A stretch of 64,000 nt of DNA from the NCBI RefSeq assembly GCF_022846255.1, contig NZ_AP025682.1; one strand, written 5' to 3'. The number at the start of each line of letters is the position of its first letter. Position 1 is the first letter of the stretch. The notes beneath the pieces were generated by a model. The model did not search any database, was not told the origin of the DNA, and saw nothing but the letters and a program-made list of their open reading frames with translations. The DNA is from Escherichia coli (lineage in GTDB: Bacteria > Pseudomonadota > Gammaproteobacteria > Enterobacterales > Enterobacteriaceae). The position numbers and the translations under genes are program-made. Shown here in pieces: positions 1 to 64,000 of this stretch.

Positions 1-1778
1 CCGTTCGGATCCGCCATCAGGTTATTAGTTTTGGTAAGCTGATACAGTGCGCCAGTCACCACAATTGGGCGATCTTCTGGCACATATTTCACGCCGACTT
101 CATACTGTTTGCCTTTCGAAGGTGCAAACAGATCACCGTTCGCATCAGTCTGTGAAGCGGGTTCAAATGATTCACTGTAGCTGAAGTAAGGCGTTACGCC
201 GTTGTCGAACAGGTAGTTTACACCACCACGCCAGGTGAACTCTTTGTCGTCACGTTCAGATTTATTACCGTAATCACGGTTGAAAGATGACTGATCGGCC
301 CAGTCATAGCGACCGCCAAGCGTAACCAGCACTTTATCCCACTGCGCCTGATCCTGAACATACAGGCCGGTTTGTTTCTGTTTCAGCAGAACGCGGTATG
401 GACCAGACGGATTCGGGTGAGCGCCAAAATCAAAGTCACTACGGTCTAAATTATAGATATCAGATGGTGCAACTGAACCGGCATATCCGAACCAGGAGTC
501 GATGTCATTACGCATACGCATAAAGTCAACGCCAGTCAGCAGAGTGTGATCCACAGAACCGGTTGCGAATTTGCTTTGCAACTGAGTATCAACAGAGAAG
601 TTTTCTAACTTCTCATTATCGATAACGTACTGACGAGTCAGTGTATGGCCCCATTGAGACTGCGGGATACTTAAACATGGACTCGCCTTGAGTGCCTCCT
701 GGTCTTTGGTATACAGCGGATCTGAACACATACCGTAGCCATATACGCTCTTTTGCGAAACTTTATTTTGCGCAAAGCGCAGGTTCTGACGCACAGTAAA
801 GGTGTCGTTAAATTCGTGGTCGAAGCTATAACCAATCATCTTCTCGTTACGAGAATAGGTGTTGTTCTTCGCCCCTTCGTTAAAGTCTGTCGGCAGACGC
901 TTACCGTTTGGCAGCGGCTCAACGGTCCCCTCTTTCGGCAGCCAGCCGTAATAACCAGTTTCCGGCTCGTTCTGGAAGTAAGAAAGGAAGGTGAAATTGG
1001 TTTTATCGTCCGGACGCCAGGTGAACGCCGGTGCAATAGCATAACGCTGCTCTTCTGACCCTTTCTGCTGGGCATTGGCAGAACGCGCAAGACCGGTCAG
1101 GCGATAAGAATAAACGCCGTCATCATCCAGTGCATCGCTGAAGTCAAAACCGGTCTGGAACAGGCTGTCAGTCCCGGCCTTAAACTGAACTTCTTTCAAC
1201 GGTTCAGTGGTCGGACGCTTGCTGACCATATTCAACAGACCGCCAGGACTGCTTTTACCGTAAAGCACGGAAACCGGGCCACGCATAATTTCAGCACGTT
1301 CCAGCATATACGGGTCGATGACCGCATCGTTATAGAAGTTGCCCTGCAACTTCAGGCCATTCAGATAGTTATTCTGGCTTTGGCCGTCTGCCGCAAATCC
1401 GCGGATGATCAGGTAATCATAAGTATTAGATGCGCCACGGGTTCCCACAGCAACGCCAGGGGTATAGCTAAGCGCTTCTTTCACCGACTTAGGCTGATGC
1501 AGCGCCATCTCTTCAGCGGTGACGACAGAAATAGATTGAGGTACTTTTTGAATCGGCGTATCGGTTTTAGTGCCGGTAGCTGACTGTCGCGCCGCAATAG
1601 TTGCAGCCGGCCCCCATGCGCTTTCTTGCGGCGCAGGTGCAGCGGTAACGGTGATAGTGTCTTCTTTCGGTTCAACCGCTGCCTGTGCATAAACAGACAT
1701 GCCGCTAACCGCTGTGGCTACTACAACTGCGATTTTACGCAGTGAGTGTTTTGGCTGAGCAGTTTTGGAAGGTGCCAT
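1..1778 (-). CDS. fhuA: Ferrichrome outer-membrane TonB-dependent transporter FhuA; N-terminal ~592 codons present, 3' end lies beyond the left window edge
   Basis: Minus-strand frame open from position 1 to ATG at 1776-1778; N-terminus MAPSKTAQPKHSLRKIAVVVATAVSG (signal peptide); window-edge peptide ...GALYQLTKTNNLMADPNG recognisable as FhuA; mrcB immediately upstream as in E. coli. Confidence 0.9.
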   Translation of the reverse strand, partial: MAPSKTAQPKHSLRKIAVVVATAVSGMSVYAQAAVEPKEDTITVTAAPAPQESAWGPAATIAARQSATGTKTDTPIQKVPQSISVVTAEEMALHQPKSVKEALSYTPGVAVGTRGASNTYDYLIIRGFAADGQSQNNYLNGLKLQGNFYNDAVIDPYMLERAEIMRGPVSVLYGKSSPGGLLNMVSKRPTTEPLKEVQFKAGTDSLFQTGFDFSDALDDDGVYSYRLTGLARSANAQQKGSEEQRYAIAPAFTWRPDDKTNFTFLSYFQNEPETGYYGWLPKEGTVEPLPNGKRLPTDFNEGAKNNTYSRNEKMIGYSFDHEFNDTFTVRQNLRFAQNKVSQKSVYGYGMCSDPLYTKDQEALKASPCLSIPQSQWGHTLTRQYVIDNEKLENFSVDTQLQSKFATGSVDHTLLTGVDFMRMRNDIDSWFGYAGSVAPSDIYNLDRSDFDFGAHPNPSGPYRVLLKQKQTGLYVQDQAQWDKVLVTLGGRYDWADQSSFNRDYGNKSERDDKEFTWRGGVNYLFDNGVTPYFSYSESFEPASQTDANGDLFAPSKGKQYEVGVKYVPEDRPIVVTGALYQLTKTNNLMADPN

Positions 1779-1800
1779 TGGTATTTCTCTAGTGTAAAGT

Positions 1801-1835
1801 GAATGATAACGTAAACGAGAATGATTATTATAAAG
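1801..1835 (-). promoter_or_regulatory. Fur-box-like iron-responsive operator in the fhuA promoter region
   Basis: Minus-strand sequence CTTTATAATAATCATTCTC (about 14/19 match to GATAATGATAATCATTATC) plus adjacent GATAAC-containing repeat, 25-55 bp upstream of fhuA ATG; fhuA is a known Fur target. Confidence 0.45.
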
Positions 1836-1997
1836 ATGAGATAATATTCGAAACGCTGGCGGGTTCGCAAGCGGTACGCAATCTGCGCATTCCTGAAGGG
1901 TCAATAAACAATCAGATGAAAAGAAAGGGTTAATACTTTGGAGGGGATGTTATTTTACCGGATGGCAGCTCGCCATCCGGTATATCACGCTTAGACG

Positions 1998-4532
1998 TTA
2001 ATTACTCCCAAACATATCTTTAATCCAACCGGCTACACCGTCGCTGTCTTTCTGCTCTTGCTGAGCAGGTTGCTGTTGCGGCTGTTGCTGCGGCTGAGAA
2101 GACTGATCAAACGGATTGCCTGACGGTTGCTGCTGCATCTCACTCTGCTGGCACAGCGATTGCGGATCGCTGGTCCAGACCGGCAAGACACGCATACCAC
2201 CGCTGCAAACAAAGTTGCCGTCGTAGTCCACGCCCATATCTGCAATATCTTCTGGCGGAACAAGATTCAGCGGCGTTGGCGTCTGGTTAGCCAGATAACG
2301 CTGATAAATCGACATTGCCCCGCTGGCACCATACAGTTTGGTCGGCTGGTTGTTATCACGGCCGACCCAGGTGATGGTCACCGTGCTCCCATCAATGCCC
2401 GCAAACCAGGTATCTACGTTATTGTTGGTAGTCCCTGTTTTCCCTGCCAGATGCAGGTTCGGGTATTTCGCCCCAAGCTGACGTCCCGTACCGCGTTGTA
2501 CAACCTGCTGCATGGTCCATAGTGTCAGATACGCCGCCTGCGCCGGAACAGCGCGTTCCGCCTGCGGGAAGCTCTGATACAACACCTTGCCGTCTTCTGC
2601 GATGACTGAACGTAGCGCGGAAAGCGGAGCACGATTACCACCGCTGGCGATAGTCTGGAAGGCCTGCGCCACTTCGATTGGCGTTAAGTTCAACGCCCCC
2701 AACAACATTGCTGGAACTGGATTCAGTTGATCTTTCGGCACACCCAGTTTAATCCAGGTCTCCGTAACCGCAGGCAGCCCCAACGCCATGCCCAGATTCA
2801 CCGTCGGCACGTTCATCGAACGGGTCAACGCATCTACCAGCATCACCCTGCCACTTTCGCTATAACGACGATCATCGTTCTGCGGTGACCAGACCTGGCC
2901 ATTCGGCTGACGCAGCGCGATTGGCGCATCGGCAATCCACGTATTTAAACGATATATTTTCGGCTGGCTTAAGGCCGTTAGATAAGTCGCTGGTTTTGCA
3001 AGGGAACCAATCGAACGACGCGCCTGCATCGCACGATTGTAGCCCGCAAACTGCGGCTCAGAACCACCGACCATCGCACGAACTTCACCGCTAAAGCGGT
3101 CAACAACCACAATCGCGGTTTCAAGATCGCTCAACTTACGCTGTTTCTTCAGTGCCGGAATGCCTTCCACGGCGGCTTTTTCTGCCGCGTCCTGGGCCAC
3201 CGAGTCAAAGGTAGTGAAGATCTTCACGCCGGAGAGATCTTTTACCTTATCGCCTAATTTCGCCTGCAGCTCCTGACGCACCAGCTGCATAAAGGCTGGC
3301 TGAGGAGAGATCACCCCACCGCGCGGCTGAACACCCAGCGGACGCGCACTCAGCATGTCGTAGAGTTCTTGATCAATAATTTGTTGCTGTTGCAGCAAAC
3401 GTAGTACCAGGTTACGTCGCTCCAGCGCCAGTTTCGGGTTACGCCACGGGTTGTAGATGGACGCCCCTTTCACCATACCCACCAACAGCGCCTGCTGATC
3501 GAGGCTCAATTCTTCTACCGGGCGACCAAAGTAATACAAGCTCGCCAGCGGGAAGCCGCGGATTTCGTTGTCGCCGCTCTGACCGAGATACACCTCGTTC
3601 ATATACAGCTCAAGAATACGGTCTTTGCTGTAACGCGCGTCCATGATCAGCGCCATGTAGGCTTCGTTCGCTTTACGCCAGTAAGAACGCTCGCTGGAGA
3701 GGAACAAGTTTTTAACCAACTGTTGCGTCAGCGTACTCGCCCCCTGCACCGTGCGTCCGGCAGTCAGGTTTGCCAGCACCGCACGTCCGATTGAGTAGAG
3801 ACTGATCCCATCATGCTCGTAGAAATGACGGTCTTCTGTCGCCAGCAAAGTATCCACCAGCAAATCCGGGAAACCACTGCGCGGCACAAACAGACGCTGC
3901 TCACCGTTTGGCGAAGAAATCATGGTGATCAGGCGCGGATCAAGACGGAAGAAACCGAACTGACGGTTGTTCTCCATATTGACGATCGTCGCCAGATGAT
4001 CGCCATCAAAGGTCAGACGTGCGCGCACCTGCCCTTCTTTGCTGTCCGGGAAATCAAACGGACGGCGGATCATCTCAATGCTGTTGGCCTGTACGGTAAA
4101 CTCACCAGGACGGGTCATTTTCGAGACCTGGCGATACTGGGTCGCCTCCAGCAGCTTCACCATCTCGTTCTTGCTGATGGTCATGTCTGGCTCAAGGTTG
4201 ACCATTCGGCCATAAACTGCCGCGGGCAATTGCCAGACCTTGCCATCAATACGGCTGCGAATTTTTTGATCGAGATAAACGCCGTAAATGGCGATCAGCA
4301 CGGCAAAAACGATAGCCAGTTTTAGCAGCAGCCATAGCCAGCCGCGTTTGCCACGAGGCTTACGCCCTTTGCCTTTGCCCTTACCTTTGCGCGGCATCGG
4401 TTCTTCATCCTCATAGTCATCATAATCGTCGTAATCATCGTCATCTTCGTAACGACGACGGCTTACCTTTTGTTTGACCGGACGCGTCGGTTTCCCTTTG
4501 CGTCCAATTGGCTCGCGGTCATTCCCGGCCAT
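1998..4532 (-). CDS. mrcB: Penicillin-binding protein 1B (bifunctional glycosyltransferase/transpeptidase)
   Basis: ORF track 1998..4547; recognised start [21 protein letters not shown] at 4532 (844 aa); acidic [15 protein letters not shown] tract, TM helix, transglycosylase and transpeptidase regions. Confidence 0.93.
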
Positions 4533-4625
4533 GCTTTTTCTCCGCAATATTCAGGCGCAAAAGCCCGATTTTCTGTTCTTCTGTTGCAAGACAGAAGAAG
4601 ATATCTCTCAAATTTGCTTTGGTCT

Positions 4626-7055
4626 TCACGAATACTTTTTCGTTCGTCGCGTCGGTGCGGTGTTTGCCGGGTCGTCCGGCCAGACATGTTTGGGATAACG
4701 CCCTTTCATCTCTTTTTGCACCTCACGGTACGCTCCTTTCCAGAAGGCGCTCAAATCACGCGTGATTTGCAGCGGCCTTTGGGCAGGGGAAAGCAACTCC
4801 AGCACCAACGGTACGCGCCCCTGGGCGATAGTCGGATTAGTGGCCTCACCAAACATCTCCTGCATTCTCACCGCCAGCGCGGGCGGGTTATCTTCATGGT
4901 AACGAATGGCGATCCGGCTTCCCGTCGGCACAGTGTAATGCGCAGGCAATTCACTATCCAGACGTTGCTGCATTACCCAATCAAGTAATCCACGCAGTGC
5001 CTGATAAATATCGAGTGATTTCAGGCCGCGTAGCGAATGTACGCCTGTCATATGCGGCAGTAGCCACGTTTCCAGCGTCGCCAACAAACTTTCATCATCA
5101 ACCGCTGGCCAGTCATATTCCGGCAACCACTTTGCGGCGCATAACAAACGCAAGCGTAGCTGTTCCGCTTCCGCCGTCCAGTTGAGCACGCTTAAACCTT
5201 TATCACGAATGCCGTTAAGCATCGCCTGATGCAACTCGTCTTCCGAGGGTTTCGCCAGCGGTTGCACTTTTACCGTCAACTGACCAATTTGCAGCCGACG
5301 CCAGGCTTTCAGCGTACCTTGCGCGTCATCCCACTCCACGGTGTCCGATTGCTGTACCAGCTGCGGGCAGCGTTGTACTAACTCATCAATATCGACCGGC
5401 AGCGCCAGTAAAATCCGTGCATCCGGTGAGGCGCTGCCCTGCAATAATAACGGTGCGATCAACCATTCGTGGCGGCTTAGCGCATCGTCGGCATCGAGCA
5501 TCGCCCCCATGCCGTTCGCCAGTTGATAGCGTTCATCTTGCCCACGGCGACGAGCAATGCGATCGGCATACGCTCTGGCAAGTAGCGGCGCGATAAGCGA
5601 ACTGTCTGCCTCACCGCCGCGTACGTTTAAGCGTTTTAACAGTTGCTGACTACGTTGCTGCCAGGCGGGTTGATTGCGCGAAAAAGCCACGCCCAGGTCA
5701 CTATTGCCCATCCGTGGCGGCTCTTCGAGAATGGCGGCAATTTTTGCCGCGGTAGCAGCTTCGTCGTCGTTCTTCGCGCTAACCAGCATTGCCGCTAAAC
5801 GCGGATCGTTACCCAGCGCTGCCATTTTTTGCCCTTGCGCGCTTAGGCGTTCACCGTCCAGCGCCCCCAGCATCCGTAACAGGCGTTTCGCGGCCAGTAG
5901 ATTCACCGTTGGCGGTTGATCCATCCAGCTCATCTGCGCCGGATCGCTGCATCCCCATTGCAGTAATTCCATCAGCAAACCGGAAAGATCGCTTTGTAAG
6001 ATCTCCGGTTCACTTTGTGCGGCAGCGCGTTCTGCTTGTTCTTTGGCGATTAAATGCAGGCAGATACCCGGCTCCAGACGCCCGGCACGCCCGGCACGTT
6101 GCGTCATCGACGCCTGACTAACGCGTTGAGTAACCAGCCGCGTAAGCCCTGTACGCGGATCAAAACGCGCCACCCTTTCCTGGGCACAATCCACCACCAG
6201 ACGAATACCTTCGATGGTTAAACTTGTTTCAGCAATATTGGTCGCCAGCACCACTTTACGCATCCCTTGCGGTGCCGGGAGGATCGCTTTTCGCTGATCG
6301 TTCAGCGACAACGCGCCATACAGCGGGCAGAGCAACACATCACTGCCGATGCGTGAAGCCAGTTGTTCCTGCACACGCTGAATTTCTCCGACGCCAGGTA
6401 AAAATAACAGTAATGATCCATTTTCCTGACGCAGCATTTCGGCGGTGGCAACCGCGACGGCTTCGTCAAAACGCTGATGAGCGGGCAGCGGCAAATAACG
6501 GCGTTCAACCGGAAACGAGCGCCCTTCTGAGATGACGACGGGCGCTTCTGGCAGCATTTGCTGCAAGCGGTCGTTGTCCAGCGTAGCCGACATAATCAGC
6601 AGTTTAAGGTCATCACGCAGACCTTGTTGCACATCGAGTAACAGCGCCAACGCCAAATCCGCCTGCAAGCTGCGCTCATGAAATTCATCAAGGATCACCA
6701 ATCCAACACCGCTCAGTTCCGGGTCACGCTGGATCATCCGCGTCAGCACGCCTTCGGTAACCACTTCCAGGCGGGTATTCGGCCCGACGCAGTTTTGCGC
6801 ACGCATCCGGTAGCCAACGGTATCGCCTGGCTTTTCGTTAAGCAGCTCCGCCAGTCGTTGCGCAACGTTACGCGCCGCCAGACGACGCGGCTCCAGCAGG
6901 ATAATTTTCCCGTTAATGCCGGGATGCGCCAGCAGTTGCAGCGGCAGCCAGGTTGATTTCCCGGCCCCGGTCGGCGCACTTAATAACACCTGCGATGCAC
7001 CATCGAGGGCAGCAAGTAACTCAGGTAAGACGGCAGCAACGGGCAACGACGACAC
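4626..7055 (-). CDS. hrpB: ATP-dependent RNA helicase HrpB (DEAH-box)
   Basis: ORF track 4626..7100; GTG at 7055 gives (M)SSLPVAAVLPELL N-terminus and 809 aa; Walker A SAPTGAGKST, DEFH motif. Confidence 0.88.
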   Translation of the reverse strand: MSSLPVAAVLPELLAALDGASQVLLSAPTGAGKSTWLPLQLLAHPGINGKIILLEPRRLAARNVAQRLAELLNEKPGDTVGYRMRAQNCVGPNTRLEVVTEGVLTRMIQRDPELSGVGLVILDEFHERSLQADLALALLLDVQQGLRDDLKLLIMSATLDNDRLQQMLPEAPVVISEGRSFPVERRYLPLPAHQRFDEAVAVATAEMLRQENGSLLLFLPGVGEIQRVQEQLASRIGSDVLLCPLYGALSLNDQRKAILPAPQGMRKVVLATNIAETSLTIEGIRLVVDCAQERVARFDPRTGLTRLVTQRVSQASMTQRAGRAGRLEPGICLHLIAKEQAERAAAQSEPEILQSDLSGLLMELLQWGCSDPAQMSWMDQPPTVNLLAAKRLLRMLGALDGERLSAQGQKMAALGNDPRLAAMLVSAKNDDEAATAAKIAAILEEPPRMGNSDLGVAFSRNQPAWQQRSQQLLKRLNVRGGEADSSLIAPLLARAYADRIARRRGQDERYQLANGMGAMLDADDALSRHEWLIAPLLLQGSASPDARILLALPVDIDELVQRCPQLVQQSDTVEWDDAQGTLKAWRRLQIGQLTVKVQPLAKPSEDELHQAMLNGIRDKGLSVLNWTAEAEQLRLRLLCAAKWLPEYDWPAVDDESLLATLETWLLPHMTGVHSLRGLKSLDIYQALRGLLDWVMQQRLDSELPAHYTVPTGSRIAIRYHEDNPPALAVRMQEMFGEATNPTIAQGRVPLVLELLSPAQRPLQITRDLSAFWKGAYREVQKEMKGRYPKHVWPDDPANTAPTRRTKKYS

Positions 7056-7128
7056 AAAACGCTCCAGAGGGTTAACATTCTTCGCGCCACATTGTAGCAT
7101 CGCGGTAATTCATAACCGAGTGCCTCAC

Positions 7129-8378
<1,250 letters not shown>

Positions 8379-8555
8379 TAGAGTAAGTGACTGGTTAATT
8401 TACATTCTGGTCGCGTGCGCAAATACGCTTTTCCTCACACAGTTGTCAAGTGTTACGTTTAGATAATTGCTATCCGGAAAAGCATCTGCTATTTATAGCG
8501 GCCTCATTTTTCCCCCGAACATGGGGATCGATAGTGCGTGTTAAGGAGAAGCAAC

Positions 8556-9011
8556 ATGCAAGAAGGGCAAAACCGTAAAACATCGTCCCTGAGTATTCTC
8601 GCCATCGCTGGGGTGGAACCATATCAGGAGAAGCCGGGCGAAGAGTATATGAATGAAGCCCAGCTGGCGCACTTCCGTCGTATTCTGGAAGCATGGCGTA
8701 ATCAACTCAGGGATGAAGTCGATCGCACCGTTACACATATGCAGGATGAAGCAGCCAACTTCCCGGACCCGGTAGACCGTGCAGCCCAGGAAGAAGAGTT
8801 CAGCCTCGAATTGCGTAACCGCGATCGCGAGCGTAAGCTGATCAAAAAGATCGAGAAGACGCTGAAAAAAGTGGAAGACGAAGATTTCGGCTACTGCGAA
8901 TCCTGCGGTGTTGAAATCGGTATTCGCCGTCTGGAAGCGCGCCCGACAGCCGATCTGTGCATCGACTGCAAAACGCTGGCTGAAATTCGCGAAAAACAGA
9001 TGGCTGGCTAA
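8556..9011 (+). CDS. dksA: RNA polymerase-binding transcription factor DksA
   Basis: Within ORF 8538..9011; ATG 8556 preceded by AAGGAGAA; [32 protein letters not shown]4 zinc finger [25 protein letters not shown]; 151 aa. Confidence 0.93.
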
Positions 9012-9038
9012 TTACAGCCGTTCCATCACGTTTACCAC

Positions 9039-9068
9039 AGGCGGGAAATGCTCCCGCCTTATTTTTTG
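9039..9068 (+). terminator. Intrinsic terminator downstream of dksA, overlapping the gluQ start codon
   Basis: Stem AGGCGGGA / TCCCGCCT (9039-9046 / 9052-9059) followed by TATTTTTTG; the gluQ ATG (9048) lies in the loop. Confidence 0.7.
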
Positions 9069-9974
9069 TTCAAAGAGATGACAGACACACACTATATTGG
9101 TCGCTTCGCCCCCTCTCCTTCCGGCGAGCTTCATTTTGGCTCTCTGATTGCCGCGCTTGGCAGCTATTTACAGGCTCGCGCCCGGCAAGGTCGCTGGCTG
9201 GTACGCATTGAAGATATCGACCCGCCTCGTGAAGTTCCCGGTGCCGCAGAAACTATCCTGCGCCAGCTGGAACATTACGGCCTGCACTGGGACGGCGACG
9301 TTCTCTGGCAATCGCAACGTCACCACGCCTATCGCGAAGCACTCGCCTGGTTACATGAGCAAGGACTAAGTTATTACTGCACCTGCACGCGTGCGCGTAT
9401 TCAAAGCATTGGCGGTATTTACGACGGTCATTGCCGGGATTTGCATCATGGACCAGACAACGCCGCAGTACGTATCCGCCAGCAGCATCCGGTCACCCAG
9501 TTTACTGACCTGCTGCGAGGCATTATTCACGCCGACGAAAAACTGGCACGGGAAGATTTTATTATTCATCGCCGTGATGGTTTGTTTGCCTATAACCTGG
9601 CGGTGGTGGTGGATGATCACTTCCAGGGCGTGAGCGAAATTGTCCGCGGGGCAGATTTGATCGAACCGACGGTGCGGCAAATCTCGCTGTACCAGCTTTT
9701 TGGCTGGAAAGTGCCAGATTACATCCATTTACCGCTGGCGCTTAATCCACAAGGCGCTAAACTTTCCAAGCAGAATCATGCGCCTGCGTTGCCGAAAGGC
9801 GATCCGCGCCCGGTGTTAATCGCGGCACTTCATTTTCTGGGTCAGCAGGTAGAAACACACTGGCAGGATTTCAGCGTCGAGCAAATCCTTCAGTCAGCCG
9901 TCAAAAACTGGACGCTGACCGCCGTGCCTGAGTCGGCAATTGTAAATTCAACATTCTCAAATGCGTCATGCTGA
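9048..9974 (+). CDS. gluQ: Glutamyl-Q tRNA(Asp) synthetase (truncated GluRS paralog)
   Basis: ORF 9048..9974 (308 aa) [33 protein letters not shown] (class I HIGH-like motif), KLSKQ motif near C-terminus. Confidence 0.85.
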
Positions 9975-10033
9975 GCTATGATTAGCCGCTATTTTTTTGT
10001 CCTGAATGATGTTTGACACTACCGAGGTGTACT

Positions 10034-11431
10034 ATTTTTACCCGAGTCGCTAATTTTTGCCGCAAGGTGCTAAGCCGCGAGGAAAGCGAGGCTGAACAGG
10101 CAGTCGCCCGTCCACAGGTGACGGTGATCCCGCGTGAGCAGCATGCTATTTCCCGCAAAGATATCAGTGAAAATGCCCTGAAGGTAATGTACAGGCTCAA
10201 TAAAGCGGGATACGAAGCCTGGCTGGTTGGCGGCGGCGTGCGCGACCTGTTACTTGGCAAAAAGCCGAAAGATTTTGACGTGACCACCAACGCCACGCCA
10301 GAGCAGGTGCGCAAACTGTTCCGTAATTGCCGCCTGGTGGGTCGCCGTTTCCGTCTGGCTCATGTGATGTTTGGCCCGGAGATTATCGAAGTTGCGACCT
10401 TCCGTGGACATCACGAAGGTAACGTCAGCGACCGCACGACCTCCCAACGCGGGCAAAACGGTATGTTGCTGCGCGACAACATTTTCGGCTCCATCGAAGA
10501 AGACGCCCAGCGCCGCGATTTCACTATCAACAGCCTGTATTACAGCGTGGCAGATTTTACCGTCCGTGATTACGTTGGCGGCATGAAGGATCTGAAAGAC
10601 GGCGTTATCCGTCTGATTGGTAACCCGGAAACGCGCTACCGTGAAGATCCGGTACGGATGCTTCGCGCGGTTCGTTTTGCCGCCAAATTGGGCATGCGCA
10701 TCAGCCCGGAAACCGCCGAGCCGATCCCACGCCTGGCAACCTTACTGAACGATATCCCACCGGCACGTCTGTTTGAAGAATCGCTGAAACTGTTGCAAGC
10801 GGGCTACGGTTACGAAACCTATAAGCTGCTGTGTGAATATCATCTGTTCCAGCCGCTGTTCCCGACCATTACCCGCTACTTCACGGAAAATGGCGACAGC
10901 CCGATGGAGCGGATCATTGAACAGGTGCTGAAGAATACCGATACGCGTATCCATAACGATATGCGCGTGAACCCGGCGTTCCTGTTTGCCGCCATGTTCT
11001 GGTATCCACTGCTGGAGACGGCACAGAAAATTGCTCAGGAGAGCGGCCTGACCTATCACGACGCTTTCGCACTGGCGATGAACGACGTGCTGGACGAAGC
11101 CTGCCGTTCACTGGCGATCCCGAAACGTCTGACTACGTTAACCCGCGATATCTGGCAGTTGCAGTTGCGTATGTCCCGTCGTCAGGGTAAACGCGCATGG
11201 AAACTGCTGGAGCATCCTAAGTTCCGTGCGGCATACGACCTGTTGGCCTTACGAGCCGAAGTTGAGCGTAACGCTGAACTGCAACGTCTGGTGAAATGGT
11301 GGGGTGAGTTCCAGGTTTCCGCGCCGCCAGACCAAAAAGGGATGCTTAACGAACTGGATGAAGAACCGTCACCGCGTCGTCGTACTCGTCGTCCACGCAA
11401 ACGCGCACCGCGTCGTGAGGGTACCGCATGA
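10034..11431 (+). CDS. pcnB: Poly(A) polymerase I
   Basis: ORF track 10013..11431 (TTG); conserved N-terminus (M)[13 protein letters not shown] begins at ATT 10034-10036 with GAGG 6 nt upstream, giving 465 aa; nucleotidyltransferase motif [17 protein letters not shown]; basic C-terminal tail. Confidence 0.85.
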
Positions 11432-11907
11432 CAGTGGCGTATATTGCCATAGGCAGCAATCTGGCCTCTCCGCTGGAGCAGGTCAATGCTGCCCTGAAAG
11501 CATTAGGCGATATTCCAGAAAGCCGCATTCTTGCTGTTTCTTCGTTTTACCGCACCCCACCGCTGGGGCCGCAAGATCAACCCGATTACTTAAATGCCGC
11601 CGTCGCGCTGAAAACCACTCTTGCCCCTGAAGAGCTACTCAATCACACACAGCGTATCGAATTGCAGCAAGGTCGCGTCCGTAAAGCTGAACGCTGGGGA
11701 CCGCGCACGCTGGATCTCGACATCATGCTGTTTGGTAATGAAGTAATAAATACCGAACGTCTGACCGTTCCGCACTACGATATGAAAAATCGCGGCTTTA
11801 TGCTGTGGCCACTGTTTGAAATTGCGCCGGAATTGGTATTTCCTGATGGCTTATCATTAGTTGAAGCTCTACAGGCAAAAGGCTTTAATGAATTAGATAA
11901 GTGGTAA
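11428..11907 (+). CDS. folK: 2-amino-4-hydroxy-6-hydroxymethyldihydropteridine pyrophosphokinase (HPPK)
   Basis: ORF 11428..11907 (159 aa) [31 protein letters not shown]; start overlaps pcnB stop (ATGA). Confidence 0.9.
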
Positions 11908-12269
11908 TTATTATTCGTGTGAATATAAATATATTCCGAAAATAACCATAAACCATTGCAAATAATAATATAATTAATATAAATAAAAACACAGAAAATA
12001 TAATATACCTTCCCGAAATTCTAATTCCATACACCACCCCCTTAATTTTTTAAAGTTAATTTTACTAATTTTCATATTTAGTAAAATTAACTTCCATATG
12101 TCATGGCATTATGCAAAATAGCTGTCCTAATGATGAATGAATGTAATACTTAGTAAAAAACAAACAAACATCATTAACAAAGTAACGTTCAGTTACATGG
12201 CATTGCATCAAAATCTCATCATCATGCAATGCTGTTATCTGCTTTATGGAATATTACTCAAGGATTTTT
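11908..12269. promoter_or_regulatory. Strongly AT-rich leader upstream of the yad fimbrial operon (likely promoter and nucleoid-protein silencing region)
   Basis: ~360 bp of highly AT-rich sequence with A/T tracts between folK stop and yadN start, unlike the surrounding GC-balanced coding DNA. Confidence 0.4.
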
Positions 12270-12860
12270 ATGTCTAAAAAATTAGGTTTTGCGCTGTCCG
12301 GTATTATGTTGGCAATGGCTGCTGGTACTGCATTTGCTGCTAACGATATGGACGGCGGTCAATTAAATATTAGCGGTCTGGTCGTTGATAACACTTGTGA
12401 AGCTCGTGTTGATGGCGGTAACAAAGACGGTCTGATCCTGCTGCAAACCGCTACTGTTGCTGAAATTACTGATGGTGTACTGGATACCACTGTAGGCGCT
12501 AAAGCTAAACCATTCAGCATTACTATTGACTGCAGCAAAGCTAACCCGGCTCCGGGTACTACTGCAAAAATGACCTTCGGTTCTGTTTTCTTTGGTAACA
12601 GCAAAGGAACACTGAACAACGACATGTCTATTAACACCCCGTCTGACGGCGTAAATATCGCTCTGCACAATATTGAAGGTTCTACTATTAAACAGGTTCA
12701 GGTCAATAATCCGGGTGATGTTTACAGCAAAACTCTGGATTCAACGTCTAAATCTGCAACCTACGATTTTAAAGCATCCTATGTTCGTGCGGATGCAAGC
12801 AAAGCAGCTACTGCCGGTTATGTAAAAACCAACTCAGCATACACCATTACTTACCAGTAA
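12270..12860 (+). CDS. yadN: Fimbrial major subunit (chaperone-usher pilin)
   Basis: Within ORF 12246..12860; ATG 12270 preceded by AAGGA; signal peptide [23 protein letters not shown]; pilin-like C-terminus ...[10 protein letters not shown]; first gene of operon. Confidence 0.75.
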
Positions 12861-12968
12861 ATATCAACCACTTAAATTGATCGGGTGAATATATACAGGG
12901 AATAACATCAAATATTTTTACTTTTGATAATTATTCCCTGTTTTAATTAATTCTGTAAGGAATGGTTT

Positions 12969-13709
12969 ATGTTTTTTAATACTAAACATACCGCAGCATT
13001 GTGCTTAGCGAGCTGTATGGCTTTTAGCTCATCAGCTATTGCAGACATCGTAATTTCAGGTACACGCGTAGTTTATAAAAGCGAACAAAAAAGCGTCAAT
13101 GTACGTCTGGAAAATAAAGGCAATAACCCATTGCTGGTTCAGAGTTGGTTAGATACTGGAGATGATAACGCTGAACCAGGCAGTATTACTGTCCCCTTTA
13201 CCGCTACGCCGCCAGTATCACGTATTGATGCTAAACGTGGCCAAACAATCAAACTGATGTACACCGCCAGCAGTGCTCTGCCAAAAGACAGAGAAAGTGT
13301 GTTCTGGTTTAACGTACTGGAAGTACCTCCAAAACCCGATGCAGCAAAAGCAGCAAACCAAAGCCTGCTACAACTGGCATTTCGCACACGTATAAAACTG
13401 TTCTATCGCCCGGAAGGATTGAGTGGAATTTCATCTGATGCACCATTGGCTCTGAAGTGGTCCTGGGCAACATCTGAAGGCAAAGCAGCATTACGCGTTG
13501 ATAACCCTACGCCCTACTATGTCTCTTTTAGCAGTGGTGATTTAGAAGCCAATGGCAAACGCTATCCCCTGGATATGACAATGATTGCGCCGTTCAGTAA
13601 CGACGTCATCAAGGTAAATGGGATGAGTGGCAGAACAAGCTCTGCAAAAGTGCATTTTTTCGCCATTAATGATTTTGGTGGATCTATTGAAGGCAACGCC
13701 AACCTTTAA
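12969..13709 (+). CDS. yadV: Periplasmic fimbrial chaperone (PapD-like)
   Basis: ORF 12969..13709 (246 aa); signal peptide; PapD-family sequence (NPLLVQSWLD..., RESVFWFNV...). Confidence 0.8.
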   Translation: MFFNTKHTAALCLASCMAFSSSAIADIVISGTRVVYKSEQKSVNVRLENKGNNPLLVQSWLDTGDDNAEPGSITVPFTATPPVSRIDAKRGQTIKLMYTASSALPKDRESVFWFNVLEVPPKPDAAKAANQSLLQLAFRTRIKLFYRPEGLSGISSDAPLALKWSWATSEGKAALRVDNPTPYYVSFSSGDLEANGKRYPLDMTMIAPFSNDVIKVNGMSGRTSSAKVHFFAINDFGGSIEGNANL

Positions 13710-13743
13710 TCTGGCAAGGATATAACACAGCAGGAAGCAGAAC

Positions 13744-16332
13744 GTGACTATTAAATCTACTAATCACCTTACCCACATCGCCACGTTTTGCGCTCTGCTG
13801 TATAGCAATAGTGCTTTATGCGCTGAACTCGTCGAATATGACCATACATTTCTGATGGGAAAGGATGCTTCAAATATCGACCTTAGTCGGTATACAGAAG
13901 GCAACCCGACACTACCTGGCATTTACGATGTCAGTGTGTATGTTAACGATCAACCCATCATGAGCCAAAGCATTGCTTTTACTGTTATTGAAGGTAAAAA
14001 GAACGCTCAGGCCTGCATTACGCAGAAAAATTTATTGCAATTTCATATCAGTTCACCAGACAAGAATAGCGAAAAAGCCATTTTGCTTAAGCGAGACGAC
14101 GATCTTGGTGATTGCCTCAATCTGGCTGAAATGATCCCTCAATCATCCATTCGTTACGATGTTAACGATCAACGCCTGGATATCGACGTCCCCCAGGCAT
14201 GGATTATGAAGAATTATCAAAACTATGTTGATCCCTCTTTGTGGGAAAATGGCATTAATGCAGCCATGCTTTCCTACAACCTCAACGGATATCACAGTGA
14301 AAGTCCAGGCAGAACAAATGACAGTATCTACGCGGCATTCAACGGTGGGATAAACTTAGGTGCCTGGCGGTTACGTGCCTCGGGTAACTACAACTGGATG
14401 ACCAATGTCCATAGCGATTACGATTTTCAGAATCGCTATTTACAACGCGATCTTGCGTCACTACGTTCACAACTGGTTATTGGTGAATCTTACACAACCG
14501 GCGAAACCTTCGATTCAGTCAGTATTCGCGGTATTCGTTTATACAGTGACAGTCGAATGCTGCCTCCGGTATTAGCCAGTTTTGCGCCAATCATTCATGG
14601 CGTAGCGAATACCAATGCCAAAGTAACCGTTATGCAAAATGGTTATAAGATCTATGAAACGACGGTGCCGCCAGGAGCTTTTACCATTGACGATCTTAGC
14701 CCATCAGGTTATGGCAGCGATCTCATTGTGACTATCGAAGAAGCTGATGGCACAAAACGGACGTTCTCCCAGCCATTTTCATCTGTTGTGCAAATGCTGC
14801 GCCCTGGCGTTGGTCGCTGGGATATTAGCGCCGGTCAGGTTTTAAAAGACAGTATCCAGGATGAGCCTAATTTATTTCAAGCCAGCTACTACTATGGTTT
14901 GAATAACTACCTGACAGGATATACCGGTATTCAGCTAACTGATAATAACTATACCGCCGGATTGCTGGGGCTTGGTATGAATACCCCCGTGGGGGCTTTT
15001 TCTGTCGATGTTACTCACTCAAATGTCAGCATTCCGGATGATAAAACCTATCAAGGACAAAGCTACCGTATTTCCTGGAACAAGTTATTTGAAAATACCA
15101 GTACATCATTAAATATCGCGGCCTATCGCTACTCCACCCAGCATTATCTGGGCCTCAATGATGCGCTGACGCTGATTGATGAAGTAGAACATCCTGAGCA
15201 AGATCTTGAGCCTAAATCCATGCGCAATTACTCGCGCATGAAAAATCAGGTCACGGTCAGTATCAACCAACCGCTGAAATTTGAGAAAAAGGATTACGGT
15301 TCATTTTATCTCTCGGGAAGCTGGTCAGATTACTGGGCCTCCGGGCAAAACAGTACTAATTACTCTATTGGTTATAGCAATAGTGCGTCCTGGGGCAGTT
15401 ACAGTATCAGTGCTCAACGTTCGTTGAATGAAGATGGTCAAACCGACGATAGCATTTATCTCAGCTTCACGATTCCAATAGAAAATTTACTGGGTACGGA
15501 ACACCGCAGCTCCGGCTTCCAGAGTATTGATACACAATTAAACAGCGACTTTAAGGGTAATAACCAACTCAATATCAGCAGTAGTGGTTACAGCGATACC
15601 AATCGTATCAGCTACAGCGTAAACACGGGTTATATGATGAATAAATCCAGTGATGACCTGAGTTATATCGGCGGTTATGCCAGTTATGAATCGCCGTGGG
15701 GAACGCTGTCAGGTTCAGCCTCAGCAAGCAGTGATAATAGTCGCCAATTCTCACTCAATACTGATGGTGGATTTGTGTTACATAGCGGCGGGCTGACGTT
15801 CAGTAATGACAGTTTTAGTGATTCCGACGCTCTGGCTGTCATTCAGGCGCCAGGAGCAAAAGGCGCTCGTATTAACTACGGAAACAGCACCGTAGACCGC
15901 TGGGGTTATGGTGTGACCAGCGCCCTTTCGCCATACCATGAAAACCGTATCGCACTGGACATTAACGATCTGGAAAACGATGTTGAATTGAAAAGCACCA
16001 GTACTGTCGCCGTCCCGCGCCAGGGAGCCGTCGTCTTTGCTGATTTTGAAACAGTTCAGGGACAATCGGCAATTATGAATATCGTGCGAAGCGATGGTAA
16101 AAATATTCCATTTGCAGCGGATATTTATGATGAACAAAACAATATCATCGGCAACGTAGGTCAGGGTGGTCAGGCCTTTGTTCGCGGTATCGGGCAGGAA
16201 GGAAATATACGAATTACCTGGATTGAAGAGGGCAAACCAGTCAGTTGTTTTGCTCATTACCAACAAAACACGACATCAGAAAAAATAGCACAATCTATTA
16301 TTCTTAACGGGCTTCGTTGTCAGATACAGTAA
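13744..16332 (+). CDS. htrE: Fimbrial outer-membrane usher
   Basis: ORF 13744..16332 (862 aa, GTG start); usher-family sequence with C-terminal ...LNGLRCQIQ; positioned after the chaperone gene. Confidence 0.85.
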   Translation: MTIKSTNHLTHIATFCALLYSNSALCAELVEYDHTFLMGKDASNIDLSRYTEGNPTLPGIYDVSVYVNDQPIMSQSIAFTVIEGKKNAQACITQKNLLQFHISSPDKNSEKAILLKRDDDLGDCLNLAEMIPQSSIRYDVNDQRLDIDVPQAWIMKNYQNYVDPSLWENGINAAMLSYNLNGYHSESPGRTNDSIYAAFNGGINLGAWRLRASGNYNWMTNVHSDYDFQNRYLQRDLASLRSQLVIGESYTTGETFDSVSIRGIRLYSDSRMLPPVLASFAPIIHGVANTNAKVTVMQNGYKIYETTVPPGAFTIDDLSPSGYGSDLIVTIEEADGTKRTFSQPFSSVVQMLRPGVGRWDISAGQVLKDSIQDEPNLFQASYYYGLNNYLTGYTGIQLTDNNYTAGLLGLGMNTPVGAFSVDVTHSNVSIPDDKTYQGQSYRISWNKLFENTSTSLNIAAYRYSTQHYLGLNDALTLIDEVEHPEQDLEPKSMRNYSRMKNQVTVSINQPLKFEKKDYGSFYLSGSWSDYWASGQNSTNYSIGYSNSASWGSYSISAQRSLNEDGQTDDSIYLSFTIPIENLLGTEHRSSGFQSIDTQLNSDFKGNNQLNISSSGYSDTNRISYSVNTGYMMNKSSDDLSYIGGYASYESPWGTLSGSASASSDNSRQFSLNTDGGFVLHSGGLTFSNDSFSDSDALAVIQAPGAKGARINYGNSTVDRWGYGVTSALSPYHENRIALDINDLENDVELKSTSTVAVPRQGAVVFADFETVQGQSAIMNIVRSDGKNIPFAADIYDEQNNIIGNVGQGGQAFVRGIGQEGNIRITWIEEGKPVSCFAHYQQNTTSEKIAQSIILNGLRCQIQ

Positions 16333-16348
16333 CCACAAGGGACTTCCA

Positions 16349-16915
16349 ATGATAAAAATCACACCACATAAAATAACAATACTCATGGGACTATTGTTAT
16401 CGCCTTCGGTATTTGCAACGGATGTTAATGTCGATTTTACCGCTACCGTGAAAGCAACAACCTGTAATATTACACTTACCGGAACTAATGTCACTGATAA
16501 TGGAAATGATAAGTACACCTTAGTTATTCCCTCGATGGGAATGGATAAAATAGCCAATAAAACAGCACAATCTGAAGCCAACTTTAAATTGGTAGCCAAT
16601 GGATGCAGCAGTGGAATTAGCTGGATTGATACAACCCTGACAGGAAATCAATCAGGAAGTTCACCCGCGCTAATTATCCCCCTGGCCAGTGATACAACCT
16701 CCACCACAAGCTATATCGGAATGGGATTTAAAAGGAAGGCGACTTCAGGCGATACATTTCTGAAACCCAATAGCACAGAATACATACGCTGGAGTGCATC
16801 AGAAATTAGCACCGATGGACTTGAGATGACTGTCGCACTGCGTGAAACAAGTGTAGGGCAAGGTGTTCCAGGCAAGTTTCGCGCACTGGCAACTTTTAAC
16901 TTCAGCTATCAATAA
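16349..16915 (+). CDS. yadM: Fimbrial minor subunit
   Basis: ORF 16349..16915 (188 aa); AAGGGA 6 nt upstream; signal peptide; C-terminal FNFSYQ pilin-like strand. Confidence 0.7.
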   Translation: MIKITPHKITILMGLLLSPSVFATDVNVDFTATVKATTCNITLTGTNVTDNGNDKYTLVIPSMGMDKIANKTAQSEANFKLVANGCSSGISWIDTTLTGNQSGSSPALIIPLASDTTSTTSYIGMGFKRKATSGDTFLKPNSTEYIRWSASEISTDGLEMTVALRETSVGQGVPGKFRALATFNFSYQ

Positions 16916-16929
16916 CAAGGATGACAATG

Positions 16930-17535
16930 ATGATATTAAAAAAATTATGTTATGGATTATCGGGTAGTCTATTTCTGGCTTCATCACTGTTTACCATTCC
17001 TTCGCATGCAGCCACTGACAGTATTGGCCTGACTGTTACTACTGACGTAGAAATGGGTACCTGTACATCAACGTTGACTGATGACGGTACAACTAAAATT
17101 TCCACCATCAATTTCGGTGATGTATATATTTCTGAAATTAATGCCGAAACTAAAATTAAAACCTTCAAATTACAGTTCAAAGACTGTGCGGGGATTCCCG
17201 GGAAAAAGGCCAAAATAAAATTGACTCCACGAGCATTATGTGAAGGTAATTCTAATAATGGTCCTGGATTTGCTAACGCATCAACGGCAACAGCAAAAGC
17301 AGCGGCGGTCGCCGTTGAGGTCTGGAGCACATCTACGCCAGGTAAGAACGGCGCTAAACAATTCAGTTGTGTCACCCCCGCAACAGAAGAAGTCAGTATT
17401 GCTAATGCGACAGGCAGCAATGTTGTCGATTACCCAATGAGTGCGGTGTTGGTGGTCGCAAAAGATAAAACTGTCACAAATGTCACTGCGGGTGATTTCA
17501 CTGCCCCGGCAACATTCACCGTGACTTATAACTAA
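16930..17535 (+). CDS. yadL: Fimbrial minor subunit
   Basis: ORF track 16921..17535; three in-frame ATGs (16921, 16927, 16930) after AAGGA at 16916-16920; 16930 gives 201 aa; signal peptide; C-terminal FTVTYN. Confidence 0.65.
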   Translation: MILKKLCYGLSGSLFLASSLFTIPSHAATDSIGLTVTTDVEMGTCTSTLTDDGTTKISTINFGDVYISEINAETKIKTFKLQFKDCAGIPGKKAKIKLTPRALCEGNSNNGPGFANASTATAKAAAVAVEVWSTSTPGKNGAKQFSCVTPATEEVSIANATGSNVVDYPMSAVLVVAKDKTVTNVTAGDFTAPATFTVTYN

Positions 17536-17561
17536 CAGGCAGACTGATTCAGGAACTAAAT

Positions 17562-18158
17562 ATGCGTCCCACTCAACGTAATCTGATGAAAAAATCAATT
17601 CTGCTTCTGTCGTTGCTATTCAGCGCCACTTCCCCTGTGGTTGCAGGACAGAATGTTGACATTGTTGCAAATATAAAAAATAACACCTGCCAAAGTGGAA
17701 TCAGCAACAACGGAAATATTGATTTAGGTGTCGTTGGCGTGGGCGATTTTACCGGAAACATTTCAGCCGAAAATTATCACCCCGGTGGAAAAGAGTTCAC
17801 TATTACAGTACAGGACTGCACACTTCAGGGCACAGGGAATGTGTTAAATCAGTTACATATTGATTTTCGCGCACTCAGTGGCGTAATGGCGACAGGTTCC
17901 AGTCAAATATTCGCCAATGAAGACAACGCCGGGGCTAAAAATGTTGGGGTAGTTATATTTTCTATTCAGGACCCGGCAAATACCTTCAACGTTCTTGGTG
18001 CCACTGGTAGCTCACGTTCCGTTTATCCGGTCATGTCATCAGCACTAAATAATTCATCCTGGAAATTTAGTACCCGAATGCAAAAAATCGATCCGGCGCT
18101 GAATGTCACCTCTGGCCCACTGATAAGCCATGTGTTAGTGGATATCTACTACGAATAA
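17562..18158 (+). CDS. yadK: Fimbrial minor subunit
   Basis: ORF 17562..18158 (198 aa); AGGAA upstream; signal peptide; C-terminal ...HVLVDIYYE. Confidence 0.7.
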
Positions 18159-18208
18159 CAGACAAAGTGTCTGCAAGTATTATCTTGCAGCATGACAATG
18201 GAGTAAAA

Positions 18209-19471
18209 ATGAAGACATTCTTCAGATACTTTCTTTTTTTAGCACTATGCTCTTGTTGTTATACAGCAAGCGCCGGCATCGATGATCACGTCGGCTATAT
18301 TGTTGGGAATGATTACGGTGTTGGGCCTGGAGACCAAAAATGGCGTGAGGCAGGTCCCAATGGAGATGTTACCGTCAAATTCCGGTATGGATCAGGCACC
18401 AATAATTTAGTTTTTTATAAACCAACCCAACTTGGCCCAACCGGGGTGTCATTAAAATGGGAGCAGTTAGATTCCGCTTCGGGTAGAGGTTTCCTTTACT
18501 GTAACAGAAGTAGTAACTCAAGTGGCGAACCAATGTCTATTGAACATAAAATGGTTGATTCCGGTAAAAGTTATGGCGGACATAAACTCTTTGAGACATC
18601 TGTTCCAGGTCTGTATTATACATTGGCAATATCAAACATTTGGTCAGCATATACATCTACCAATATCAACTCATCAGGCATATATATTGGCGATTCTACG
18701 GACCAAACTTTTTACTGGCGTGGCGAAAGTGAGCAAACCCTATATCGGTCTTGCAACAATGCAAATACAAAAAATAAATATTGGGCCGTTGGTGGCGTTA
18801 TGCAAACGCTCACGATTGAATTTTATACCGATACCAACTTTAACCCGACAACGAATCAACGGGTAACATTGTCCAAAACAGATGGTTACCTCTACTCATT
18901 CAAAGCATATGGTGCTGGCGTTGGTATCAAGAGTTATTTTCTTAAAATCGACTTTGACCTGACAGATATCGTATTAACCAACCCCACCTGCTTTACTGCT
19001 GTACTTACCGGAAAATCAGTAAGTGGTTCGACGGTAAAAATGGGAGAATATGCACCAGGACAGATAAAAAATGGCGCGACTCCGGTTCCTTTTGATATTT
19101 CTCTCAAAAACTGTGTTCGCGTTGGCGATATAGAGACAAAGCTATCTTCAGGGAAGTTAGGTACAGAAAACAAGCAACTCCTGGGTAACACACTCACTGG
19201 AAGCGACACAGCAAAAGGCGTTGGGGTATTGATTGAAGGATTAGAAAACAGTAAAAGTGCCTTAATGATACTGAAACCTAATGATCCAAGTTCTGTTTAT
19301 AAAGATAATACGGGTCAGACTCAGGATAACGATTCAGATGCGATTTACCCGGAAGCTGACGGTATAACTTATCCACTTCATTTCCAGGCTACATTAAAAC
19401 AAGACGGTAATATTGCTATAGAACCGGGGGATTTTAAAGCCACCAGCACTTTTCAGGTTACCTACCCCTGA
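18209..19471 (+). CDS. yadC: Fimbrial tip adhesin-like subunit
   Basis: Within ORF 18167..19471; ATG 18209 after GGAG; signal peptide [22 protein letters not shown]; two-domain size (420 aa) with pilin-like C-terminus ...TSTFQVTYP. Confidence 0.7.
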
Positions 19472-19582
19472 TAACACTATTGCACCGCCAGACAATGGCG
19501 GTGCGATACGGATAAATCATTGCCCCCACCAATGTGACTGATAAAATGCGAGACAGCACAACATCATTTATCAGGATACGCT

Positions 19583-20377
19583 ATGAAACCAACCACGATT
19601 GCTTCATTGCAGAAATGCAAGCAGGACAAAAAACGTTTCGCAACCATCACCGCTTACGACTATAGCTTCGCAAAACTGTTTGCCGAAGAAGGACTTAACG
19701 TCATGCTGGTAGGCGACTCACTGGGCATGACGGTTCAGGGGCATGACTCCACGCTACCGGTTACCGTTGCCGATATCGCCTATCACACCGCCGCTGTGCG
19801 TCGCGGCGCGCCAAACTGCCTTCTGCTGGCTGACCTGCCATTTATGGCGTATGCCACGCCGGAACAAGCCTTTGAAAACGCCGCAACGGTAATGCGTGCC
19901 GGAGCCAACATGGTCAAAATTGAAGGAGGTGAGTGGCTGGTGGACACCGTACAAATGCTGACCGAACGTGCCGTTCCAGTTTGTGGTCATTTAGGCCTAA
20001 CCCCACAGTCAGTGAATATTTTCGGTGGCTACAAAGTCCAGGGGCGCGGCGATGAAGCGGGCGATCGACTGCTCAGCGATGCATTAGCCTTAGAAGCTGC
20101 TGGGGCACAACTGCTGGTACTGGAGTGCGTGCCGGTTGAACTGGCAAAACGCATTACCGAAGCACTGGCGATCCCGGTTATCGGTATTGGCGCAGGCAAC
20201 GTCACTGACGGGCAAATTCTCGTGATGCACGACGCGTTCGGCATTACCGGCGGTCATATTCCTAAATTCGCCAAAAACTTCCTCGCCGAAACGGGCGACA
20301 TCCGCGCGGCTGTGCGGCAGTATATGGCTGAAGTGGAGTCCGGCGTTTACCCGGGCGAAGAACACAGTTTCCATTAA
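19583..20377 (+). CDS. panB: 3-methyl-2-oxobutanoate hydroxymethyltransferase
   Basis: ORF 19583..20377 (264 aa) [33 protein letters not shown]. Confidence 0.93.
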
Positions 20378-20388
20378 GGAGTGACGTT

Positions 20389-21240
20389 GTGTTAATTATC
20401 GAAACCCTGCCGCTGCTGCGTCAGCAAATTCGCCGCCTGCGTATGGAAGGTAAGCGCGTGGCGCTGGTGCCCACCATGGGTAACCTGCACGATGGCCATA
20501 TGAAGCTGGTCGACGAAGCCAAAGCCCGCGCCGATGTGGTCGTCGTCAGTATTTTCGTTAACCCGATGCAGTTTGACCGCCCGGAAGATCTGGCACGTTA
20601 TCCACGGACCTTGCAAGAGGACTGCGAAAAGCTGAACAAACGTAAAGTGGATTTAGTTTTCGCGCCTTCGGTAAAAGAGATCTACCCGAACGGTACAGAA
20701 ACCCACACCTATGTTGATGTTCCCGGTCTTTCCACCATGCTGGAAGGTGCCAGCCGTCCGGGACATTTTCGCGGCGTTTCGACTATCGTCAGCAAGCTGT
20801 TCAATCTGGTCCAGCCGGACATCGCCTGCTTCGGTGAAAAAGATTTTCAGCAACTGGCGCTGATCCGCAAAATGGTTGCCGATATGGGCTTCGATATTGA
20901 GATTGTCGGAGTGCCGATTATGCGCGCGAAAGACGGTCTGGCGCTCAGTTCCCGTAACGGCTATCTGACGGCGGAACAACGTAAAATTGCGCCGGGTCTC
21001 TACAAAGTCTTAAGTTCAATTGCCGACAAATTGCAGGCTGGCGAACGGGATCTCGATGAAATTATTGCTATTGCCGGGCAAGAACTGAATGAAAAAGGTT
21101 TCCGCTCCGATGATATTCAGATTCGCGATGCCGACACATTGCTGGAGGTCTCTGAAAACAGCAAACGCGCAGTGATTCTGGTAGCCGCCTGGCTTGGCGA
21201 TGCTCGCCTGATCGACAACAAACTGGTCGAACTGGCGTAA
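20389..21240 (+). CDS. panC: Pantoate--beta-alanine ligase (pantothenate synthetase)
   Basis: ORF 20389..21240 (283 aa, GTG start after AAGGA); (M)[36 protein letters not shown]. Confidence 0.93.
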
Positions 21241-21244
21241 TGCT

Positions 21245-21283
21245 TAACTGGCGCTACGGCTGATGGCGCCAGTTATTCATTGC
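21245..21283. terminator. Bidirectional intrinsic terminator between convergent panC and yadD
   Basis: Perfect 10-bp stem TAACTGGCGC / GCGCCAGTTA (21245-21254 / 21266-21275) with 11-nt loop, followed by TTCATT. Confidence 0.6.
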
Positions 21284-21321
21284 CACGTTATCTGTAAGCA
21301 ATTATTCATATCGTAGACTAC

Positions 21322-22212
21322 TTAGTTAGAGTTAATTAGCTTATCAATCTCTGCAAGAGATAAAGCTGTCACCTCTGCAACGTCTTCCCGAGACATTCCT
21401 TTACTCAGAAGACGCAGGGCGAATTCCTGACTTACTTCCTGTCTTCCCTGCTGAATCCCCTTCTCTTCAAACCACTGCGCCAGCGTCATCATAGACTCCC
21501 CTCCCGTTTCCCTGTCTCTCACCACACCATAAAACAAATCCGCTTGTTCAGTATGACCGCGTTGCAGCATATAGTTTTGCATGGCAACTAACTGACTTCC
21601 GCTAGTGTACCCTTCGTCAATCAGCGTGACCAGTTGCTCCAGCAATAACATTAAGTCGCGCTGGCGAATATGTTTTTGCAGCAGTTCGAGAATCGCAATC
21701 CGCCGATGTTGCATGATTTCGTCATCCGGTGTGATAGTGATATCCACCAGCGGGAAAGGACTGTTATAGACGCGTCGCGCCAGCTCCGGCGAGTAAAACA
21801 TATCAAACCAGCACATTGAGAGCGGATAAGGTGTGGCCTCGCCCTGATAAAACAGAATCGGCACCACCAGCGGCAGCTTATCGTGATCCGCCTCCAGATG
21901 CCGGTGCATGGCGGCAATGGCATAGCGCATCATGCGAAAGGTCATTTTCTTATCCGGCTTGCTTTGATGTTCAATCACCACATGCAAATAACCGGGATTG
22001 CCCTGCATTTGTACGGAATAGAGTACGTCCGTGCTGTGTCCTTTCAGGCTTTCCTCAATAAAACTCCCCGACTCAAGATGCAGCGTGTCGAGGTCACACA
22101 GTTCGCGTAGCTCCGCTGGCAAATGGATATCCAGAAAGTCGCGAGCCGTTTCCGCATGCATTAAAAATTGTTTAAACACCGCATCATGCGGTGTGGTACT
22201 CGGTGCATCCAT
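21322..22212 (-). CDS. rpnC: Recombination-promoting nuclease RpnC (Rpn / transposase_31 / PD-(D/E)XK family)
   Basis: ORF 21322..22212 (296 aa) MDAPSTTPHDAVFKQFLMHAETARDFLDIHLPAELRE...; recognised as YadD/RpnC; sits between panC and panD as in E. coli. Confidence 0.8.
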   Translation of the reverse strand: MDAPSTTPHDAVFKQFLMHAETARDFLDIHLPAELRELCDLDTLHLESGSFIEESLKGHSTDVLYSVQMQGNPGYLHVVIEHQSKPDKKMTFRMMRYAIAAMHRHLEADHDKLPLVVPILFYQGEATPYPLSMCWFDMFYSPELARRVYNSPFPLVDITITPDDEIMQHRRIAILELLQKHIRQRDLMLLLEQLVTLIDEGYTSGSQLVAMQNYMLQRGHTEQADLFYGVVRDRETGGESMMTLAQWFEEKGIQQGRQEVSQEFALRLLSKGMSREDVAEVTALSLAEIDKLINSN

Positions 22213-22485
22213 CTTCCCTGCCTTCCGTGTTGTCTTGCGTGAAGGCAGTATCCAGTCAAGGTGTGCCGTCGTCAGCCGCCTCTTTAGTGTTTACCGAGCA
22301 GCGTTCAGATAAATTTCAATTGGTTACAGGCGTTACATGGCACGCTTCGGCACGGTACGCAAACTGCTGCTGCAAATGCCGTCAGATGAGTAGACACTAA
22401 ACAAAAATCGGGCAATACTGCGTGAGAATTTCCTCAAAGCAGGCATCGCCTGCTTCGTTAACGACAGGGTAGAAAGGTAGAAGTT

Positions 22486-22866
22486 ATGATTCGCACGATG
22501 CTGCAGGGCAAACTCCACCGCGTGAAAGTGACTCATGCGGACCTGCACTATGAAGGTTCTTGCGCCATTGATCAGGATTTTCTTGACGCAGCCGGTATTC
22601 TCGAAAACGAAGCCATTGATATCTGGAATGTCACCAACGGCAAGCGTTTCTCCACCTATGCCATCGCGGCAGAACGCGGTTCGAGAATTATTTCTGTTAA
22701 CGGTGCGGCAGCCCACTGCGCCAGCGTCGGCGATATTGTCATCATCGCCAGCTTCGTTACCATGCCAGATGAAGAAGCTCGCACCTGGCGACCCAACGTC
22801 GCCTATTTTGAAGGCGACAACGAAATGAAACGTACCGCGAAAGCGATTCCGGTACAGGTTGCCTGA
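22486..22866 (+). CDS. panD: Aspartate 1-decarboxylase proenzyme
   Basis: ORF 22486..22866 (126 aa) [33 protein letters not shown]; self-cleavage site G-S present. Confidence 0.93.
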
Positions 22867-22869
22867 TTG

Positions 22870-24099
22870 TTATCCCTGCGGCTGGTTACTCACCAGCCGC
22901 GACATCGTCTCCAGCGAATCCGTTCTTAAGATATAAAGTCGTTTTAGTAACAACGGATTATCCCCCGGTTTTACTTTGCCTTTCATGGTCGTCACCGCCA
23001 GGTGAAATCCGGCTTCTTTTGCTGCCTTCACGGCTTTGTCATTAAATCCGCCAAATGGATAAGAAAGATACAAAACATGTGGATTAAATTGCGCCAGAGC
23101 GCGGCGTGAACGTGCAAAATCAAACAGAATATTGTGCTCACTACGGCTCAGCAATATAGGCCGCCGATAACCATCTATCCGATGCAAAAAATGAGTATGT
23201 GACTGGAAATCAAATATATCGCGAATTTCGTTAAGTTCAGAAACGCTCATAAATTGCAGCGATTTTGGGTTCCATTTCTGCGGGTGACGTTTGATGCGCG
23301 AGGTAACAATAAACGCCGTCGCCTTCATACCATATTGTTTCAACACAGGATATGCATAGCGGCTCACCGACTTGAGGCCATCATCAAAGGTAATTACCAC
23401 CGCTCGCGCAGGGAGATTGATCTTATTCTTCACGTAACCTTCCAGCTGCGCCATGCTCAGTGTCGCGTATCCCCTGTCGCGCAGCCAGGCCATCTGGTTA
23501 TTGAAAGCGCGTACCGAGGTGGTCGTCGAAGTATGGCGAAAACGGGTGTTTTCTTCGTCGCGCAAAATATGGTGATAGGTTAGCACCGGCAAGCCATTAT
23601 CGGGTTGGGCATCCAGCGCGCTGATATAGGCCAGTCGATCGCCAATGCGGATCTGATACCAGGTTTGATTTAACCTGTCTTTCAGTTTATGCAAAATCGG
23701 GTAGCGCAAATTGTCCGCCAGTACTCCAAATGGCGCACTGCCCACACTCGGCGCGTTATAAACCGGCGTATCTTTCCAGGTTATTAAGTTCTGATTACTC
23801 AGCGGCTTGTTGAGGTCACCCAAACCATCTTCAACTTTTTGTCGCCCCTGAACCGGCTCGAGATGGCCTTTATCGATAAACCCTTTACCAAAGCCAAAAT
23901 TAAATACGTAATAACTTGCGGCAGTGGGCTCCACGGCAATGATTTGTCCGGCCCGAATATTCCCTACCGTCACCATTTTGTCGCCAATTTGCGCCCAGAC
24001 CGCGGCATTTTCGATGGTTTGCATATAACGGGCAGGTAACGCGGCACTGACACTTGCGGTAAACAGCATCAGCAGGAGAATAACAGCTTGTTTGTACAT
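22870..24099 (-). CDS. yadE: Predicted secreted polysaccharide deacetylase (NodB-homology domain protein)
   Basis: ORF 22870..24099 (409 aa); signal peptide [19 protein letters not shown]; recognised as YadE; stop is 3 nt from panD stop. Confidence 0.8.
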
Positions 24100-24162
24100 G
24101 AAAAAATAACCGAGGGTGAAACAACGCTTTTATTGTAGCAAAAGCGTCATCAGAATCGCGGG

Positions 24163-24603
24163 TTAATACTCATACAAATTATGTTTGAGGACGAAAGGCG
24201 GATTTTTTTGTTGTTGGTGCCAAAGACTACTCACCTCCGGCGCACCCAGTTCGACAATATGCTCGCGAAACGCTGAACTGGTCATGGTTTCACGGCAAGC
24301 CATCATCTGTTCAATTAACGGTAACGTGACACCAGAAATCACTTCGCAACGGGAGTGTTTGTGGCTTAATAATGAAGCCACGCGGTACGGTGGCGCTCCG
24401 GCTATATCGGTTAAAAAGATAACGCCCTCACCAGAGTCCGTTTCATGCAAGGCATCGCACATCATGCGGCTGAGCATATTAGAGCTTAATCCGCGCCAGA
24501 AATTCACGGCCCGGCACTGAAGAAGTGCCCCATGTTTTTTCTCCAGCGCATCCAGTAGCTCTTGCGCCCGGTCATCGTGACAGGTAATTACCCAACCTAA
24601 CAT
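24163..24603 (-). CDS. yadI: Putative PTS enzyme IIA component (mannose-family EIIA-like)
   Basis: ORF 24163..24603 (146 aa) MLGWVITCHDDRAQELLDALEKKHGALLQ; recognised as YadI. Confidence 0.78.
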   Translation of the reverse strand: MLGWVITCHDDRAQELLDALEKKHGALLQCRAVNFWRGLSSNMLSRMMCDALHETDSGEGVIFLTDIAGAPPYRVASLLSHKHSRCEVISGVTLPLIEQMMACRETMTSSAFREHIVELGAPEVSSLWHQQQKNPPFVLKHNLYEY

Positions 24604-24667
24604 CGCCTTCCTCCTTAGCCGAAAATCAGTCTACCCTGACCATTGTTGATAAAGGGTGATAGCCGTC

Positions 24668-24700
24668 AAAACTCCTCTCCCCCAAATCCAGAGGAGAGGA
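24668..24700 (-). terminator. Intrinsic terminator downstream of yadH
   Basis: Stem 24673-24680 / 24693-24700 (CCTCTCC/GGAGAGG core) 7 nt after yadH stop; on the minus strand followed by TTTT (24668-24671). Confidence 0.45.
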
Positions 24701-24707
24701 AATAGCC

Positions 24708-25478
24708 TTAGCTACGCAAACCACGTCCACGTTGGATCAGCGACCAACAGATCAAATAAAACGCCACAATAAAGACCACCAGTACGCCAAAGGTAGTGAC
24801 CAGCGGAACATCATTGATACCGAGGAAGCCGTAGCGGAAACCACTGATCATATAAACGATTGGGTTCAGGTGCGACAGCCCTTGCCAGAACGGCGGCAAC
24901 AAAGTCAGGGAGTAAAACACCCCGCCCAAATACGTGAGTGGCGTTAACACAAAGGTTGGCACCAGGCTGATGTCATCGAACGTTTTGGCAAACACGCCGT
25001 TCAGCAAACCCGCAAGGGAGAATAGCACCGCAGTGAGCACCAGGGTTAAGGCAACGAATACCCACGAATGCACCTGAAACGGCACAAAAAACAGTGAAAT
25101 TGCCGTCACCAAAATACCAACAAACAGACCACGCGCCACGCCACCACCGACATATCCGGCAATAATGACATGAGTCGGAACCGGCGCTACCAGCAGCTCT
25201 TCAATATTACGCTGGAACTTGGCACCAAAAAATGATGACGCGACGTTAGCGTAGGCGTTGGTGATCACCGACATCATGATCAGCCCCGGTACGATGAACT
25301 GCATGTAGCTGAAGCCATGCATATCGCCAATACGCGAACCAATCAGGTTACCGAAGATAATAAAGTAAAGGGTCATGGTGATGACTGGCGGCACCAGCGT
25401 CTGCACCCAGATACGCATAAAGCGATGGATCTCTTTCGCCCAGATGCTTTTTAGCGCCACCCAGTAAAGATGCATCAT
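24708..25478 (-). CDS. yadH: ABC transporter permease (ABC-2 family)
   Basis: ORF 24708..25478 (256 aa); multi-pass hydrophobic; start overlaps yadG stop by 4 nt. Confidence 0.85.
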   Translation of the reverse strand: MMHLYWVALKSIWAKEIHRFMRIWVQTLVPPVITMTLYFIIFGNLIGSRIGDMHGFSYMQFIVPGLIMMSVITNAYANVASSFFGAKFQRNIEELLVAPVPTHVIIAGYVGGGVARGLFVGILVTAISLFFVPFQVHSWVFVALTLVLTAVLFSLAGLLNGVFAKTFDDISLVPTFVLTPLTYLGGVFYSLTLLPPFWQGLSHLNPIVYMISGFRYGFLGINDVPLVTTFGVLVVFIVAFYLICWSLIQRGRGLRS

Positions 25479-26401
25479 GTGCGATCTCCTTGTTTTTCAT
25501 TAACCAGTGAAACAAACAGCTCTTCCAGACGGTTAGCTTTGTTACGCATACTTAATACCTGAATGCCCTGCTCACTTAACTGCGTAAATACGCTGTTGAT
25601 GCCCTGCTCACGCAGCACTTCAACTTCCAGCGTGGCGGTATCTACCAGTCGATACTGATAGCCATCGAGCTTCGGTAACGGACTTTTCGGTGCGAGATCG
25701 AGAATAAAGGTTTCTGATTTCAGCTTCGCCAGCAGCGCCTTCATCGAAGTATTTTCCACCAACTCACCGTGTTGAATAATGCCGATATTGCGGCACAGCA
25801 TTTCTGCTTCTTCCAGGTAGTGTGTGGTGAGAATGATGGTGGTGCCTTTGTCGTTTAAATCCTTCAAAAAGCCCCACATTGAGCGGCGAAGTTCAATATC
25901 CACGCCTGCGGTCGGTTCGTCGAGAATCAGTAGTTTAGGTTCATGCATTAACGCACGGGCAATCATTAAACGGCGCTTCATCCCGCCAGATAACATACGC
26001 GCACGTTCGTTGCGTTTTCCCCATAGATCGAGTTGTTTAAGATACTTTTCGCTGCGAATGTACGCTTCTTTGCGCTCCACACCGTAGTACCCTGCCTGAT
26101 TCACCACAATTTGCTGCACGGTTTCAAACGGGTTGAAGTTAAATTCCTGTGGCACCAGACCCAACTGACGTTTAGCGTTTACGACATCTTTCTCGAGATC
26201 GTAACCAAATACGCTGACCCGCCCGGAGGTTTTATTTACCAGAGAGCTGATAATACCGATAGTGGTCGATTTTCCGGCCCCGTTCGGCCCGAGAAGCGCA
26301 TAAAAATCACCCGCTTCGACCTGCAAATCGATTCCACGAAGCGCCTGAACGCCGCCTGGATAGGTTTTTTTAAGCTGTTGAAGTTCCAGTGCAATGGTCA
26401 T
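25475..26401 (-). CDS. yadG: ABC transporter ATP-binding protein
   Basis: ORF 25475..26401 (308 aa); Walker A GPNGAGKST, signature LSGGMKRR, Walker B LLILDEPT. Confidence 0.88.
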   Translation of the reverse strand: MTIALELQQLKKTYPGGVQALRGIDLQVEAGDFYALLGPNGAGKSTTIGIISSLVNKTSGRVSVFGYDLEKDVVNAKRQLGLVPQEFNFNPFETVQQIVVNQAGYYGVERKEAYIRSEKYLKQLDLWGKRNERARMLSGGMKRRLMIARALMHEPKLLILDEPTAGVDIELRRSMWGFLKDLNDKGTTIILTTHYLEEAEMLCRNIGIIQHGELVENTSMKALLAKLKSETFILDLAPKSPLPKLDGYQYRLVDTATLEVEVLREQGINSVFTQLSEQGIQVLSMRNKANRLEELFVSLVNEKQGDRT

Positions 26402-26509
26402 AAATTTTTACTTACCTTACGTTCTTACACTTTATCTGTGGTTTAAATCGTCCCGGAGTTGCCCTATATTAGCCAAACGTAATTATTTGGTTACAGGTCG
26501 TTAACCTCC

Positions 26510-27172
26510 ATGAAAGACATAGATACACTCATCAGCAACAATGCACTATGGTCAAAAATGCTGGTGGAAGAGGATCCCGGGTTTTTTGAGAAACTGGCAC
26601 AAGCGCAAAAACCGCGCTTTCTATGGATTGGATGTTCCGACAGTCGCGTTCCTGCAGAACGTTTAACCGGTCTTGAGCCGGGCGAACTCTTTGTTCACCG
26701 TAATGTTGCTAACCTGGTCATTCACACCGACCTGAACTGCCTTTCCGTGGTTCAGTATGCAGTGGATGTACTCGAAGTTGAACACATTATTATCTGTGGC
26801 CACTACGGTTGCGGCGGCGTACAAGCCGCAGTTGAAAACCCAGAACTGGGGCTTATCAACAACTGGCTGCTGCATATCCGCGATATCTGGTTCAAACATA
26901 GCTCATTGCTCGGCGAAATGCCGCAAGAGCGCCGTCTGGATACCTTGTGTGAACTGAACGTCATGGAACAGGTGTATAACCTGGGCCACTCCACCATTAT
27001 GCAATCAGCGTGGAAACGCGGGCAGAAAGTTACCATTCACGGCTGGGCCTACGGCATTCACGACGGCTTGCTGCGTGATCTGGATGTCACAGCGACTAAC
27101 CGCGAAACCCTTGAGCAACGTTACCGTCACGGGATCTCCAACCTCAAGCTGAAACACGCCAACCACAAATAA
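26510..27172 (+). CDS. can: Carbonic anhydrase 2 (beta class)
   Basis: ORF 26510..27172 (220 aa) [46 protein letters not shown]; zinc ligand motifs CSDSR and HYGCGG. Confidence 0.92.
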
Positions 27173-27202
27173 AAATGCCATGCCGGATGCAACACATCCG
27201 GC
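27172..27202 (-). terminator. Intrinsic terminator for hpt (shared hairpin with convergent can)
   Basis: Stem GCCGGATG / CATCCGGC (27182-27189 / 27195-27202); on the minus strand followed within 5 nt by TTTTT (complement of 27172-27176). Confidence 0.55.
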
Positions 27203-27212
27203 AACTTCACAC

Positions 27213-27749
27213 TTACTCGTCCAGCAGAATCACTTTGCCGATATACGGCAGATGACGGTAACGCTGTGCGTAATCAATGCCGTAACCCACCACAAACTCA
27301 TCCGGGATCGAGAAACCGATAAATTCTACCGGGACGTTCACTTCACGACGGGACGGTTTATCCAGCAGCGTACAAATCGCCAACGACTTCGGTTCGCGCA
27401 GGCTTAAGATCTCACGCACTTTCGACAGTGTATTCCCCGAGTCGATGATATCTTCAACAATCAGCACGTCCTTGCCACGGATATCTTCATCCAGATCTTT
27501 GAGGATTTTCACATCACGGGTGGTGGACATGCCGCTACCGTAGCTGGAGGCGGTCATAAAGTCGACTTCATGAGATACCTGAACTTCACGGCACAGGTCC
27601 GCCATAAACATAAATGAGCCACGCAGCAGACCCACCAGCACCATATCGCTGCCGCTGTCTTTGTAACGCTCAGTAATCTGACGACCCAGTTCGGCGATAC
27701 GCGCTTTAATCTCCGCTTCGGGGATCATTACTTCTACAGTATGTTTCAT
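27213..27749 (-). CDS. hpt: Hypoxanthine phosphoribosyltransferase
   Basis: Within ORF 27213..27824; ATG 27749 gives [29 protein letters not shown] (178 aa); PRPP-binding motif [13 protein letters not shown]. Confidence 0.92.
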
Positions 27750-27954
27750 ATCTATAACCATATGATTTAAAAACAAATCACTTCGCACGGGCAGGTTTTG
27801 GCACCGCAACAAAGCGCAAGACACGCAGTATACCAGTAAAACTATTCATTCGCGGAATCTGTTAATAAAGCTCGAATTGTGATGACGATCACACATGTTA
27901 AAACCTATAATTAATTGCTACTAAAATATTAATGAATTGAAATGGTGTCTCTTT

Positions 27955-30345
27955 ATGGCAATTAACAATACCGGCTCGCGGCGATTACTCGTCACGCTAA
28001 CAGCCCTTTTTGCAGCGCTTTGCGGGCTGTATCTACTCATTGGCGGAGGCTGGCTGGTCGCGATTGGCGGCTCCTGGTACTACCCTATCGCTGGCCTTGT
28101 GATGCTCAGCGTCGCCTGGATGCTGTGGCGCAGTAAACGCGCCGCGCTTTGGCTGTACGCAGCCCTGCTGCTCGGCACTATGATTTGGGGCGTCTGGGAA
28201 GTTGGTTTCGACTTCTGGGCGCTGACTCCGCGCAGCGACATTCTGGTCTTCTTCGGCATCTGGCTGATCCTGCCGTTTGTCTGGCGTCGCCTGGTCATTC
28301 CTGCCAGCGGCGCAGTTGCCGCACTGGTGGTCGCACTGCTGATTAGCGGTGGTATCCTGACCTGGGCCGGATTTAACGATCCGCAGGAAATCAGCGGCAC
28401 CTTAAGCGCCGATACCACGCCAGCAGAAGCCATCTCCCCCGTTGCCGATCAGGACTGGCCTGCCTATGGTCGCAATCAGGAAGGTCAACGCTTTTCACCT
28501 CTGAAACAAATTAACGCTGATAACGTCCACAAGCTGAAAGAAGCCTGGGTGTTCCGTACTGGCGATGTGAAGCAGCCGAACGATCCGGGCGAAATCACCA
28601 ATGAAGTGACGCCAATTAAAGTGGGCGACACCCTTTACCTGTGTACCGCGCACCAACGTCTGTTTGCGCTGGATGCCGCCAGCGGCAAAGAGAAATGGCA
28701 TTACGATCCTGAGCTGAAAACCAACGAGTCCTTCCAGCATGTAACCTGCCGTGGCGTCTCTTATCATGAAGCCAAAGCAGAAACGGCCTCGCCAGAAGTG
28801 ATGGCGGATTGCCCGCGTCGTATCATTCTTCCGGTCAATGATGGTCGTCTGATTGCAATTAACGCTGAAAACGGCAAGCTGTGCGAAACCTTCGCCAATA
28901 AAGGCGTGCTCAATCTGCAAAGCAATATGCCGGACACCAAACCGGGTCTGTATGAGCCGACTTCGCCGCCGATTATCACCGATAAAACCATCGTGATGGC
29001 CGGTTCAGTCACCGACAACTTCTCAACCCGCGAAACGTCTGGCGTGATCCGTGGTTTTGATGTTAACACCGGGGAGCTGCTGTGGGCTTTTGATCCGGGC
29101 GCGAAAGATCCGAATGCGATCCCGTCTGACGAACACACCTTTACCTTTAACTCACCAAACTCGTGGGCACCAGCGGCCTATGACGCGAAGCTGGATCTGG
29201 TCTATCTGCCGATGGGCGTGACCACGCCAGATATCTGGGGCGGTAATCGCACACCGGAACAGGAACGTTATGCCAGCTCGATTCTGGCGCTGAATGCCAC
29301 TACCGGGAAACTGGCGTGGAGCTACCAGACCGTTCACCACGACCTGTGGGATATGGATCTTCCGGCACAGCCGACGCTGGCGGACATCACCGTTAATGGT
29401 CAGAAAGTGCCGGTCATTTATGCTCCGGCGAAAACCGGCAACATTTTTGTGCTCGATCGTCGCAATGGTGAACTGGTGGTTCCTGCCCCGGAAAAACCGG
29501 TTCCCCAAGGTGCTGCTAAAGGCGATTACGTGACCCCTACTCAACCCTTCTCGGAACTGAGCTTCCGTCCGACGAAAGATTTGAGCGGTGCGGATATGTG
29601 GGGAGCCACCATGTTTGACCAGTTGGTGTGCCGCGTGATGTTCCACCAGATGCGCTATGAAGGCATTTTCACGCCGCCATCTGAACAGGGTACGCTGGTC
29701 TTCCCGGGTAACCTGGGGATGTTCGAATGGGGCGGGATTTCCGTTGATCCGAATCGTGAAGTGGCGATTGCCAACCCAATGGCACTGCCGTTTGTTTCGA
29801 AACTGATCCCACGCGGTCCTGGTAACCCGATGGAACAGCCGAAAGATGCCAAAGGCACGGGTACGGAATCCGGCATCCAGCCGCAGTACGGTGTACCGTA
29901 TGGCGTCACGCTCAACCCGTTCCTCTCACCGTTTGGTCTGCCATGTAAACAGCCAGCATGGGGCTATATCTCGGCATTGGATCTGAAAACCAATGAAGTG
30001 GTGTGGAAGAAACGTATTGGTACGCCGCAGGACAGTATGCCATTCCCGATGCCTGTACCGGTGCCGTTCAATATGGGTATGCCGATGCTTGGCGGGCCAA
30101 TCTCCACGGCGGGTAACGTGCTGTTTATCGCCGCTACGGCAGATAACTACCTGCGCGCTTACAACATGAGCAACGGTGAAAAACTGTGGCAGGGTCGTTT
30201 ACCAGCGGGTGGTCAGGCTACGCCAATGACCTATGAAGTGAATGGCAAGCAGTATGTGGTGATCTCCGCAGGCGGTCACGGTTCATTTGGTACGAAGATG
30301 GGCGACTATATTGTGGCTTATGCGCTGCCGGATGATGTGAAGTAA
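27955..30345 (+). CDS. gcd: Membrane-bound PQQ-dependent glucose dehydrogenase
   Basis: Within ORF 27937..30345; ATG 27955 gives MAINNTGSRRLLVTLTALFAALCGLYLL (796 aa); N-terminal TM helices then PQQ beta-propeller domain. Confidence 0.92.
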   Translation: MAINNTGSRRLLVTLTALFAALCGLYLLIGGGWLVAIGGSWYYPIAGLVMLSVAWMLWRSKRAALWLYAALLLGTMIWGVWEVGFDFWALTPRSDILVFFGIWLILPFVWRRLVIPASGAVAALVVALLISGGILTWAGFNDPQEISGTLSADTTPAEAISPVADQDWPAYGRNQEGQRFSPLKQINADNVHKLKEAWVFRTGDVKQPNDPGEITNEVTPIKVGDTLYLCTAHQRLFALDAASGKEKWHYDPELKTNESFQHVTCRGVSYHEAKAETASPEVMADCPRRIILPVNDGRLIAINAENGKLCETFANKGVLNLQSNMPDTKPGLYEPTSPPIITDKTIVMAGSVTDNFSTRETSGVIRGFDVNTGELLWAFDPGAKDPNAIPSDEHTFTFNSPNSWAPAAYDAKLDLVYLPMGVTTPDIWGGNRTPEQERYASSILALNATTGKLAWSYQTVHHDLWDMDLPAQPTLADITVNGQKVPVIYAPAKTGNIFVLDRRNGELVVPAPEKPVPQGAAKGDYVTPTQPFSELSFRPTKDLSGADMWGATMFDQLVCRVMFHQMRYEGIFTPPSEQGTLVFPGNLGMFEWGGISVDPNREVAIANPMALPFVSKLIPRGPGNPMEQPKDAKGTGTESGIQPQYGVPYGVTLNPFLSPFGLPCKQPAWGYISALDLKTNEVVWKKRIGTPQDSMPFPMPVPVPFNMGMPMLGGPISTAGNVLFIAATADNYLRAYNMSNGEKLWQGRLPAGGQATPMTYEVNGKQYVVISAGGHGSFGTKMGDYIVAYALPDDVK

Positions 30346-30383
30346 GGCTTGCTCAGATTGCTGACAACGTGCGATTTGTTCAT

Positions 30384-30476
30384 GCCGGATGCGGCGTGAA
30401 CGCCTTATCCGGCCTACAAAACATTTGCAAATTCAATACATTGCGCGTAGGCCTGATAAGCGTAGCGCATCAGGCA
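30384..30476. repeat. REP/BIME cluster (two inverted REP copies) between gcd and cueO
   Basis: GCCGGATGCGGCGTGAACGCCTTATCCGGCCTAC (30384-30417) and inverted copy GTAGGCCTGATAAGCGTAGCGCATCAGGC (30447-30475). Confidence 0.85.
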
Positions 30477-30540
30477 GTTTTGCGTTTGTCATCAGTTTCA
30501 TGCCCGGAGAGATCCGGGCATATTTCCGAATACGGTCTTT

Positions 30541-32091
30541 TTATACCGTAAACCCTAACATCATCCCCGTATCTTCATGCTCCAGCAGATGGCAGTGCGC
30601 CATATAAGCATGTTCTTTCGGTGCATCGTGATTAAACTTCACCAGCACTTCGCTGACATTACCTTCTACCTTAACGGTATCTTTCCAGCCTGCGCGATGC
30701 GTCGCTGGCGGTTTGCCATTTTCTGACAAGATACGGAACTGCGTACCGTGGATATGGAACGGATGCAGCATCATGTCGCCCACGCCAGAGATAACCCAAC
30801 GTTCGTACTGCCCTTTCGCCGCCGCAAACATCGGCTTATTCATATCAAACGCCTGACCGTTGATTTTGTTGGCATGGTGGAAATCAAACTTCCCGCTGTG
30901 GTTCATATGATTCATATTGCCGTGCCCCATATGGCCCATCATCTGGCTGTGATCCATCCCGGCCATCGCCTGATCGCCATATTTCTCCATCAGCATCTGC
31001 ATCCCCATCATATCGAGCATTGGGTCCATAGAAAGTTGCAGCTTGCGTACCGTCAGCCCCTCCAGCGAAGGTAACGCAGGCAGGCTACTTAATGTGTCTG
31101 GCAAAGCACCAGAGGCACTAATGGCAATCGGCTGAATCCGCATTACCGGATGCGGCTTGTCAAACGGCGCAATCGCCATCCCCATCTGGCTGACCGGCAG
31201 CGTCACCAGGTCAAAGGGTTTGTTGTCGTTAACCTCCACCAGCACTTCAAAACGCTCGCCCATCAGCACTGGCAGCTCGTTCACCTTCACCGGTTCAGGT
31301 AGCAGACCGCCGTCGCTGGCAATCACATAAAGCGGGCGATTGTCGCTGGTGGCGAAATTGAGCGAGCGGGCATTACAGCCATTGAGCAAACGCAGGCGCA
31401 GCCAGCCACGCGGGGCAGCGTGTTGCGGGTAGATTGCACCGTTGGTCAGCAACGTATCGCCAAACCAACCCACAGCGGCGGTCATCACATCCAGTTGATA
31501 ATCAATCTGCCCGTCAGCGTTAAATTTTTTATCCTGAACAATCACCGGGACATCATCAATACCCCACTGTTTTGGCAGCATTAATTTCAGGATCTCGTCA
31601 TCTTCAATCACCACCAAACCAGCCAGCCCCATCGCCACCTGACGTCCGGTCTTGCCATGTTGATGTGGATGGAACCAGCAGGTAGCGGCAGGTTGATCAA
31701 CGTTCAACGTCACCGAGCGCTTGCCACCTGGCGGAATAATTCCCTGCGGGCCGCCGTCCACTTCACCCGGTACTTCCAGCCCGTGCCAGTGCAACGTCGT
31801 CTCTTCCGTCAGTTGGTTGTAGATATCAACCGTTACCGCTTTGCCACGCTGTAATTTCACCGCCGGCCCCAGCAGATTGCCGTTATAGCCCCAGGTAGTT
31901 GCGGTTTTCCCGCCAAAGGTGGACTGACCTGCGCCAATAGTTAACTGAATGCGATTACGGGCATCGGTCGTGAGCAAATCAGGGATTGGTAACGTTGGGC
32001 GTTCCGCCGCAAATACTGCGCGGCTCCACAGCGGCAAGGCTGAAGCCACACCCAGCGCGACGGAATATTTCAAGAAATCACGACGTTGCAT
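30541..32091 (-). CDS. cueO: Multicopper oxidase CueO (periplasmic cuprous oxidase)
   Basis: Within ORF 30541..32130; ATG 32091 gives Tat signal [28 protein letters not shown] (516 aa); Met/His-rich insert; copper ligands HCHLLEH. Confidence 0.92.
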
Positions 32092-32136
32092 AGTTATTTC
32101 CTTATTCTTAAGCAGGCGAAACAAAATCAAACGTTG

Positions 32137-32167
32137 AGCATAGTCCTTCCCCTTACGGGAAGGTCAA
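32137..32167 (-). promoter_or_regulatory. CueR (MerR-family) dependent promoter of cueO with 19-bp spacer and dyad operator
   Basis: Minus strand reads TTGACC-TTCCCGTAAGGGGAAGGACTA-TATGCT: -35 TTGACC (32162-32167), dyad CCTTCCC...GGGAAGG (32145-32163), -10 TATGCT (32137-32142), 19-bp spacer; ~45 bp upstream of cueO ATG. Confidence 0.7.
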
Positions 32168-32256
32168 GCCGCAGACACAATTTAATCGACAATAATGGTC
32201 GTCGCCTCGCTCGCAGTGTGCTAACGTTTATCTTCTTTAAGCCCCTGGTAGAAGCA

Positions 32257-32604
32257 ATGAAGACGTTTTTCAGAACAGTGTTATTCGGCAGCCTGATGGC
32301 CGTCTGCGCAAACAGTTACGCGCTCAGCGAGTCTGAAGCCGAAGATATGGCCGATTTAACGGCAGTTTTTGTTTTTCTGAAGAACGATTGTGGTTACCAG
32401 AACTTACCTAACGGGCAAATTCGTCGCGCGCTGGTCTTTTTCGCCCAGCAAAACCAGTGGGATCTCAGTAATTACGACACCTTCGACATGAAAGCCCTCG
32501 GTGAAGACAGCTACCGCGATCTCAGCGGCATTGGCATTCCCGTCGCTAAAAAGTGCAAAGCCCTGGCCCGCGATTCCTTAAGCCTGCTTGCCTACGTCAA
32601 ATAA
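32257..32604 (+). CDS. yacC: Small periplasmic protein YacC (PulS/OutS-like)
   Basis: Within ORF 32086..32604; ATG 32257 gives signal peptide MKTFFRTVLFGSLMAVCANSYA (115 aa). Confidence 0.78.
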   Translation: MKTFFRTVLFGSLMAVCANSYALSESEAEDMADLTAVFVFLKNDCGYQNLPNGQIRRALVFFAQQNQWDLSNYDTFDMKALGEDSYRDLSGIGIPVAKKCKALARDSLSLLAYVK

Positions 32605-32709
32605 TCCCTGATACCTTTTTGTAGAAATATTGACCGTGCATCCGCGGTCAATGTTAGCTATTATGTTGCGCCCTTTTTTTACGGGTGTTAACAAAGGAGG
32701 TATCAACCC

Positions 32710-33576
32710 ATGGCCGAAAAAAAACAGTGGCATGAAACGCTACACGACCAGTTTGGGCAGTACTTTGCGGTAGATAACGTTTTGTATCATGAAAAGACCG
32801 ATCACCAGGATCTGATCATTTTTGAGAACGCCGCATTTGGTCGCGTAATGGCGCTGGATGGTGTAGTACAAACCACCGAGCGTGACGAGTTTATCTATCA
32901 TGAGATGATGACCCATGTTCCGCTACTGGCCCACGGTCACGCGAAACATGTGCTGATTATCGGCGGCGGCGACGGCGCAATGCTGCGTGAAGTGACCCGA
33001 CACAAAAATGTTGAGTCAATCACGATGGTGGAAATCGATGCGGGTGTCGTGTCGTTCTGCCGTCAGTATCTACCCAACCATAACGCCGGTAGTTACGACG
33101 ATCCGCGCTTTAAACTGGTGATCGACGATGGCGTCAATTTCGTTAATCAAACCAGCCAGACTTTTGATGTCATTATCTCCGACTGCACCGATCCTATCGG
33201 TCCCGGCGAAAGTCTGTTCACCTCAGCATTTTATGAAGGTTGCAAACGTTGCCTGAATCCTGGCGGTATCTTCGTCGCACAAAACGGCGTCTGCTTTTTA
33301 CAGCAGGAAGAAGCCATCGACAGCCATCGCAAACTCAGCCATTACTTCAGCGATGTTGGCTTTTATCAGGCGGCGATCCCGACCTATTACGGCGGCATCA
33401 TGACCTTTGCATGGGCGACAGATAACGACGCCTTACGCCATCTCTCAACCGAAATTATTCAGGCGCGTTTTCTCGCTTCTGGCCTGAAATGCCGTTATTA
33501 CAATCCGGCAGTCCATACGGCAGCTTTTGCCTTACCCCAGTATCTGCAAGACGCACTGGCTTCACAGCCGTCCTAA
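32710..33576 (+). CDS. speE: Spermidine synthase (polyamine aminopropyltransferase)
   Basis: ORF 32710..33576 (288 aa) [40 protein letters not shown]; motif [13 protein letters not shown]. Confidence 0.93.
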
Positions 33577-33591
33577 GGAGAAGATAAGAAA

Positions 33592-43171: not shown

Positions 43172-45835
43172 TTACGCCAGACGCGGGTTAACTTTATCTG
43201 CATCGATGTTGAATTTGGCGATTGCGTCAGCAACCACTTTCTTATCGATTTCGCCACGTTTAGCCAGTTCGCCCAGCGCCGCAACCACGACATAAGAAGC
43301 ATCAACTTCAAAGTGGTGACGCAGGTTCTCACGGCTGTCGGAACGACCGAAGCCATCAGTACCCAGTACGCGGTAGTCGTCAGCCGGTACGTAAGTACGG
43401 ACCTGCTCAGCGAACAGTTTCATATAGTCGGTAGATGCCACTGCCGGAGCGTCGTTCATCACCTGAGCGATATACGGAACGCGCGGAGTTTCCAGCGGGT
43501 GCAGCATGTTCCAGCGTTCACAATCCTGACCATCACGCGCCAGTTCGGTGAAGGAAGTCACGCTATAAACGTCAGAACCTACGCCGAAATCTTTCGCCAG
43601 GATCTCAGCTGCTTCACGGACGTGACGCAGGATAGAACCGGAGCCGAGCAGCTGAACTTTACCTTTGCTACCTTCAATGGTTTCGAGTTTGTAGATACCT
43701 TTACGGATACCTTCCTCAGCACCTTCCGGCATTGCCGGCATGTGGTAGTTTTCGTTCAGCGTAGTGATGTAGTAGTAAACGTTCTCTTGTTTTTCACCGT
43801 ACATACGCTCCAGACCGTCATGCATGATGACAGCAACTTCGTAAGCGTAAGCAGGGTCGTAAGAGATACAGTTCGGGATAGTCAGCGACTGAATGTGGCT
43901 GTGGCCATCTTCGTGCTGCAGACCTTCACCGTTCAGGGTGGTACGACCGGAAGTACCGCCGATCAGGAAGCCACGCGCTTGCTGGTCGCCAGCCGCCCAG
44001 CACAGATCGCCGATACGCTGGAAGCCGAACATCGAGTAATAGATGTAGAACGGAATCATCGGCAGATTGTTGGTGCTGTAAGAGGTCGCCGCTGCCAGCC
44101 AGGAACAACCTGCGCCCAGCTCGTTGATCCCTTCCTGCAGAATCTGACCTTTCTCGTCTTCTTTATAGTAAGCAACCTGCTCGCGGTCCTGCGGGGTGTA
44201 CTGCTGACCGTTCGGGCTGTAAATACCAATCTGACGGAACAGACCTTCCATACCGAAAGTACGCGCTTCGTCGGCGATGATCGGTACCAGACGATCTTTG
44301 ATCGACTTGTTCTTCAGCATTACGTTCAGGGCACGAACGAAAGCGATAGTGGTAGAGATCTCTTTGCTCTGCTCTTCCAGCAGCGCGCCGAAGTCTTGCA
44401 GGCTCGGCAGCTCAAGCTTCTCGGTGAAGTTCGGCTGACGGCTTGGCAGATAACCGTGCAGTTTCTGACGCTGAGCGTGCAGATAGGTATGCTCTTCAGA
44501 ACCTTCCGGGAAGGTGATGTACGGCAGTTTTTCGATATCGGCATCAGACACCGGCACATTGAAACGGTCGCGGATGTGACGCACGCCGTCCATGTTCATT
44601 TTCTTAACCTGGTGCGCGATGTTTTTACCTTCAGCCGCGTCGCCCATGCCGTAACCTTTAATGGTATGAGCAAGGATTACCGTCGCTTTGCCTTTGGTTT
44701 CCTGCGCTTTCTTGAATGCAGCGTAGATTTTCTTCGGATCGTGACCGCCACGGTTCAGCGCCCAGATCTGCTCGTCAGTCCAGTCTGCAACCAGAGCTGC
44801 GGTTTCCGGATATTTACCGAAGAAGTGTTCACGAACGTACGCACCATCTTTCGATTTGAAGGTCTGGTAGTCGCCGTCAACGGTTTCGTTCATCAGCTGG
44901 ATCAGTTTACCGCTGGTATCTTTACGCAGCAGTTCATCCCAACGGCTACCCCACATCACTTTGATCACGTTCCAGCCAGCACCTTCGAAGATGCCTTCCA
45001 GTTCGTTGATGATCTTGCCGTTACCGGTGACCGGGCCGTCAAGACGCTGCAGGTTACAGTTGATAACGAAGACCAGGTTATCCAGTTTTTCACGGGTAGC
45101 GATGGTGATCGCACCTTTGGATTCCGGTTCGTCCATTTCACCGTCGCCGAGGAACGCGTAAACGGTTTGTTTAGAGGTATCTTTCAGGCCACGGTGTTCC
45201 AGATATTTCAGGAACTTAGCCTGGTAAATAGCACCAATCGGACCCAGCCCCATAGATACGGTCGGGAACTGCCAGAATTCCGGCATCAGTTTCGGGTGCG
45301 GATAGGAAGAGAGGCCATTGCCGTGAACTTCCTGACGGAAGTTATCCAGCTGCTCCTGAGTCAGACGACCTTCCAGGAAAGCACGAGCGTAAACGCCTGG
45401 GGAGATGTGGCCCTGGAAGTAAACCAGGTCGCCGCCATCCTGCTCGTTGCGTGCACGGAAGAAGTGGTTAAAGCACACATCATAAATGGTTGCGGAAGAC
45501 TGGAAGGACGCCATGTGGCCGCCCAGTTCGAGGTCTTTTTTCGACGCACGCAGAACCGTCATGATGGCGTTCCAGCGGATAGCTGAACGAATACGGCGTT
45601 CCAGTTCCAGATTACCCGGATACTCCGGTTGTTCTTCAACGGGGATGGTGTTGATGTAGTTGCTGATACCGGTGCCTGCGGCTACGTTGACACCGCCTTT
45701 GCGGGCTTCAGCAAGCAGTTGGTCGATCAGATACTGAGCACGCTCAACACCTTCTTCACGGATGACCGATTCGATCGCCTGGAGCCAGTCGCGAGTTTCG
45801 ATCGGATCCACGTCATTTGGGAAACGTTCTGACAT
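43172..45835 (-). CDS. aceE: Pyruvate dehydrogenase E1 component
   Basis: ORF 43172..45835 (887 aa) [41 protein letters not shown]. Confidence 0.95.
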
Positions 45836-45995
45836 GGGTTATTCCTTATCTATCTAATAACGTTGAGTTTTCTGGAACCTGTCCCATTGAACTCTCACCG
45901 GAAAGCTCAATAAGACAGGTTCTACGTTTAGTTGCCGCGCTTTTATATGCGCTTGATTTACAACATCTTCTGGATAATTTTTACCAGAAAAATCA

Positions 45996-46760
45996 CTAAT
46001 TCTTTCGTTGCTCCAGACGACGCAGAGAACGCTCACGGCGGCTCTCTTCACGGCTTCTGTCGAGCAAAATTTCTTCGATAAAGGCCAGATGGCGATGCGA
46101 TGCTTCGCGCGCTTCTTCCGGCTTACCGGCCATAATCGCTTCAAATATACGGGTGCGGTGACTACTCACCAGCGGCAGCATCTCGCGACGCGAATAGAGC
46201 AATTCGAAGTTCTGGCGGACATTCTGGGCCAACATCGGCTCCATACACCTTAGCAGATGAAGCAGAACCACATTGTGGGCCGCTTCGGTGACGGCAATCT
46301 GATACTGGAGTACGGCGTTTGATTCCGCGTCCAGATCGCCAGACTGCTGCGCCAGCTCTATAGCGTGGTGGAGTTCACGGATGCGTTCCTTGTCTTCATC
46401 GGTACTACGCAGCGCGGCGTAATAAGCGGCGATACCTTCCAGGGCGTGTCGTGTTTCGAGCAAGTCATACTGTGATTCAGGATGGTCGGAGAGCAGCTCC
46501 ACCAGCGGATCGCTGAAGCTTTGCCATAGGCTGCTCTGGACAAAAGTGCCGCCACCCTGGCGACGAAGCAACAAGCCCTTCGCTTCGAGACGTTGAATCG
46601 CCTCACGCAATGAGGGACGGGAGACGTCAAACTGTTTTGCCAGTTCGCGTTCCGGTGGGAGTTTTTCGCCCGGGCGGAGAGTGCCTTCGAGGATCAAAAA
46701 CTCCAGTTGCTGCTCAATCACATCGGAGAGTTTTGGTTGGCGGATTTTGCTGTAGGCCAT
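45996..46760 (-). CDS. pdhR: Pyruvate dehydrogenase complex repressor PdhR (GntR/FadR family)
   Basis: Within ORF 45996..46793; ATG 46760 gives [55 protein letters not shown] (254 aa). Confidence 0.92.
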
Positions 46761-46791
46761 GAGTTCCTGTCTTAAGCCACTTGCCGAAGTC

Positions 46792-46808
46792 AATTGGTCT
46801 TACCAATT
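46792..46808. promoter_or_regulatory. PdhR operator (perfect 17-bp palindrome) in the pdhR leader
   Basis: AATTGGTCTTACCAATT at 46792-46808, ~32 bp upstream of the pdhR ATG. Confidence 0.7.
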
Positions 46809-47300
46809 TCATGTCTGTGACGCTAAAGTAACAAAGTATTCACCTTATGTCCATACATGTTTTGATTGAAATCATGAAACTGTGCACATTTTAACAACTT
46901 GACATATATAACGTTTCAAAGTTGTAACTATGCACAAATGTAGACTTTACGTAGGAAAGGGATTTTTTAACGATTATTAAACTATAAAAATCCGAATTGA
47001 ACCGATTCACTTACCAATTTTGTGATTTTTAATTCAATTAAAACGAATTTAAATTCATTCTGCATATTGAGAGGGGTTGAGGCTGAGCTTTACAAACGGT
47101 TTCTTTTTAAGCAACTCATCTTCAACCATGCATAAAGCGGGTGCATTCGCTGTCGCATACCATTATTCTTGATCTGACGGAAGTCTTTTTGTAACAATTC
47201 AAACTTCTTTGATGTAAACAAATTAATACAACAAACGGAATTGCAAACTTACACACGCATCACTGCGTAGATCAAAAAAACAATCACCGCACGAGGTTTC

Positions 47301-48674
47301 ATGATGGAAGGTCAACAGCACGGCGAGCAGCTAAAGCGCGGCCTTAAAAACCGCCATATTCAGCTTATCGCGCTGGGTGGCGCGATAGGGACCGGGTTAT
47401 TCCTGGGTAGCGCCTCCGTAATACAGTCCGCAGGGCCAGGGATTATCCTGGGTTACGCCATTGCTGGTTTTATCGCCTTTCTGATCATGCGTCAGCTGGG
47501 TGAAATGGTGGTCGAAGAACCTGTCGCAGGCTCCTTTAGCCACTTTGCTTATAAATACTGGGGCAGTTTTGCCGGTTTCGCCTCTGGCTGGAACTACTGG
47601 GTACTGTACGTTTTAGTTGCCATGGCAGAGCTGACTGCCGTGGGTAAATACATTCAGTTCTGGTATCCGGAAATCCCAACCTGGGTTTCTGCCGCCGTGT
47701 TCTTTGTGGTGATCAACGCCATCAACCTGACAAACGTAAAAGTGTTTGGCGAGATGGAGTTCTGGTTTGCCATTATCAAAGTTATCGCGGTGGTAGCGAT
47801 GATCATCTTCGGCGCCTGGCTGCTATTCAGCGGCAACGGCGGCCCGCAGGCGAGCGTTAGCAACCTGTGGGATCAGGGTGGTTTCCTGCCACACGGCTTC
47901 ACCGGTCTGGTGATGATGATGGCGATTATCATGTTCTCTTTCGGTGGTCTGGAACTGGTGGGGATCACCGCAGCAGAAGCTGATAACCCGGAGCAAAGTA
48001 TCCCAAAAGCAACTAACCAGGTTATCTACCGCATCCTGATTTTCTATATTGGTTCGTTAGCCGTTCTGCTCTCACTAATGCCGTGGACCCGCGTTACCGC
48101 CGATACCAGTCCGTTTGTGCTGATCTTCCACGAGTTAGGCGATACCTTTGTAGCGAATGCGCTGAATATCGTGGTACTGACTGCTGCGCTCTCCGTGTAC
48201 AACAGCTGCGTATATTGCAACAGCCGTATGCTGTTCGGTCTGGCACAACAAGGGAACGCGCCAAAAGCGCTGGCGTCTGTCGATAAACGCGGCGTACCGG
48301 TTAACACTATTCTGGTGTCTGCGCTGGTTACGGCATTGTGCGTACTGATTAACTACCTTGCCCCAGAGTCCGCTTTCGGACTGTTAATGGCGCTGGTGGT
48401 ATCTGCACTGGTCATCAACTGGGCGATGATCAGTCTGGCGCATATGAAATTCCGTCGTGCCAAACAAGAACAAGGCGTGGTAACTCGCTTCCCTGCCCTG
48501 CTTTATCCGCTGGGTAACTGGATCTGCCTGCTGTTTATGGCGGCGGTACTGGTGATTATGCTGATGACCCCAGGAATGGCGATTTCGGTATACCTGATCC
48601 CGGTATGGCTGATCGTGTTAGGTATCGGCTATCTGTTTAAAGAGAAAACCGCCAAAGCCGTAAAAGCGCATTAA
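47301..48674 (+). CDS. aroP: Aromatic amino acid:H+ symporter (APC family)
   Basis: ORF 47301..48674 (457 aa) MMEGQQHGEQLKRGLKNRHIQLIALGGAIGTGLFLGSASVIQSAGPG; 12-TM permease. Confidence 0.93.
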   Translation: MMEGQQHGEQLKRGLKNRHIQLIALGGAIGTGLFLGSASVIQSAGPGIILGYAIAGFIAFLIMRQLGEMVVEEPVAGSFSHFAYKYWGSFAGFASGWNYWVLYVLVAMAELTAVGKYIQFWYPEIPTWVSAAVFFVVINAINLTNVKVFGEMEFWFAIIKVIAVVAMIIFGAWLLFSGNGGPQASVSNLWDQGGFLPHGFTGLVMMMAIIMFSFGGLELVGITAAEADNPEQSIPKATNQVIYRILIFYIGSLAVLLSLMPWTRVTADTSPFVLIFHELGDTFVANALNIVVLTAALSVYNSCVYCNSRMLFGLAQQGNAPKALASVDKRGVPVNTILVSALVTALCVLINYLAPESAFGLLMALVVSALVINWAMISLAHMKFRRAKQEQGVVTRFPALLYPLGNWICLLFMAAVLVIMLMTPGMAISVYLIPVWLIVLGIGYLFKEKTAKAVKAH

Positions 48675-48683
48675 TCTCTCTAC

Positions 48684-48708
48684 GCCCTCACCCGTGCAGG
48701 GTGAGGGC
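48684..48708. terminator. Shared hairpin between convergent aroP and ampE
   Basis: Perfect 10-bp stem GCCCTCACCC / GGGTGAGGGC (48684-48693 / 48699-48708), loop GTGCA; 9 nt after aroP stop and 8 nt after ampE stop; no strong T-tract. Confidence 0.5.
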
Positions 48709-48716
48709 AATAATCT

Positions 48717-49571
48717 TTACACCAACGCCCCGTAAATCGTCAGTAGCGCAATTACCACCACGACCACGAACGAGGTTTTCTTCGCCATTGAAACCGCTGC
48801 CTTTGGCGTCTCCACCTTATCGACATGCGGTTCACGCGCCAGAGAGAACTGTGCCAGACGCGTTAATACCTGATATTGCGAAGTATGGAAATCACCCAGC
48901 GAAGCAAACCAGGCCGGTAACGCTTTCTCACCATGACCGATCAAGGCATATACCACACCCGCAAGACGAACCGGCACCCAATCCAGTACATGAAGCACGC
49001 CATCAATGCCGGACTGTAAACGATGATGCGGCGTCTGGTATCGCGCCAGCCAGTATTGCCATGCACGCAAAAACGCATACCCCATCAGCGTAACGGGTCC
49101 CCAGGTTCCCCCCACAATCAGCCAGAACAGCGGAGCAAGATAAAAACGAAAGTTAATCCACAGCAATGCATTTTGCAGCTCACGCAAATACTCACGTTCA
49201 TCGCAGCCTGCCGGGACGCCGTGAATCATGGTGAGTTCGCCAGCCATCGTGGCACGGGCATGGCTATCATTACGTGAAGCAGCTGTCAGATAAGCATGAT
49301 AATGAAGACGAACTTTACCTGCGCCAATACACAGCAAACCAATCAGCAGCCACACCAGCAGCGTGGGAACGTTGAACAATACTCCCTGCAATGCGCGTAA
49401 CAGTAAAAAAGTCACGCCCATCGCAATAATGGTCATGCCTAATGTGCGCCCGAGAGAAAAATGTTTCACCCGCCGAAAGAACGCTTCAAGACGATGATCA
49501 AGCTGCCAGTGCTCGCCCAACTTAAACAGGCGCTCGAAAATTAACACCAGTAAGGTTGTAAATAGCGTCAT
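48717..49571 (-). CDS. ampE: Inner-membrane protein AmpE
   Basis: Within ORF 48717..49610; ATG 49571 after AGGAG gives [23 protein letters not shown] (284 aa); start overlaps ampD stop (ATGA). Confidence 0.88.
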
Positions 49572-50119
49572 GTTGTCTCCTTGCTGACCAGTGCACGAAA
49601 CCGTGCCCAATCAAATGCAGGGCCGGGATCGGTTTTCCGATCCGGCGCAATATCACAATGGCCCGTCATGTTATTAGCGATATCTGGATAGCGATCAATC
49701 AGTGCCCGCGTAACCGCCGCAAGCTGTTGATACTGCGCATCGGTATACGCCAGCGTATCGGTGCCTTCCAGCTCAATCCCAATAGAAAAATCATTGCAGC
49801 GTTCACGCCCCTGATACTGAGAGACTCCCGCATGCCAGGCACGTTTATCGAAAGGAACATACTGGACTATTTCACCATCACGGCGAATCAAACAGTGAGC
49901 GGAGACGCGCAAATGGGCGATCTCAGCAAAGAAAGGATGTGCCTGCGGATCAATAGTTCCAGTGAATAATGCGTCGATCCACGGACCGCCAAACTCGCCT
50001 GGCGGCAGGCTAATATTGTGCACCACCAGCAGGGTGGGTGTTTCGTCATCCGGGCGGCAATCGTAATGTGGTGAGGGAACGCGGCGCGCGCCAACCAGCC
50101 ACCCCTGTTCTAACAACAT
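49568..50119 (-). CDS. ampD: 1,6-anhydro-N-acetylmuramyl-L-alanine amidase AmpD
   Basis: ORF 49568..50119 (183 aa) [45 protein letters not shown]. Confidence 0.92.
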
Positions 50120-50146
50120 GCAGGATCTCCTTATATGTGGTGCTAA

Positions 50147-51100
<954 letters not shown>

Positions 51101-51302
51101 TTGCTGACAGATTTATCCGCTCCATCGCGGGCGGATAATCTCCCCTTTCCCAACTTTCTTCGTAACGCCTCGCAAATTTCTTGTCTTTCGCTGCAACGTA
51201 ATAAAAAACTCCGGAAGCTGCTTTCCCGTTTCGTTTTTTGCCCCTCGCTTGTGCTGATGGCGTTTGCCAAAGTAGCGCCAACCAAATCAAGGAGCGAAAC
51301 AA

Positions 51303-51743
51303 ATGGACAAGCAACGCGGTTTTACACTTATCGAACTGATGGTGGTTATTGGCATCATTGCCATTTTAAGCGCCATTGGTATTCCCGCTTATCAAAACTA
51401 CCTGCGCAAAGCCGCACTCACCGACATGCTACAAACCTTTGTGCCTTACCGTACCGCCGTAGAGTTGTGCGCGCTGGAACATGGTGGATTAAATACCTGC
51501 GACGGTGGCAGCAATGGCATTCCTTCGCCTACCACCACCCGCTATGTTTCAGCCATGAGTGTGGCAAAGGGCGTGGTGTCGCTGACCGGGCAAGAAAGTC
51601 TCAATGGGCTAAGCGTCGTCATGACACCGGGTTGGGATAACGCAAACGGCGTCACCGGCTGGACGCGTAACTGCAATATTCAAAGTGACAGCGCATTGCA
51701 GCAAGCCTGCGAAGATGTCTTCCGCTTTGATGACGCCAACTAA
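51303..51743 (+). CDS. ppdD: Type IV prepilin-like protein PpdD (major pilin homolog)
   Basis: ORF 51303..51743 (146 aa); AAGGAG upstream; class III leader MDKQRGFTLIELMVVIGIIAILSAIGIPAYQNY. Confidence 0.85.
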   Translation: MDKQRGFTLIELMVVIGIIAILSAIGIPAYQNYLRKAALTDMLQTFVPYRTAVELCALEHGGLNTCDGGSNGIPSPTTTRYVSAMSVAKGVVSLTGQESLNGLSVVMTPGWDNANGVTGWTRNCNIQSDSALQQACEDVFRFDDAN

Positions 51744-51752
51744 GGAGCGGCA

Positions 51753-53138
51753 ATGAATATTCCACAGCTCACCGCCCTGTGTCTGCGTTATCAGGGAGTC
51801 TTGCTGGATGCCAGCGAAGAGGTGGTTCATGTTGCGGTAGTCGATGCACCTTCGCATGAGCTACTGGACGCATTGCATTTCGCTACCACCAAACGTATTG
51901 AGATCACCTTCTGGACGCGCCAACAAATGGAAGGTCACGCCAGTCGCACACAACAGACATTGCCCGTAGCTGTTCAGGAGAAGCATCAGCCCAAAGCAGA
52001 GTTGCTGACTCGAACGTTACAATCTGCGCTAGAACAACGCGCGTCTGATATTCATATCGAACCAGCGGACAATGCCTACCGCATCCGCTTGCGTATCGAC
52101 GGCGTATTGCATCCTTTACCGGACGTTTCACCGGATGCCGGAGTCGCATTAACCGCCAGATTAAAAGTGCTGGGAAACCTGGATATTGCGGAACATCGCC
52201 TGCCGCAGGACGGGCAATTCACTGTCGAACTGGCAGGAAACGCCGTCTCATTTCGTATTGCGACCTTAGCATGTCGGGGTGGTGAAAAGGTGGTATTAAG
52301 GTTGTTACAGCAGGTGAACCAGGCACTGGATGTTAACACGCTTGGAATGCAGCCGTCACAACTGGTGGACTTTGCTCATGCCTTGCAACAACCACAGGGA
52401 CTGGTGCTGGTAACTGGCCCTACAGGCAGCGGCAAAACGGTCACGCTTTATAGTGCCCTGCAAATGCTGAATACCGCTGACATTAATATTTGTAGCGTCG
52501 AAGATCCGGTTGAGATCCCCATAGCCGGACTAAACCAGACGCAAATCCATCCGCGTGCCGGACTCACCTTTCAGGGCGTTTTACGTGCGTTATTGCGCCA
52601 GGATCCTGACGTCATTATGATCGGAGAGATCCGCGATGGCGAAACGGCAGAAATTGCCATTAACGCCGCACAAACGGGTCATCTGGTATTGTCCACCCTA
52701 CACACCAACTCCACCTGCGAAACGCTGGTACGTTTACAGCAAATGGGAGTCGCCCGCTGGATGCTCTCATCAGCGCTTACGCTGGTAATAGCCCAGCGTC
52801 TGGTACGCAAACTTTGCCCACATTGTCGCCGACAGCAAGGGGAGCCAATCCATATTCCAGACAATGTATGGCCGTCGCCGCTGCCCCGCTGGCAAGCACC
52901 CGGTTGTGTACATTGCTACCACGGTTTTTATGGTCGCACGGCCTTATTTGAAGTTCTGCCCATAACACCGGTCATACGTCAGCTTATTTCCGCTAATACC
53001 GACGTTGAATCGCTGGAAACGCACGCCCGACAGGCGGGTATGCGAACGCTTTTTGAAAACGGCTGTCTGGCCGTGGAGCAAGGCTTAACCACCTTTGAAG
53101 AGTTAATCCGCGTATTGGGGATGCCGCATGGCGAGTAA
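51753..53138 (+). CDS. hofB: Type IV pilus assembly ATPase (PilB/GspE family)
   Basis: ORF 51753..53138 (461 aa); Walker A GPTGSGKT; tetracysteine CPHC...CVHC. Confidence 0.85.
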   Translation: MNIPQLTALCLRYQGVLLDASEEVVHVAVVDAPSHELLDALHFATTKRIEITFWTRQQMEGHASRTQQTLPVAVQEKHQPKAELLTRTLQSALEQRASDIHIEPADNAYRIRLRIDGVLHPLPDVSPDAGVALTARLKVLGNLDIAEHRLPQDGQFTVELAGNAVSFRIATLACRGGEKVVLRLLQQVNQALDVNTLGMQPSQLVDFAHALQQPQGLVLVTGPTGSGKTVTLYSALQMLNTADINICSVEDPVEIPIAGLNQTQIHPRAGLTFQGVLRALLRQDPDVIMIGEIRDGETAEIAINAAQTGHLVLSTLHTNSTCETLVRLQQMGVARWMLSSALTLVIAQRLVRKLCPHCRRQQGEPIHIPDNVWPSPLPRWQAPGCVHCYHGFYGRTALFEVLPITPVIRQLISANTDVESLETHARQAGMRTLFENGCLAVEQGLTTFEELIRVLGMPHGE

Positions 53139-54330
53139 GCAACTCTGGCGCTGGCGTGGCATAACCGGCGACGGCAATGCGCAAGATGGGATGCTATGGG
53201 CAGAGAGCCGTGCTTTGCTGCTTATGGCACTACAGCAACAGATGGTTACCCCACTAAGCCTGAAGCGAATCGCCATCAATTCTGCGCAGTGGCGAGGAGA
53301 TAAAAGCGCGGAAGTCATTCATCAACTGGCGACGCTACTCAAAGCCGGGTTAACGCTTTCTGAAGGGCTGGCACTGCTGGCGGAACAGCATCCCTGTAAG
53401 CAATGGCAAGCGTTGCTGCAATCGCTGGCACACGATCTCGAACAGGGCATTGCCTTTTCCAATGCCTTATTACCCTGGTCAGAGGTATTTCCGCCGCTCT
53501 ATCAGGCGATGATCCGCACGGGTGAACTGACCGGTAAGCTGGATGAATGCTGCTTTGAACTGGCGCGTCAACAAAAAGCCCAGCGTCAGTTGACCGACAA
53601 AGTGAAATCAGCGTTACGTTATCCCATTATCATTTTAGCGATGGCAATCATGGTGGTTGTGGCAATGCTGCATTTTGTTCTGCCGGAGTTTGCCGCTATC
53701 TATAAGACCTTTAACACTCCGCTACCGGCGCTAACGCAGGGGATCATGACGCTGGCAAGCTTTAGTGGCGAATGGGGTTGGTTGCTGGTGCTATTCGGCT
53801 TTCTGCTGGCGATAGCCAATAAGCTGCTGATGCGCCACCCAACCAGGCTTATCGCACGGCAGAAATTGCTGTTACGCATCCCGATTATGGGTTCACTGAT
53901 GCGGGGACAAAAACTCACGCAGATCTTTACGATTCTGACGCTGACACAAAGTGCAGGCATTTCTTTTTTACAGGGCGTTGAGAGCGTCAGAGAAACAATG
54001 CGCTGCCCGTACTGGGTGCAACTTCTGACACAAATCCAGCACGATATCAGTAACGGTCACTCCATCTGGCTGGCGCTAAAAAATGCCGGTGAGTTTAGCC
54101 CGCTCTGTTTGCAATTAGTGAGAACAGGAGAGGCATCCGGCTCGCTGGATCTCATGTTAGACAACCTCGCCCATCATCATCGGGATAACACAATGGCGCT
54201 GGCGGATAACCTCGCAGCCTTACTGGAACCGGCGTTGCTGATCATAACGGGAGGAATTATCGGTACGCTGGTGGTGGCAATGTATCTGCCAATTTTCCAT
54301 TTAGGCGATGCGATGAGTGGAATGGGATAA
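53128..54330 (+). CDS. hofC: Type IV pilus inner-membrane platform protein (PilC/GspF family)
   Basis: ORF 53128..54330 (400 aa); overlaps hofB 3' end by 11 nt; polytopic. Confidence 0.85.
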   Translation: MASKQLWRWRGITGDGNAQDGMLWAESRALLLMALQQQMVTPLSLKRIAINSAQWRGDKSAEVIHQLATLLKAGLTLSEGLALLAEQHPCKQWQALLQSLAHDLEQGIAFSNALLPWSEVFPPLYQAMIRTGELTGKLDECCFELARQQKAQRQLTDKVKSALRYPIIILAMAIMVVVAMLHFVLPEFAAIYKTFNTPLPALTQGIMTLASFSGEWGWLLVLFGFLLAIANKLLMRHPTRLIARQKLLLRIPIMGSLMRGQKLTQIFTILTLTQSAGISFLQGVESVRETMRCPYWVQLLTQIQHDISNGHSIWLALKNAGEFSPLCLQLVRTGEASGSLDLMLDNLAHHHRDNTMALADNLAALLEPALLIITGGIIGTLVVAMYLPIFHLGDAMSGMG

Positions 54331-54364
54331 CGCTGGCGTGTTGCTCCACGCCAGCGTTGGTATA
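54331..54364. terminator. Bidirectional intrinsic terminator between convergent hofC and guaC
   Basis: Stem CGCTGGCGTG / CACGCCAGCG (54331-54340 / 54347-54356) immediately after hofC stop, followed by TTGGTATATTA. Confidence 0.6.
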
Positions 54365-55408
54365 TTACAGGTTGTTGAAGATGCGGTTTTCTTGTTCCTG
54401 CACACGGATAAATGTGGTGCGTTTGGTCAGTTCTTTCAGGCGTGAAGCCCCAACGTATGTACAAGCTGAACGCAGGCCGCCCAAAATATCACGCGCGGTA
54501 TTTTCAACCGGGCCTCGCAGCGGCAGCTTAACGGTTTTACCTTCTGCTGCGCGATATTCCGCAACGCCGCCAACGTGACGTTTCATCGCAGACTCTGAGC
54601 TCATGCCGTAGAACAACATAAATTTCTCGCCGTTCTCCTCAACGATGCGACCGCCGCTCTCTTCGTGGCCCGCCAGCATGCCGCCAAGCATTACGAAATC
54701 GGCACCGCCGCCAAAGGCTTTCGCGACATCGCCCGGCGTGGTGCAGCCGCCATCGCTGACGATCATTCCGCCCAGACCGTGCGCAGCATCGGCACATTCG
54801 ATTACCGCAGAAAGTTGCGGATAACCGACGCCTGTTTTGACGCGAGTTGTACAAACAGAACCTGGGCCAATGCCAACTTTAACGATATCGGCACCGGAGA
54901 GGATAAGCTCCTCACACATTTCACCAGTCACTACGTTGCCAGCACAAATGGTTTTGGTCGGCCACGCTTCACGCGCTTTCGCAACGAACTGCACGAAGTG
55001 TTCGGAATAACCATTCGCCACGTCAATACAAACGAAATTTAATGCCGGGTTCAGGTCGAGAATCTGTTTAGTTTTTTCGAAATCCGCATCAGACGTGCCG
55101 GTAGAAACCATCACATGTTTCAGCACATCAGCGGAAGAATTGTTGATAAACGCTTGCCACTCTTCGACAGAATAGTGTTTATGCACAGCAGTCAGAATAT
55201 CAAAAGAAGCCAGCGCAGAGGCCATAGAAAATGTGCCTACGGTGTCCATATTTGCGGCAATAATCGGCACGCAGGACCAGCTCTGACCTGAATGTTTGAA
55301 GGTGAATTGACGTTCCAGTTCAACATCGGAACGGCTTTTAAGAGTGGAGCGTTTAGGGCGGATGAGAACGTCTTTAAAACCTAACTTCAGATCTTCTTCA
55401 ATACGCAT
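54365..55408 (-). CDS. guaC: GMP reductase
   Basis: ORF 54365..55408 (347 aa) [41 protein letters not shown]; IMPDH/GMPR fold. Confidence 0.93.
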
Positions 55409-55632
55409 GTGCGGATTCCTGGGGTTAATGGCTATAAGGGTAAGAGCGCAACTCCAGTGACGTCATCATACGCACTAATCAATGCGGCGCAAGACTGCGA
55501 AATTGTCTTTTTTTACGCTACAATCCCATAAATTTACCTGGTAAATAGTGAGCGAACGTTTCATCAATTTCGCTTTCGTGCGCTCATTTTTAACGTTTTG
55601 ATAATCATGATGAATTCCCGGGAATATAAATT

Positions 55633-56253
55633 ATGAGGTATATAGTTGCCTTAACGGGGGGCATTGGCAGTGGCAAGAGTACCGTTGCCAATGCGTTTGC
55701 TGATCTCGGAATTAACGTCATTGATGCCGATATTATTGCGCGTCAGGTGGTTGAACCAGGTGCACCTGCGCTACATGCCATTGCTGATCACTTTGGCGCT
55801 AACATGATTGCTGCTGATGGAACATTGCAGCGCCGGGCCTTGCGCGAGCGGATCTTCGCCAACCCGGAAGAGAAAAACTGGCTTAACGCCCTGCTGCATC
55901 CGCTGATTCAGCAAGAGACGCAACACCAGATCCAGCGAGCTACTTCCCCCTATGTACTATGGGTTGTGCCATTGCTGGTAGAAAACTCACTGTATAAAAA
56001 AGCGAATCGAGTGCTGGTGGTGGATGTCAGCCCAGAAACGCAACTTAAGCGCACCATGCAGCGCGACGATGTAACTCGCGAGCATGTCGAACAAATCCTT
56101 GCTGCTCAGGCAACGCGCGAAGCTCGCCTTGCCGTGGCAGATGACGTCATTGATAATAACGGCGCACCGGATGCTATCGCATCGGATGTTGCCCGCCTGC
56201 ACGCACACTATTTGCAGCTTGCGTCGCAGTTTGTCTCACAGGAAAAACCGTAA
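55633..56253 (+). CDS. coaE: Dephospho-CoA kinase
   Basis: ORF 55633..56253 (206 aa) [22 protein letters not shown] (P-loop). Confidence 0.92.
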
Positions 56254-56996
56254 TGCAGACCCAGGTCCTTTTTGAACATCCACTAAATGAAAAAATGCGT
56301 ACATGGCTGCGCATTGAGTTTTTGATTCAGCAACTCACCGTTAATTTACCCATCGTTGACCACGCTGGCGCGCTGCATTTCTTCCGTAATGTCAGCGAAT
56401 TACTGGATGTTTTCGAGCGCGGCGAAGTCCGCACTGAGCTGTTGAAAGAACTTGACCGGCAGCAACGTAAACTCCAGACCTGGATTGGCGTGCCCGGCGT
56501 GGACCAGAGCCGTATTGAAGCATTAATTCAGCAGTTAAAAGCGGCGGGGAGCGTATTAATCTCCGCGCCGCGTATCGGGCAATTTCTACGTGAAGATCGT
56601 TTGATTGCTCTGGTGCGTCAGCGACTGAGCATCCCGGGCGGCTGTTGCAGCTTTGATTTACCTACATTGCACATTTGGCTGCATCTACCCCAGGCGCAGC
56701 GCGACAGCCAGGTAGAAACCTGGATTGCCAGCCTGAACCCGCTTACCCAGGCACTTACCATGGTGCTGGATTTAATTCGCCAGTCGGCCCCCTTCCGTAA
56801 ACAAACCAGCCTGAATGGTTTTTATCAGGATAACGGTGGCGATGCCGACTTGCTGCGCCTGAATCTGTCGCTCGATTCACAGCTTTATCCGCAAATTTCC
56901 GGTCATAAGAGCCGTTTTGCCATTCGTTTTATGCCGCTGGACAGTGAAAACGGACAGGTACCAGAACGTCTGGATTTCGAACTGGCCTGTTGCTAA
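56253..56996 (+). CDS. zapD: Cell division protein ZapD (FtsZ-associated)
   Basis: ORF 56253..56996 (247 aa) [28 protein letters not shown]; start overlaps coaE stop by 1 nt (TAATG). Confidence 0.88.
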
Positions 56997-57005
56997 GGAG
57001 TAAAA

Positions 57006-57203
57006 ATGTCAGAAACTATTACGGTGAATTGCCCAACCTGCGGGAAAACGGTGGTGTGGGGTGAAATCAGCCCGTTTCGGCCATTTTGCTCCAAACGTTG
57101 TCAGCTGATCGACCTCGGAGAATGGGCTGCTGAAGAAAAACGAATCCCCAGCAGTGGCGATCTTTCCGAAAGCGATGACTGGAGCGAAGAGCCAAAGCAG
57201 TGA
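57006..57203 (+). CDS. yacG: DNA gyrase inhibitor YacG (zinc-finger protein)
   Basis: ORF 57006..57203 (65 aa) [40 protein letters not shown]; AAGGAG upstream. Confidence 0.88.
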
Positions 57204-57213
57204 CATTCTATCT

Positions 57214-57690
<477 letters not shown>

Positions 57691-57704
57691 TGTCTTAAAC
57701 CTAT

Positions 57705-57732
57705 AAAAAAGGCGCAGAATCCTGCGCCTTTT
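57705..57732 (-). terminator. Intrinsic terminator/attenuator between secA and mutT
   Basis: Stem GGCGCAG / CTGCGCC (57711-57717 / 57722-57728) flanked by AAAAAA (57705-57710) and TTTT (57729-57732); minus strand reads hairpin then TTTTTT. Confidence 0.6.
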
Positions 57733-57749
57733 ACTTCAACTGTTAGCTT

Positions 57750-60455
57750 TTATTGCAGGCGGCCATGGCACTGCTTGTATTTTTTACCAGAACCACACGG
57801 GCAAGGATCGTTACGTCCTACTTTGCGTTCACCGGTTTGCGCCGCCAGTGCAGCTGCGGCTGCAGAGTCGTCATCCTGATGGCTAAGCTGCTGCATTTGC
57901 GCTAAACGCTCGGCTTCCATACGACGCTGTTGTTCCAGCTCCTCAACCTCTTCAGGCATACGTACCTGAACTTTGCTCAGCGTGCTGATAACTTCATATT
58001 TTAACGACTCCAGCATCGCTGCAAACATGGAGAACGATTCACGTTTGTATTCCTGCTTCGGATCTTTCTGTGCATAGCCACGCAGGTGGATACCCTGACG
58101 CAGATAGTCCATCGCAGCCAGGTGCTCTTTCCACAGAGAGTCAAGCGTTTGCAGCATGACGCCTTTCTCGAAGTGACGCATCATCTCAGCACCAACCACT
58201 TCTTCTTTACGCTGATACACTTCGATGGACTGTGCCAGAATGCGCTCACGCAGCGTCTCTTCATGCAGTTCTGGTTCTTTATCCAGCCACTCGGCAATTG
58301 GCAAATCGAGGTCGAAATCGTTCTTCAGACGTTCCTGCAGCCCCGGAATATCCCACATTTCTTCCAGCGACTGTGGCGGAATGTAGGCATCAATGGTGGC
58401 TTTGAACACATCTTCACGAATGCTGTTGATGGTTTCGCTCACATCGCTGACATCCAGCAGTTCGTTACGCTGGGAGTAAATGGCGCGACGCTGATCGTTA
58501 GCCACGTCATCATATTCCAGCAGTTGCTTACGAATGTCGAAGTTACGGCTTTCAACTTTACGCTGGGCGTTGGCAATCGCTTTGGTCACCCACGGGTGCT
58601 CAATGGCTTCGCCTGGCTTCATACCCAGTTTACGCATCATGCCGGATACTCGGTCGGAAGCAAAAATACGCATCAGCGCATCTTCCATCGACAGGTAGAA
58701 ACGGGAAGAACCAGCATCCCCCTGACGACCAGAACGACCGCGCAGCTGGTTATCGATACGACGGGATTCGTGACGTTCAGTACCGATGATATGCAGGCCA
58801 CCTGCTGCCAGTACCGCATCGTGACGTACCTGCCAGTCGGCTTTAATTTTTTCAATTTGCTCTGCAGTCGGATTTTCCAGCGCGGCAACTTCTGCCTGCC
58901 AGCTACCACCGAGCACAATATCGGTACCACGACCCGCCATGTTGGTCGCGATAGTCACCGCAGCCGGGTAACCTGCCTGAGCAACAATCGCCGCTTCGTT
59001 GGCATGGAATTTGGCGTTCAGGACGTTGTGCTTAATACCGGCTTTGGTCAGTTCATTTGACACCAGCTCCGATTTTTCGATGGAGATTGTACCCACCAGC
59101 ACCGGCTGGCCTTTCGCAGTACGTTCTTTGATATCTTCAATGATCGCCTGAATTTTTTCCGCTTCAGTCATGTAGACCAGGTCCGGCAAATCTTTACGAA
59201 TCATTGGACGGTTGGTCGGAACAACGACAGTATCCAGCTTATAGATGGAGCTGAATTCGAAAGCTTCGGTATCAGCAGTACCAGTCATCCCCGCCAGTTT
59301 TTCATACAGACGGAAGTAGTTCTGGAAGGTGATCGAAGCCAGCGTTTGGTTTTCGTTCTGGATCTGCACACCTTCTTTCGCTTCCACAGCCTGGTGCAGA
59401 CCATCGGACCAGCGACGGCCCTGCATGGTACGACCGGTGTGTTCGTCAACGATGATAACTTCACCATCTTTAACGATGTAGTCGACGTCGCGGGTAAACA
59501 GCGCATGAGCGCGCAGCGCCGCCGTTACGTGGTGCATCAGCATGATGTTGGCCGGAGAGTACAGAGACTCACCTTCATCCATGATGCCTTCTTTAACCAG
59601 CAGTTCTTCAATCAGAACCAGACCACGTTCGGTCAGGTTCACCTGGCGAGATTTTTCATCCACCGAGAAGTGGCCTTCGCCCTGGAAGGTTTCGGAGTCT
59701 TCTTTTTCCTGACGGATCAGGTGCGGAATAATTTTATTCACGCGTTTATACATTTCCGAGCTGTCTTCTGCTGGGCCGGAAATGATCAGCGGTGTACGCG
59801 CTTCATCGATGAGGATGGAGTCCACTTCGTCCACCAGCGCATAGTGCAGTTTACGTTGTACACGTTCTTCAGGGCTGAATGCCATGTTGTCGCGCAGGTA
59901 GTCAAAGCCGTATTCGTTGTTCGTACCGTAAGTGATGTCAGCAGCGTAGGCTTCACGCTTTGCCGGTGCTGGCATGCCCGGTAGGTTGATACCGACAGTC
60001 AGGCCAAGGAATTCAAACAGCGGACGGTTGTTTTCGGCGTCACGTTGCGCCAGGTAGTCGTTGACGGTAACTACGTGTACGCCTTTACCGGTTAGTGCGT
60101 TCAGGTAAGCAGGCAGCGTTGCGGTCAGGGTTTTACCTTCACCGGTACGCATTTCGGCGATGCAGCGTTCGTTAAGAACCATACCGCCGAGTAACTGAAC
60201 GTCGAAGTGACGCATGCCAAAGACGCGCTTACTTGCCTCACGCACCACGGCGAAAGCTTCCGGGATCAGATTTTCCAGCACTTCGCCTTTTTCCAGACGC
60301 GCACGAAACTCTGCGGTTTTCCCTTTCAGTTCTTCGTCGGAGAGTTTTTCCATCTCCGGTTCCATGGCATTGATGATGTTGACCACTTTGCGCATCCGGC
60401 GCAGGGTGCGATCGTTACGACTACCGAAAACTTTAGTTAATAATTTGATTAGCAT
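57750..60455 (-). CDS. secA: Protein translocase ATPase SecA
   Basis: ORF 57750..60455 (901 aa) [25 protein letters not shown]; C-terminal zinc-binding [17 protein letters not shown]. Confidence 0.96.
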
Positions 60456-60516
60456 AATAAAATCTCAAACGCCCCGCGTTGCGGAGTTAATAAAATGAGG
60501 TAAAGGTTTATTGTTG

Positions 60517-61197
<681 letters not shown>

Positions 61198-61259
61198 TCA
61201 CCTGGCCGGAGAGAGTGCCAGATTTGCCAGTCGAATTTTATACGACAGTATAAATGTCG

Positions 61260-62198
<939 letters not shown>

Positions 62199-62277
62199 CT
62201 ATCCAACCGAAGTGTACTATACATTCGGCGGGCCAGTTTAGCACAAAGAGCCTCGAAACCCAAATTCCAGTCAATTC

Positions 62278-63429
62278 TTAATCAGCTTGCTTACGCAGGA
62301 ATGCTGGGATATCCAGATAATCCGGCTCTTTCGCAGTTTGCGGCGCATTGTCATTCACGACTTTAGCAACCGGCTTCTGCTCCTGGGTCAGCGGAGCCAT
62401 ACCGTGCTGCTGGTAGCGATCCATCACTGGCTGCTGAACCTGCTTATTGGTCACCAGAGTGATTTCAGGACGTTTGTCCATGCCGATACCTGTCGCAACA
62501 ACAGTTACGCGCAGTTCGTCATTCATATCCGGGTCAAGAGAAGTACCGATAACCACGGTCGCGTTGTCGGAAGCAAATGCACGGATGGTGTTACCTACCG
62601 TTTCGAACTCATCCAGACGCAGGTCGAAGCCCGCTGTGATGTTTACCAGTACGCCGCGTGCGCCAGACAGGTCGATATCTTCCAGCAGCGGAGAAGAGAT
62701 AGCCATTTCAGCAGCTTCTTCCGCACGGTCTTCACCGCTCGCCACGCCAGAACCCATCATTGCGTAGCCCATTTCAGACATTACGGTGCGTACGTCTGCA
62801 AAGTCCACGTTCATCAAACCCGGACGAGTAATCAGTTCGGCGATACCTTGCACAGCGCCTTTCAGTACATCGTTCGCTGCGCCAAACGCATCCAGCAGGG
62901 AGATACCACGGCCCAGAACTTTCAGCAGTTTGTCGTTCGGGATAGTGATCAGAGAGTCCACATGCTTGGACAGTTCAGTGATCCCCTGCTCCGCGAATGC
63001 CATACGCTTCTTGCCTTCAAAGTTGAAGGGCTTAGTGACGACAGCAACGGTCAGGATACCCAAATCTTTTGCCACTTCAGCGACGACTGGTGCTGCACCT
63101 GTACCGGTACCACCACCCATACCCGCAGCAATAAAGACCATGTCTGCACCTTCCAGCGCCGCACGCAGTGCATCGCGATCCTCATCAGCCGCATTGCGGC
63201 CAACTTCTGGATTAGCGCCAGCTCCCAGTCCTTTGGTGATACCGCTACCGATTTGAATCGTCTGTCCAACCGCTGTTTTACGCAGCGCTTGTGCATCGGT
63301 ATTTACCGCGAAGAATTCAACACCTTCAATGCGCTCGCGCACCATGTGTTCAACAGCATTACCGCCGCCGCCGCCGACGCCGATGACTTTAATCACCGCG
63401 TCATTGGTAAGTTCCATTGGTTCAAACAT
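62278..63429 (-). CDS. ftsZ: Cell division GTPase FtsZ
   Basis: ORF 62278..63429 (383 aa) [30 protein letters not shown]; tubulin signature [10 protein letters not shown]; C-terminal [14 protein letters not shown]. Confidence 0.96.
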
Positions 63430-63489
63430 AGTTTCTCTCCGATTTGTGCCTGTCGCCTGAGGCCGTAATCATCGTCGGCCTCATAAAAA

Positions 63490-64000
63490 TTAAAACTCTT
63501 TTCGCAGCCAACTATTGAGTCGCTTGATCCACGAGCCAACTGATGCTGTAACACGTTTTTCTACTTCAGCTTCACCGTTAAGATGTGACTCTTTCCCGTA
63601 ATGAAGCAATCCCACCGCCGTCGAATAATACGGCTCCTGAGCATAATCCGTTAAACCGGTAATGTTCAGCGGCGCGCCGATACGCACCTGCGTATGAAAC
63701 ACGCGCTGAGCACAGGCTGCAAGACCTTCGATCTGCGCTGCGCCACCGGTTAATACAATGCCTGCCGCCAGGTGATGTTTAACCCCTTGTTGGCGAAGCT
63801 TTTCCTGCAACTGCAATATCTCTTCGTTGACCAGATTGAGCAGCTCGGTATAGCGCGGCTCGATCACCTCTGCCAGGGTCTGACGTTGCAGACTCCGCGG
63901 CGGACGACCGCCTACGCTCGGCACTTCCACGCTCTCATCTTTTCCAACGATGGAGCCCAGCGCACAACCGTGGCGAACTTTAATCGCTTCGGCGTCACTT
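63490..64000 (-). CDS. ftsA: Cell division protein FtsA, C-terminal ~170 codons (5' part lies beyond the right window edge)
   Basis: Minus-strand frame open from the window end to stop at 63490; C-terminus ...VGSWIKRLNSWLRKEF (membrane-targeting amphipathic helix). Confidence 0.9.
   Translation of the reverse strand, partial: SDAEAIKVRHGCALGSIVGKDESVEVPSVGGRPPRSLQRQTLAEVIEPRYTELLNLVNEEILQLQEKLRQQGVKHHLAAGIVLTGGAAQIEGLAACAQRVFHTQVRIGAPLNITGLTDYAQEPYYSTAVGLLHYGKESHLNGEAEVEKRVTASVGSWIKRLNSWLRKEF

Follow-up and report, generated by a model that had tools for sequence, protein, structure and literature searches.

The stretch of DNA analysed here (64,000 nucleotides, hereafter called the window) carries, ahead of a gene for a multicopper oxidase, a pair of promoter hexamers set too far apart for ordinary recognition and overlaid by a palindrome, and the question raised by this locus is whether the arrangement is a genuine copper-responsive promoter and, if so, which regulator it obeys. 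CueR, a Cu(I) sensor of the MerR family, acts on copA and cueO through promoters with a 19-bp spacer (PMC8169799); it activates both genes, and apo-CueR represses from the same operator (PMC5329002). Judged from its sequence, the element upstream of cueO is almost certainly PcueO, the CueR-dependent, Cu(I)-responsive sigma-70 promoter of that gene, with CueR binding and copper dependence taken from the literature. No feature of the sequence speaks against this assignment. PcueO is already known, and the finding is real, correctly interpreted and ordinary. Its value is confirmatory, in that a textbook metal-responsive promoter was correctly recognised from raw sequence without tools.

Anatomy of the element and identity of the locus

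The features of the locus, in window coordinates, are as follows.

32162..32167, minus strand: -35 hexamer TTGACC of PcueO, read directly
32143..32161, minus strand: 19-bp spacer TTCCCGTAAGGGGAAGGAC, read directly, 2 bp over the sigma-70 optimum
32137..32142, minus strand: -10 hexamer TATGCT, read directly
32145..32163, no strand assigned: putative CueR operator dyad CCTTCCC-N5-GGGAAGG, from the inverted-repeat search and the core match
32131, minus strand: probable transcription start, transferred from K-12 position 137043 on the strength of K-12/window sequence identity, giving a 40-nt 5'UTR
32092..32130, minus strand: cueO 5'UTR, with the Shine-Dalgarno sequence AAGGA at 32103..32099
30541..32091, minus strand: cueO coding sequence, from the NCBIfam NF008205 equivalog and the RefSeq annotation in identical genomes
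32257..32604, plus strand: yacC, the divergent neighbour, outside the promoter, from NCBIfam NF037975 'YacC family pilotin-like protein' (196.8 bits), with which the annotation agrees

The original prediction placed a -35 and a -10 hexamer 19 bp apart at 32137-32167 of the minus strand, and direct reading confirms both the coordinates and the spacer length. The middle string that it quoted, TTCCCGTAAGGGGAAGGACTA, contains the 'TA' of the -10 hexamer a second time and so comes to 21 nt; the true spacer has 19 nt. The full 31-nt element, TTGACCTTCCCGTAAGGGGAAGGACTATGCT, has a single exact match in the 64-kb window, at 32137..32167 on the minus strand, and its minus-strand context, read over window positions 31900-32400, is ...ggcTTGACCTTCCCGTAAGGGGAAGGACTATGCTcaacg...

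The two arms of the dyad (32145-32151 and 32157-32163) are 7 nt each, stand 5 nt apart and are 100% complementary according to the inverted-repeat search. Together, CCTTCCC/GGGAAGG includes the published CueR core CCTTCC-N7-GGAAGG, which is matched at 12 of 12 positions at 32145-32163; the core is given in PMC8169799, where it is credited to Yamamoto & Ishihama (2005). The repeat is therefore real, as had been claimed, although it does not lie wholly between the hexamers: the upstream arm overlaps the -35 by 2 bp, its first two bases being the last two (CC) of TTGACC. The core begins at base 5 of TTGACC and stops 2 nt short of the -10.

The distance from the -10 to the cueO ATG at 32091 was measured at 45 nt, in keeping with the ~45 bp first given, and the gene downstream is indeed cueO. 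Its open reading frame encodes 516 aa with a Tat-type signal and scores 980 bits against the NF008205 'multicopper oxidase CueO' equivalog (cut-off 525, E 3e-295). The gene order gcd / cueO / yacC / speE / speD is that of K-12, read in reverse. That the window is E. coli is borne out by the 301 bp around the element, which are 100% identical to Nissle 1917, ATCC 11775 and others, annotated there as cueO/yacC, and which as a query match 5,424 of 5,426 complete E. coli genomes. The promoter and 5'UTR are base-for-base identical to the K-12 MG1655 sequence upstream of cueO (b0123). The window thus agrees with the K-12 PcueO (formerly the yacK promoter) over promoter and 5'UTR, in the gene and in the divergent yacC, with a consistent start; it comes from another E. 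coli lineage than K-12, but the differences are confined to flanking coding sequence.

The gene for the regulator was not found in the 64-kb window by tblastn (best E = 1.8). On the K-12 map cueR lies ~377 kb away, and its absence from the window is expected. Because cueR is not in the window, the regulator has to be supplied from other E. coli genomes; cueR is found in 5,424 of 5,426 complete ones, and by that comparison the source genome very probably carries it as well.

The first alternative to be weighed is that the resemblance is due to chance and that cueO is in reality transcribed from another place in the 165-bp intergenic region. Hexamers at this spacing are in fact not rare, since the window contains 2 matches to TTGACC-N19-TANNNT where 0.40 are expected, which is not significant alone. 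The dyad core weighs on the opposite side, with 1 match of CCTTCC-N7-GGAAGG in the window against 0.00 expected in 100 dinucleotide-preserving shuffles. The significance resides in the exact core only; a core search allowing 2 mismatches returned 2 matches against 1.46 expected and is uninformative. A standard promoter scan of 31900-32700, in which spacers of 16-18 bp were allowed, called no promoter. As the spacer of the element is 19 bp, this result is not evidence against it, and a region without any promoter of 16-18-bp spacing speaks against a cueO promoter hidden elsewhere. The second TTGACC-N19-TANNNT match, at window position 53590-53620 on the plus strand, is without a dyad and is consistent with chance.

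Likeness to known CueR promoters and the mapped transcription start

The closest known relative of the element is the copA promoter, and the comparison with its dyad that the original prediction proposed supports the assignment. In K-12, PcopA reads TTGACC-TTCCCCTTGCTGGAAGGTT-TAACCT. It has the same -35 hexamer (TTGACC), the same spacer length of 19 bp and the same core CCTTCC-N7-GGAAGG, which in both promoters starts from the fifth base of the -35, so that the register is identical. The two differ in the central 7 nt, which are CCTTGCT in PcopA and CGTAAGG in PcueO, and in the -10, TAACCT in the former and TATGCT in the latter. Their dyads also extend in different directions: that of PcueO grows inward (C11:G17, giving a 7-5-7 arrangement) and is without the outer A:T pair of PcopA, whereas that of PcopA grows outward, with the arms ACCTTCC/GGAAGGT and a 3-bp overlap with the -35.

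A spacer of 19-20 bp is the hallmark of MerR-family promoters, and shortening it leads to constitutive activity (PMC3431237). PmerT, PzntA and PpbrA likewise combine an over-long spacer of 19-20 bp with a dyad for a dimeric activator/repressor that distorts the DNA (PMC3431237, PMC8169799), but they differ from PcueO in dyad sequence and cognate metal, and the spacer of PzntA has 20 bp. This combination of a long spacer and a dyad is shared by the metal-sensing MerR-family promoters (PMC3431237), so that CueR cannot be singled out from the architecture alone, and the element might serve as the operator of another MerR-family or dimeric protein, such as ZntR, SoxR or a GolS-like sensor. This is very improbable in view of the complete (12/12) fit to the CueR core, the agreement with PcopA in both sequence and register, the nature of the gene, which encodes a copper-detoxification enzyme, and the literature, which assigns cueO to CueR.

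In that literature, PcueO goes back to Outten et al. (2000), who first reported it as the yacK promoter within the cue regulon, as cited in PMC8169799 and PMC5329002; CueR binding and CueR-dependent induction by Cu(I), Ag(I) or Au(I) are taken from papers that cite this work, Stoyanov (2001) and Yamamoto & Ishihama (2005). The cueO promoter has been called a CueR operator site (PMC4507017), PcueO-lacZ fusions serve to report on CueR (PMC9396075), and strains with a deletion of PcueO are in use (PMC9396075; PMC4507017). Both microarrays and RNA-seq show induction of cueO by copper (bioRxiv 10.64898/2026.03.12.711415). A search of the Salmonella cueP paper (PMC13201067) for a CueR box described at cueO gave no matching text.

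The mechanism of CueR has been solved structurally, through crystal and cryo-EM complexes, on PcopA and not on PcueO (PMC8169799). CueR sits on the face of the DNA opposite RNA polymerase, its recognition sequence overlapping the -35, and it bends and under-twists the spacer so that sigma-70 recognises both hexamers (PMC8169799). We infer that this mechanism carries over to PcueO, an extension supported by the identical register of the dyad. With a spacer 2 bp too long, the -35 and -10 of the element would not be in the phase that RNA polymerase requires. CueR, whose gene would lie elsewhere in the genome, would bind as a dimer to CCTTCC-N7-GGAAGG, within the spacer and overlapping the -35. 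In the absence of copper, apo-CueR would keep the DNA in a repressed shape, and when copper is present Cu(I)-CueR would kink and under-twist the spacer, thereby realigning the hexamers and letting the sigma-70 holoenzyme start transcription ~6 nt past TATGCT, at window position ~32131 on the minus strand.

A start at that place is mapped in K-12. The Cappable-seq table (supplement of PMC4782308) lists a start at 137043 on the plus strand with a score of 6.37; as TATGCT occupies 137032-137037 in K-12, this start lies 6 nt past the -10 and 40 nt ahead of the ATG at 137083. The mapped base is a T, one nucleotide off a G, which is unusual, yet its distance from the -10 is normal. The original prediction allowed that transcription might turn out to start elsewhere; since the main K-12 start falls 6 nt after this very -10, it does not. 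The same position counts against chance resemblance, on whose side stands a weak second Cappable-seq start 41 nt upstream. This second start, at K-12 137002 on the plus strand (score 1.8), corresponds to window position ~32172 on the minus strand and lies just upstream of the -35; it may stem from a minor, constitutively active promoter whose transcripts run across the CueR operator.

Conservation of the element across genera

A scan with the CueO protein, in which one genome per species was considered, returned 80 orthologue loci with 74-98% identity from ~25 genera of Enterobacteriaceae, including Escherichia, Citrobacter, Salmonella, Enterobacter, Klebsiella, Raoultella, Kosakonia, Kluyvera, Lelliottia and Phytobacter. 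The pattern TTGAC[CG]-N19-TA.[GC]CT is found just upstream of the ATG in 79 of these 80 loci, and in all 79 of them, which comprise 47 distinct variants of the element, the spacer is exactly 19 bp long. With this degree of conservation, added to the statistics and the mapped start, chance resemblance is excluded for practical purposes and can be regarded as exceedingly improbable. The MerR-family (CueR) promoter architecture that had been read from the sequence is accordingly upheld by the complete core, the 19-bp spacer, the PcopA register, the orthologue loci and the literature alike.

Across the 47 distinct variants, the invariant positions are TTGAC, T8, C10, G18, A20, G22, G23, T26, A27, C30 and T31, and position 6 of the element is C in 46 of them. 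The -10 hexamer is nearly always TATGCT or TAAGCT, with T1, A2, C5 and T6 of the hexamer invariant. In an alignment of 75 distinct upstream regions made with MAFFT, few parts of the intergenic region are as well conserved as the element and the Shine-Dalgarno block. Within the 5'UTR, the block AATAAGGAA is kept across genera, and the remainder varies both in sequence and in length, so that 33 to 45 nt separate the -10 from the ATG among the orthologues. A fixed 19-bp spacer and fixed dyad positions, set against a drifting UTR length, illustrate the constraint that DNA distortion imposes; this is a modest piece of documentation, which leaves the known picture unchanged.

The same variants bear on a further alternative, namely that the inverted repeat is an RNA or DNA hairpin (a terminator, an attenuator or another RNA element) rather than a protein site. 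A perfect, G+C-rich stem of 7 bp with a 5-nt loop would suit such a structure, but the mapped start is downstream of the repeat, neither strand has a T-run after it, and a terminator scan called nothing at the dyad. An Rfam scan of 31800-32700 at E <= 1 likewise gave no match, which leaves the palindrome unexplained by any known RNA element. In addition, all 47 variants have the same, complementary bases at the mirror pairs 5/23, 8/20 and 10/18, as do 46 of 47 at 6/22, whereas 7/21 and 9/19 are often non-complementary, the half-site nearer the -10 being GGAGGG in most genera. The arms are thus often mismatched across genera while specific bases stay invariant. A search for symmetric covariation of the half-sites across the 47 variants gave no strong signal, most of the informative positions being invariant and 9/19 only partly symmetric. 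Bases that are fixed where pairing is not kept fit a protein-binding site and not a hairpin. Taken with the position upstream of the start, the missing T-run and the negative scans, they exclude an RNA hairpin or terminator, the probability of which is negligible, and the dyad is best read as the CueR operator.

The sole locus among the 80 without TTGACC-N19-TA..CT is that of Intestinirhabdus alba (L076). A MITE-like insert of ~265 bp (~2217-2482), bounded by 18-nt inverted repeats GGCTGTGTCCCTTAACCG, is located there directly upstream of the Shine-Dalgarno/ribosome-binding site, with the cueO ATG at 2501.

Variation within E. coli and the yacC side

Of 5,426 E. coli genomes, 5,424 contain the 56-bp segment centred on the element, and 5,211 of the 5,424 records show 100% identity over it. 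The 171-bp intergenic region as a whole (window 32090-32260) shows at least 99% identity in 5,366 of 5,431 E. coli records. The 301-bp query, which takes in the gene ends, reaches at least 99% identity in 2,491 of 5,431 records, the intergenic region being more uniform than its coding flanks.

Ten places on plasmids also match the 301-bp query. On some E. coli plasmids, cueO is found together with a truncated gcd between two ISVsa5 (IS10-like) elements. An example is pTBE6_2_blaCTX-M-55 (L084, NZ_CP154402.1; 2685-8051), where the junction corresponds to window position ~32140 and the IS end ...GGGGATTCATCAG adjoins TGCTCAACG within the -10 hexamer. This copy of cueO is without the -35 and the entire CueR dyad, and the 5' end of the transposase gene faces it; for these reasons, its expression may be IS-driven and independent of CueR.

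Since the operator sits between two divergent genes, in an intergenic region of 165 bp, it might conceivably also modulate yacC, which encodes a pilotin-like lipoprotein, or the weak start at 137002. This is unlikely; were it true, yacC would belong to the copper response. Extra, undescribed regulation would fit the near-invariance of the intergenic region in E. coli and the presence of a second conserved block near yacC. This second block, AAACGTTAGCACAC in minus-strand reading, is located at window positions ~32212-32228 and hardly varies from genus to genus. Its plus-strand reading, TGC-TAACGT, resembles an extended -10, ~30 nt before the yacC ATG at 32257, and by this likeness the block is a candidate for the yacC promoter. 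A partly conserved sequence, GACGACCATTATTGTCGAT, adjoins it.

Follow-up and report, generated by a model that had tools for sequence, protein, structure and literature searches.

Immediately upstream of pdhR, the gene for a pyruvate-sensing repressor, the 64,000-nucleotide stretch of Escherichia coli DNA analysed here (referred to throughout as the window) contains a 17 bp inverted repeat. The question raised by this locus is whether the repeat is the operator through which PdhR controls its own gene and the pyruvate dehydrogenase genes aceE, aceF and lpd. A first-pass annotation of the window had proposed such an operator while remaining silent on strand. These four genes all lie on the minus strand (Table 1), the orientation of the aroP/pdhR region being reversed relative to that in K-12; hence the sense-strand reading of the box is AATTGGTAAGACCAATT, the reverse complement of the plus strand letters AATTGGTCTTACCAATT at window positions 46792-46808.

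Table 1. Coordinates of the operator, promoter and genes at the pdhR locus, as positions in the window
Feature	Position	Strand	Details and evidence
PdhR operator (PdhR box)	46792..46808	-	sense strand AATTGGTAAGACCAATT; +11..+27 of pdhR transcript; sequence, consensus, PWM, conservation, published EMSA probe
Promoter-proximal half-site AATTGGT (sense strand)	46802..46808	-	7/7 columns invariant in 81 sequences
Promoter-distal half-site ACCAATT (sense strand)	46792..46798	-	7/7 columns invariant in 81 sequences
Non-symmetric central triplet AAG (GT-AC spacer)	46799..46801	-	variable among species: AAG, CAT, ATG, ATT, CAG
Transcription start of pdhR-aceEF-lpd, an A	46818	-	58 nt before ATG; 5'RACE, Olvera et al. 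2009
pdhR 5' leader, 58 nt, operator inside	46761..46818	-	published start site and sequence
-10 hexamer TACTTT (inferred from spacing to mapped start)	46825..46830	-	block 97% conserved, 81 species
-35 hexamer TGGACA (inferred), 17 nt before -10	46848..46853	-	sequence; conserved
pdhR, GntR/FadR-subfamily pyruvate-sensing repressor, 254 aa	45996..46760	-	NCBIfam NF007001, 495.7 bits; Pfam GntR and FCD
aceE, pyruvate dehydrogenase E1	43172..45835	-	TIGR00759, 1644 bits
aceF, E2, 529 aa	41568..43157	-	NF008814, 974 bits; BLASTP against K-12 AceF
lpd, E3, dihydrolipoyl dehydrogenase	39936..41360	-	TIGR01350, 501 bits; N-terminus MSTEIKTQ starts at 41360
aroP	47301-48674	+	

The regulator itself is readily recognised. 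The score of the pdhR product on the PdhR equivalog model exceeds the 330 bit cut-off of that model, and the protein consists of an N-terminal GntR winged helix (PF00392, 89.6 bits) and a C-terminal FCD domain (PF07729, 62.9 bits). Structures are available for the two domains of E. coli PdhR (PDB 5KVR and 5TPM) and for a more distant PdhR (9JPJ-9JPL). Elsewhere in the operon, AceF is 529 aa in length compared with 630 aa in K-12; the protein lacks one of its three lipoyl domains, the tandem repeats being fused in frame (BLASTP). Only 10 of 5423 complete E. coli genomes contain a match to the junction at 95% identity or above, and the short aceF represents either a rare allele with two lipoyl domains or a repeat that collapsed during assembly.

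The box had been described as a perfect 17 bp palindrome, a claim that has to be amended because the central three bases are asymmetric (CTT on the plus strand, AAG on the minus strand): only the 7 nt arms, AATTGGT and ACCAATT, are exactly complementary, such that 14 of the 17 positions are symmetric and the element is a 7+3+7 inverted repeat. The proposed match to the GntR/FadR-type PdhR box, on the other hand, is borne out by agreement at all 14 specified bases of the consensus AATTGGTnnnACCAATT (core GGTnnnACC), as printed in PMC7660256 and PMC11508082. Exact occurrences of the 14-base consensus AATTGGTNNNACCAATT are expected by chance approximately 0.0002 times per 64 kb window, and the only other match with three or fewer mismatches anywhere in the window is a three-mismatch site at 15366. 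The geometry of the site is likewise appropriate: dimers of the FadR subfamily recognise inverted repeats rich in A/T, whose TKGT and ACMA boxes leave a 3 nt gap from GT to AC (PMC4494728), and the arrangement TTGGT-AAG-ACCAA follows this TKGT-N3-ACMA rule.

A match to a PdhR position weight matrix (PWM), which the annotation had suggested as a check, points in the same direction. A symmetrised matrix was constructed from the 27 other sites in Table 1 of Anzai et al. 2020 (PMC7660256; gSELEX), with the pdhR site left out. The box scored 21.09 of a possible 22.46 bits on this matrix, as against 12.45 bits for the runner-up in the window and 15.62 bits for the highest-scoring position among 20 shuffled windows. 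Across the whole window, the matrix detected no further PdhR sites above the shuffled background, for instance at internal promoters of aceE or lpd.

The position of the box relative to the transcript is similarly consistent with an operator. The annotation had placed it in the pdhR leader, about 32 bp upstream of the start codon. With the ATG at 46760..46758, there are 31 nt between box and ATG, equivalent to an offset of 32 (46792 - 46760), and the transcription start mapped by 5'RACE, an A 58 nt before the ATG preceded by GTATGGACATAAGGTGAATACTTTGTTACTTTAGCGTCA (Olvera et al. 2009; PMC2759082), means that the box spans +11 to +27, so both elements of the description are accurate. A biosensor preprint quotes a distance of 11 bp, matching the box position of +11. 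One secondary source, an engineering paper, instead puts PdhR binding at the -10 region, a placement contradicted by the mapped start. A consensus scan of 46600-47400 found no sigma-70 promoter because the -10 hexamer is too weak, and the -10 and -35 assignments in Table 1 therefore rest on the published start.

Two further observations concern the region around this promoter. The stretch comprising the -35 hexamer, spacer and -10 hexamer is nearly invariant (26 of 29 columns across 81 species), more so than a promoter alone needs. Upstream of it, between 46821 and 46900 on the minus strand, are blocks resembling a CRP site, TGTGCACAGTTTCATGA, and an FNR site, ATGATTTCAATCAA; Crp and Fnr are both named as regulators of the pdhR promoter in published lists (PMC2759082).

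Alignment to the K-12 MG1655 chromosome identified the same element there. All 17 bases are identical to positions 122044-122060 of K-12 (centre 122052), the PdhR site of the K-12 pdhR promoter that RegulonDB and EcoCyc centre at 122052. MG1655 and the window differ at 11 positions over 1357 aligned nt, none of which falls within the box or the core promoter; the distance to the ATG and the flanking promoter are shared as well, such that nothing within the element distinguishes this strain from K-12. The K-12 RefSeq record carries no binding-site feature over the matching stretch. The operator is already known, having been described about thirty years ago: Quail and Guest reportedly identified the PdhR operator of the pdhR-aceEF-lpd promoter in 1995, with a PdhR footprint at +11 to +27.

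Subsequent work has demonstrated binding of PdhR to this sequence directly. The 37 bp gel-shift probe that Göhler et al. 2011 (PMC3265435) named 'PdhRop', GCCGAAGTCAATTGGTCTTACCAATTTCATGTCTGTG, is exactly equal to window positions 46783-46819; it formed a strong complex with purified PdhR, and the site was enriched 11.6-fold in ChIP-qPCR. Anzai et al. 2020 (PMC7660256, Table 1) list the PdhR box AATTGGTaagACCAATT, matching at 14 of 14 bases, at position 122052 between aroP and pdhR. This K-12 site heads their 35 gSELEX peaks, with an intensity of approximately 9,200, and is the only 14/14 box in that table. The peak did not fall in the presence of 1 mM pyruvate (9,889 versus 9,234; PMC7660256), and that assay is therefore not in itself a demonstration of pyruvate release at the pdhR site. 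Other E. coli PdhR boxes, such as those at cyoA, ndh, grcA/yfiD, glcD and lldP, have in common the GGTnnnACC core and A/T-rich extensions, but contain one to three or more mismatches (11-13 of 14 bases matching) and are associated with weaker gSELEX peaks. Given the identity to the K-12 box, the published EMSA probe, the ChIP-qPCR enrichment and the top gSELEX peak, the annotation was right to call this a PdhR operator, and the site is almost certainly the operator through which pdhR-aceEF-lpd is autoregulated in E. coli. The box is the founding example of the PdhR-box family, found here in an E. coli strain other than K-12.

Conservation of the element was assessed in the 80 best-matching pdhR loci of other species, obtained through a scan of a one-genome-per-species collection and representing Escherichia, Salmonella, Citrobacter, Kluyvera, Klebsiella, Raoultella, Enterobacter, Lelliottia, Kosakonia, Pluralibacter, Shimwellia, Serratia and other genera. 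A 14/14 box is present in all 80 of these loci; its distance to the ATG is 30-33 nt in all but two of them, where it is 40 and 48 nt. When the 81 upstream regions (the window and the 80 best-matching loci) were aligned, both 7 nt arms were found to be 100% invariant, and the central triplet 95% conserved, AAG being present in 73 of the 81 sequences and one of the other triplets in Table 1 in the remainder. Conservation amounts to 65% over +1 to +10, 75% over the remainder of the leader and 55% in the distal part of the intergenic region. Within the species, an 801 bp piece around the site was matched in 5423 of 5426 complete E. coli genomes, and an 81 bp piece containing the promoter and operator is 100% identical in 5341 of the 5423.

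Further upstream, the spacer between aroP and pdhR contains several features in its own right. An exact 11 nt direct repeat, CTTACCAATTT, is found at 47010-47020 and 46799-46809; the upstream copy, AAATTGGTAAG on the minus strand (47020..47010), consists of one PdhR half-site plus the spacer and lies 211 bp upstream of the operator, with the other half absent. Among the 80 best-matching loci this copy is confined to Escherichia, and it is missing in USVAST219, an E. coli strain with a variant aroP-pdhR spacer; as a candidate auxiliary PdhR site it was consequently attributed to chance, and the second half-site is probably fortuitous. Adjoining it is a palindromic block, TGAATCGGTTCA (46998-47009, minus strand), approximately 250 nt upstream of pdhR and kept in nearly all of the 80 loci. 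This block resembles the Cra/FruR box, a likeness that would accord with published reports of Cra acting on PdhR targets as well.

The distal part of this spacer (approximately 46900-47300) is polymorphic, with around 1060 of the 5423 complete genomes keeping only the pdhR-proximal 140-190 nt. For instance, upstream of pdhR in USVAST219 there is a block containing a gene for a 'bacteriocin immunity protein', and in one CFT073 assembly an IS3 element ends approximately 140 nt ahead of the pdhR start codon; both retain an intact PdhR box. On the aroP side, TGTAAACAAATTAATACA at 47205-47225 on the plus strand, upstream of aroP, resembles the TyrR box (TGTAAA-N6-TTTACA), an element to be expected at the promoter of aroP.

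Several other readings of the inverted repeat can be weighed against these data. One is that the operator may have a second role in addition to binding PdhR, either as a hairpin in the transcribed leader or in combination with an auxiliary half-site that loops the promoter. This is very improbable: such roles are disfavoured by the absence of covariation, the lack of excess fold stability, and the absence of the second copy both outside Escherichia and in USVAST219. That the repeat might instead act mainly as RNA, forming a 7 bp hairpin with a 3 nt loop that controls mRNA stability or translation, is highly improbable. It does lie inside the transcribed 58 nt leader, and the predicted minimum-energy fold of this leader includes the 7 bp hairpin, but that fold (-11.9 kcal/mol) is no better than those of shuffled sequences (mean -13.6 kcal/mol; z = +0.68). 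Nor was any covariation between the arms detected across the 81 sequences, and the same box functions as an operator after transfer to unrelated promoters (biosensor preprint). Neither leader folding nor the covariation search, then, supports an RNA hairpin; arms that are invariant, with no compensatory changes, are the signature of direct base readout by a protein rather than of an RNA stem.

If a protein reads the arms, it could conceivably be a paralogue within the FadR subfamily (LldR or GlcC, for example) that shares the site with PdhR or is its main user, thereby placing the operon under the control of lactate or glycolate instead of pyruvate. By profile score, the nearest paralogue is LldR (216.6 bits), and the LldR and GlcC boxes resemble that of PdhR. 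Furthermore, the targets of PdhR include the lldP operator, AATTGGccctACCAATT, and the glcD site (PMC7660256), and cross-recognition therefore exists in one direction. Against this, binding of PdhR to the exact box sequence has been shown directly (PMC3265435, PMC7660256), and the three passages mentioning PdhR that a text search retrieved from the LldR gSELEX paper do not name pdhR as a target of LldR. Control through such a paralogue can hence be given hardly any credence. Finally, although 7+3+7 inverted repeats are unremarkable as such, with eight in the window as against approximately four expected, the notion of a functionless chance palindrome is vanishingly improbable, being ruled out by the chance expectation for the exact consensus, the invariance of the arms, the fixed position relative to the ATG and the published binding of PdhR. 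The present analysis found no evidence contradicting the interpretation as a PdhR operator.

The identity, position, matrix score and conservation of this PdhR operator are established here, whereas the binding of PdhR, the start site and the response to pyruvate rest on published experiments. In the mechanism that best explains the locus, a PdhR dimer binds the two inverted half-sites, centred at +19 of the transcript and just downstream of the weak promoter, with predicted hexamers TGGACA-17-TACTTT. At low pyruvate concentrations, the bound repressor would overlap the RNA polymerase footprint at its downstream edge and prevent productive initiation, which is the step that Quail and Guest (1995) are said to have found blocked by PdhR. 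Such repression would lower the expression of pdhR itself plus the co-transcribed pyruvate dehydrogenase genes. Pyruvate, on binding to the C-terminal FCD domain, would lower the affinity of PdhR for DNA and so permit transcription of the operon. Because the operon begins with pdhR, the arrangement is a negative feedback, or autoregulatory, loop.

Published observations accord with parts of this scheme. Both Ppdh reporters and the isolated box, when transplanted into unrelated promoters, give a pyruvate-dependent output (biosensor preprint), and low pyruvate is held to explain the reduced transcription of the operon in slow-growing strains (PMC2759082). FadR and its complex with DNA likewise feature a winged-helix dimer on a TKGT-N3-ACMA inverted repeat and a ligand bound at the C-terminus that lowers affinity for DNA, but the flanking bases differ and the ligand is acyl-CoA rather than pyruvate. 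The relationship between the two proteins is only distant, the pdhR product scoring 37 bits on the FadR model.

The find confirms that a textbook operator is recognisable from raw sequence, and raises no new question. The element sets the level of pyruvate dehydrogenase in E. coli in response to pyruvate, and has found wide reuse as a component of pyruvate biosensors.

Follow-up and report, generated by a model that had tools for sequence, protein, structure and literature searches.

Results

The DNA analysed here, called the window throughout, is a stretch of 64 kb from Escherichia coli in which the coding sequence of pdhR occupies 45996-46760 on the minus strand, followed by aceE, and that of aroP lies divergently at 47301-48674 on the plus strand. 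Between them is an intergenic spacer of 540 bp (46761-47300) with a GC content of 35%, compared with 51% for the window, in agreement with the preliminary description of this DNA, which had placed its observation in an AT-rich pdhR-aroP intergenic region. The spacer has matches in 5,423 of the 5,426 complete E. coli genomes and differs from that of K-12 at six positions, none of which falls in a feature treated here. The transcription start of pdhR, given as K-12 122034 in a table of start sites (PMC3415461) and by 5'RACE (PMC2759082), maps via the K-12 alignment to 46818 on the minus strand, 58 nt 5' of the ATG, and the start of aroP, K-12 121676 in the former source (PMC3415461), corresponds to 47176 on the plus strand, 125 nt 5' of the ATG. 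A minor start has also been reported within pdhR at K-12 122612 (window position ~46240), 405 nt upstream of aceE, besides the known aceE promoter (PMC3415461). For the comparison between species I used one genome per species, which resulted in 80 Enterobacteriaceae loci with pdhR, from which aroP is divergent in nearly all; the length of the spacer ranges from 526 to 653 bp across genera.

The true PdhR operator, AATTGGTCTTACCAATT, is located at 46792-46808, which is +11 to +27 of the pdhR transcript, and has no mismatches to the consensus. It is kept in all 80 species, with columns that are 94-100% identical, and is found at -47 to -50 from the ATG in all loci except two with longer leaders (-57 and -65). 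The preliminary description had noticed that the 9-mer TTACCAATT, identical to one half-site of this operator, recurs some 200 bp further upstream, and both the sequence and the coordinates bear this out: the 9-mer is present at 47011-47019 and, as the second copy, at 46800-46808 within the operator. The common word is even longer, as the 11-mer CTTACCAATTT at 46799-46809 is exactly that at 47010-47020, 211 bp apart. Over the whole window the 9-mer occurs twice where 0.67 occurrences are expected, a number that is equalled in 17 of 100 shuffles. In simulations of AT-rich spacers, some 9-mer of the operator recurs with a probability of about 0.03, and for an 11-mer from the operator extended by 3-4 bases at either end the probability of recurrence is about 0.005. 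The recurrence is thus nominally unusual, yet the word was picked after it had been seen, and the excess over chance depends on the test that is chosen.

The upstream copy had been described as part of a loose palindrome. The 25-mer in question, AATTGAACCGATTCACTTACCAATT, is indeed present at 46995-47019, but as a palindrome it is poor and off-centre, since only its outer arms of 5 bp (AATTG and CAATT) pair. A true palindrome of 12 bp is located at 46998-47009, centred 3.5 bp off the centre of the 25-mer, and the loose palindrome is an off-centre view of this 12-bp palindrome together with trivial AATTG/CAATT ends. A reading of the palindromes as an RNA or a terminator was dropped, as Rfam returned no RNA families in 46600-47400 and a simple promoter and terminator scan of the spacer gave no match.

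In order to judge the upstream word as a PdhR site, I scored it with matrices built either from the 28 boxes that are given in Table 1 of a genomic SELEX study of PdhR (PMC7660256) or from the six strongest of its known targets. With the 28-site matrix the operator reaches 19.5 bits and with the six strong sites 22.8 bits, whereas the best 17-mer that holds the word, CGATTCACTTACCAATT at 47003-47019, scores 0.5 and 1.6 bits, respectively. An equal or better site is found in 98% (28-site matrix) or 91% (6-site matrix) of random Markov-1 540-mers with the composition of the spacer. The comparison against an intergenic background, which the preliminary description had proposed as a check, therefore turns out non-significant. 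Compared with the PdhR box AATTGGTnnnACCAATT, an operator of the GntR/FadR subfamily, the word has the same right half-site and spacer bases, CTTACCAATT, but it differs in having neither the left half nor the GGT core: at 47003-47019 the right half matches at 7/7 positions and the left half at 1/7, a total of 8/14 consensus positions, with TCA as the left core where GGT is required. A full-site PdhR search of the window allowing at most 3 mismatches recovered, apart from the operator, a single unrelated site at 15366, and did not match 47003-47019. According to the genomic SELEX study a GGTnnnACC core is needed for tight PdhR binding, and this study lists one box in the aroP/pdhR spacer, at K-12 122052 (PMC7660256). 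The offset between peak and box is 86 bp here, which is typical of that table; its resolution, with fragments of 200-300 bp and typical peak offsets of ~90 bp (PMC7660256), could miss a weak second site.

The upstream word also shows a very narrow distribution. Among the 80 species, AATTGGTAA at -259 is seen only in the window, in E. coli and in Escherichia sp. E1V33, whereas in the 77 remaining species, each of which retains the operator, it is not conserved. Its counterpart in E. albertii is AGTTGGTAA, and in this comparison nothing that resembles the word was found in Salmonella, Citrobacter, Klebsiella or the other genera. In E. coli AF20, which carries an island in the spacer (see below), the homologous bases read TGTTGCTTGG and the word is absent. 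The bases at 47010-47020, CTTACCAATTT on the plus strand, are rather to be described as a linker of 11 bp, which holds the 9-mer at 47011-47019 and is of fixed length and unconserved sequence: its columns are 21-64% identical and its sequence differs in nearly every genus, while its length is 11 bp wherever the nearest ARG box is detected (42 of 75 species). The PdhR-like 11-mer fills exactly the gap between this ARG box and the 12-bp palindrome.

The palindrome itself, TGAACCGATTCA (TGAATCGGTTCA in the orientation of pdhR) at 46998-47009, K-12 121843-121854, carries a central CG and is a predicted operator for Cra/FruR, a carbon-flux regulator of the LacI family. Relative to the transcription starts, its centre is at -185.5 for pdhR and at -172.5 for aroP. 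It is the sole match without mismatches to TGAAWCGNTTCA in the 64 kb, where 0.05 are expected and 4 of 100 shuffles give any match. The published Cra/FruR motif is gcTGAAtCGaTTCAgc, with little information at the lower-case positions, and the box matches it at 10/10 informative positions. As a control, I compared TGAANCGNTTCA with the boxes of fruB, pykF and ppsA in K-12, which I take to be validated Cra operators: over the ten informative positions the two fruB boxes show 0 mismatches, pykF 1 and ppsA 2, and the aroP-pdhR box shows 0. A degenerate ARG box was also considered as a reading of TGAATCGGTTCA but discarded, as the spacing of its arms is 2 bp shorter and its centre is an invariant CG, not WWWW.

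The conservation of the box is as sharp as a footprint. The ten informative positions are 91-99% identical, the degenerate positions 5 and 8 are at 81% and 78%, and directly outside the 12 bp the identity falls to about 25%, within a range of 21-64%. A Cra-type box is present in 75 of the 78 species with an intact spacer, the exceptions being two Serratia species and a Pluralibacter metagenome-assembled genome (MAG). The main variants are TGAATCGGTTCA, TGAATCGCTTCA, TGAAACGCTTCA and TGAAACGGTTCA, so that the variation falls mainly on positions where Cra is degenerate, which is the pattern expected of a Cra/FruR motif. The distance between this box and the PdhR box is constant at 201-202 bp across genera.

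On the side of the linker that faces aroP, two ARG boxes are located in tandem. The proximal one, a half-operator for ArgR and the nearest to the Cra-type box, is found at 47021-47038 with 1 mismatch to TNTGAATWWWWATTCANW, and the second one at 47042-47059 with 2 mismatches to TNTGAATWWWWATTCANW. They are separated by 3 bp, the canonical tandem spacing, and random AT-rich spacers contain a pair with this gap in ~0.1% of cases (P ~0.001). The start of an ARG box precedes the Cra-type box by exactly 29 bp in 42 of 75 species, a distance that corresponds to the 18-bp box plus the 11-bp linker. ArgR ChIP-exo shows a double peak-pair upstream of the aroP promoter (PMC4381063), a signal that the putative boxes at 47021-47059 fit. 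The tandem ARG boxes of the arginine regulon, operators of the ArgR hexamer, have the same 18-bp form TNTGAATWWWWATTCANW and the same distance of 3 bp; the pair described here differs in being located upstream of a promoter and not over it, and it is a neighbour of the originally flagged bases, outside their coordinates.

On the side that faces pdhR, a direct repeat GTTTA-N6-GTTAA is located at 46967-46982 on the minus strand, with a period of 11 bp and columns that are 94-100% identical. It resembles the ArcA motif, and I treat it as a tentative ArcA-like site. Two ArcA binding regions have been reported upstream of pdhR (PMC3798270). Together these elements make up a cluster of fixed geometry, in which the Cra-type box has the tandem ArgR boxes at 11 bp on its aroP side and the ArcA-like repeat at ~16 bp on its pdhR side. 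A possible second Cra-like box, the asymmetric TGAAACGTTATA, is found at 46907-46918 on the minus strand, 91 bp from the box at 46998-47009 and with its centre at -94.5 from the pdhR start. It is a weak box that fits TGAAWCSNTHHW, and two of the three matches to TGAAWCSNTHHW in the window fall within the 540-bp spacer. Its left half shows conservation, but only ~70% of species retain the central CG, and the loose consensus is matched by 34 of 78; I keep it as tentative only, because the central CG is imperfectly conserved.

A different structure of the spacer is observed within E. coli itself, as about one fifth of the complete genomes match only its pdhR-proximal part. In the two such genomes that I examined, CFT073 and AF20, the aroP-pdhR spacer contains an island that encodes a TssD(Hcp)-fused DNase toxin and several immunity genes; it measures ~4 kb in AF20, and in CFT073 an IS3 element is inserted in the spacer as well. 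The island (2682-5142 of sequence L001 and 40611-44065 of sequence L084) falls between the equivalents of window positions ~46950 and ~47130. In AF20 it parts the ARG/Cra module from the promoter of aroP, and between the insertion point and about 46950 the spacer is strongly diverged. Despite these strongly diverged flanks GTGAATCGGTTCA is intact, on the pdhR side of the island.

Discussion

In this analysis I found a palindrome, a match to established operators, and selection on the informative positions of the motif, which are all the sequence-level features of a Cra operator that I checked, and the operator is a predicted one on these grounds. I consider it probable, at roughly 0.8, that 46998-47009 is a conserved Cra/FruR-type operator and that 47010-47020 is the linker next to it, and not a PdhR site. 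The Cra operators of fruB (O1 and O2), pykF and ppsA have the same 12-bp TGAAwCGnTTCA palindrome with a central CG, and the predicted box equals those of fruB at the informative positions. It is also located upstream of an operon of central carbon metabolism that is reported to be Cra-regulated: pdhR-aceEF-lpd belongs to the Cra regulon by ChIP-exo and RNA-seq (PMC5888115), and in published expression data it is repressed by Cra and activated by CRP. There are differences as well. The predicted box is unusually distant from both promoters (-185.5 and -172.5), and the outer 'gc' flanks of the 16-bp Cra consensus are unmatched in E. coli (AG...AT), while many other genera read CTGAATCGGTTCAG. 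The distal Cra site of aceBAK (Cortay et al. 1994) reportedly provides a precedent for an operator well beyond 100 bp upstream of a start; however, that site activates, whereas pdhR-aceEF-lpd is reported to be repressed by Cra. The Cra ChIP-exo paper places the site of the operon 'downstream of two promoters' (PMC5888115), which is not obviously a box at -185.5, and a literature search for the sequence of the box returned unrelated primer matches only.

It could be argued that the palindrome is owned by another regulator of the LacI family, as many operators of this family have a central CG and AA/TT arms in common, or by no regulator at all, if it were conserved for the structure of the DNA. 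I regard this as quite unlikely. Half-sites of the GalR, PurR and RbsR type differ in register or in their outer bases, and here all six positions of each arm match those of Cra (TGAAwC), as does the register relative to the central CG. The concentration of the variation on the Cra-degenerate positions, the equality with the fruB operators and the documented status of the operon as a Cra target all speak against another owner and against a structural explanation alike. A different question is which promoter the predicted Cra operator would serve. The box is slightly closer to the start of aroP than to that of pdhR (172.5 vs 185.5 bp), and the adjoining ARG boxes have been discussed as an ArgR site upstream of aroP (PMC4381063), so that the Cra-type box and the ARG boxes together could serve aroP rather than pdhR. 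This, too, is unlikely. I assign the box to pdhR and not to aroP because its distance to the pdhR promoter, seen in the fixed 201-202 bp to the PdhR operator, is invariant while the spacer varies between 526 and 653 bp, and because in AF20 the box remains with pdhR, at its usual distance, when the ~4-kb island parts the module from aroP. Moreover, the Cra ChIP-exo paper does not mention aroP in its text (PMC5888115).

The preliminary description had offered two explanations for the upstream word, an auxiliary PdhR site or a chance similarity in AT-rich DNA, and only the latter fits the evidence: the score is equalled or beaten in 91-98% of random spacers and the word is unconserved. As far as the comparisons made here go, the word appears to be a chance similarity to PdhR boxes that is peculiar to E. 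coli-type Escherichia, and the auxiliary site is without support. In its most explicit form, the auxiliary site would be a weak half-site 211 bp upstream that is contacted by, or helps, the PdhR dimer bound at the operator, with looping that tightens autorepression. The exact identity of the 11-mer with the right half of the operator plus one flanking base, the local recurrence (P 0.005-0.03) and a spacing of 211 bp, which amounts to ~20 helical turns and is nearly integral, could be cited in its favour. However, the left half is missing and the site is worth ~1 bit, the SELEX study requires GGTnnnACC for tight binding and gives a single box here (PMC7660256), the word is restricted to E. coli-type Escherichia and is absent even from the island-carrying AF20, and it occupies a linker that varies freely in sequence among other genera, all of which makes this proposal most improbable. 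In view of the recurrence (P 0.005-0.03), some weak affinity for PdhR might recently have been gained in E. coli specifically. PdhR is not known to act by looping. A more elaborate proposal would unite the ARG boxes, the 11-bp linker, the Cra box and the ArcA-like repeat into one nucleoprotein module, ~185 bp upstream of the pdhR promoter, that integrates arginine, glycolytic flux and redox signals on pyruvate dehydrogenase, and would in addition have the linker of E. coli-type Escherichia recently gain a PdhR half-site that lets operator-bound PdhR loop over 211 bp (~20 turns); taken as a whole, this conjunction is very improbable.

If the predicted Cra operator is operative, a Cra dimer would bind 46998-47009 when fructose-1-phosphate and fructose-1,6-bisphosphate are low, and would from -185.5 contribute to the control of pdhR-aceEF-lpd, where both the promoter served and the sign of the effect are what I infer. 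Since the box is far from both starts, simple occlusion of a promoter cannot be its mode of action. Cra might instead act there jointly with the asymmetric, weaker box (46907-46918, -94.5), or with its neighbours, ArgR and the ArcA-like repeat at 46967-46982.

Control of pdhR by Cra and binding of ArgR upstream of aroP are already published, and therefore no new kind of element is described here but an ordinary promoter architecture, in which nothing beyond the exact Cra box and its distal location is worth noting. For annotation, the analysis keeps a spurious second PdhR operator out of the records, and gives the flagged bases likely owners, namely the predicted Cra box and the linker to the ArgR operator. 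Should the box be confirmed as an operative site, it would represent a case, conserved throughout the family, in which Cra acts from ~185 bp upstream on the operon of pyruvate dehydrogenase. A site so placed, if operative, would fall outside the usual model of promoter occlusion, with the box staying linked to pdhR even across the island-split spacer of AF20.

Some further sequences near pdhR were observed in the course of this study. Within the gene, two Cra-like words are located at 46594-46605 (TGAATCGCCTCA) and 46132-46143 (TGAAGCGATTAT, both in the orientation of pdhR), and these may be candidates for the published Cra site downstream of the promoters of the operon; the conservation of synonymous positions in 46594-46605 and 46132-46143 is not above the average of the pdhR gene. 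In the spacer, TTGATTGAAATCAT at 46864-46877 resembles a site of the FNR or CRP type (TTGAT-N4-ATCAA), at about -50 from the pdhR start, and lies within a block of 120 bp that is almost invariant across the Enterobacteriaceae. Finally, a direct repeat of 13 nt is present as TTGTAACTATGCA at 46922-46934, in a conserved block upstream of pdhR, and as TTGTAACAATTCA at 47189-47201, just downstream of the aroP start, in the region of the weak TyrR box.

Follow-up and report, generated by a model that had tools for sequence, protein, structure and literature searches.

The ppdD-hofB-hofC (hcpABC) locus in an Escherichia coli genome: an intact and already known operon

The three genes described here almost certainly make up ppdD-hofB-hofC (hcpABC), an operon of the E. 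coli core genome that supplies 3 of the ~13 parts of a type IVa pilus or DNA-uptake machine, and nothing in the present analysis contradicts this identification. Descriptions of the locus, of its structure and regulation and of its distant partners go back more than two decades, and both a reconstitution and a solved structure of the pilus are available. The locus in this strain is already known, intact and ordinary; it is no discovery and carries little weight as one. What is gained is a clean annotation: all three genes are intact in a strain whose E. coli lineage is somewhat divergent.

The operon and its pilin

The window, a stretch of DNA of 64,000 nucleotides, is colinear with the part of the E. 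coli K-12 genome that runs from about 169.2 kb down to 104.9 kb, and nadC and guaC flank the locus as they do in K-12. The gene span given by the first-pass annotation, 51303-54330, matches exactly three same-strand frames in the list of open reading frames (Table 1). The tight coupling it described is likewise borne out by the coordinates: ppdD and hofB lie 9 nt apart, whereas hofB and hofC overlap by 11 nt (53128-53138), and this spacing and overlap suggest that the three genes are translationally coupled. NCBIfam has an equivalog model for each of the three products, and each product scores above the curated cut-off of that model. An Rfam scan of the whole window at gathering thresholds placed no known RNA family in 51101-54364, and a repeat search over 50900-55700 returned only short pairs at chance level.

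Table 1. Features of the ppdD-hofB-hofC locus, in window coordinates
Feature	Position	Strand	Size or description	Basis
nadC-ppdD intergenic region (operon control region)	51101-51302	+	202 nt	
Best candidate CRP-S site, TTCTTCGTAACGCCTCGCAAAT	51156-51177		C6/G17; 8/10 core positions	inferred
ppdD	51303-51743	+	146 aa	ORF list
hofB	51753-53138	+	461 aa	ORF list
hofC	53128-54330	+	400 aa	ORF list
GC-rich inverted repeat, ACGCTGGCGTG-TTGCTC-CACGCCAGCGT	54331-54358		within the 34 nt that separate the convergent stop codons of hofC and guaC	

The first gene, ppdD, is also named hcpA. Its product begins with the six-residue leader MDKQRG followed by FTLIELMVVIGIIAILSAIGIPAY, so that the mature protein starts with FTLIE and has Gly at -1, Phe at +1 and Glu at +5; a short basic leader ending in Gly, with Phe+1 and Glu+5 inside a hydrophobic helix of ~20 residues, marks a type IVa pilin with a class III signal peptide, and PpdD shows these features. 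PpdD scores 269 bits on its equivalog model NF007862 (cut-off 138), carries the Pfam N_methyl domain (E=2.5e-10) and lies above the cut-offs of both TIGR02532 and PF07963. It is near-identical to two PDB chains, 6gv9_A (E=1.5e-90) and 6gms_A (E=6e-75), both with the molecule name 'Prepilin peptidase-dependent protein D', which we take to be the assembled EHEC pilus and the soluble head of PpdD, respectively. Residue 1 of 6gv9_A aligns to residue 7 of the precursor, placing the start of the mature pilin at F7. Through these matches PpdD also has the globular alpha-beta head of a type IV pilin, the C-terminal disulfide-bonded D-region and the assembly into a fibre; its cysteines are a Cys56/Cys66 pair and two further residues near the C-terminus. 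Relative to K-12 it has one substitution, D64N, and it is identical to its counterpart in strain A37.

Control region, 3' hairpin and distant partners

Regulation by CRP-cAMP and by competence-inducing conditions, which the first-pass annotation had proposed to test, has already been published for K-12: induction of ppdD by Sxy is 90-fold and strictly requires CRP and cAMP, and CRP shifts a ppdD promoter fragment (PMC1635313). A scan for promoter-like sites detected no sigma-70 consensus promoter in 51101-51302, which fits such a dependence on an activator. The nadC-ppdD region has a mean column identity of 98% in an alignment of the window, K-12 and A37. When the published primers are placed on the sequence, the equivalent of the CRP-binding EMSA fragment falls at about 51090-51222, and a scan with the TGCGA-N6-TCGCA-like consensus (C6/G17) puts the best candidate CRP-S site inside it. 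This candidate is identical in K-12 and A37. Taken by itself, its core match is no better than chance, since the window contains 23 comparable sites. The 15-mer TTCTTCGnnACGCCT occurs once in the window and is shared with the K-12 ppdA promoter. A terminator-like match at 51212-51228, which lies past the candidate CRP-S site and ahead of ppdD, was considered as a leader attenuator or nadC terminator and rejected: its folding energy is -5.6 to -10.4 kcal/mol (z +0.4 to -0.9), and K-12 shows no conservation of its stem.

At the other end, the operon had been said to stop at a strong bidirectional terminator shared with guaC. A strong and conserved hairpin is there: it has a 12-13-bp GC-rich stem, folds with -25.3 kcal/mol on the + strand (z -4.1) and -23.9 kcal/mol on the - strand (z -5.9), and both K-12 and A37 have the identical stem and loop. 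Its description as a strong bidirectional terminator is overstated. Neither tail (TGGTATATTA on +, TATCCCATTC on -) contains a T-run, the K-12 tails contain even fewer T, and a scan for consensus terminators, for want of a T-run, did not place 54331-54358 among its terminator-like sites. The U-tract of an intrinsic (Rho-independent) bidirectional terminator is thus missing on both strands, which leaves a terminator role unproven, and the literature offered nothing specific on mapped bidirectional terminators naming guaC. To judge from the sequence, the hairpin is likely a 3'-end element of both the hofC and the guaC transcripts, and it would most probably define or stabilize the 3' ends of these convergent messages. 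It is best recorded as a conserved hairpin of putative function.

The statement that the window holds no prepilin peptidase, secretin or other assembly genes is upheld, and it extends to the alignment-complex and minor-pilin genes: tblastn with HofM/N/O/P/Q, PpdA/B/C, YgdB, GspO and PppA of K-12 found no gene for any of them in the window, the sole match being that of the PpdA N-terminus to ppdD itself. The accompanying claim of dependence on distant loci agrees with the arrangement in E. coli, where hofMNOPQ, ppdAB-ygdB-ppdC, gspO and pppA lie far off. Both hofMNOPQ and ppdAB-ygdB-ppdC occur in 5425 of the 5426 complete E. coli genomes; neither peptidase gene is universal, gspO being found in 3158 (58%) and pppA in 3640 (67%) of them. 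From these species-wide frequencies we infer that a prepilin peptidase and hofMNOPQ are present in this strain. Since the core genes of the pilus are universal and gspO and pppA are accessory, there might be lineages, possibly including this one, that lack both peptidases and yet keep ppdD-hofBC under purifying selection, which would point to an unrecognized peptidase or to a peptidase-independent role of these genes; and the hairpin, despite its missing U-tract, might truly terminate transcription in both directions through a non-canonical mechanism, such as the collision of convergent polymerases. We consider these readings improbable.

Conservation, expression and proposed assembly

The locus is found in its nadC/guaC context in 5423 of the 5426 complete genomes, and comparison with K-12 revealed no frameshift, premature stop, pseudogenization or strain-specific insertion in it. 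All three genes are under purifying selection, with dN/dS values relative to K-12 of 0.15 for ppdD, 0.08 for hofB and 0.20 for hofC. The values for ppdD and hofC exceed those of the housekeeping neighbours guaC, zapD, nadC and coaE (0.02-0.06; ampD, though, also stands at 0.15), as might be expected if ppdD-hofBC were an evolutionary relic, the decaying remnant of a non-functional pilus. Such a reading could also draw on the silence of the operon under standard conditions, where any ECOR strain needs artificial induction of sxy to make PpdD (PMC3330819), and on the failure of electron microscopy to detect pili in UPEC (PMC2649431). Yet the three frames are full length with their motifs intact, their dN/dS values are well under 1, the locus is retained nearly throughout the species, and its strong inducibility is accompanied by the production of processed pilin and of pili. 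A relic is therefore very unlikely, and the published assembly of the pilus has already largely refuted it.

A functional pilus operon that is silent in ordinary culture is the reading that we prefer. It is turned on when the competence co-activator Sxy (TfoX) aids CRP-cAMP at a CRP-S site, weak and non-canonical, that lies between nadC and ppdD. Processed PpdD appears in K-12 upon sxy induction (PMC3330819), and EHEC ppdD-hofBC brings PpdD to the surface of K-12 cells (PMC2649431). EHEC grown on minimal casein medium assembles PpdD into adhesive 'haemorrhagic coli pili', and the HCP pili that EDL933 forms on Minca medium are composed of HcpA, that is, PpdD (PMC2920817). Moreover, the pilus has been rebuilt from a 13-gene parts list with assigned roles (bioRxiv 10.1101/856302). 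[quoted passage not shown]

From what is known of the family, the PpdD prepilin would enter the inner membrane, and a peptidase encoded elsewhere (GspO or PppA) would cut it after Gly6 and N-methylate Phe7. Hydrolysis of ATP by a HofB hexamer would then drive the HofC platform, held by HofM-N-O-P, and pilins would be added to the fibre.

HofB, HofC and related type IVa systems

HofB belongs to the family of GspE/PilB hexameric assembly ATPases (NF007755, 818 bits, cut-off 617). Its T2SSE domain (PF00437) covers model positions 2-370 of 370 (E=7.9e-145), and Pfam assigns residues 8-69 to an incomplete MshEN domain. It carries Walker A GPTGSGKT (222), DPDVIMIGEIRD (284), the His box GHLVLSTLHTN (309) and two CxxC (355 and 385), so that the Walker A, Asp/Walker B, His box and tetracysteine motifs of a GspE/PilB secretion ATPase are all present along with a full-length T2SSE domain. 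Among solved structures, HofB is closest to PilB (6olj/5tsg, about 350 bits) and EpsE (1p9r/4kss, about 333 bits). On TIGR02538, the model for PilB proper, HofB reaches 479.7 bits, below the cut-off of 675.65 and over model positions 165-561 only; for this reason it is filed under its own equivalog, NF007755, although it works like PilB. RefSeq (PGAP) names the product 'type II secretion system protein GspE', a database name that should not be taken to mean a function in type II secretion. HofC falls in the GspF/PilC family of polytopic inner-membrane platforms (NF007861, 651 bits, cut-off 401): it is a polytopic membrane protein of the usual ~400 aa with two T2SSF repeats (PF00482, two stretches, E=1.6e-56), and it matches M. 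xanthus PilC, 3jc8_Ca, with E=1.6e-43.

The domain searches (Pfam N_methyl/Pilin, T2SSE and two T2SSF) agree with the earlier assignment of a pilin, a PilB-type ATPase and a PilC-type platform as far as the gene families go; the finer distinction between PilB/PilC-type and GspE/GspF-type proteins is not separable from sequence alone, and what ties the genes to a type IV pilus is the pilin encoded next to them, the hofMNOPQ operon, which is pilMNOPQ-like and lies at a distance, and the published experiments. It is exceedingly unlikely that HofB and HofC instead serve protein secretion as a GspE/GspF pair: the RefSeq name, the preference of HofC for the GspF model, on which it reaches 266 bits against about 200 bits on the PilC models, and, according to work cited in PMC2649431, the ability of the Klebsiella Pul type II system to assemble PpdD are outweighed by scores that miss the equivalog cut-offs of GspE (453 versus 630 bits) and GspF (266 versus 424 bits) in proteins with equivalog models of their own, by a shared operon with a true type IVa pilin of solved pilus structure, by partners that are the PilMNOPQ-like HofMNOPQ and not GspC/L/M, and by the separate gsp and ygh type II clusters that E. 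coli carries.

As a type IVa pilus operon, ppdD-hofB-hofC resembles pilA-pilB-pilC(-pilD) of P. aeruginosa and M. xanthus in its short-leader pilin with G-1/F+1/E+5, its PilB-like extension ATPase and its PilC-like platform, as well as in having the pilMNOPQ-like partner operon located elsewhere. It differs from them in lacking a linked pilD and a retraction ATPase, and in its co-directional, tightly packed genes under Sxy/CRP-S control. HofB is also shorter, by about 105-125 residues, than PilB proteins of solved structure (566-588 aa), and it aligns only from residue ~75, to PilB from ~200 onward. The H. influenzae pilABCD operon has an orthologous pilin, ATPase and platform and a CRP-S promoter that needs Sxy (PMC1635313); there, however, the peptidase gene pilD lies inside the operon and the organism is naturally transformable, whereas E. 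coli encodes its peptidases within type II secretion clusters and is not known to be transformable (PMC3330819). The K-12 operon ppdD-hofB-hofC (b0108-b0106), equivalent to hcpABC, the haemorrhagic coli pilus operon of EHEC, is the same as the present one in its genes, their order, the product lengths of 146/461/400 aa, the 11-nt overlap, the nadC/guaC flanks, the upstream region and the downstream hairpin. The locus DNA is about 97.6% identical to that of K-12, and its highest identity among the 5426 complete RefSeq genomes is 98.8%; the differences from K-12 are allelic only: 1, 9 and 14 amino-acid substitutions in PpdD, HofB and HofC, respectively, all of which leave the catalytic motifs untouched.

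Gene layout and family placement

The genes ppdD, hofB and hofC lie in tandem on the plus strand (table), with 9 nt between ppdD and hofB and 11 nt (53128-53138) shared by hofB and hofC; the gene coordinates and the overlap reported in the first-pass annotation match the ORF list exactly. That annotation had also described a cryptic type IV pilus gene set and had made this depend on domain searches, which support the pilin, T2SSE and T2SSF families alike. All three proteins pass the curated cut-offs of the NCBIfam equivalog models made for them.

The class III leader claimed for the prepilin is borne out. The N-terminus of PpdD, MDKQRG/FTLIELMVV, carries Gly, Phe and Glu at positions -1, +1 and +5 and is the textbook class III prepilin signal. 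The protein matches the Pfam N_methyl family (E=2.5e-10; the Pilin match is borderline) and the NCBIfam equivalog 'prepilin peptidase-dependent pilin' (269 bits, cut-off 138). PpdD itself is the protein in PDB entries 6GV9 and 6GMS; the structure chain begins at precursor residue 7, which fixes the cleavage site after Gly6.

HofB gives a full-length match to T2SSE (E=7.9e-145) and a partial one to the MshEN N-domain, and it retains the Walker A motif, the Asp/Walker B box, the His box and both CxxC pairs. It scores 818 bits with its own equivalog, PRK10436 (cut-off 617), but falls below the NCBIfam equivalog cut-offs for both PilB (480 against 676) and GspE (453 against 630); the nearest solved structures are Geobacter PilB (~350 bits) and EpsE (~333 bits). 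HofC carries two T2SSF repeats (E=1.6e-56) and scores 651 bits with 'protein transport protein HofC' (cut-off 401). It scores higher with the NCBIfam GspF model than with the narrow PilC models, and its nearest solved structure is M. xanthus PilC. The labels 'PilB-type' and 'PilC-type' therefore hold as functional analogy, but not as assignment to those subfamilies in the strict sense. 'GspE', the product name that RefSeq gives to HofB, is just as loose as 'PilB-type'.

Features of the window and partner genes in K-12 (L006 and L007 are the K-12 loci holding gspO and pppA)
Feature	Position	Strand	Basis
ppdD	51303-51743	+	ORF list, 146 aa
hofB	51753-53138	+	ORF list, 461 aa
hofC	53128-54330	+	ORF list, 400 aa
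PssrA	63421-63510	-	Rfam gathering score, 105 bits
tp2	45838-45951	+	Rfam gathering score, 104 bits
STnc40	57705-57774	-	Rfam gathering score, 83 bits
ES036	39775-39817	-	Rfam gathering score, 38 bits, borderline
hofMNOPQ	K-12 3.52 Mb		match in 5425/5426 complete E. coli genomes
ppdAB-ygdB-ppdC	K-12 2.96 Mb		match in 5425/5426 complete E. coli genomes
gspO	K-12 3.47 Mb; L006 2544-3221		match in 3158/5426 complete E. coli genomes at megablast sensitivity
pppA	K-12 3.11 Mb; L007 3544-4353		match in 3640/5426 complete E. coli genomes at megablast sensitivity

Conservation of the locus and its surroundings

The segment 51101-54364 was matched in 5424 of the 5426 complete E. coli genomes (at least 80% covered in 5423), where it is annotated as ppdD, gspE (hofB) and hofC. 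The gene order, ampE-ampD, nadC, ppdD-hofB-hofC, guaC, yacM, coaE, zapD, yacG, mutT, has the K-12 neighbours in inverted orientation, and the entire window runs colinear with the K-12 stretch from ~169.2 down to 104.9 kb. The highest identity of the locus within this collection is 98.8%, yet the exact HofB and HofC sequences are found in NCBI E. coli records (BDH34819/BDH34820), so the source is an E. coli lineage with little representation in the RefSeq complete set. PpdD, HofB and HofC differ from their K-12 counterparts by 1, 9 and 14 amino acids, with lengths unchanged. Nei-Gojobori dN/dS is 0.15 for ppdD, 0.08 for hofB and 0.20 for hofC, compared with 0.02-0.06 for guaC, nadC, coaE and zapD and 0.15 for ampD; judged by these ratios, the three genes are kept by selection, somewhat less stringent than that on their housekeeping neighbours. 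Among these neighbours, NadC ends in Cys and a TGA stop versus Arg and TAA in K-12 (R297C, 51098-51100), and GuaC has a strain-specific G46C change (55271-55273).

Between the stop codons of the convergent genes hofC and guaC lies a 34-nt spacer, which contains ACGCTGGCGTG-TTGCTC-CACGCCAGCGT. The RNA fold of this hairpin reaches -25.3 kcal/mol on the plus strand and -23.9 kcal/mol on the minus strand, beating 200/200 shuffles, and neither stem nor loop differs in K-12 or A37. Such a strong, conserved hairpin would be well placed to end or stabilise the hofC and guaC messages. It had been called a 'strong bidirectional terminator'; however, the defining U-tract is absent on both strands (plus tail UGGUAUAUUA, K-12 UGGGAGAUUA; minus tail UAUCCCAUUC), and the hairpin is not in the terminator list of the consensus scan, so that the call was an over-confident inference.

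Elsewhere in the window, the yad chaperone-usher fimbrial operon (yadN-yadC, 12246-19001) shows 79.7% identity to K-12 and 79 gap openings, and its yadC adhesin end (18267-19001) has no K-12 alignment; since its flanks are 95-96% identical, yad is a strongly divergent fimbrial allele. The fhuA-mrcB end (7-4616; 91.9% identity to K-12, 35 gap openings) is also far more diverged than the remainder, as expected for FhuA, a phage and colicin receptor. The yacG-mutT spacer (57204-57291) measures 88 nt versus ~203-215 nt in A37 and K-12, and the BLAST alignment to both breaks at a single Rfam unit of the REP-derived naRNA4 (57225-57301); the difference resembles a copy-number polymorphism of REP units. 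At the aceF internal repeat (42577-43136), the BLAST matches to K-12 and A37 run over one another and are doubled; the repeat reflects the lipoyl-domain repeats, ordinary for an E2 gene. PssrA, tp2, STnc40 and ES036 have no connection with the pilus locus; within the locus, Rfam gave no match and the repeat search nothing meaningful.

A candidate control element upstream of ppdD

No sigma-70-like promoter was picked up by the consensus scan in the 202 nt between nadC and ppdD, as fits a promoter that depends on an activator. A terminator-like match at 51212-51228 was dropped, being neither a stable nor a conserved structure. The upstream region aligns among the window, K-12 and A37 with a mean column identity of 98%. 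CRP causes a weak but specific shift of a ppdD promoter fragment, and ppdD mRNA rises 90-fold on Sxy induction, with CRP and cAMP required (Cameron and Redfield, PMC1635313). The primers of that study fall at ~51090-51222, where the best CRP-S-like 22-mer (51156-51177, TTCTTCGTAACGCCTCGCAAAT) has 8/10 core positions, the diagnostic C6 and G17 among them; as the window holds 23 matches of equal quality, this core match alone proves nothing.

The ppdA gene belongs to another operon of the same pilus machine. The 15-mer TTCTTCGnnACGCCT, which occurs only once when both strands of the 64-kb window are counted, is also present upstream of K-12 ppdA, and the two promoters have a second common block, CTGCAACG, in register 20 nt beyond it. 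Window positions 51156-51198 agree with the K-12 ppdA upstream region (locus L005, ~4758-4800, minus strand) at 27/43 positions, ungapped; the 15-mer was not found upstream of hofM. The 15-mer may indicate where the Sxy/CRP-S control element of the ppdD and ppdA operons lies. Processed PpdD has been seen on sxy induction and in 0/72 ECOR strains without it, and E. coli was not transformed under any condition tried (Sinha and Redfield, PMC3330819).

Partner genes and the known pilus

The system was said to be incomplete in the window and reliant on distant loci, and both statements hold. With K-12 HofM/N/O/P/Q, PpdA/B/C, YgdB, GspO and PppA as queries, tblastn returned only noise in the window, save for the PpdA N-terminus on ppdD, and the K-12 partners lie at 2.96-3.52 Mb. 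Both E. coli prepilin peptidase genes, gspO and pppA, are accessory, and the pilus core operons are present in at least 5423 of 5426 genomes; the prepilin peptidase is the sole part of the system whose presence is not guaranteed. The first observation is thus confirmed and its interpretation supported, except for the terminator call.

The mechanism envisaged draws on the papers cited here and on general knowledge of type IVa pili: PpdD would be cleaved and then methylated by a prepilin peptidase, its polymerisation would be primed by the minor pilins, driven by HofB and mediated by HofC, and the pilus would leave via HofQ. Pili have been built in E. coli with twelve genes (hofBC, hofMNOPQ, ppdAB-ygdB-ppdC, gspO) plus a pilin gene (bioRxiv 10.1101/856302), and K-12 expressing EHEC ppdD-hofBC displays PpdD at the surface (PMC2649431). 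In EHEC EDL933, hcpA (ppdD) makes the haemorrhagic coli pilus on Minca medium, and this pilus acts in adherence, invasion, biofilm formation and twitching motility (PMC2920817). Without unusual property in this strain, ppdD-hofB-hofC is a textbook E. coli locus, already characterised.

Follow-up and report, generated by a model that had tools for sequence, protein, structure and literature searches.

Coupling of translation between neighbouring genes of E. coli has been described for trpE-trpD, trpB-trpA and galT-galK (Oppenheim and Yanofsky 1980; Aksoy 1984; Schumperli 1982; cited in PMC5318159). As these studies are cited there, stop and start codons of each pair overlap or abut within one operon mRNA, and dependence of the downstream gene on upstream translation was proven genetically. 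Two models of coupling are in use: either the terminating ribosome reinitiates at the downstream start, or the ribosome translating the upstream gene unfolds an inhibitory structure (PMC12548453). Native E. coli pairs with a spacing of -4 have been tested systematically only once, using hyfHI, astDB, ydbH/ynbE, menDH and bioBF, all of which are co-directional, share a 4-nt ATGA and carry SD motifs of varied strength within the upstream gene. Four of these five turned out to be coupled, three of them strictly and one to about 60%, while bioBF showed no coupling at all (Huber et al. 2019, PMC6728339). Spacings of -4, -1 and -8 are enriched, and the efficiency of coupling drops as the overlap lengthens from -4 to -25 (PMC12548453). 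A spacing between -8 and +10 is regarded as predictive of reinitiation, -8 being already less efficient (Huber et al. 2023, PMC10666635). Ribosome profiling, finally, found relative translation efficiencies to be equally variable in overlapping and non-overlapping pairs (Burkhardt et al. 2017, PMC5318159).

The DNA analysed here, in the following referred to as the window, is a stretch of 64 kb of an E. coli chromosome. It is collinear with the fhuA to ftsA region of strain K-12 in reverse complement, its K-12 counterpart extending from about 105 to 169 kb. By means of tblastn searches with RefSeq-annotated proteins from two close genomes we placed 53 genes on the window. Direct reading of the sequence together with this gene map yields the following junctions, where negative spacings denote overlaps:

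10034-11431, plus strand: pcnB
11428-11907, plus strand: folK
11428-11431, plus strand: ATGA common to pcnB and folK (-4)
11417-11421, plus strand: SD-like GAGGG at the pcnB-folK junction
25475-26401, minus strand: yadG
24708-25478, minus strand: yadH
25478-25475, minus strand: ATGA common to yadG and yadH (-4)
25491-25486, minus strand: SD motif AAGGAG at the yadG-yadH junction
49568-50119, minus strand: ampD
48717-49571, minus strand: ampE
49571-49568, minus strand: ATGA common to ampD and ampE (-4)
49582-49577, minus strand: SD motif AAGGAG at the ampD-ampE junction
51744-51752, plus strand: 9-nt spacer between ppdD and hofB (+9; from the gene map)
51753-53138, plus strand: hofB
53128-54330, plus strand: hofC
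53128-53138, plus strand: 11 nt common to hofB and hofC, ATGGCGAGTAA (-11), with the hofC ATG at 53128-53130 and the hofB TAA at 53136-53138
53117-53121, plus strand: SD-like GGGGA of hofC, 6 nt upstream of the ATG and within hofB Leu-Gly-Met codons
55633-56253, plus strand: coaE
56253-56996, plus strand: zapD
56251-56255, plus strand: TAATG, by which coaE and zapD have 1 nt in common (-1)
56240-56243, plus strand: SD-like AGGA at the coaE-zapD junction
56997-57005, plus strand: 9-nt spacer between zapD and yacG (+9; from the gene map)

Gene names, coordinates and overlap lengths of the five overlapping junctions thus agree throughout with the original prediction, whose list did not contain the two 9-nt spacers. 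The start of yadH reads ATGATG. Use of the second ATG would lead to an overlap of -1, so that the two genes overlap with either start codon.

All five pairs have been tabulated before. Supplementary Table 2 of Huber et al. 2023 (PMC10666635) lists them for K-12 MG1655 as pcnB-folK (b0143-b0142), yadG-yadH (b0127-b0128), ampD-ampE (b0110-b0111), hofB-hofC (b0107-b0106) and coaE-zapD (b0103-b0102) with distances of -4, -4, -4, -11 and -1, respectively. Genes, gene order and distances of the window are the same, and only allelic differences are present. Since the table lists identical pairs and distances, the finding must be considered as already known, in fact as well as in interpretation. The three -4 pairs of the window share the ATGA architecture of the pairs assayed experimentally by Huber et al. 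2019. None of those pairs, however, is a pair of the window, and hofB-hofC differs from them by its longer overlap in phase 1. As in trpE-trpD, trpB-trpA and galT-galK, as cited in PMC5318159, stop and start codons of the window pairs overlap or abut; genetic proof exists for the former, whereas coupling of the window pairs is presumptive. A literature search retrieved no published direct coupling test of these five pairs.

In prokaryotes at large (PMC10666635), the PcnB-FolK COG pair shows a median spacing of -1 (first quartile -4, n=351), the AmpD-AmpE pair of +1 (first quartile -4, n=100) and the pair of ABC ATPase and YadH permease of -3.4 (first quartile -4, n=4201). For PulE-PulF, which is flagged as a heteromeric complex, the median amounts to +4 (first quartile -4, n=1304). 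Being members of the GspE/PilB-GspF/PilC pairs of ATPase and platform protein (COG2804-COG1459) of type II secretion systems and type IV pili, hofB and hofC belong to genes which are adjacent and tightly spaced across prokaryotes. While spacings from -4 to +4 are the commoner ones in this group, the overlap in the hofBC lineage of enterobacteria is fixed at -11.

In the window, 5 of 34 co-directional junctions overlap (15%), and these are precisely the five pairs in question. As "approximately 15% of ORF pairs" overlap in E. coli (PMC5318159), this share is typical of the species and the number is not unusual. A total of 46 NTG codons that are out of frame begin within the last 33 nt of 52 gene ends, five of them in -4 and four in -1 geometry. 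ORFs of at least 100 codons are opened by such codons solely at the five junctions, where they comprise 159, 256 (or 255), 284, 400 and 247 codons in the order given above. Because no other NTG codon at a gene end opens an ORF of this size, the five overlaps represent real gene boundaries rather than chance motifs. The ten proteins concerned are 98.8-100% identical over their full length to RefSeq-annotated E. coli proteins. Nine of them give full-length NCBIfam matches, YadG matching solely sub-threshold models of ABC ATP-binding proteins. The same five overlaps appear in the RefSeq entries of other E. coli strains, and the same hofB-hofC geometry in that of strain A37.

Each of the five downstream start codons is the first ATG following an in-frame stop, at a distance of 4-32 codons. 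For ampE there is a single earlier TTG, which lacks an SD motif. The SD motifs of all five genes are located within the upstream gene, and the calculated energies of their duplexes with the 3' end of 16S rRNA amount to -6.2 kcal/mol for folK, -8.5 kcal/mol for both yadH and ampE, -5.5 kcal/mol for hofC and -4.3 kcal/mol for zapD. The median of all annotated starts in the window is -5.9 kcal/mol, compared to -2.2 kcal/mol for 928 internal ATGs. Full-length NCBIfam models of equivalog or subfamily rank align with FolK, YadH, AmpE, HofC and ZapD from residue 1; residues 1-256 of YadH, for instance, cover positions 2-257 of the 257 of NF011648, and residues 1-284 of AmpE positions 1-285 of the 285 of NF008219. 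The 158-residue chains of E. coli HPPK (FolK) crystal structures align to residues 2-159. In 14 HofC orthologues of 59-98% identity, M1, Q5, L6, W7, W9, G11, G16, G21 and W24 show no or almost no variation.

An in-frame ATG, GTG or TTG is present downstream of every annotated start, and one or more of the true starts might accordingly be located further 3', as for example at Met22 of HofC (53191), in which case there would be no overlap. We consider such a mis-annotation very improbable. The SD energies of the downstream candidates range from +0.7 to a mere -3.7 kcal/mol. Met22 of HofC is not conserved while residues 5-11 and 16-24 are, the GspF model TIGR02120 sets in at residue 7 of HofC, and the FolK structures start at residue 2. 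In addition, independent gene callers arrived at the same boundaries in six other taxa. Alternative downstream starts were therefore rejected on account of their poor SD complementarity and of the conserved N-terminal residues that would be lost, and the mis-annotation reading is already largely refuted. The five downstream starts are correctly placed. The view that the overlaps constrain the placement of start codons thus holds.

To follow the junctions across the Enterobacteriaceae, we collected loci by a search for HofC homologues and subsequent look-ups of exact proteins on their contigs, which gave E. fergusonii, Salmonella enterica, Citrobacter freundii, Superficieibacter electus, Enterobacter sp. 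and Intestinirhabdus alba. The -11 overlap of hofB-hofC and the -1 overlap of coaE-zapD are identical in all six. The -4 overlap of ampD-ampE is kept in each of the three taxa for which the flank was extended (Salmonella, Enterobacter and Superficieibacter). Three of the five geometries are thus conserved across enterobacterial genera. For pcnB-folK and yadG-yadH, the comparison beyond E. coli was drawn from the COG-pair medians given above. In the DNA alignment both the ATG of hofC and the stop codon of hofB are fixed, the latter being TAA in all but Superficieibacter, which has TAG. Variation is observed in the five bases between these two codons and in HofC residues 2-4. Residue 4 is Lys, Asn or Arg, since the stop codon embedded across codons 3 and 4 requires this. 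At the coaE-zapD junction, CA.AGGAAAAACC.TAATGCA (dots denoting two variable positions), every specified base is invariant in the seven taxa. Within the species, the 71-bp hofB-hofC junction is found at an identity of at least 95% in 5,416 of 5,426 complete E. coli genomes. Between ppdD and hofB most relatives show a spacing of +9, Intestinirhabdus one of -4. HofC itself evolves fast for a gene of the core region, its amino acid identity amounting to 75% with respect to E. fergusonii and 68-69% with respect to Salmonella; over the taxa in which HofC diverges, the coaE-zapD junction (56203-56292) is almost invariant.

HofB (RefSeq name gspE) is an assembly ATPase of the GspE/PilB family consisting of 461 amino acids. 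It matches the NCBIfam equivalog model NF007755 with 817.7 bits (cutoff 617), residues 2-460 covering positions 6-464 of the 465 of the profile. HofC, with 400 amino acids, is an inner-membrane platform protein of the GspF/PilC family and matches the equivalog model NF007861 with 651.4 bits (cutoff 401; residues 1-399 on positions 1-401 of 401). Position 1 of TIGR02120 aligns at its residue 7, its residues 64-395 align to Myxococcus xanthus PilC (3jc8), and PF00482 (T2SSF) is listed on its homologues. Exactly these sequences exist as the E. coli proteins WP_137501331.1 (HofB) and WP_137501330.1 (HofC). Under laboratory growth, hofBC is reported not to be expressed (Sauvonnet 2000; Sinha 2009). 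As hofC is in +1 phase relative to hofB, and as fused HofB-HofC proteins are contained in the databases, the overlap might be regarded as a programmed +1 frameshift site giving rise to a HofB-HofC fusion. The database "fusion", however, joins HofB residues 1-315 to HofC residues 41-400 and hence reflects an in-frame deletion, not a frameshift product. Inspection of 53120-53138 shows no slippery or shifty motif, the Rfam search gave no frameshift element, and a conserved ATG is situated exactly at the N-terminus common to all HofC orthologues. We rejected this reading, which is the most improbable of all those considered here.

The deletion allele deserves mention in its own right. The fusion (P0005), found in other E. 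coli strains, has 674 amino acids; the deletion corresponds to approximately 52698-53247 of the window and removes the C-terminal part of the ATPase along with the entire hofB-hofC junction. There are, moreover, HofC variants of 377 amino acids (P0001-P0004) with an internal deletion of 23 residues. Both kinds of variant are consistent with a dispensable and sometimes decaying system.

A scan of 50900-57400 revealed neither promoter-like nor terminator-like sites at the hofB-hofC and coaE-zapD junctions, the counts over the scanned region being at or below shuffle expectation. Published work regards pcnB-folK as an operon (PMC11954867). Given the overlap of the coding sequences, the outcome at the two scanned junctions and the published pcnB-folK operon, co-transcription, as put forward in the original prediction, appears to be a safe inference, and each of the five pairs is presumably read from one mRNA. 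The +9 spacers of ppdD-hofB and zapD-yacG are within the predictive range, so that both operons would constitute three-gene chains; +9 is also the median spacing of the ZapD-YacG COG pair (PMC10666635). No Rfam family maps to any of the five junctions. Matches at gathering level are found elsewhere in the window, namely PssrA (63421-63510, minus strand), tp2 (45838-45951, plus strand), STnc40 (57705-57774, minus strand), naRNA4 (CssrE; 57225-57301, minus strand) and ES036 (CssrF; 39775-39817, minus strand).

The gene guaC (54365-55408, minus strand) lies, on the opposite strand, between hofC and coaE, which is followed by zapD and yacG. According to a published table of COG pairs (PMC10666635), the PulO/PilD prepilin peptidase is commonly encoded directly upstream of CoaE with a median spacing of +4. 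The hof locus thus looks like a pilBCD-coaE-zapD-yacG cluster from which the peptidase gene at that position is missing.

[quoted passage not shown] A ribosome finishing the upstream gene would melt local structure over the downstream start region and terminate 0-8 nt from the downstream AUG. There, the same ribosome or its 30S subunit would reinitiate, or a fresh 30S subunit would bind to the exposed SD. Coupling of this kind should be strongest at the -4 and -1 pairs. The spacings of pcnB-folK, yadG-yadH and ampD-ampE (-4) as well as coaE-zapD (-1) fall inside the range from -8 to +10, that of hofB-hofC (-11) outside. The four short overlaps can therefore be rated as good candidates, and hofB-hofC, judged by geometry alone, as a weaker candidate for coupling. 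Since a terminating ribosome would have to move 8 nt backwards, coupling at hofB-hofC is probably less efficient than at a -4 junction.

To what extent the downstream starts may need an upstream ribosome can be estimated from their predicted accessibility. For each start the opening energy of positions -18 to +12 was computed in a context of 120 nt. Compared to a window median of 8.8 kcal/mol, the energies predicted for folK (19.2 kcal/mol, rank 2 of 53 genes) and hofC (16.0 kcal/mol, rank 4) are high. That of ampE (11.0 kcal/mol) is slightly above the median, and those of zapD (8.7 kcal/mol) and yadH (7.1 kcal/mol) are at or below it. Rank 1 is held by hofB, whose 20.0 kcal/mol, the highest value in the window, is not conserved in the relatives (5.4-11.2 kcal/mol). 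The value of hofC ranges from 11.2 to 16.2 kcal/mol in all seven taxa, versus 5.7-8.7 kcal/mol for zapD. The SD duplex of hofC is weak across the taxa (-2.4 to -5.5 kcal/mol) and is at background level (-2.4 kcal/mol) in Salmonella and Citrobacter. Applied to the seven taxa, RNAalifold yielded a consensus energy of -10.3 kcal/mol, of which the covariation term made up -0.02, and thus gave no support for a conserved RNA structure in the start region of hofC. As the consensus fold lacks covariation support, the opening energy of hofC may reflect nothing but the G+C-rich coding sequence. These predictions fit a dependence of hofC, and perhaps of folK, on upstream translation. Coupling would be expected to matter most for these two genes, the start regions of which have unusually high predicted opening costs, the SD of hofC being additionally weak in most genera. 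With their strong AAGGAG motif, yadH and ampE would probably initiate independently as well.

The latter consideration may be extended to all five pairs. The overlaps would then be by-products of genome compaction and of drifting stop and start codons, and each downstream gene would initiate de novo at its own SD irrespective of upstream translation. A recognisable SD does precede all five downstream starts, reaching -8.5 kcal/mol at the AAGGAG of yadH and ampE. The uncoupled bioBF pair, despite its -4 spacing (PMC6728339), and the similarly variable translation-efficiency ratios of overlapping and non-overlapping pairs (PMC5318159) point in the same direction. The K-12 table furthermore flags four of the five pairs as "CMPLX not", i.e. 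without known complex, yadG-yadH being the only one flagged as a complex (PMC10666635). Mere compaction, on the other hand, would hardly account for the exact retention of the -11, -1 and -4 geometries across genera in which HofC is merely 60-75% identical, nor for a hofC start predicted to be structured whose SD in Salmonella and Citrobacter does not exceed background. Four of the five tested -4 pairs were, after all, coupled (PMC6728339). On balance we regard independent initiation at all five junctions as unlikely and adhere to intra-operon junctions capable of coupling. The original prediction had taken the overlaps to indicate translational coupling. Coupling at the five pairs is indeed plausible, least certainly so for hofB-hofC, but that wording is too strong in view of the uncoupled bioBF, the variable efficiencies and a -11 spacing beyond the predictive range. 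An overlap permits coupling and does not demonstrate it.

For hofB-hofC a more specific proposal may be put forward, namely that the -11 overlap is an obligate reinitiation site at which ribosomes back up 8 nt to the hofC AUG. It is suggested by the strict conservation of the -11 overlap in spite of the fast divergence of HofC, by the weak or absent SD and by the predicted poor accessibility of the start. We put it forward tentatively, as a possibility that is less probable than not.

The pcnB-folK pair calls for caution of a different kind. The start codon of pcnB is ATT (10034-10036, plus strand). The corresponding AUU is an inefficient start leading to poor translation and is one of only two in E. 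coli, the other being that of infC (PMC5499595). Strict coupling would therefore tie the essential folK to the weakly translated pcnB. With a deliberately under-translated upstream gene and an essential downstream gene, the pair represents a natural test of how strict coupling is.

Some allelic features of the window are worth recording. The last approximately 20 residues of FolK (about 11845-11904, plus strand) differ from the K-12 and PDB sequence (…PDGEMLRQILHTRAFDKLNKW), while the protein as a whole is 100% identical to that of strain 8178. The 3' end of folK looks like a recombination boundary adjoining the variable yad fimbrial operon, in which a yadC-like adhesin is only 93% identical to its best match. 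AceF (41568-43157, minus strand) comprises 529 residues and two lipoyl domains, where 630 residues and three such domains are usual, owing to the in-frame loss of one lipoyl repeat of about 101 amino acids. As exactly this protein is present on 182 public contigs, complete E. coli genomes included, the short AceF represents an allele recurring in nature rather than an assembly error confined to the window. A 5-kb piece around hofB-hofC matches 5,424 of 5,426 complete E. coli genomes, the best DNA identity being 99.0%; for the first 25 kb of the window it is 98.8%. The best identity of the window to these 5,426 complete RefSeq genomes is thus only 98.8-99.0%, and the best-matching strains differ from one part to the other, while exact matches to window proteins exist in GenBank. 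This suggests either a lineage absent from that RefSeq collection or a mosaic of recombined segments.

The main value of the five overlaps concerns annotation quality, as they fix five downstream start codons. In addition, they support the operon calls ppdD-hofB-hofC, coaE-zapD-yacG, ampDE, yadGH and pcnB-folK. The hofB-hofC junction, moreover, constitutes a clean, natural and conserved phase-1 overlap of -11 that can be used to test how far backward reinitiation reaches. If reinitiation at this site were indeed obligate, supported coupling would extend past the limit of -8, and this in the less-studied +1 phase, and the ratio of ATPase to platform protein in the PpdD type IV pilus machine would be fixed thereby.
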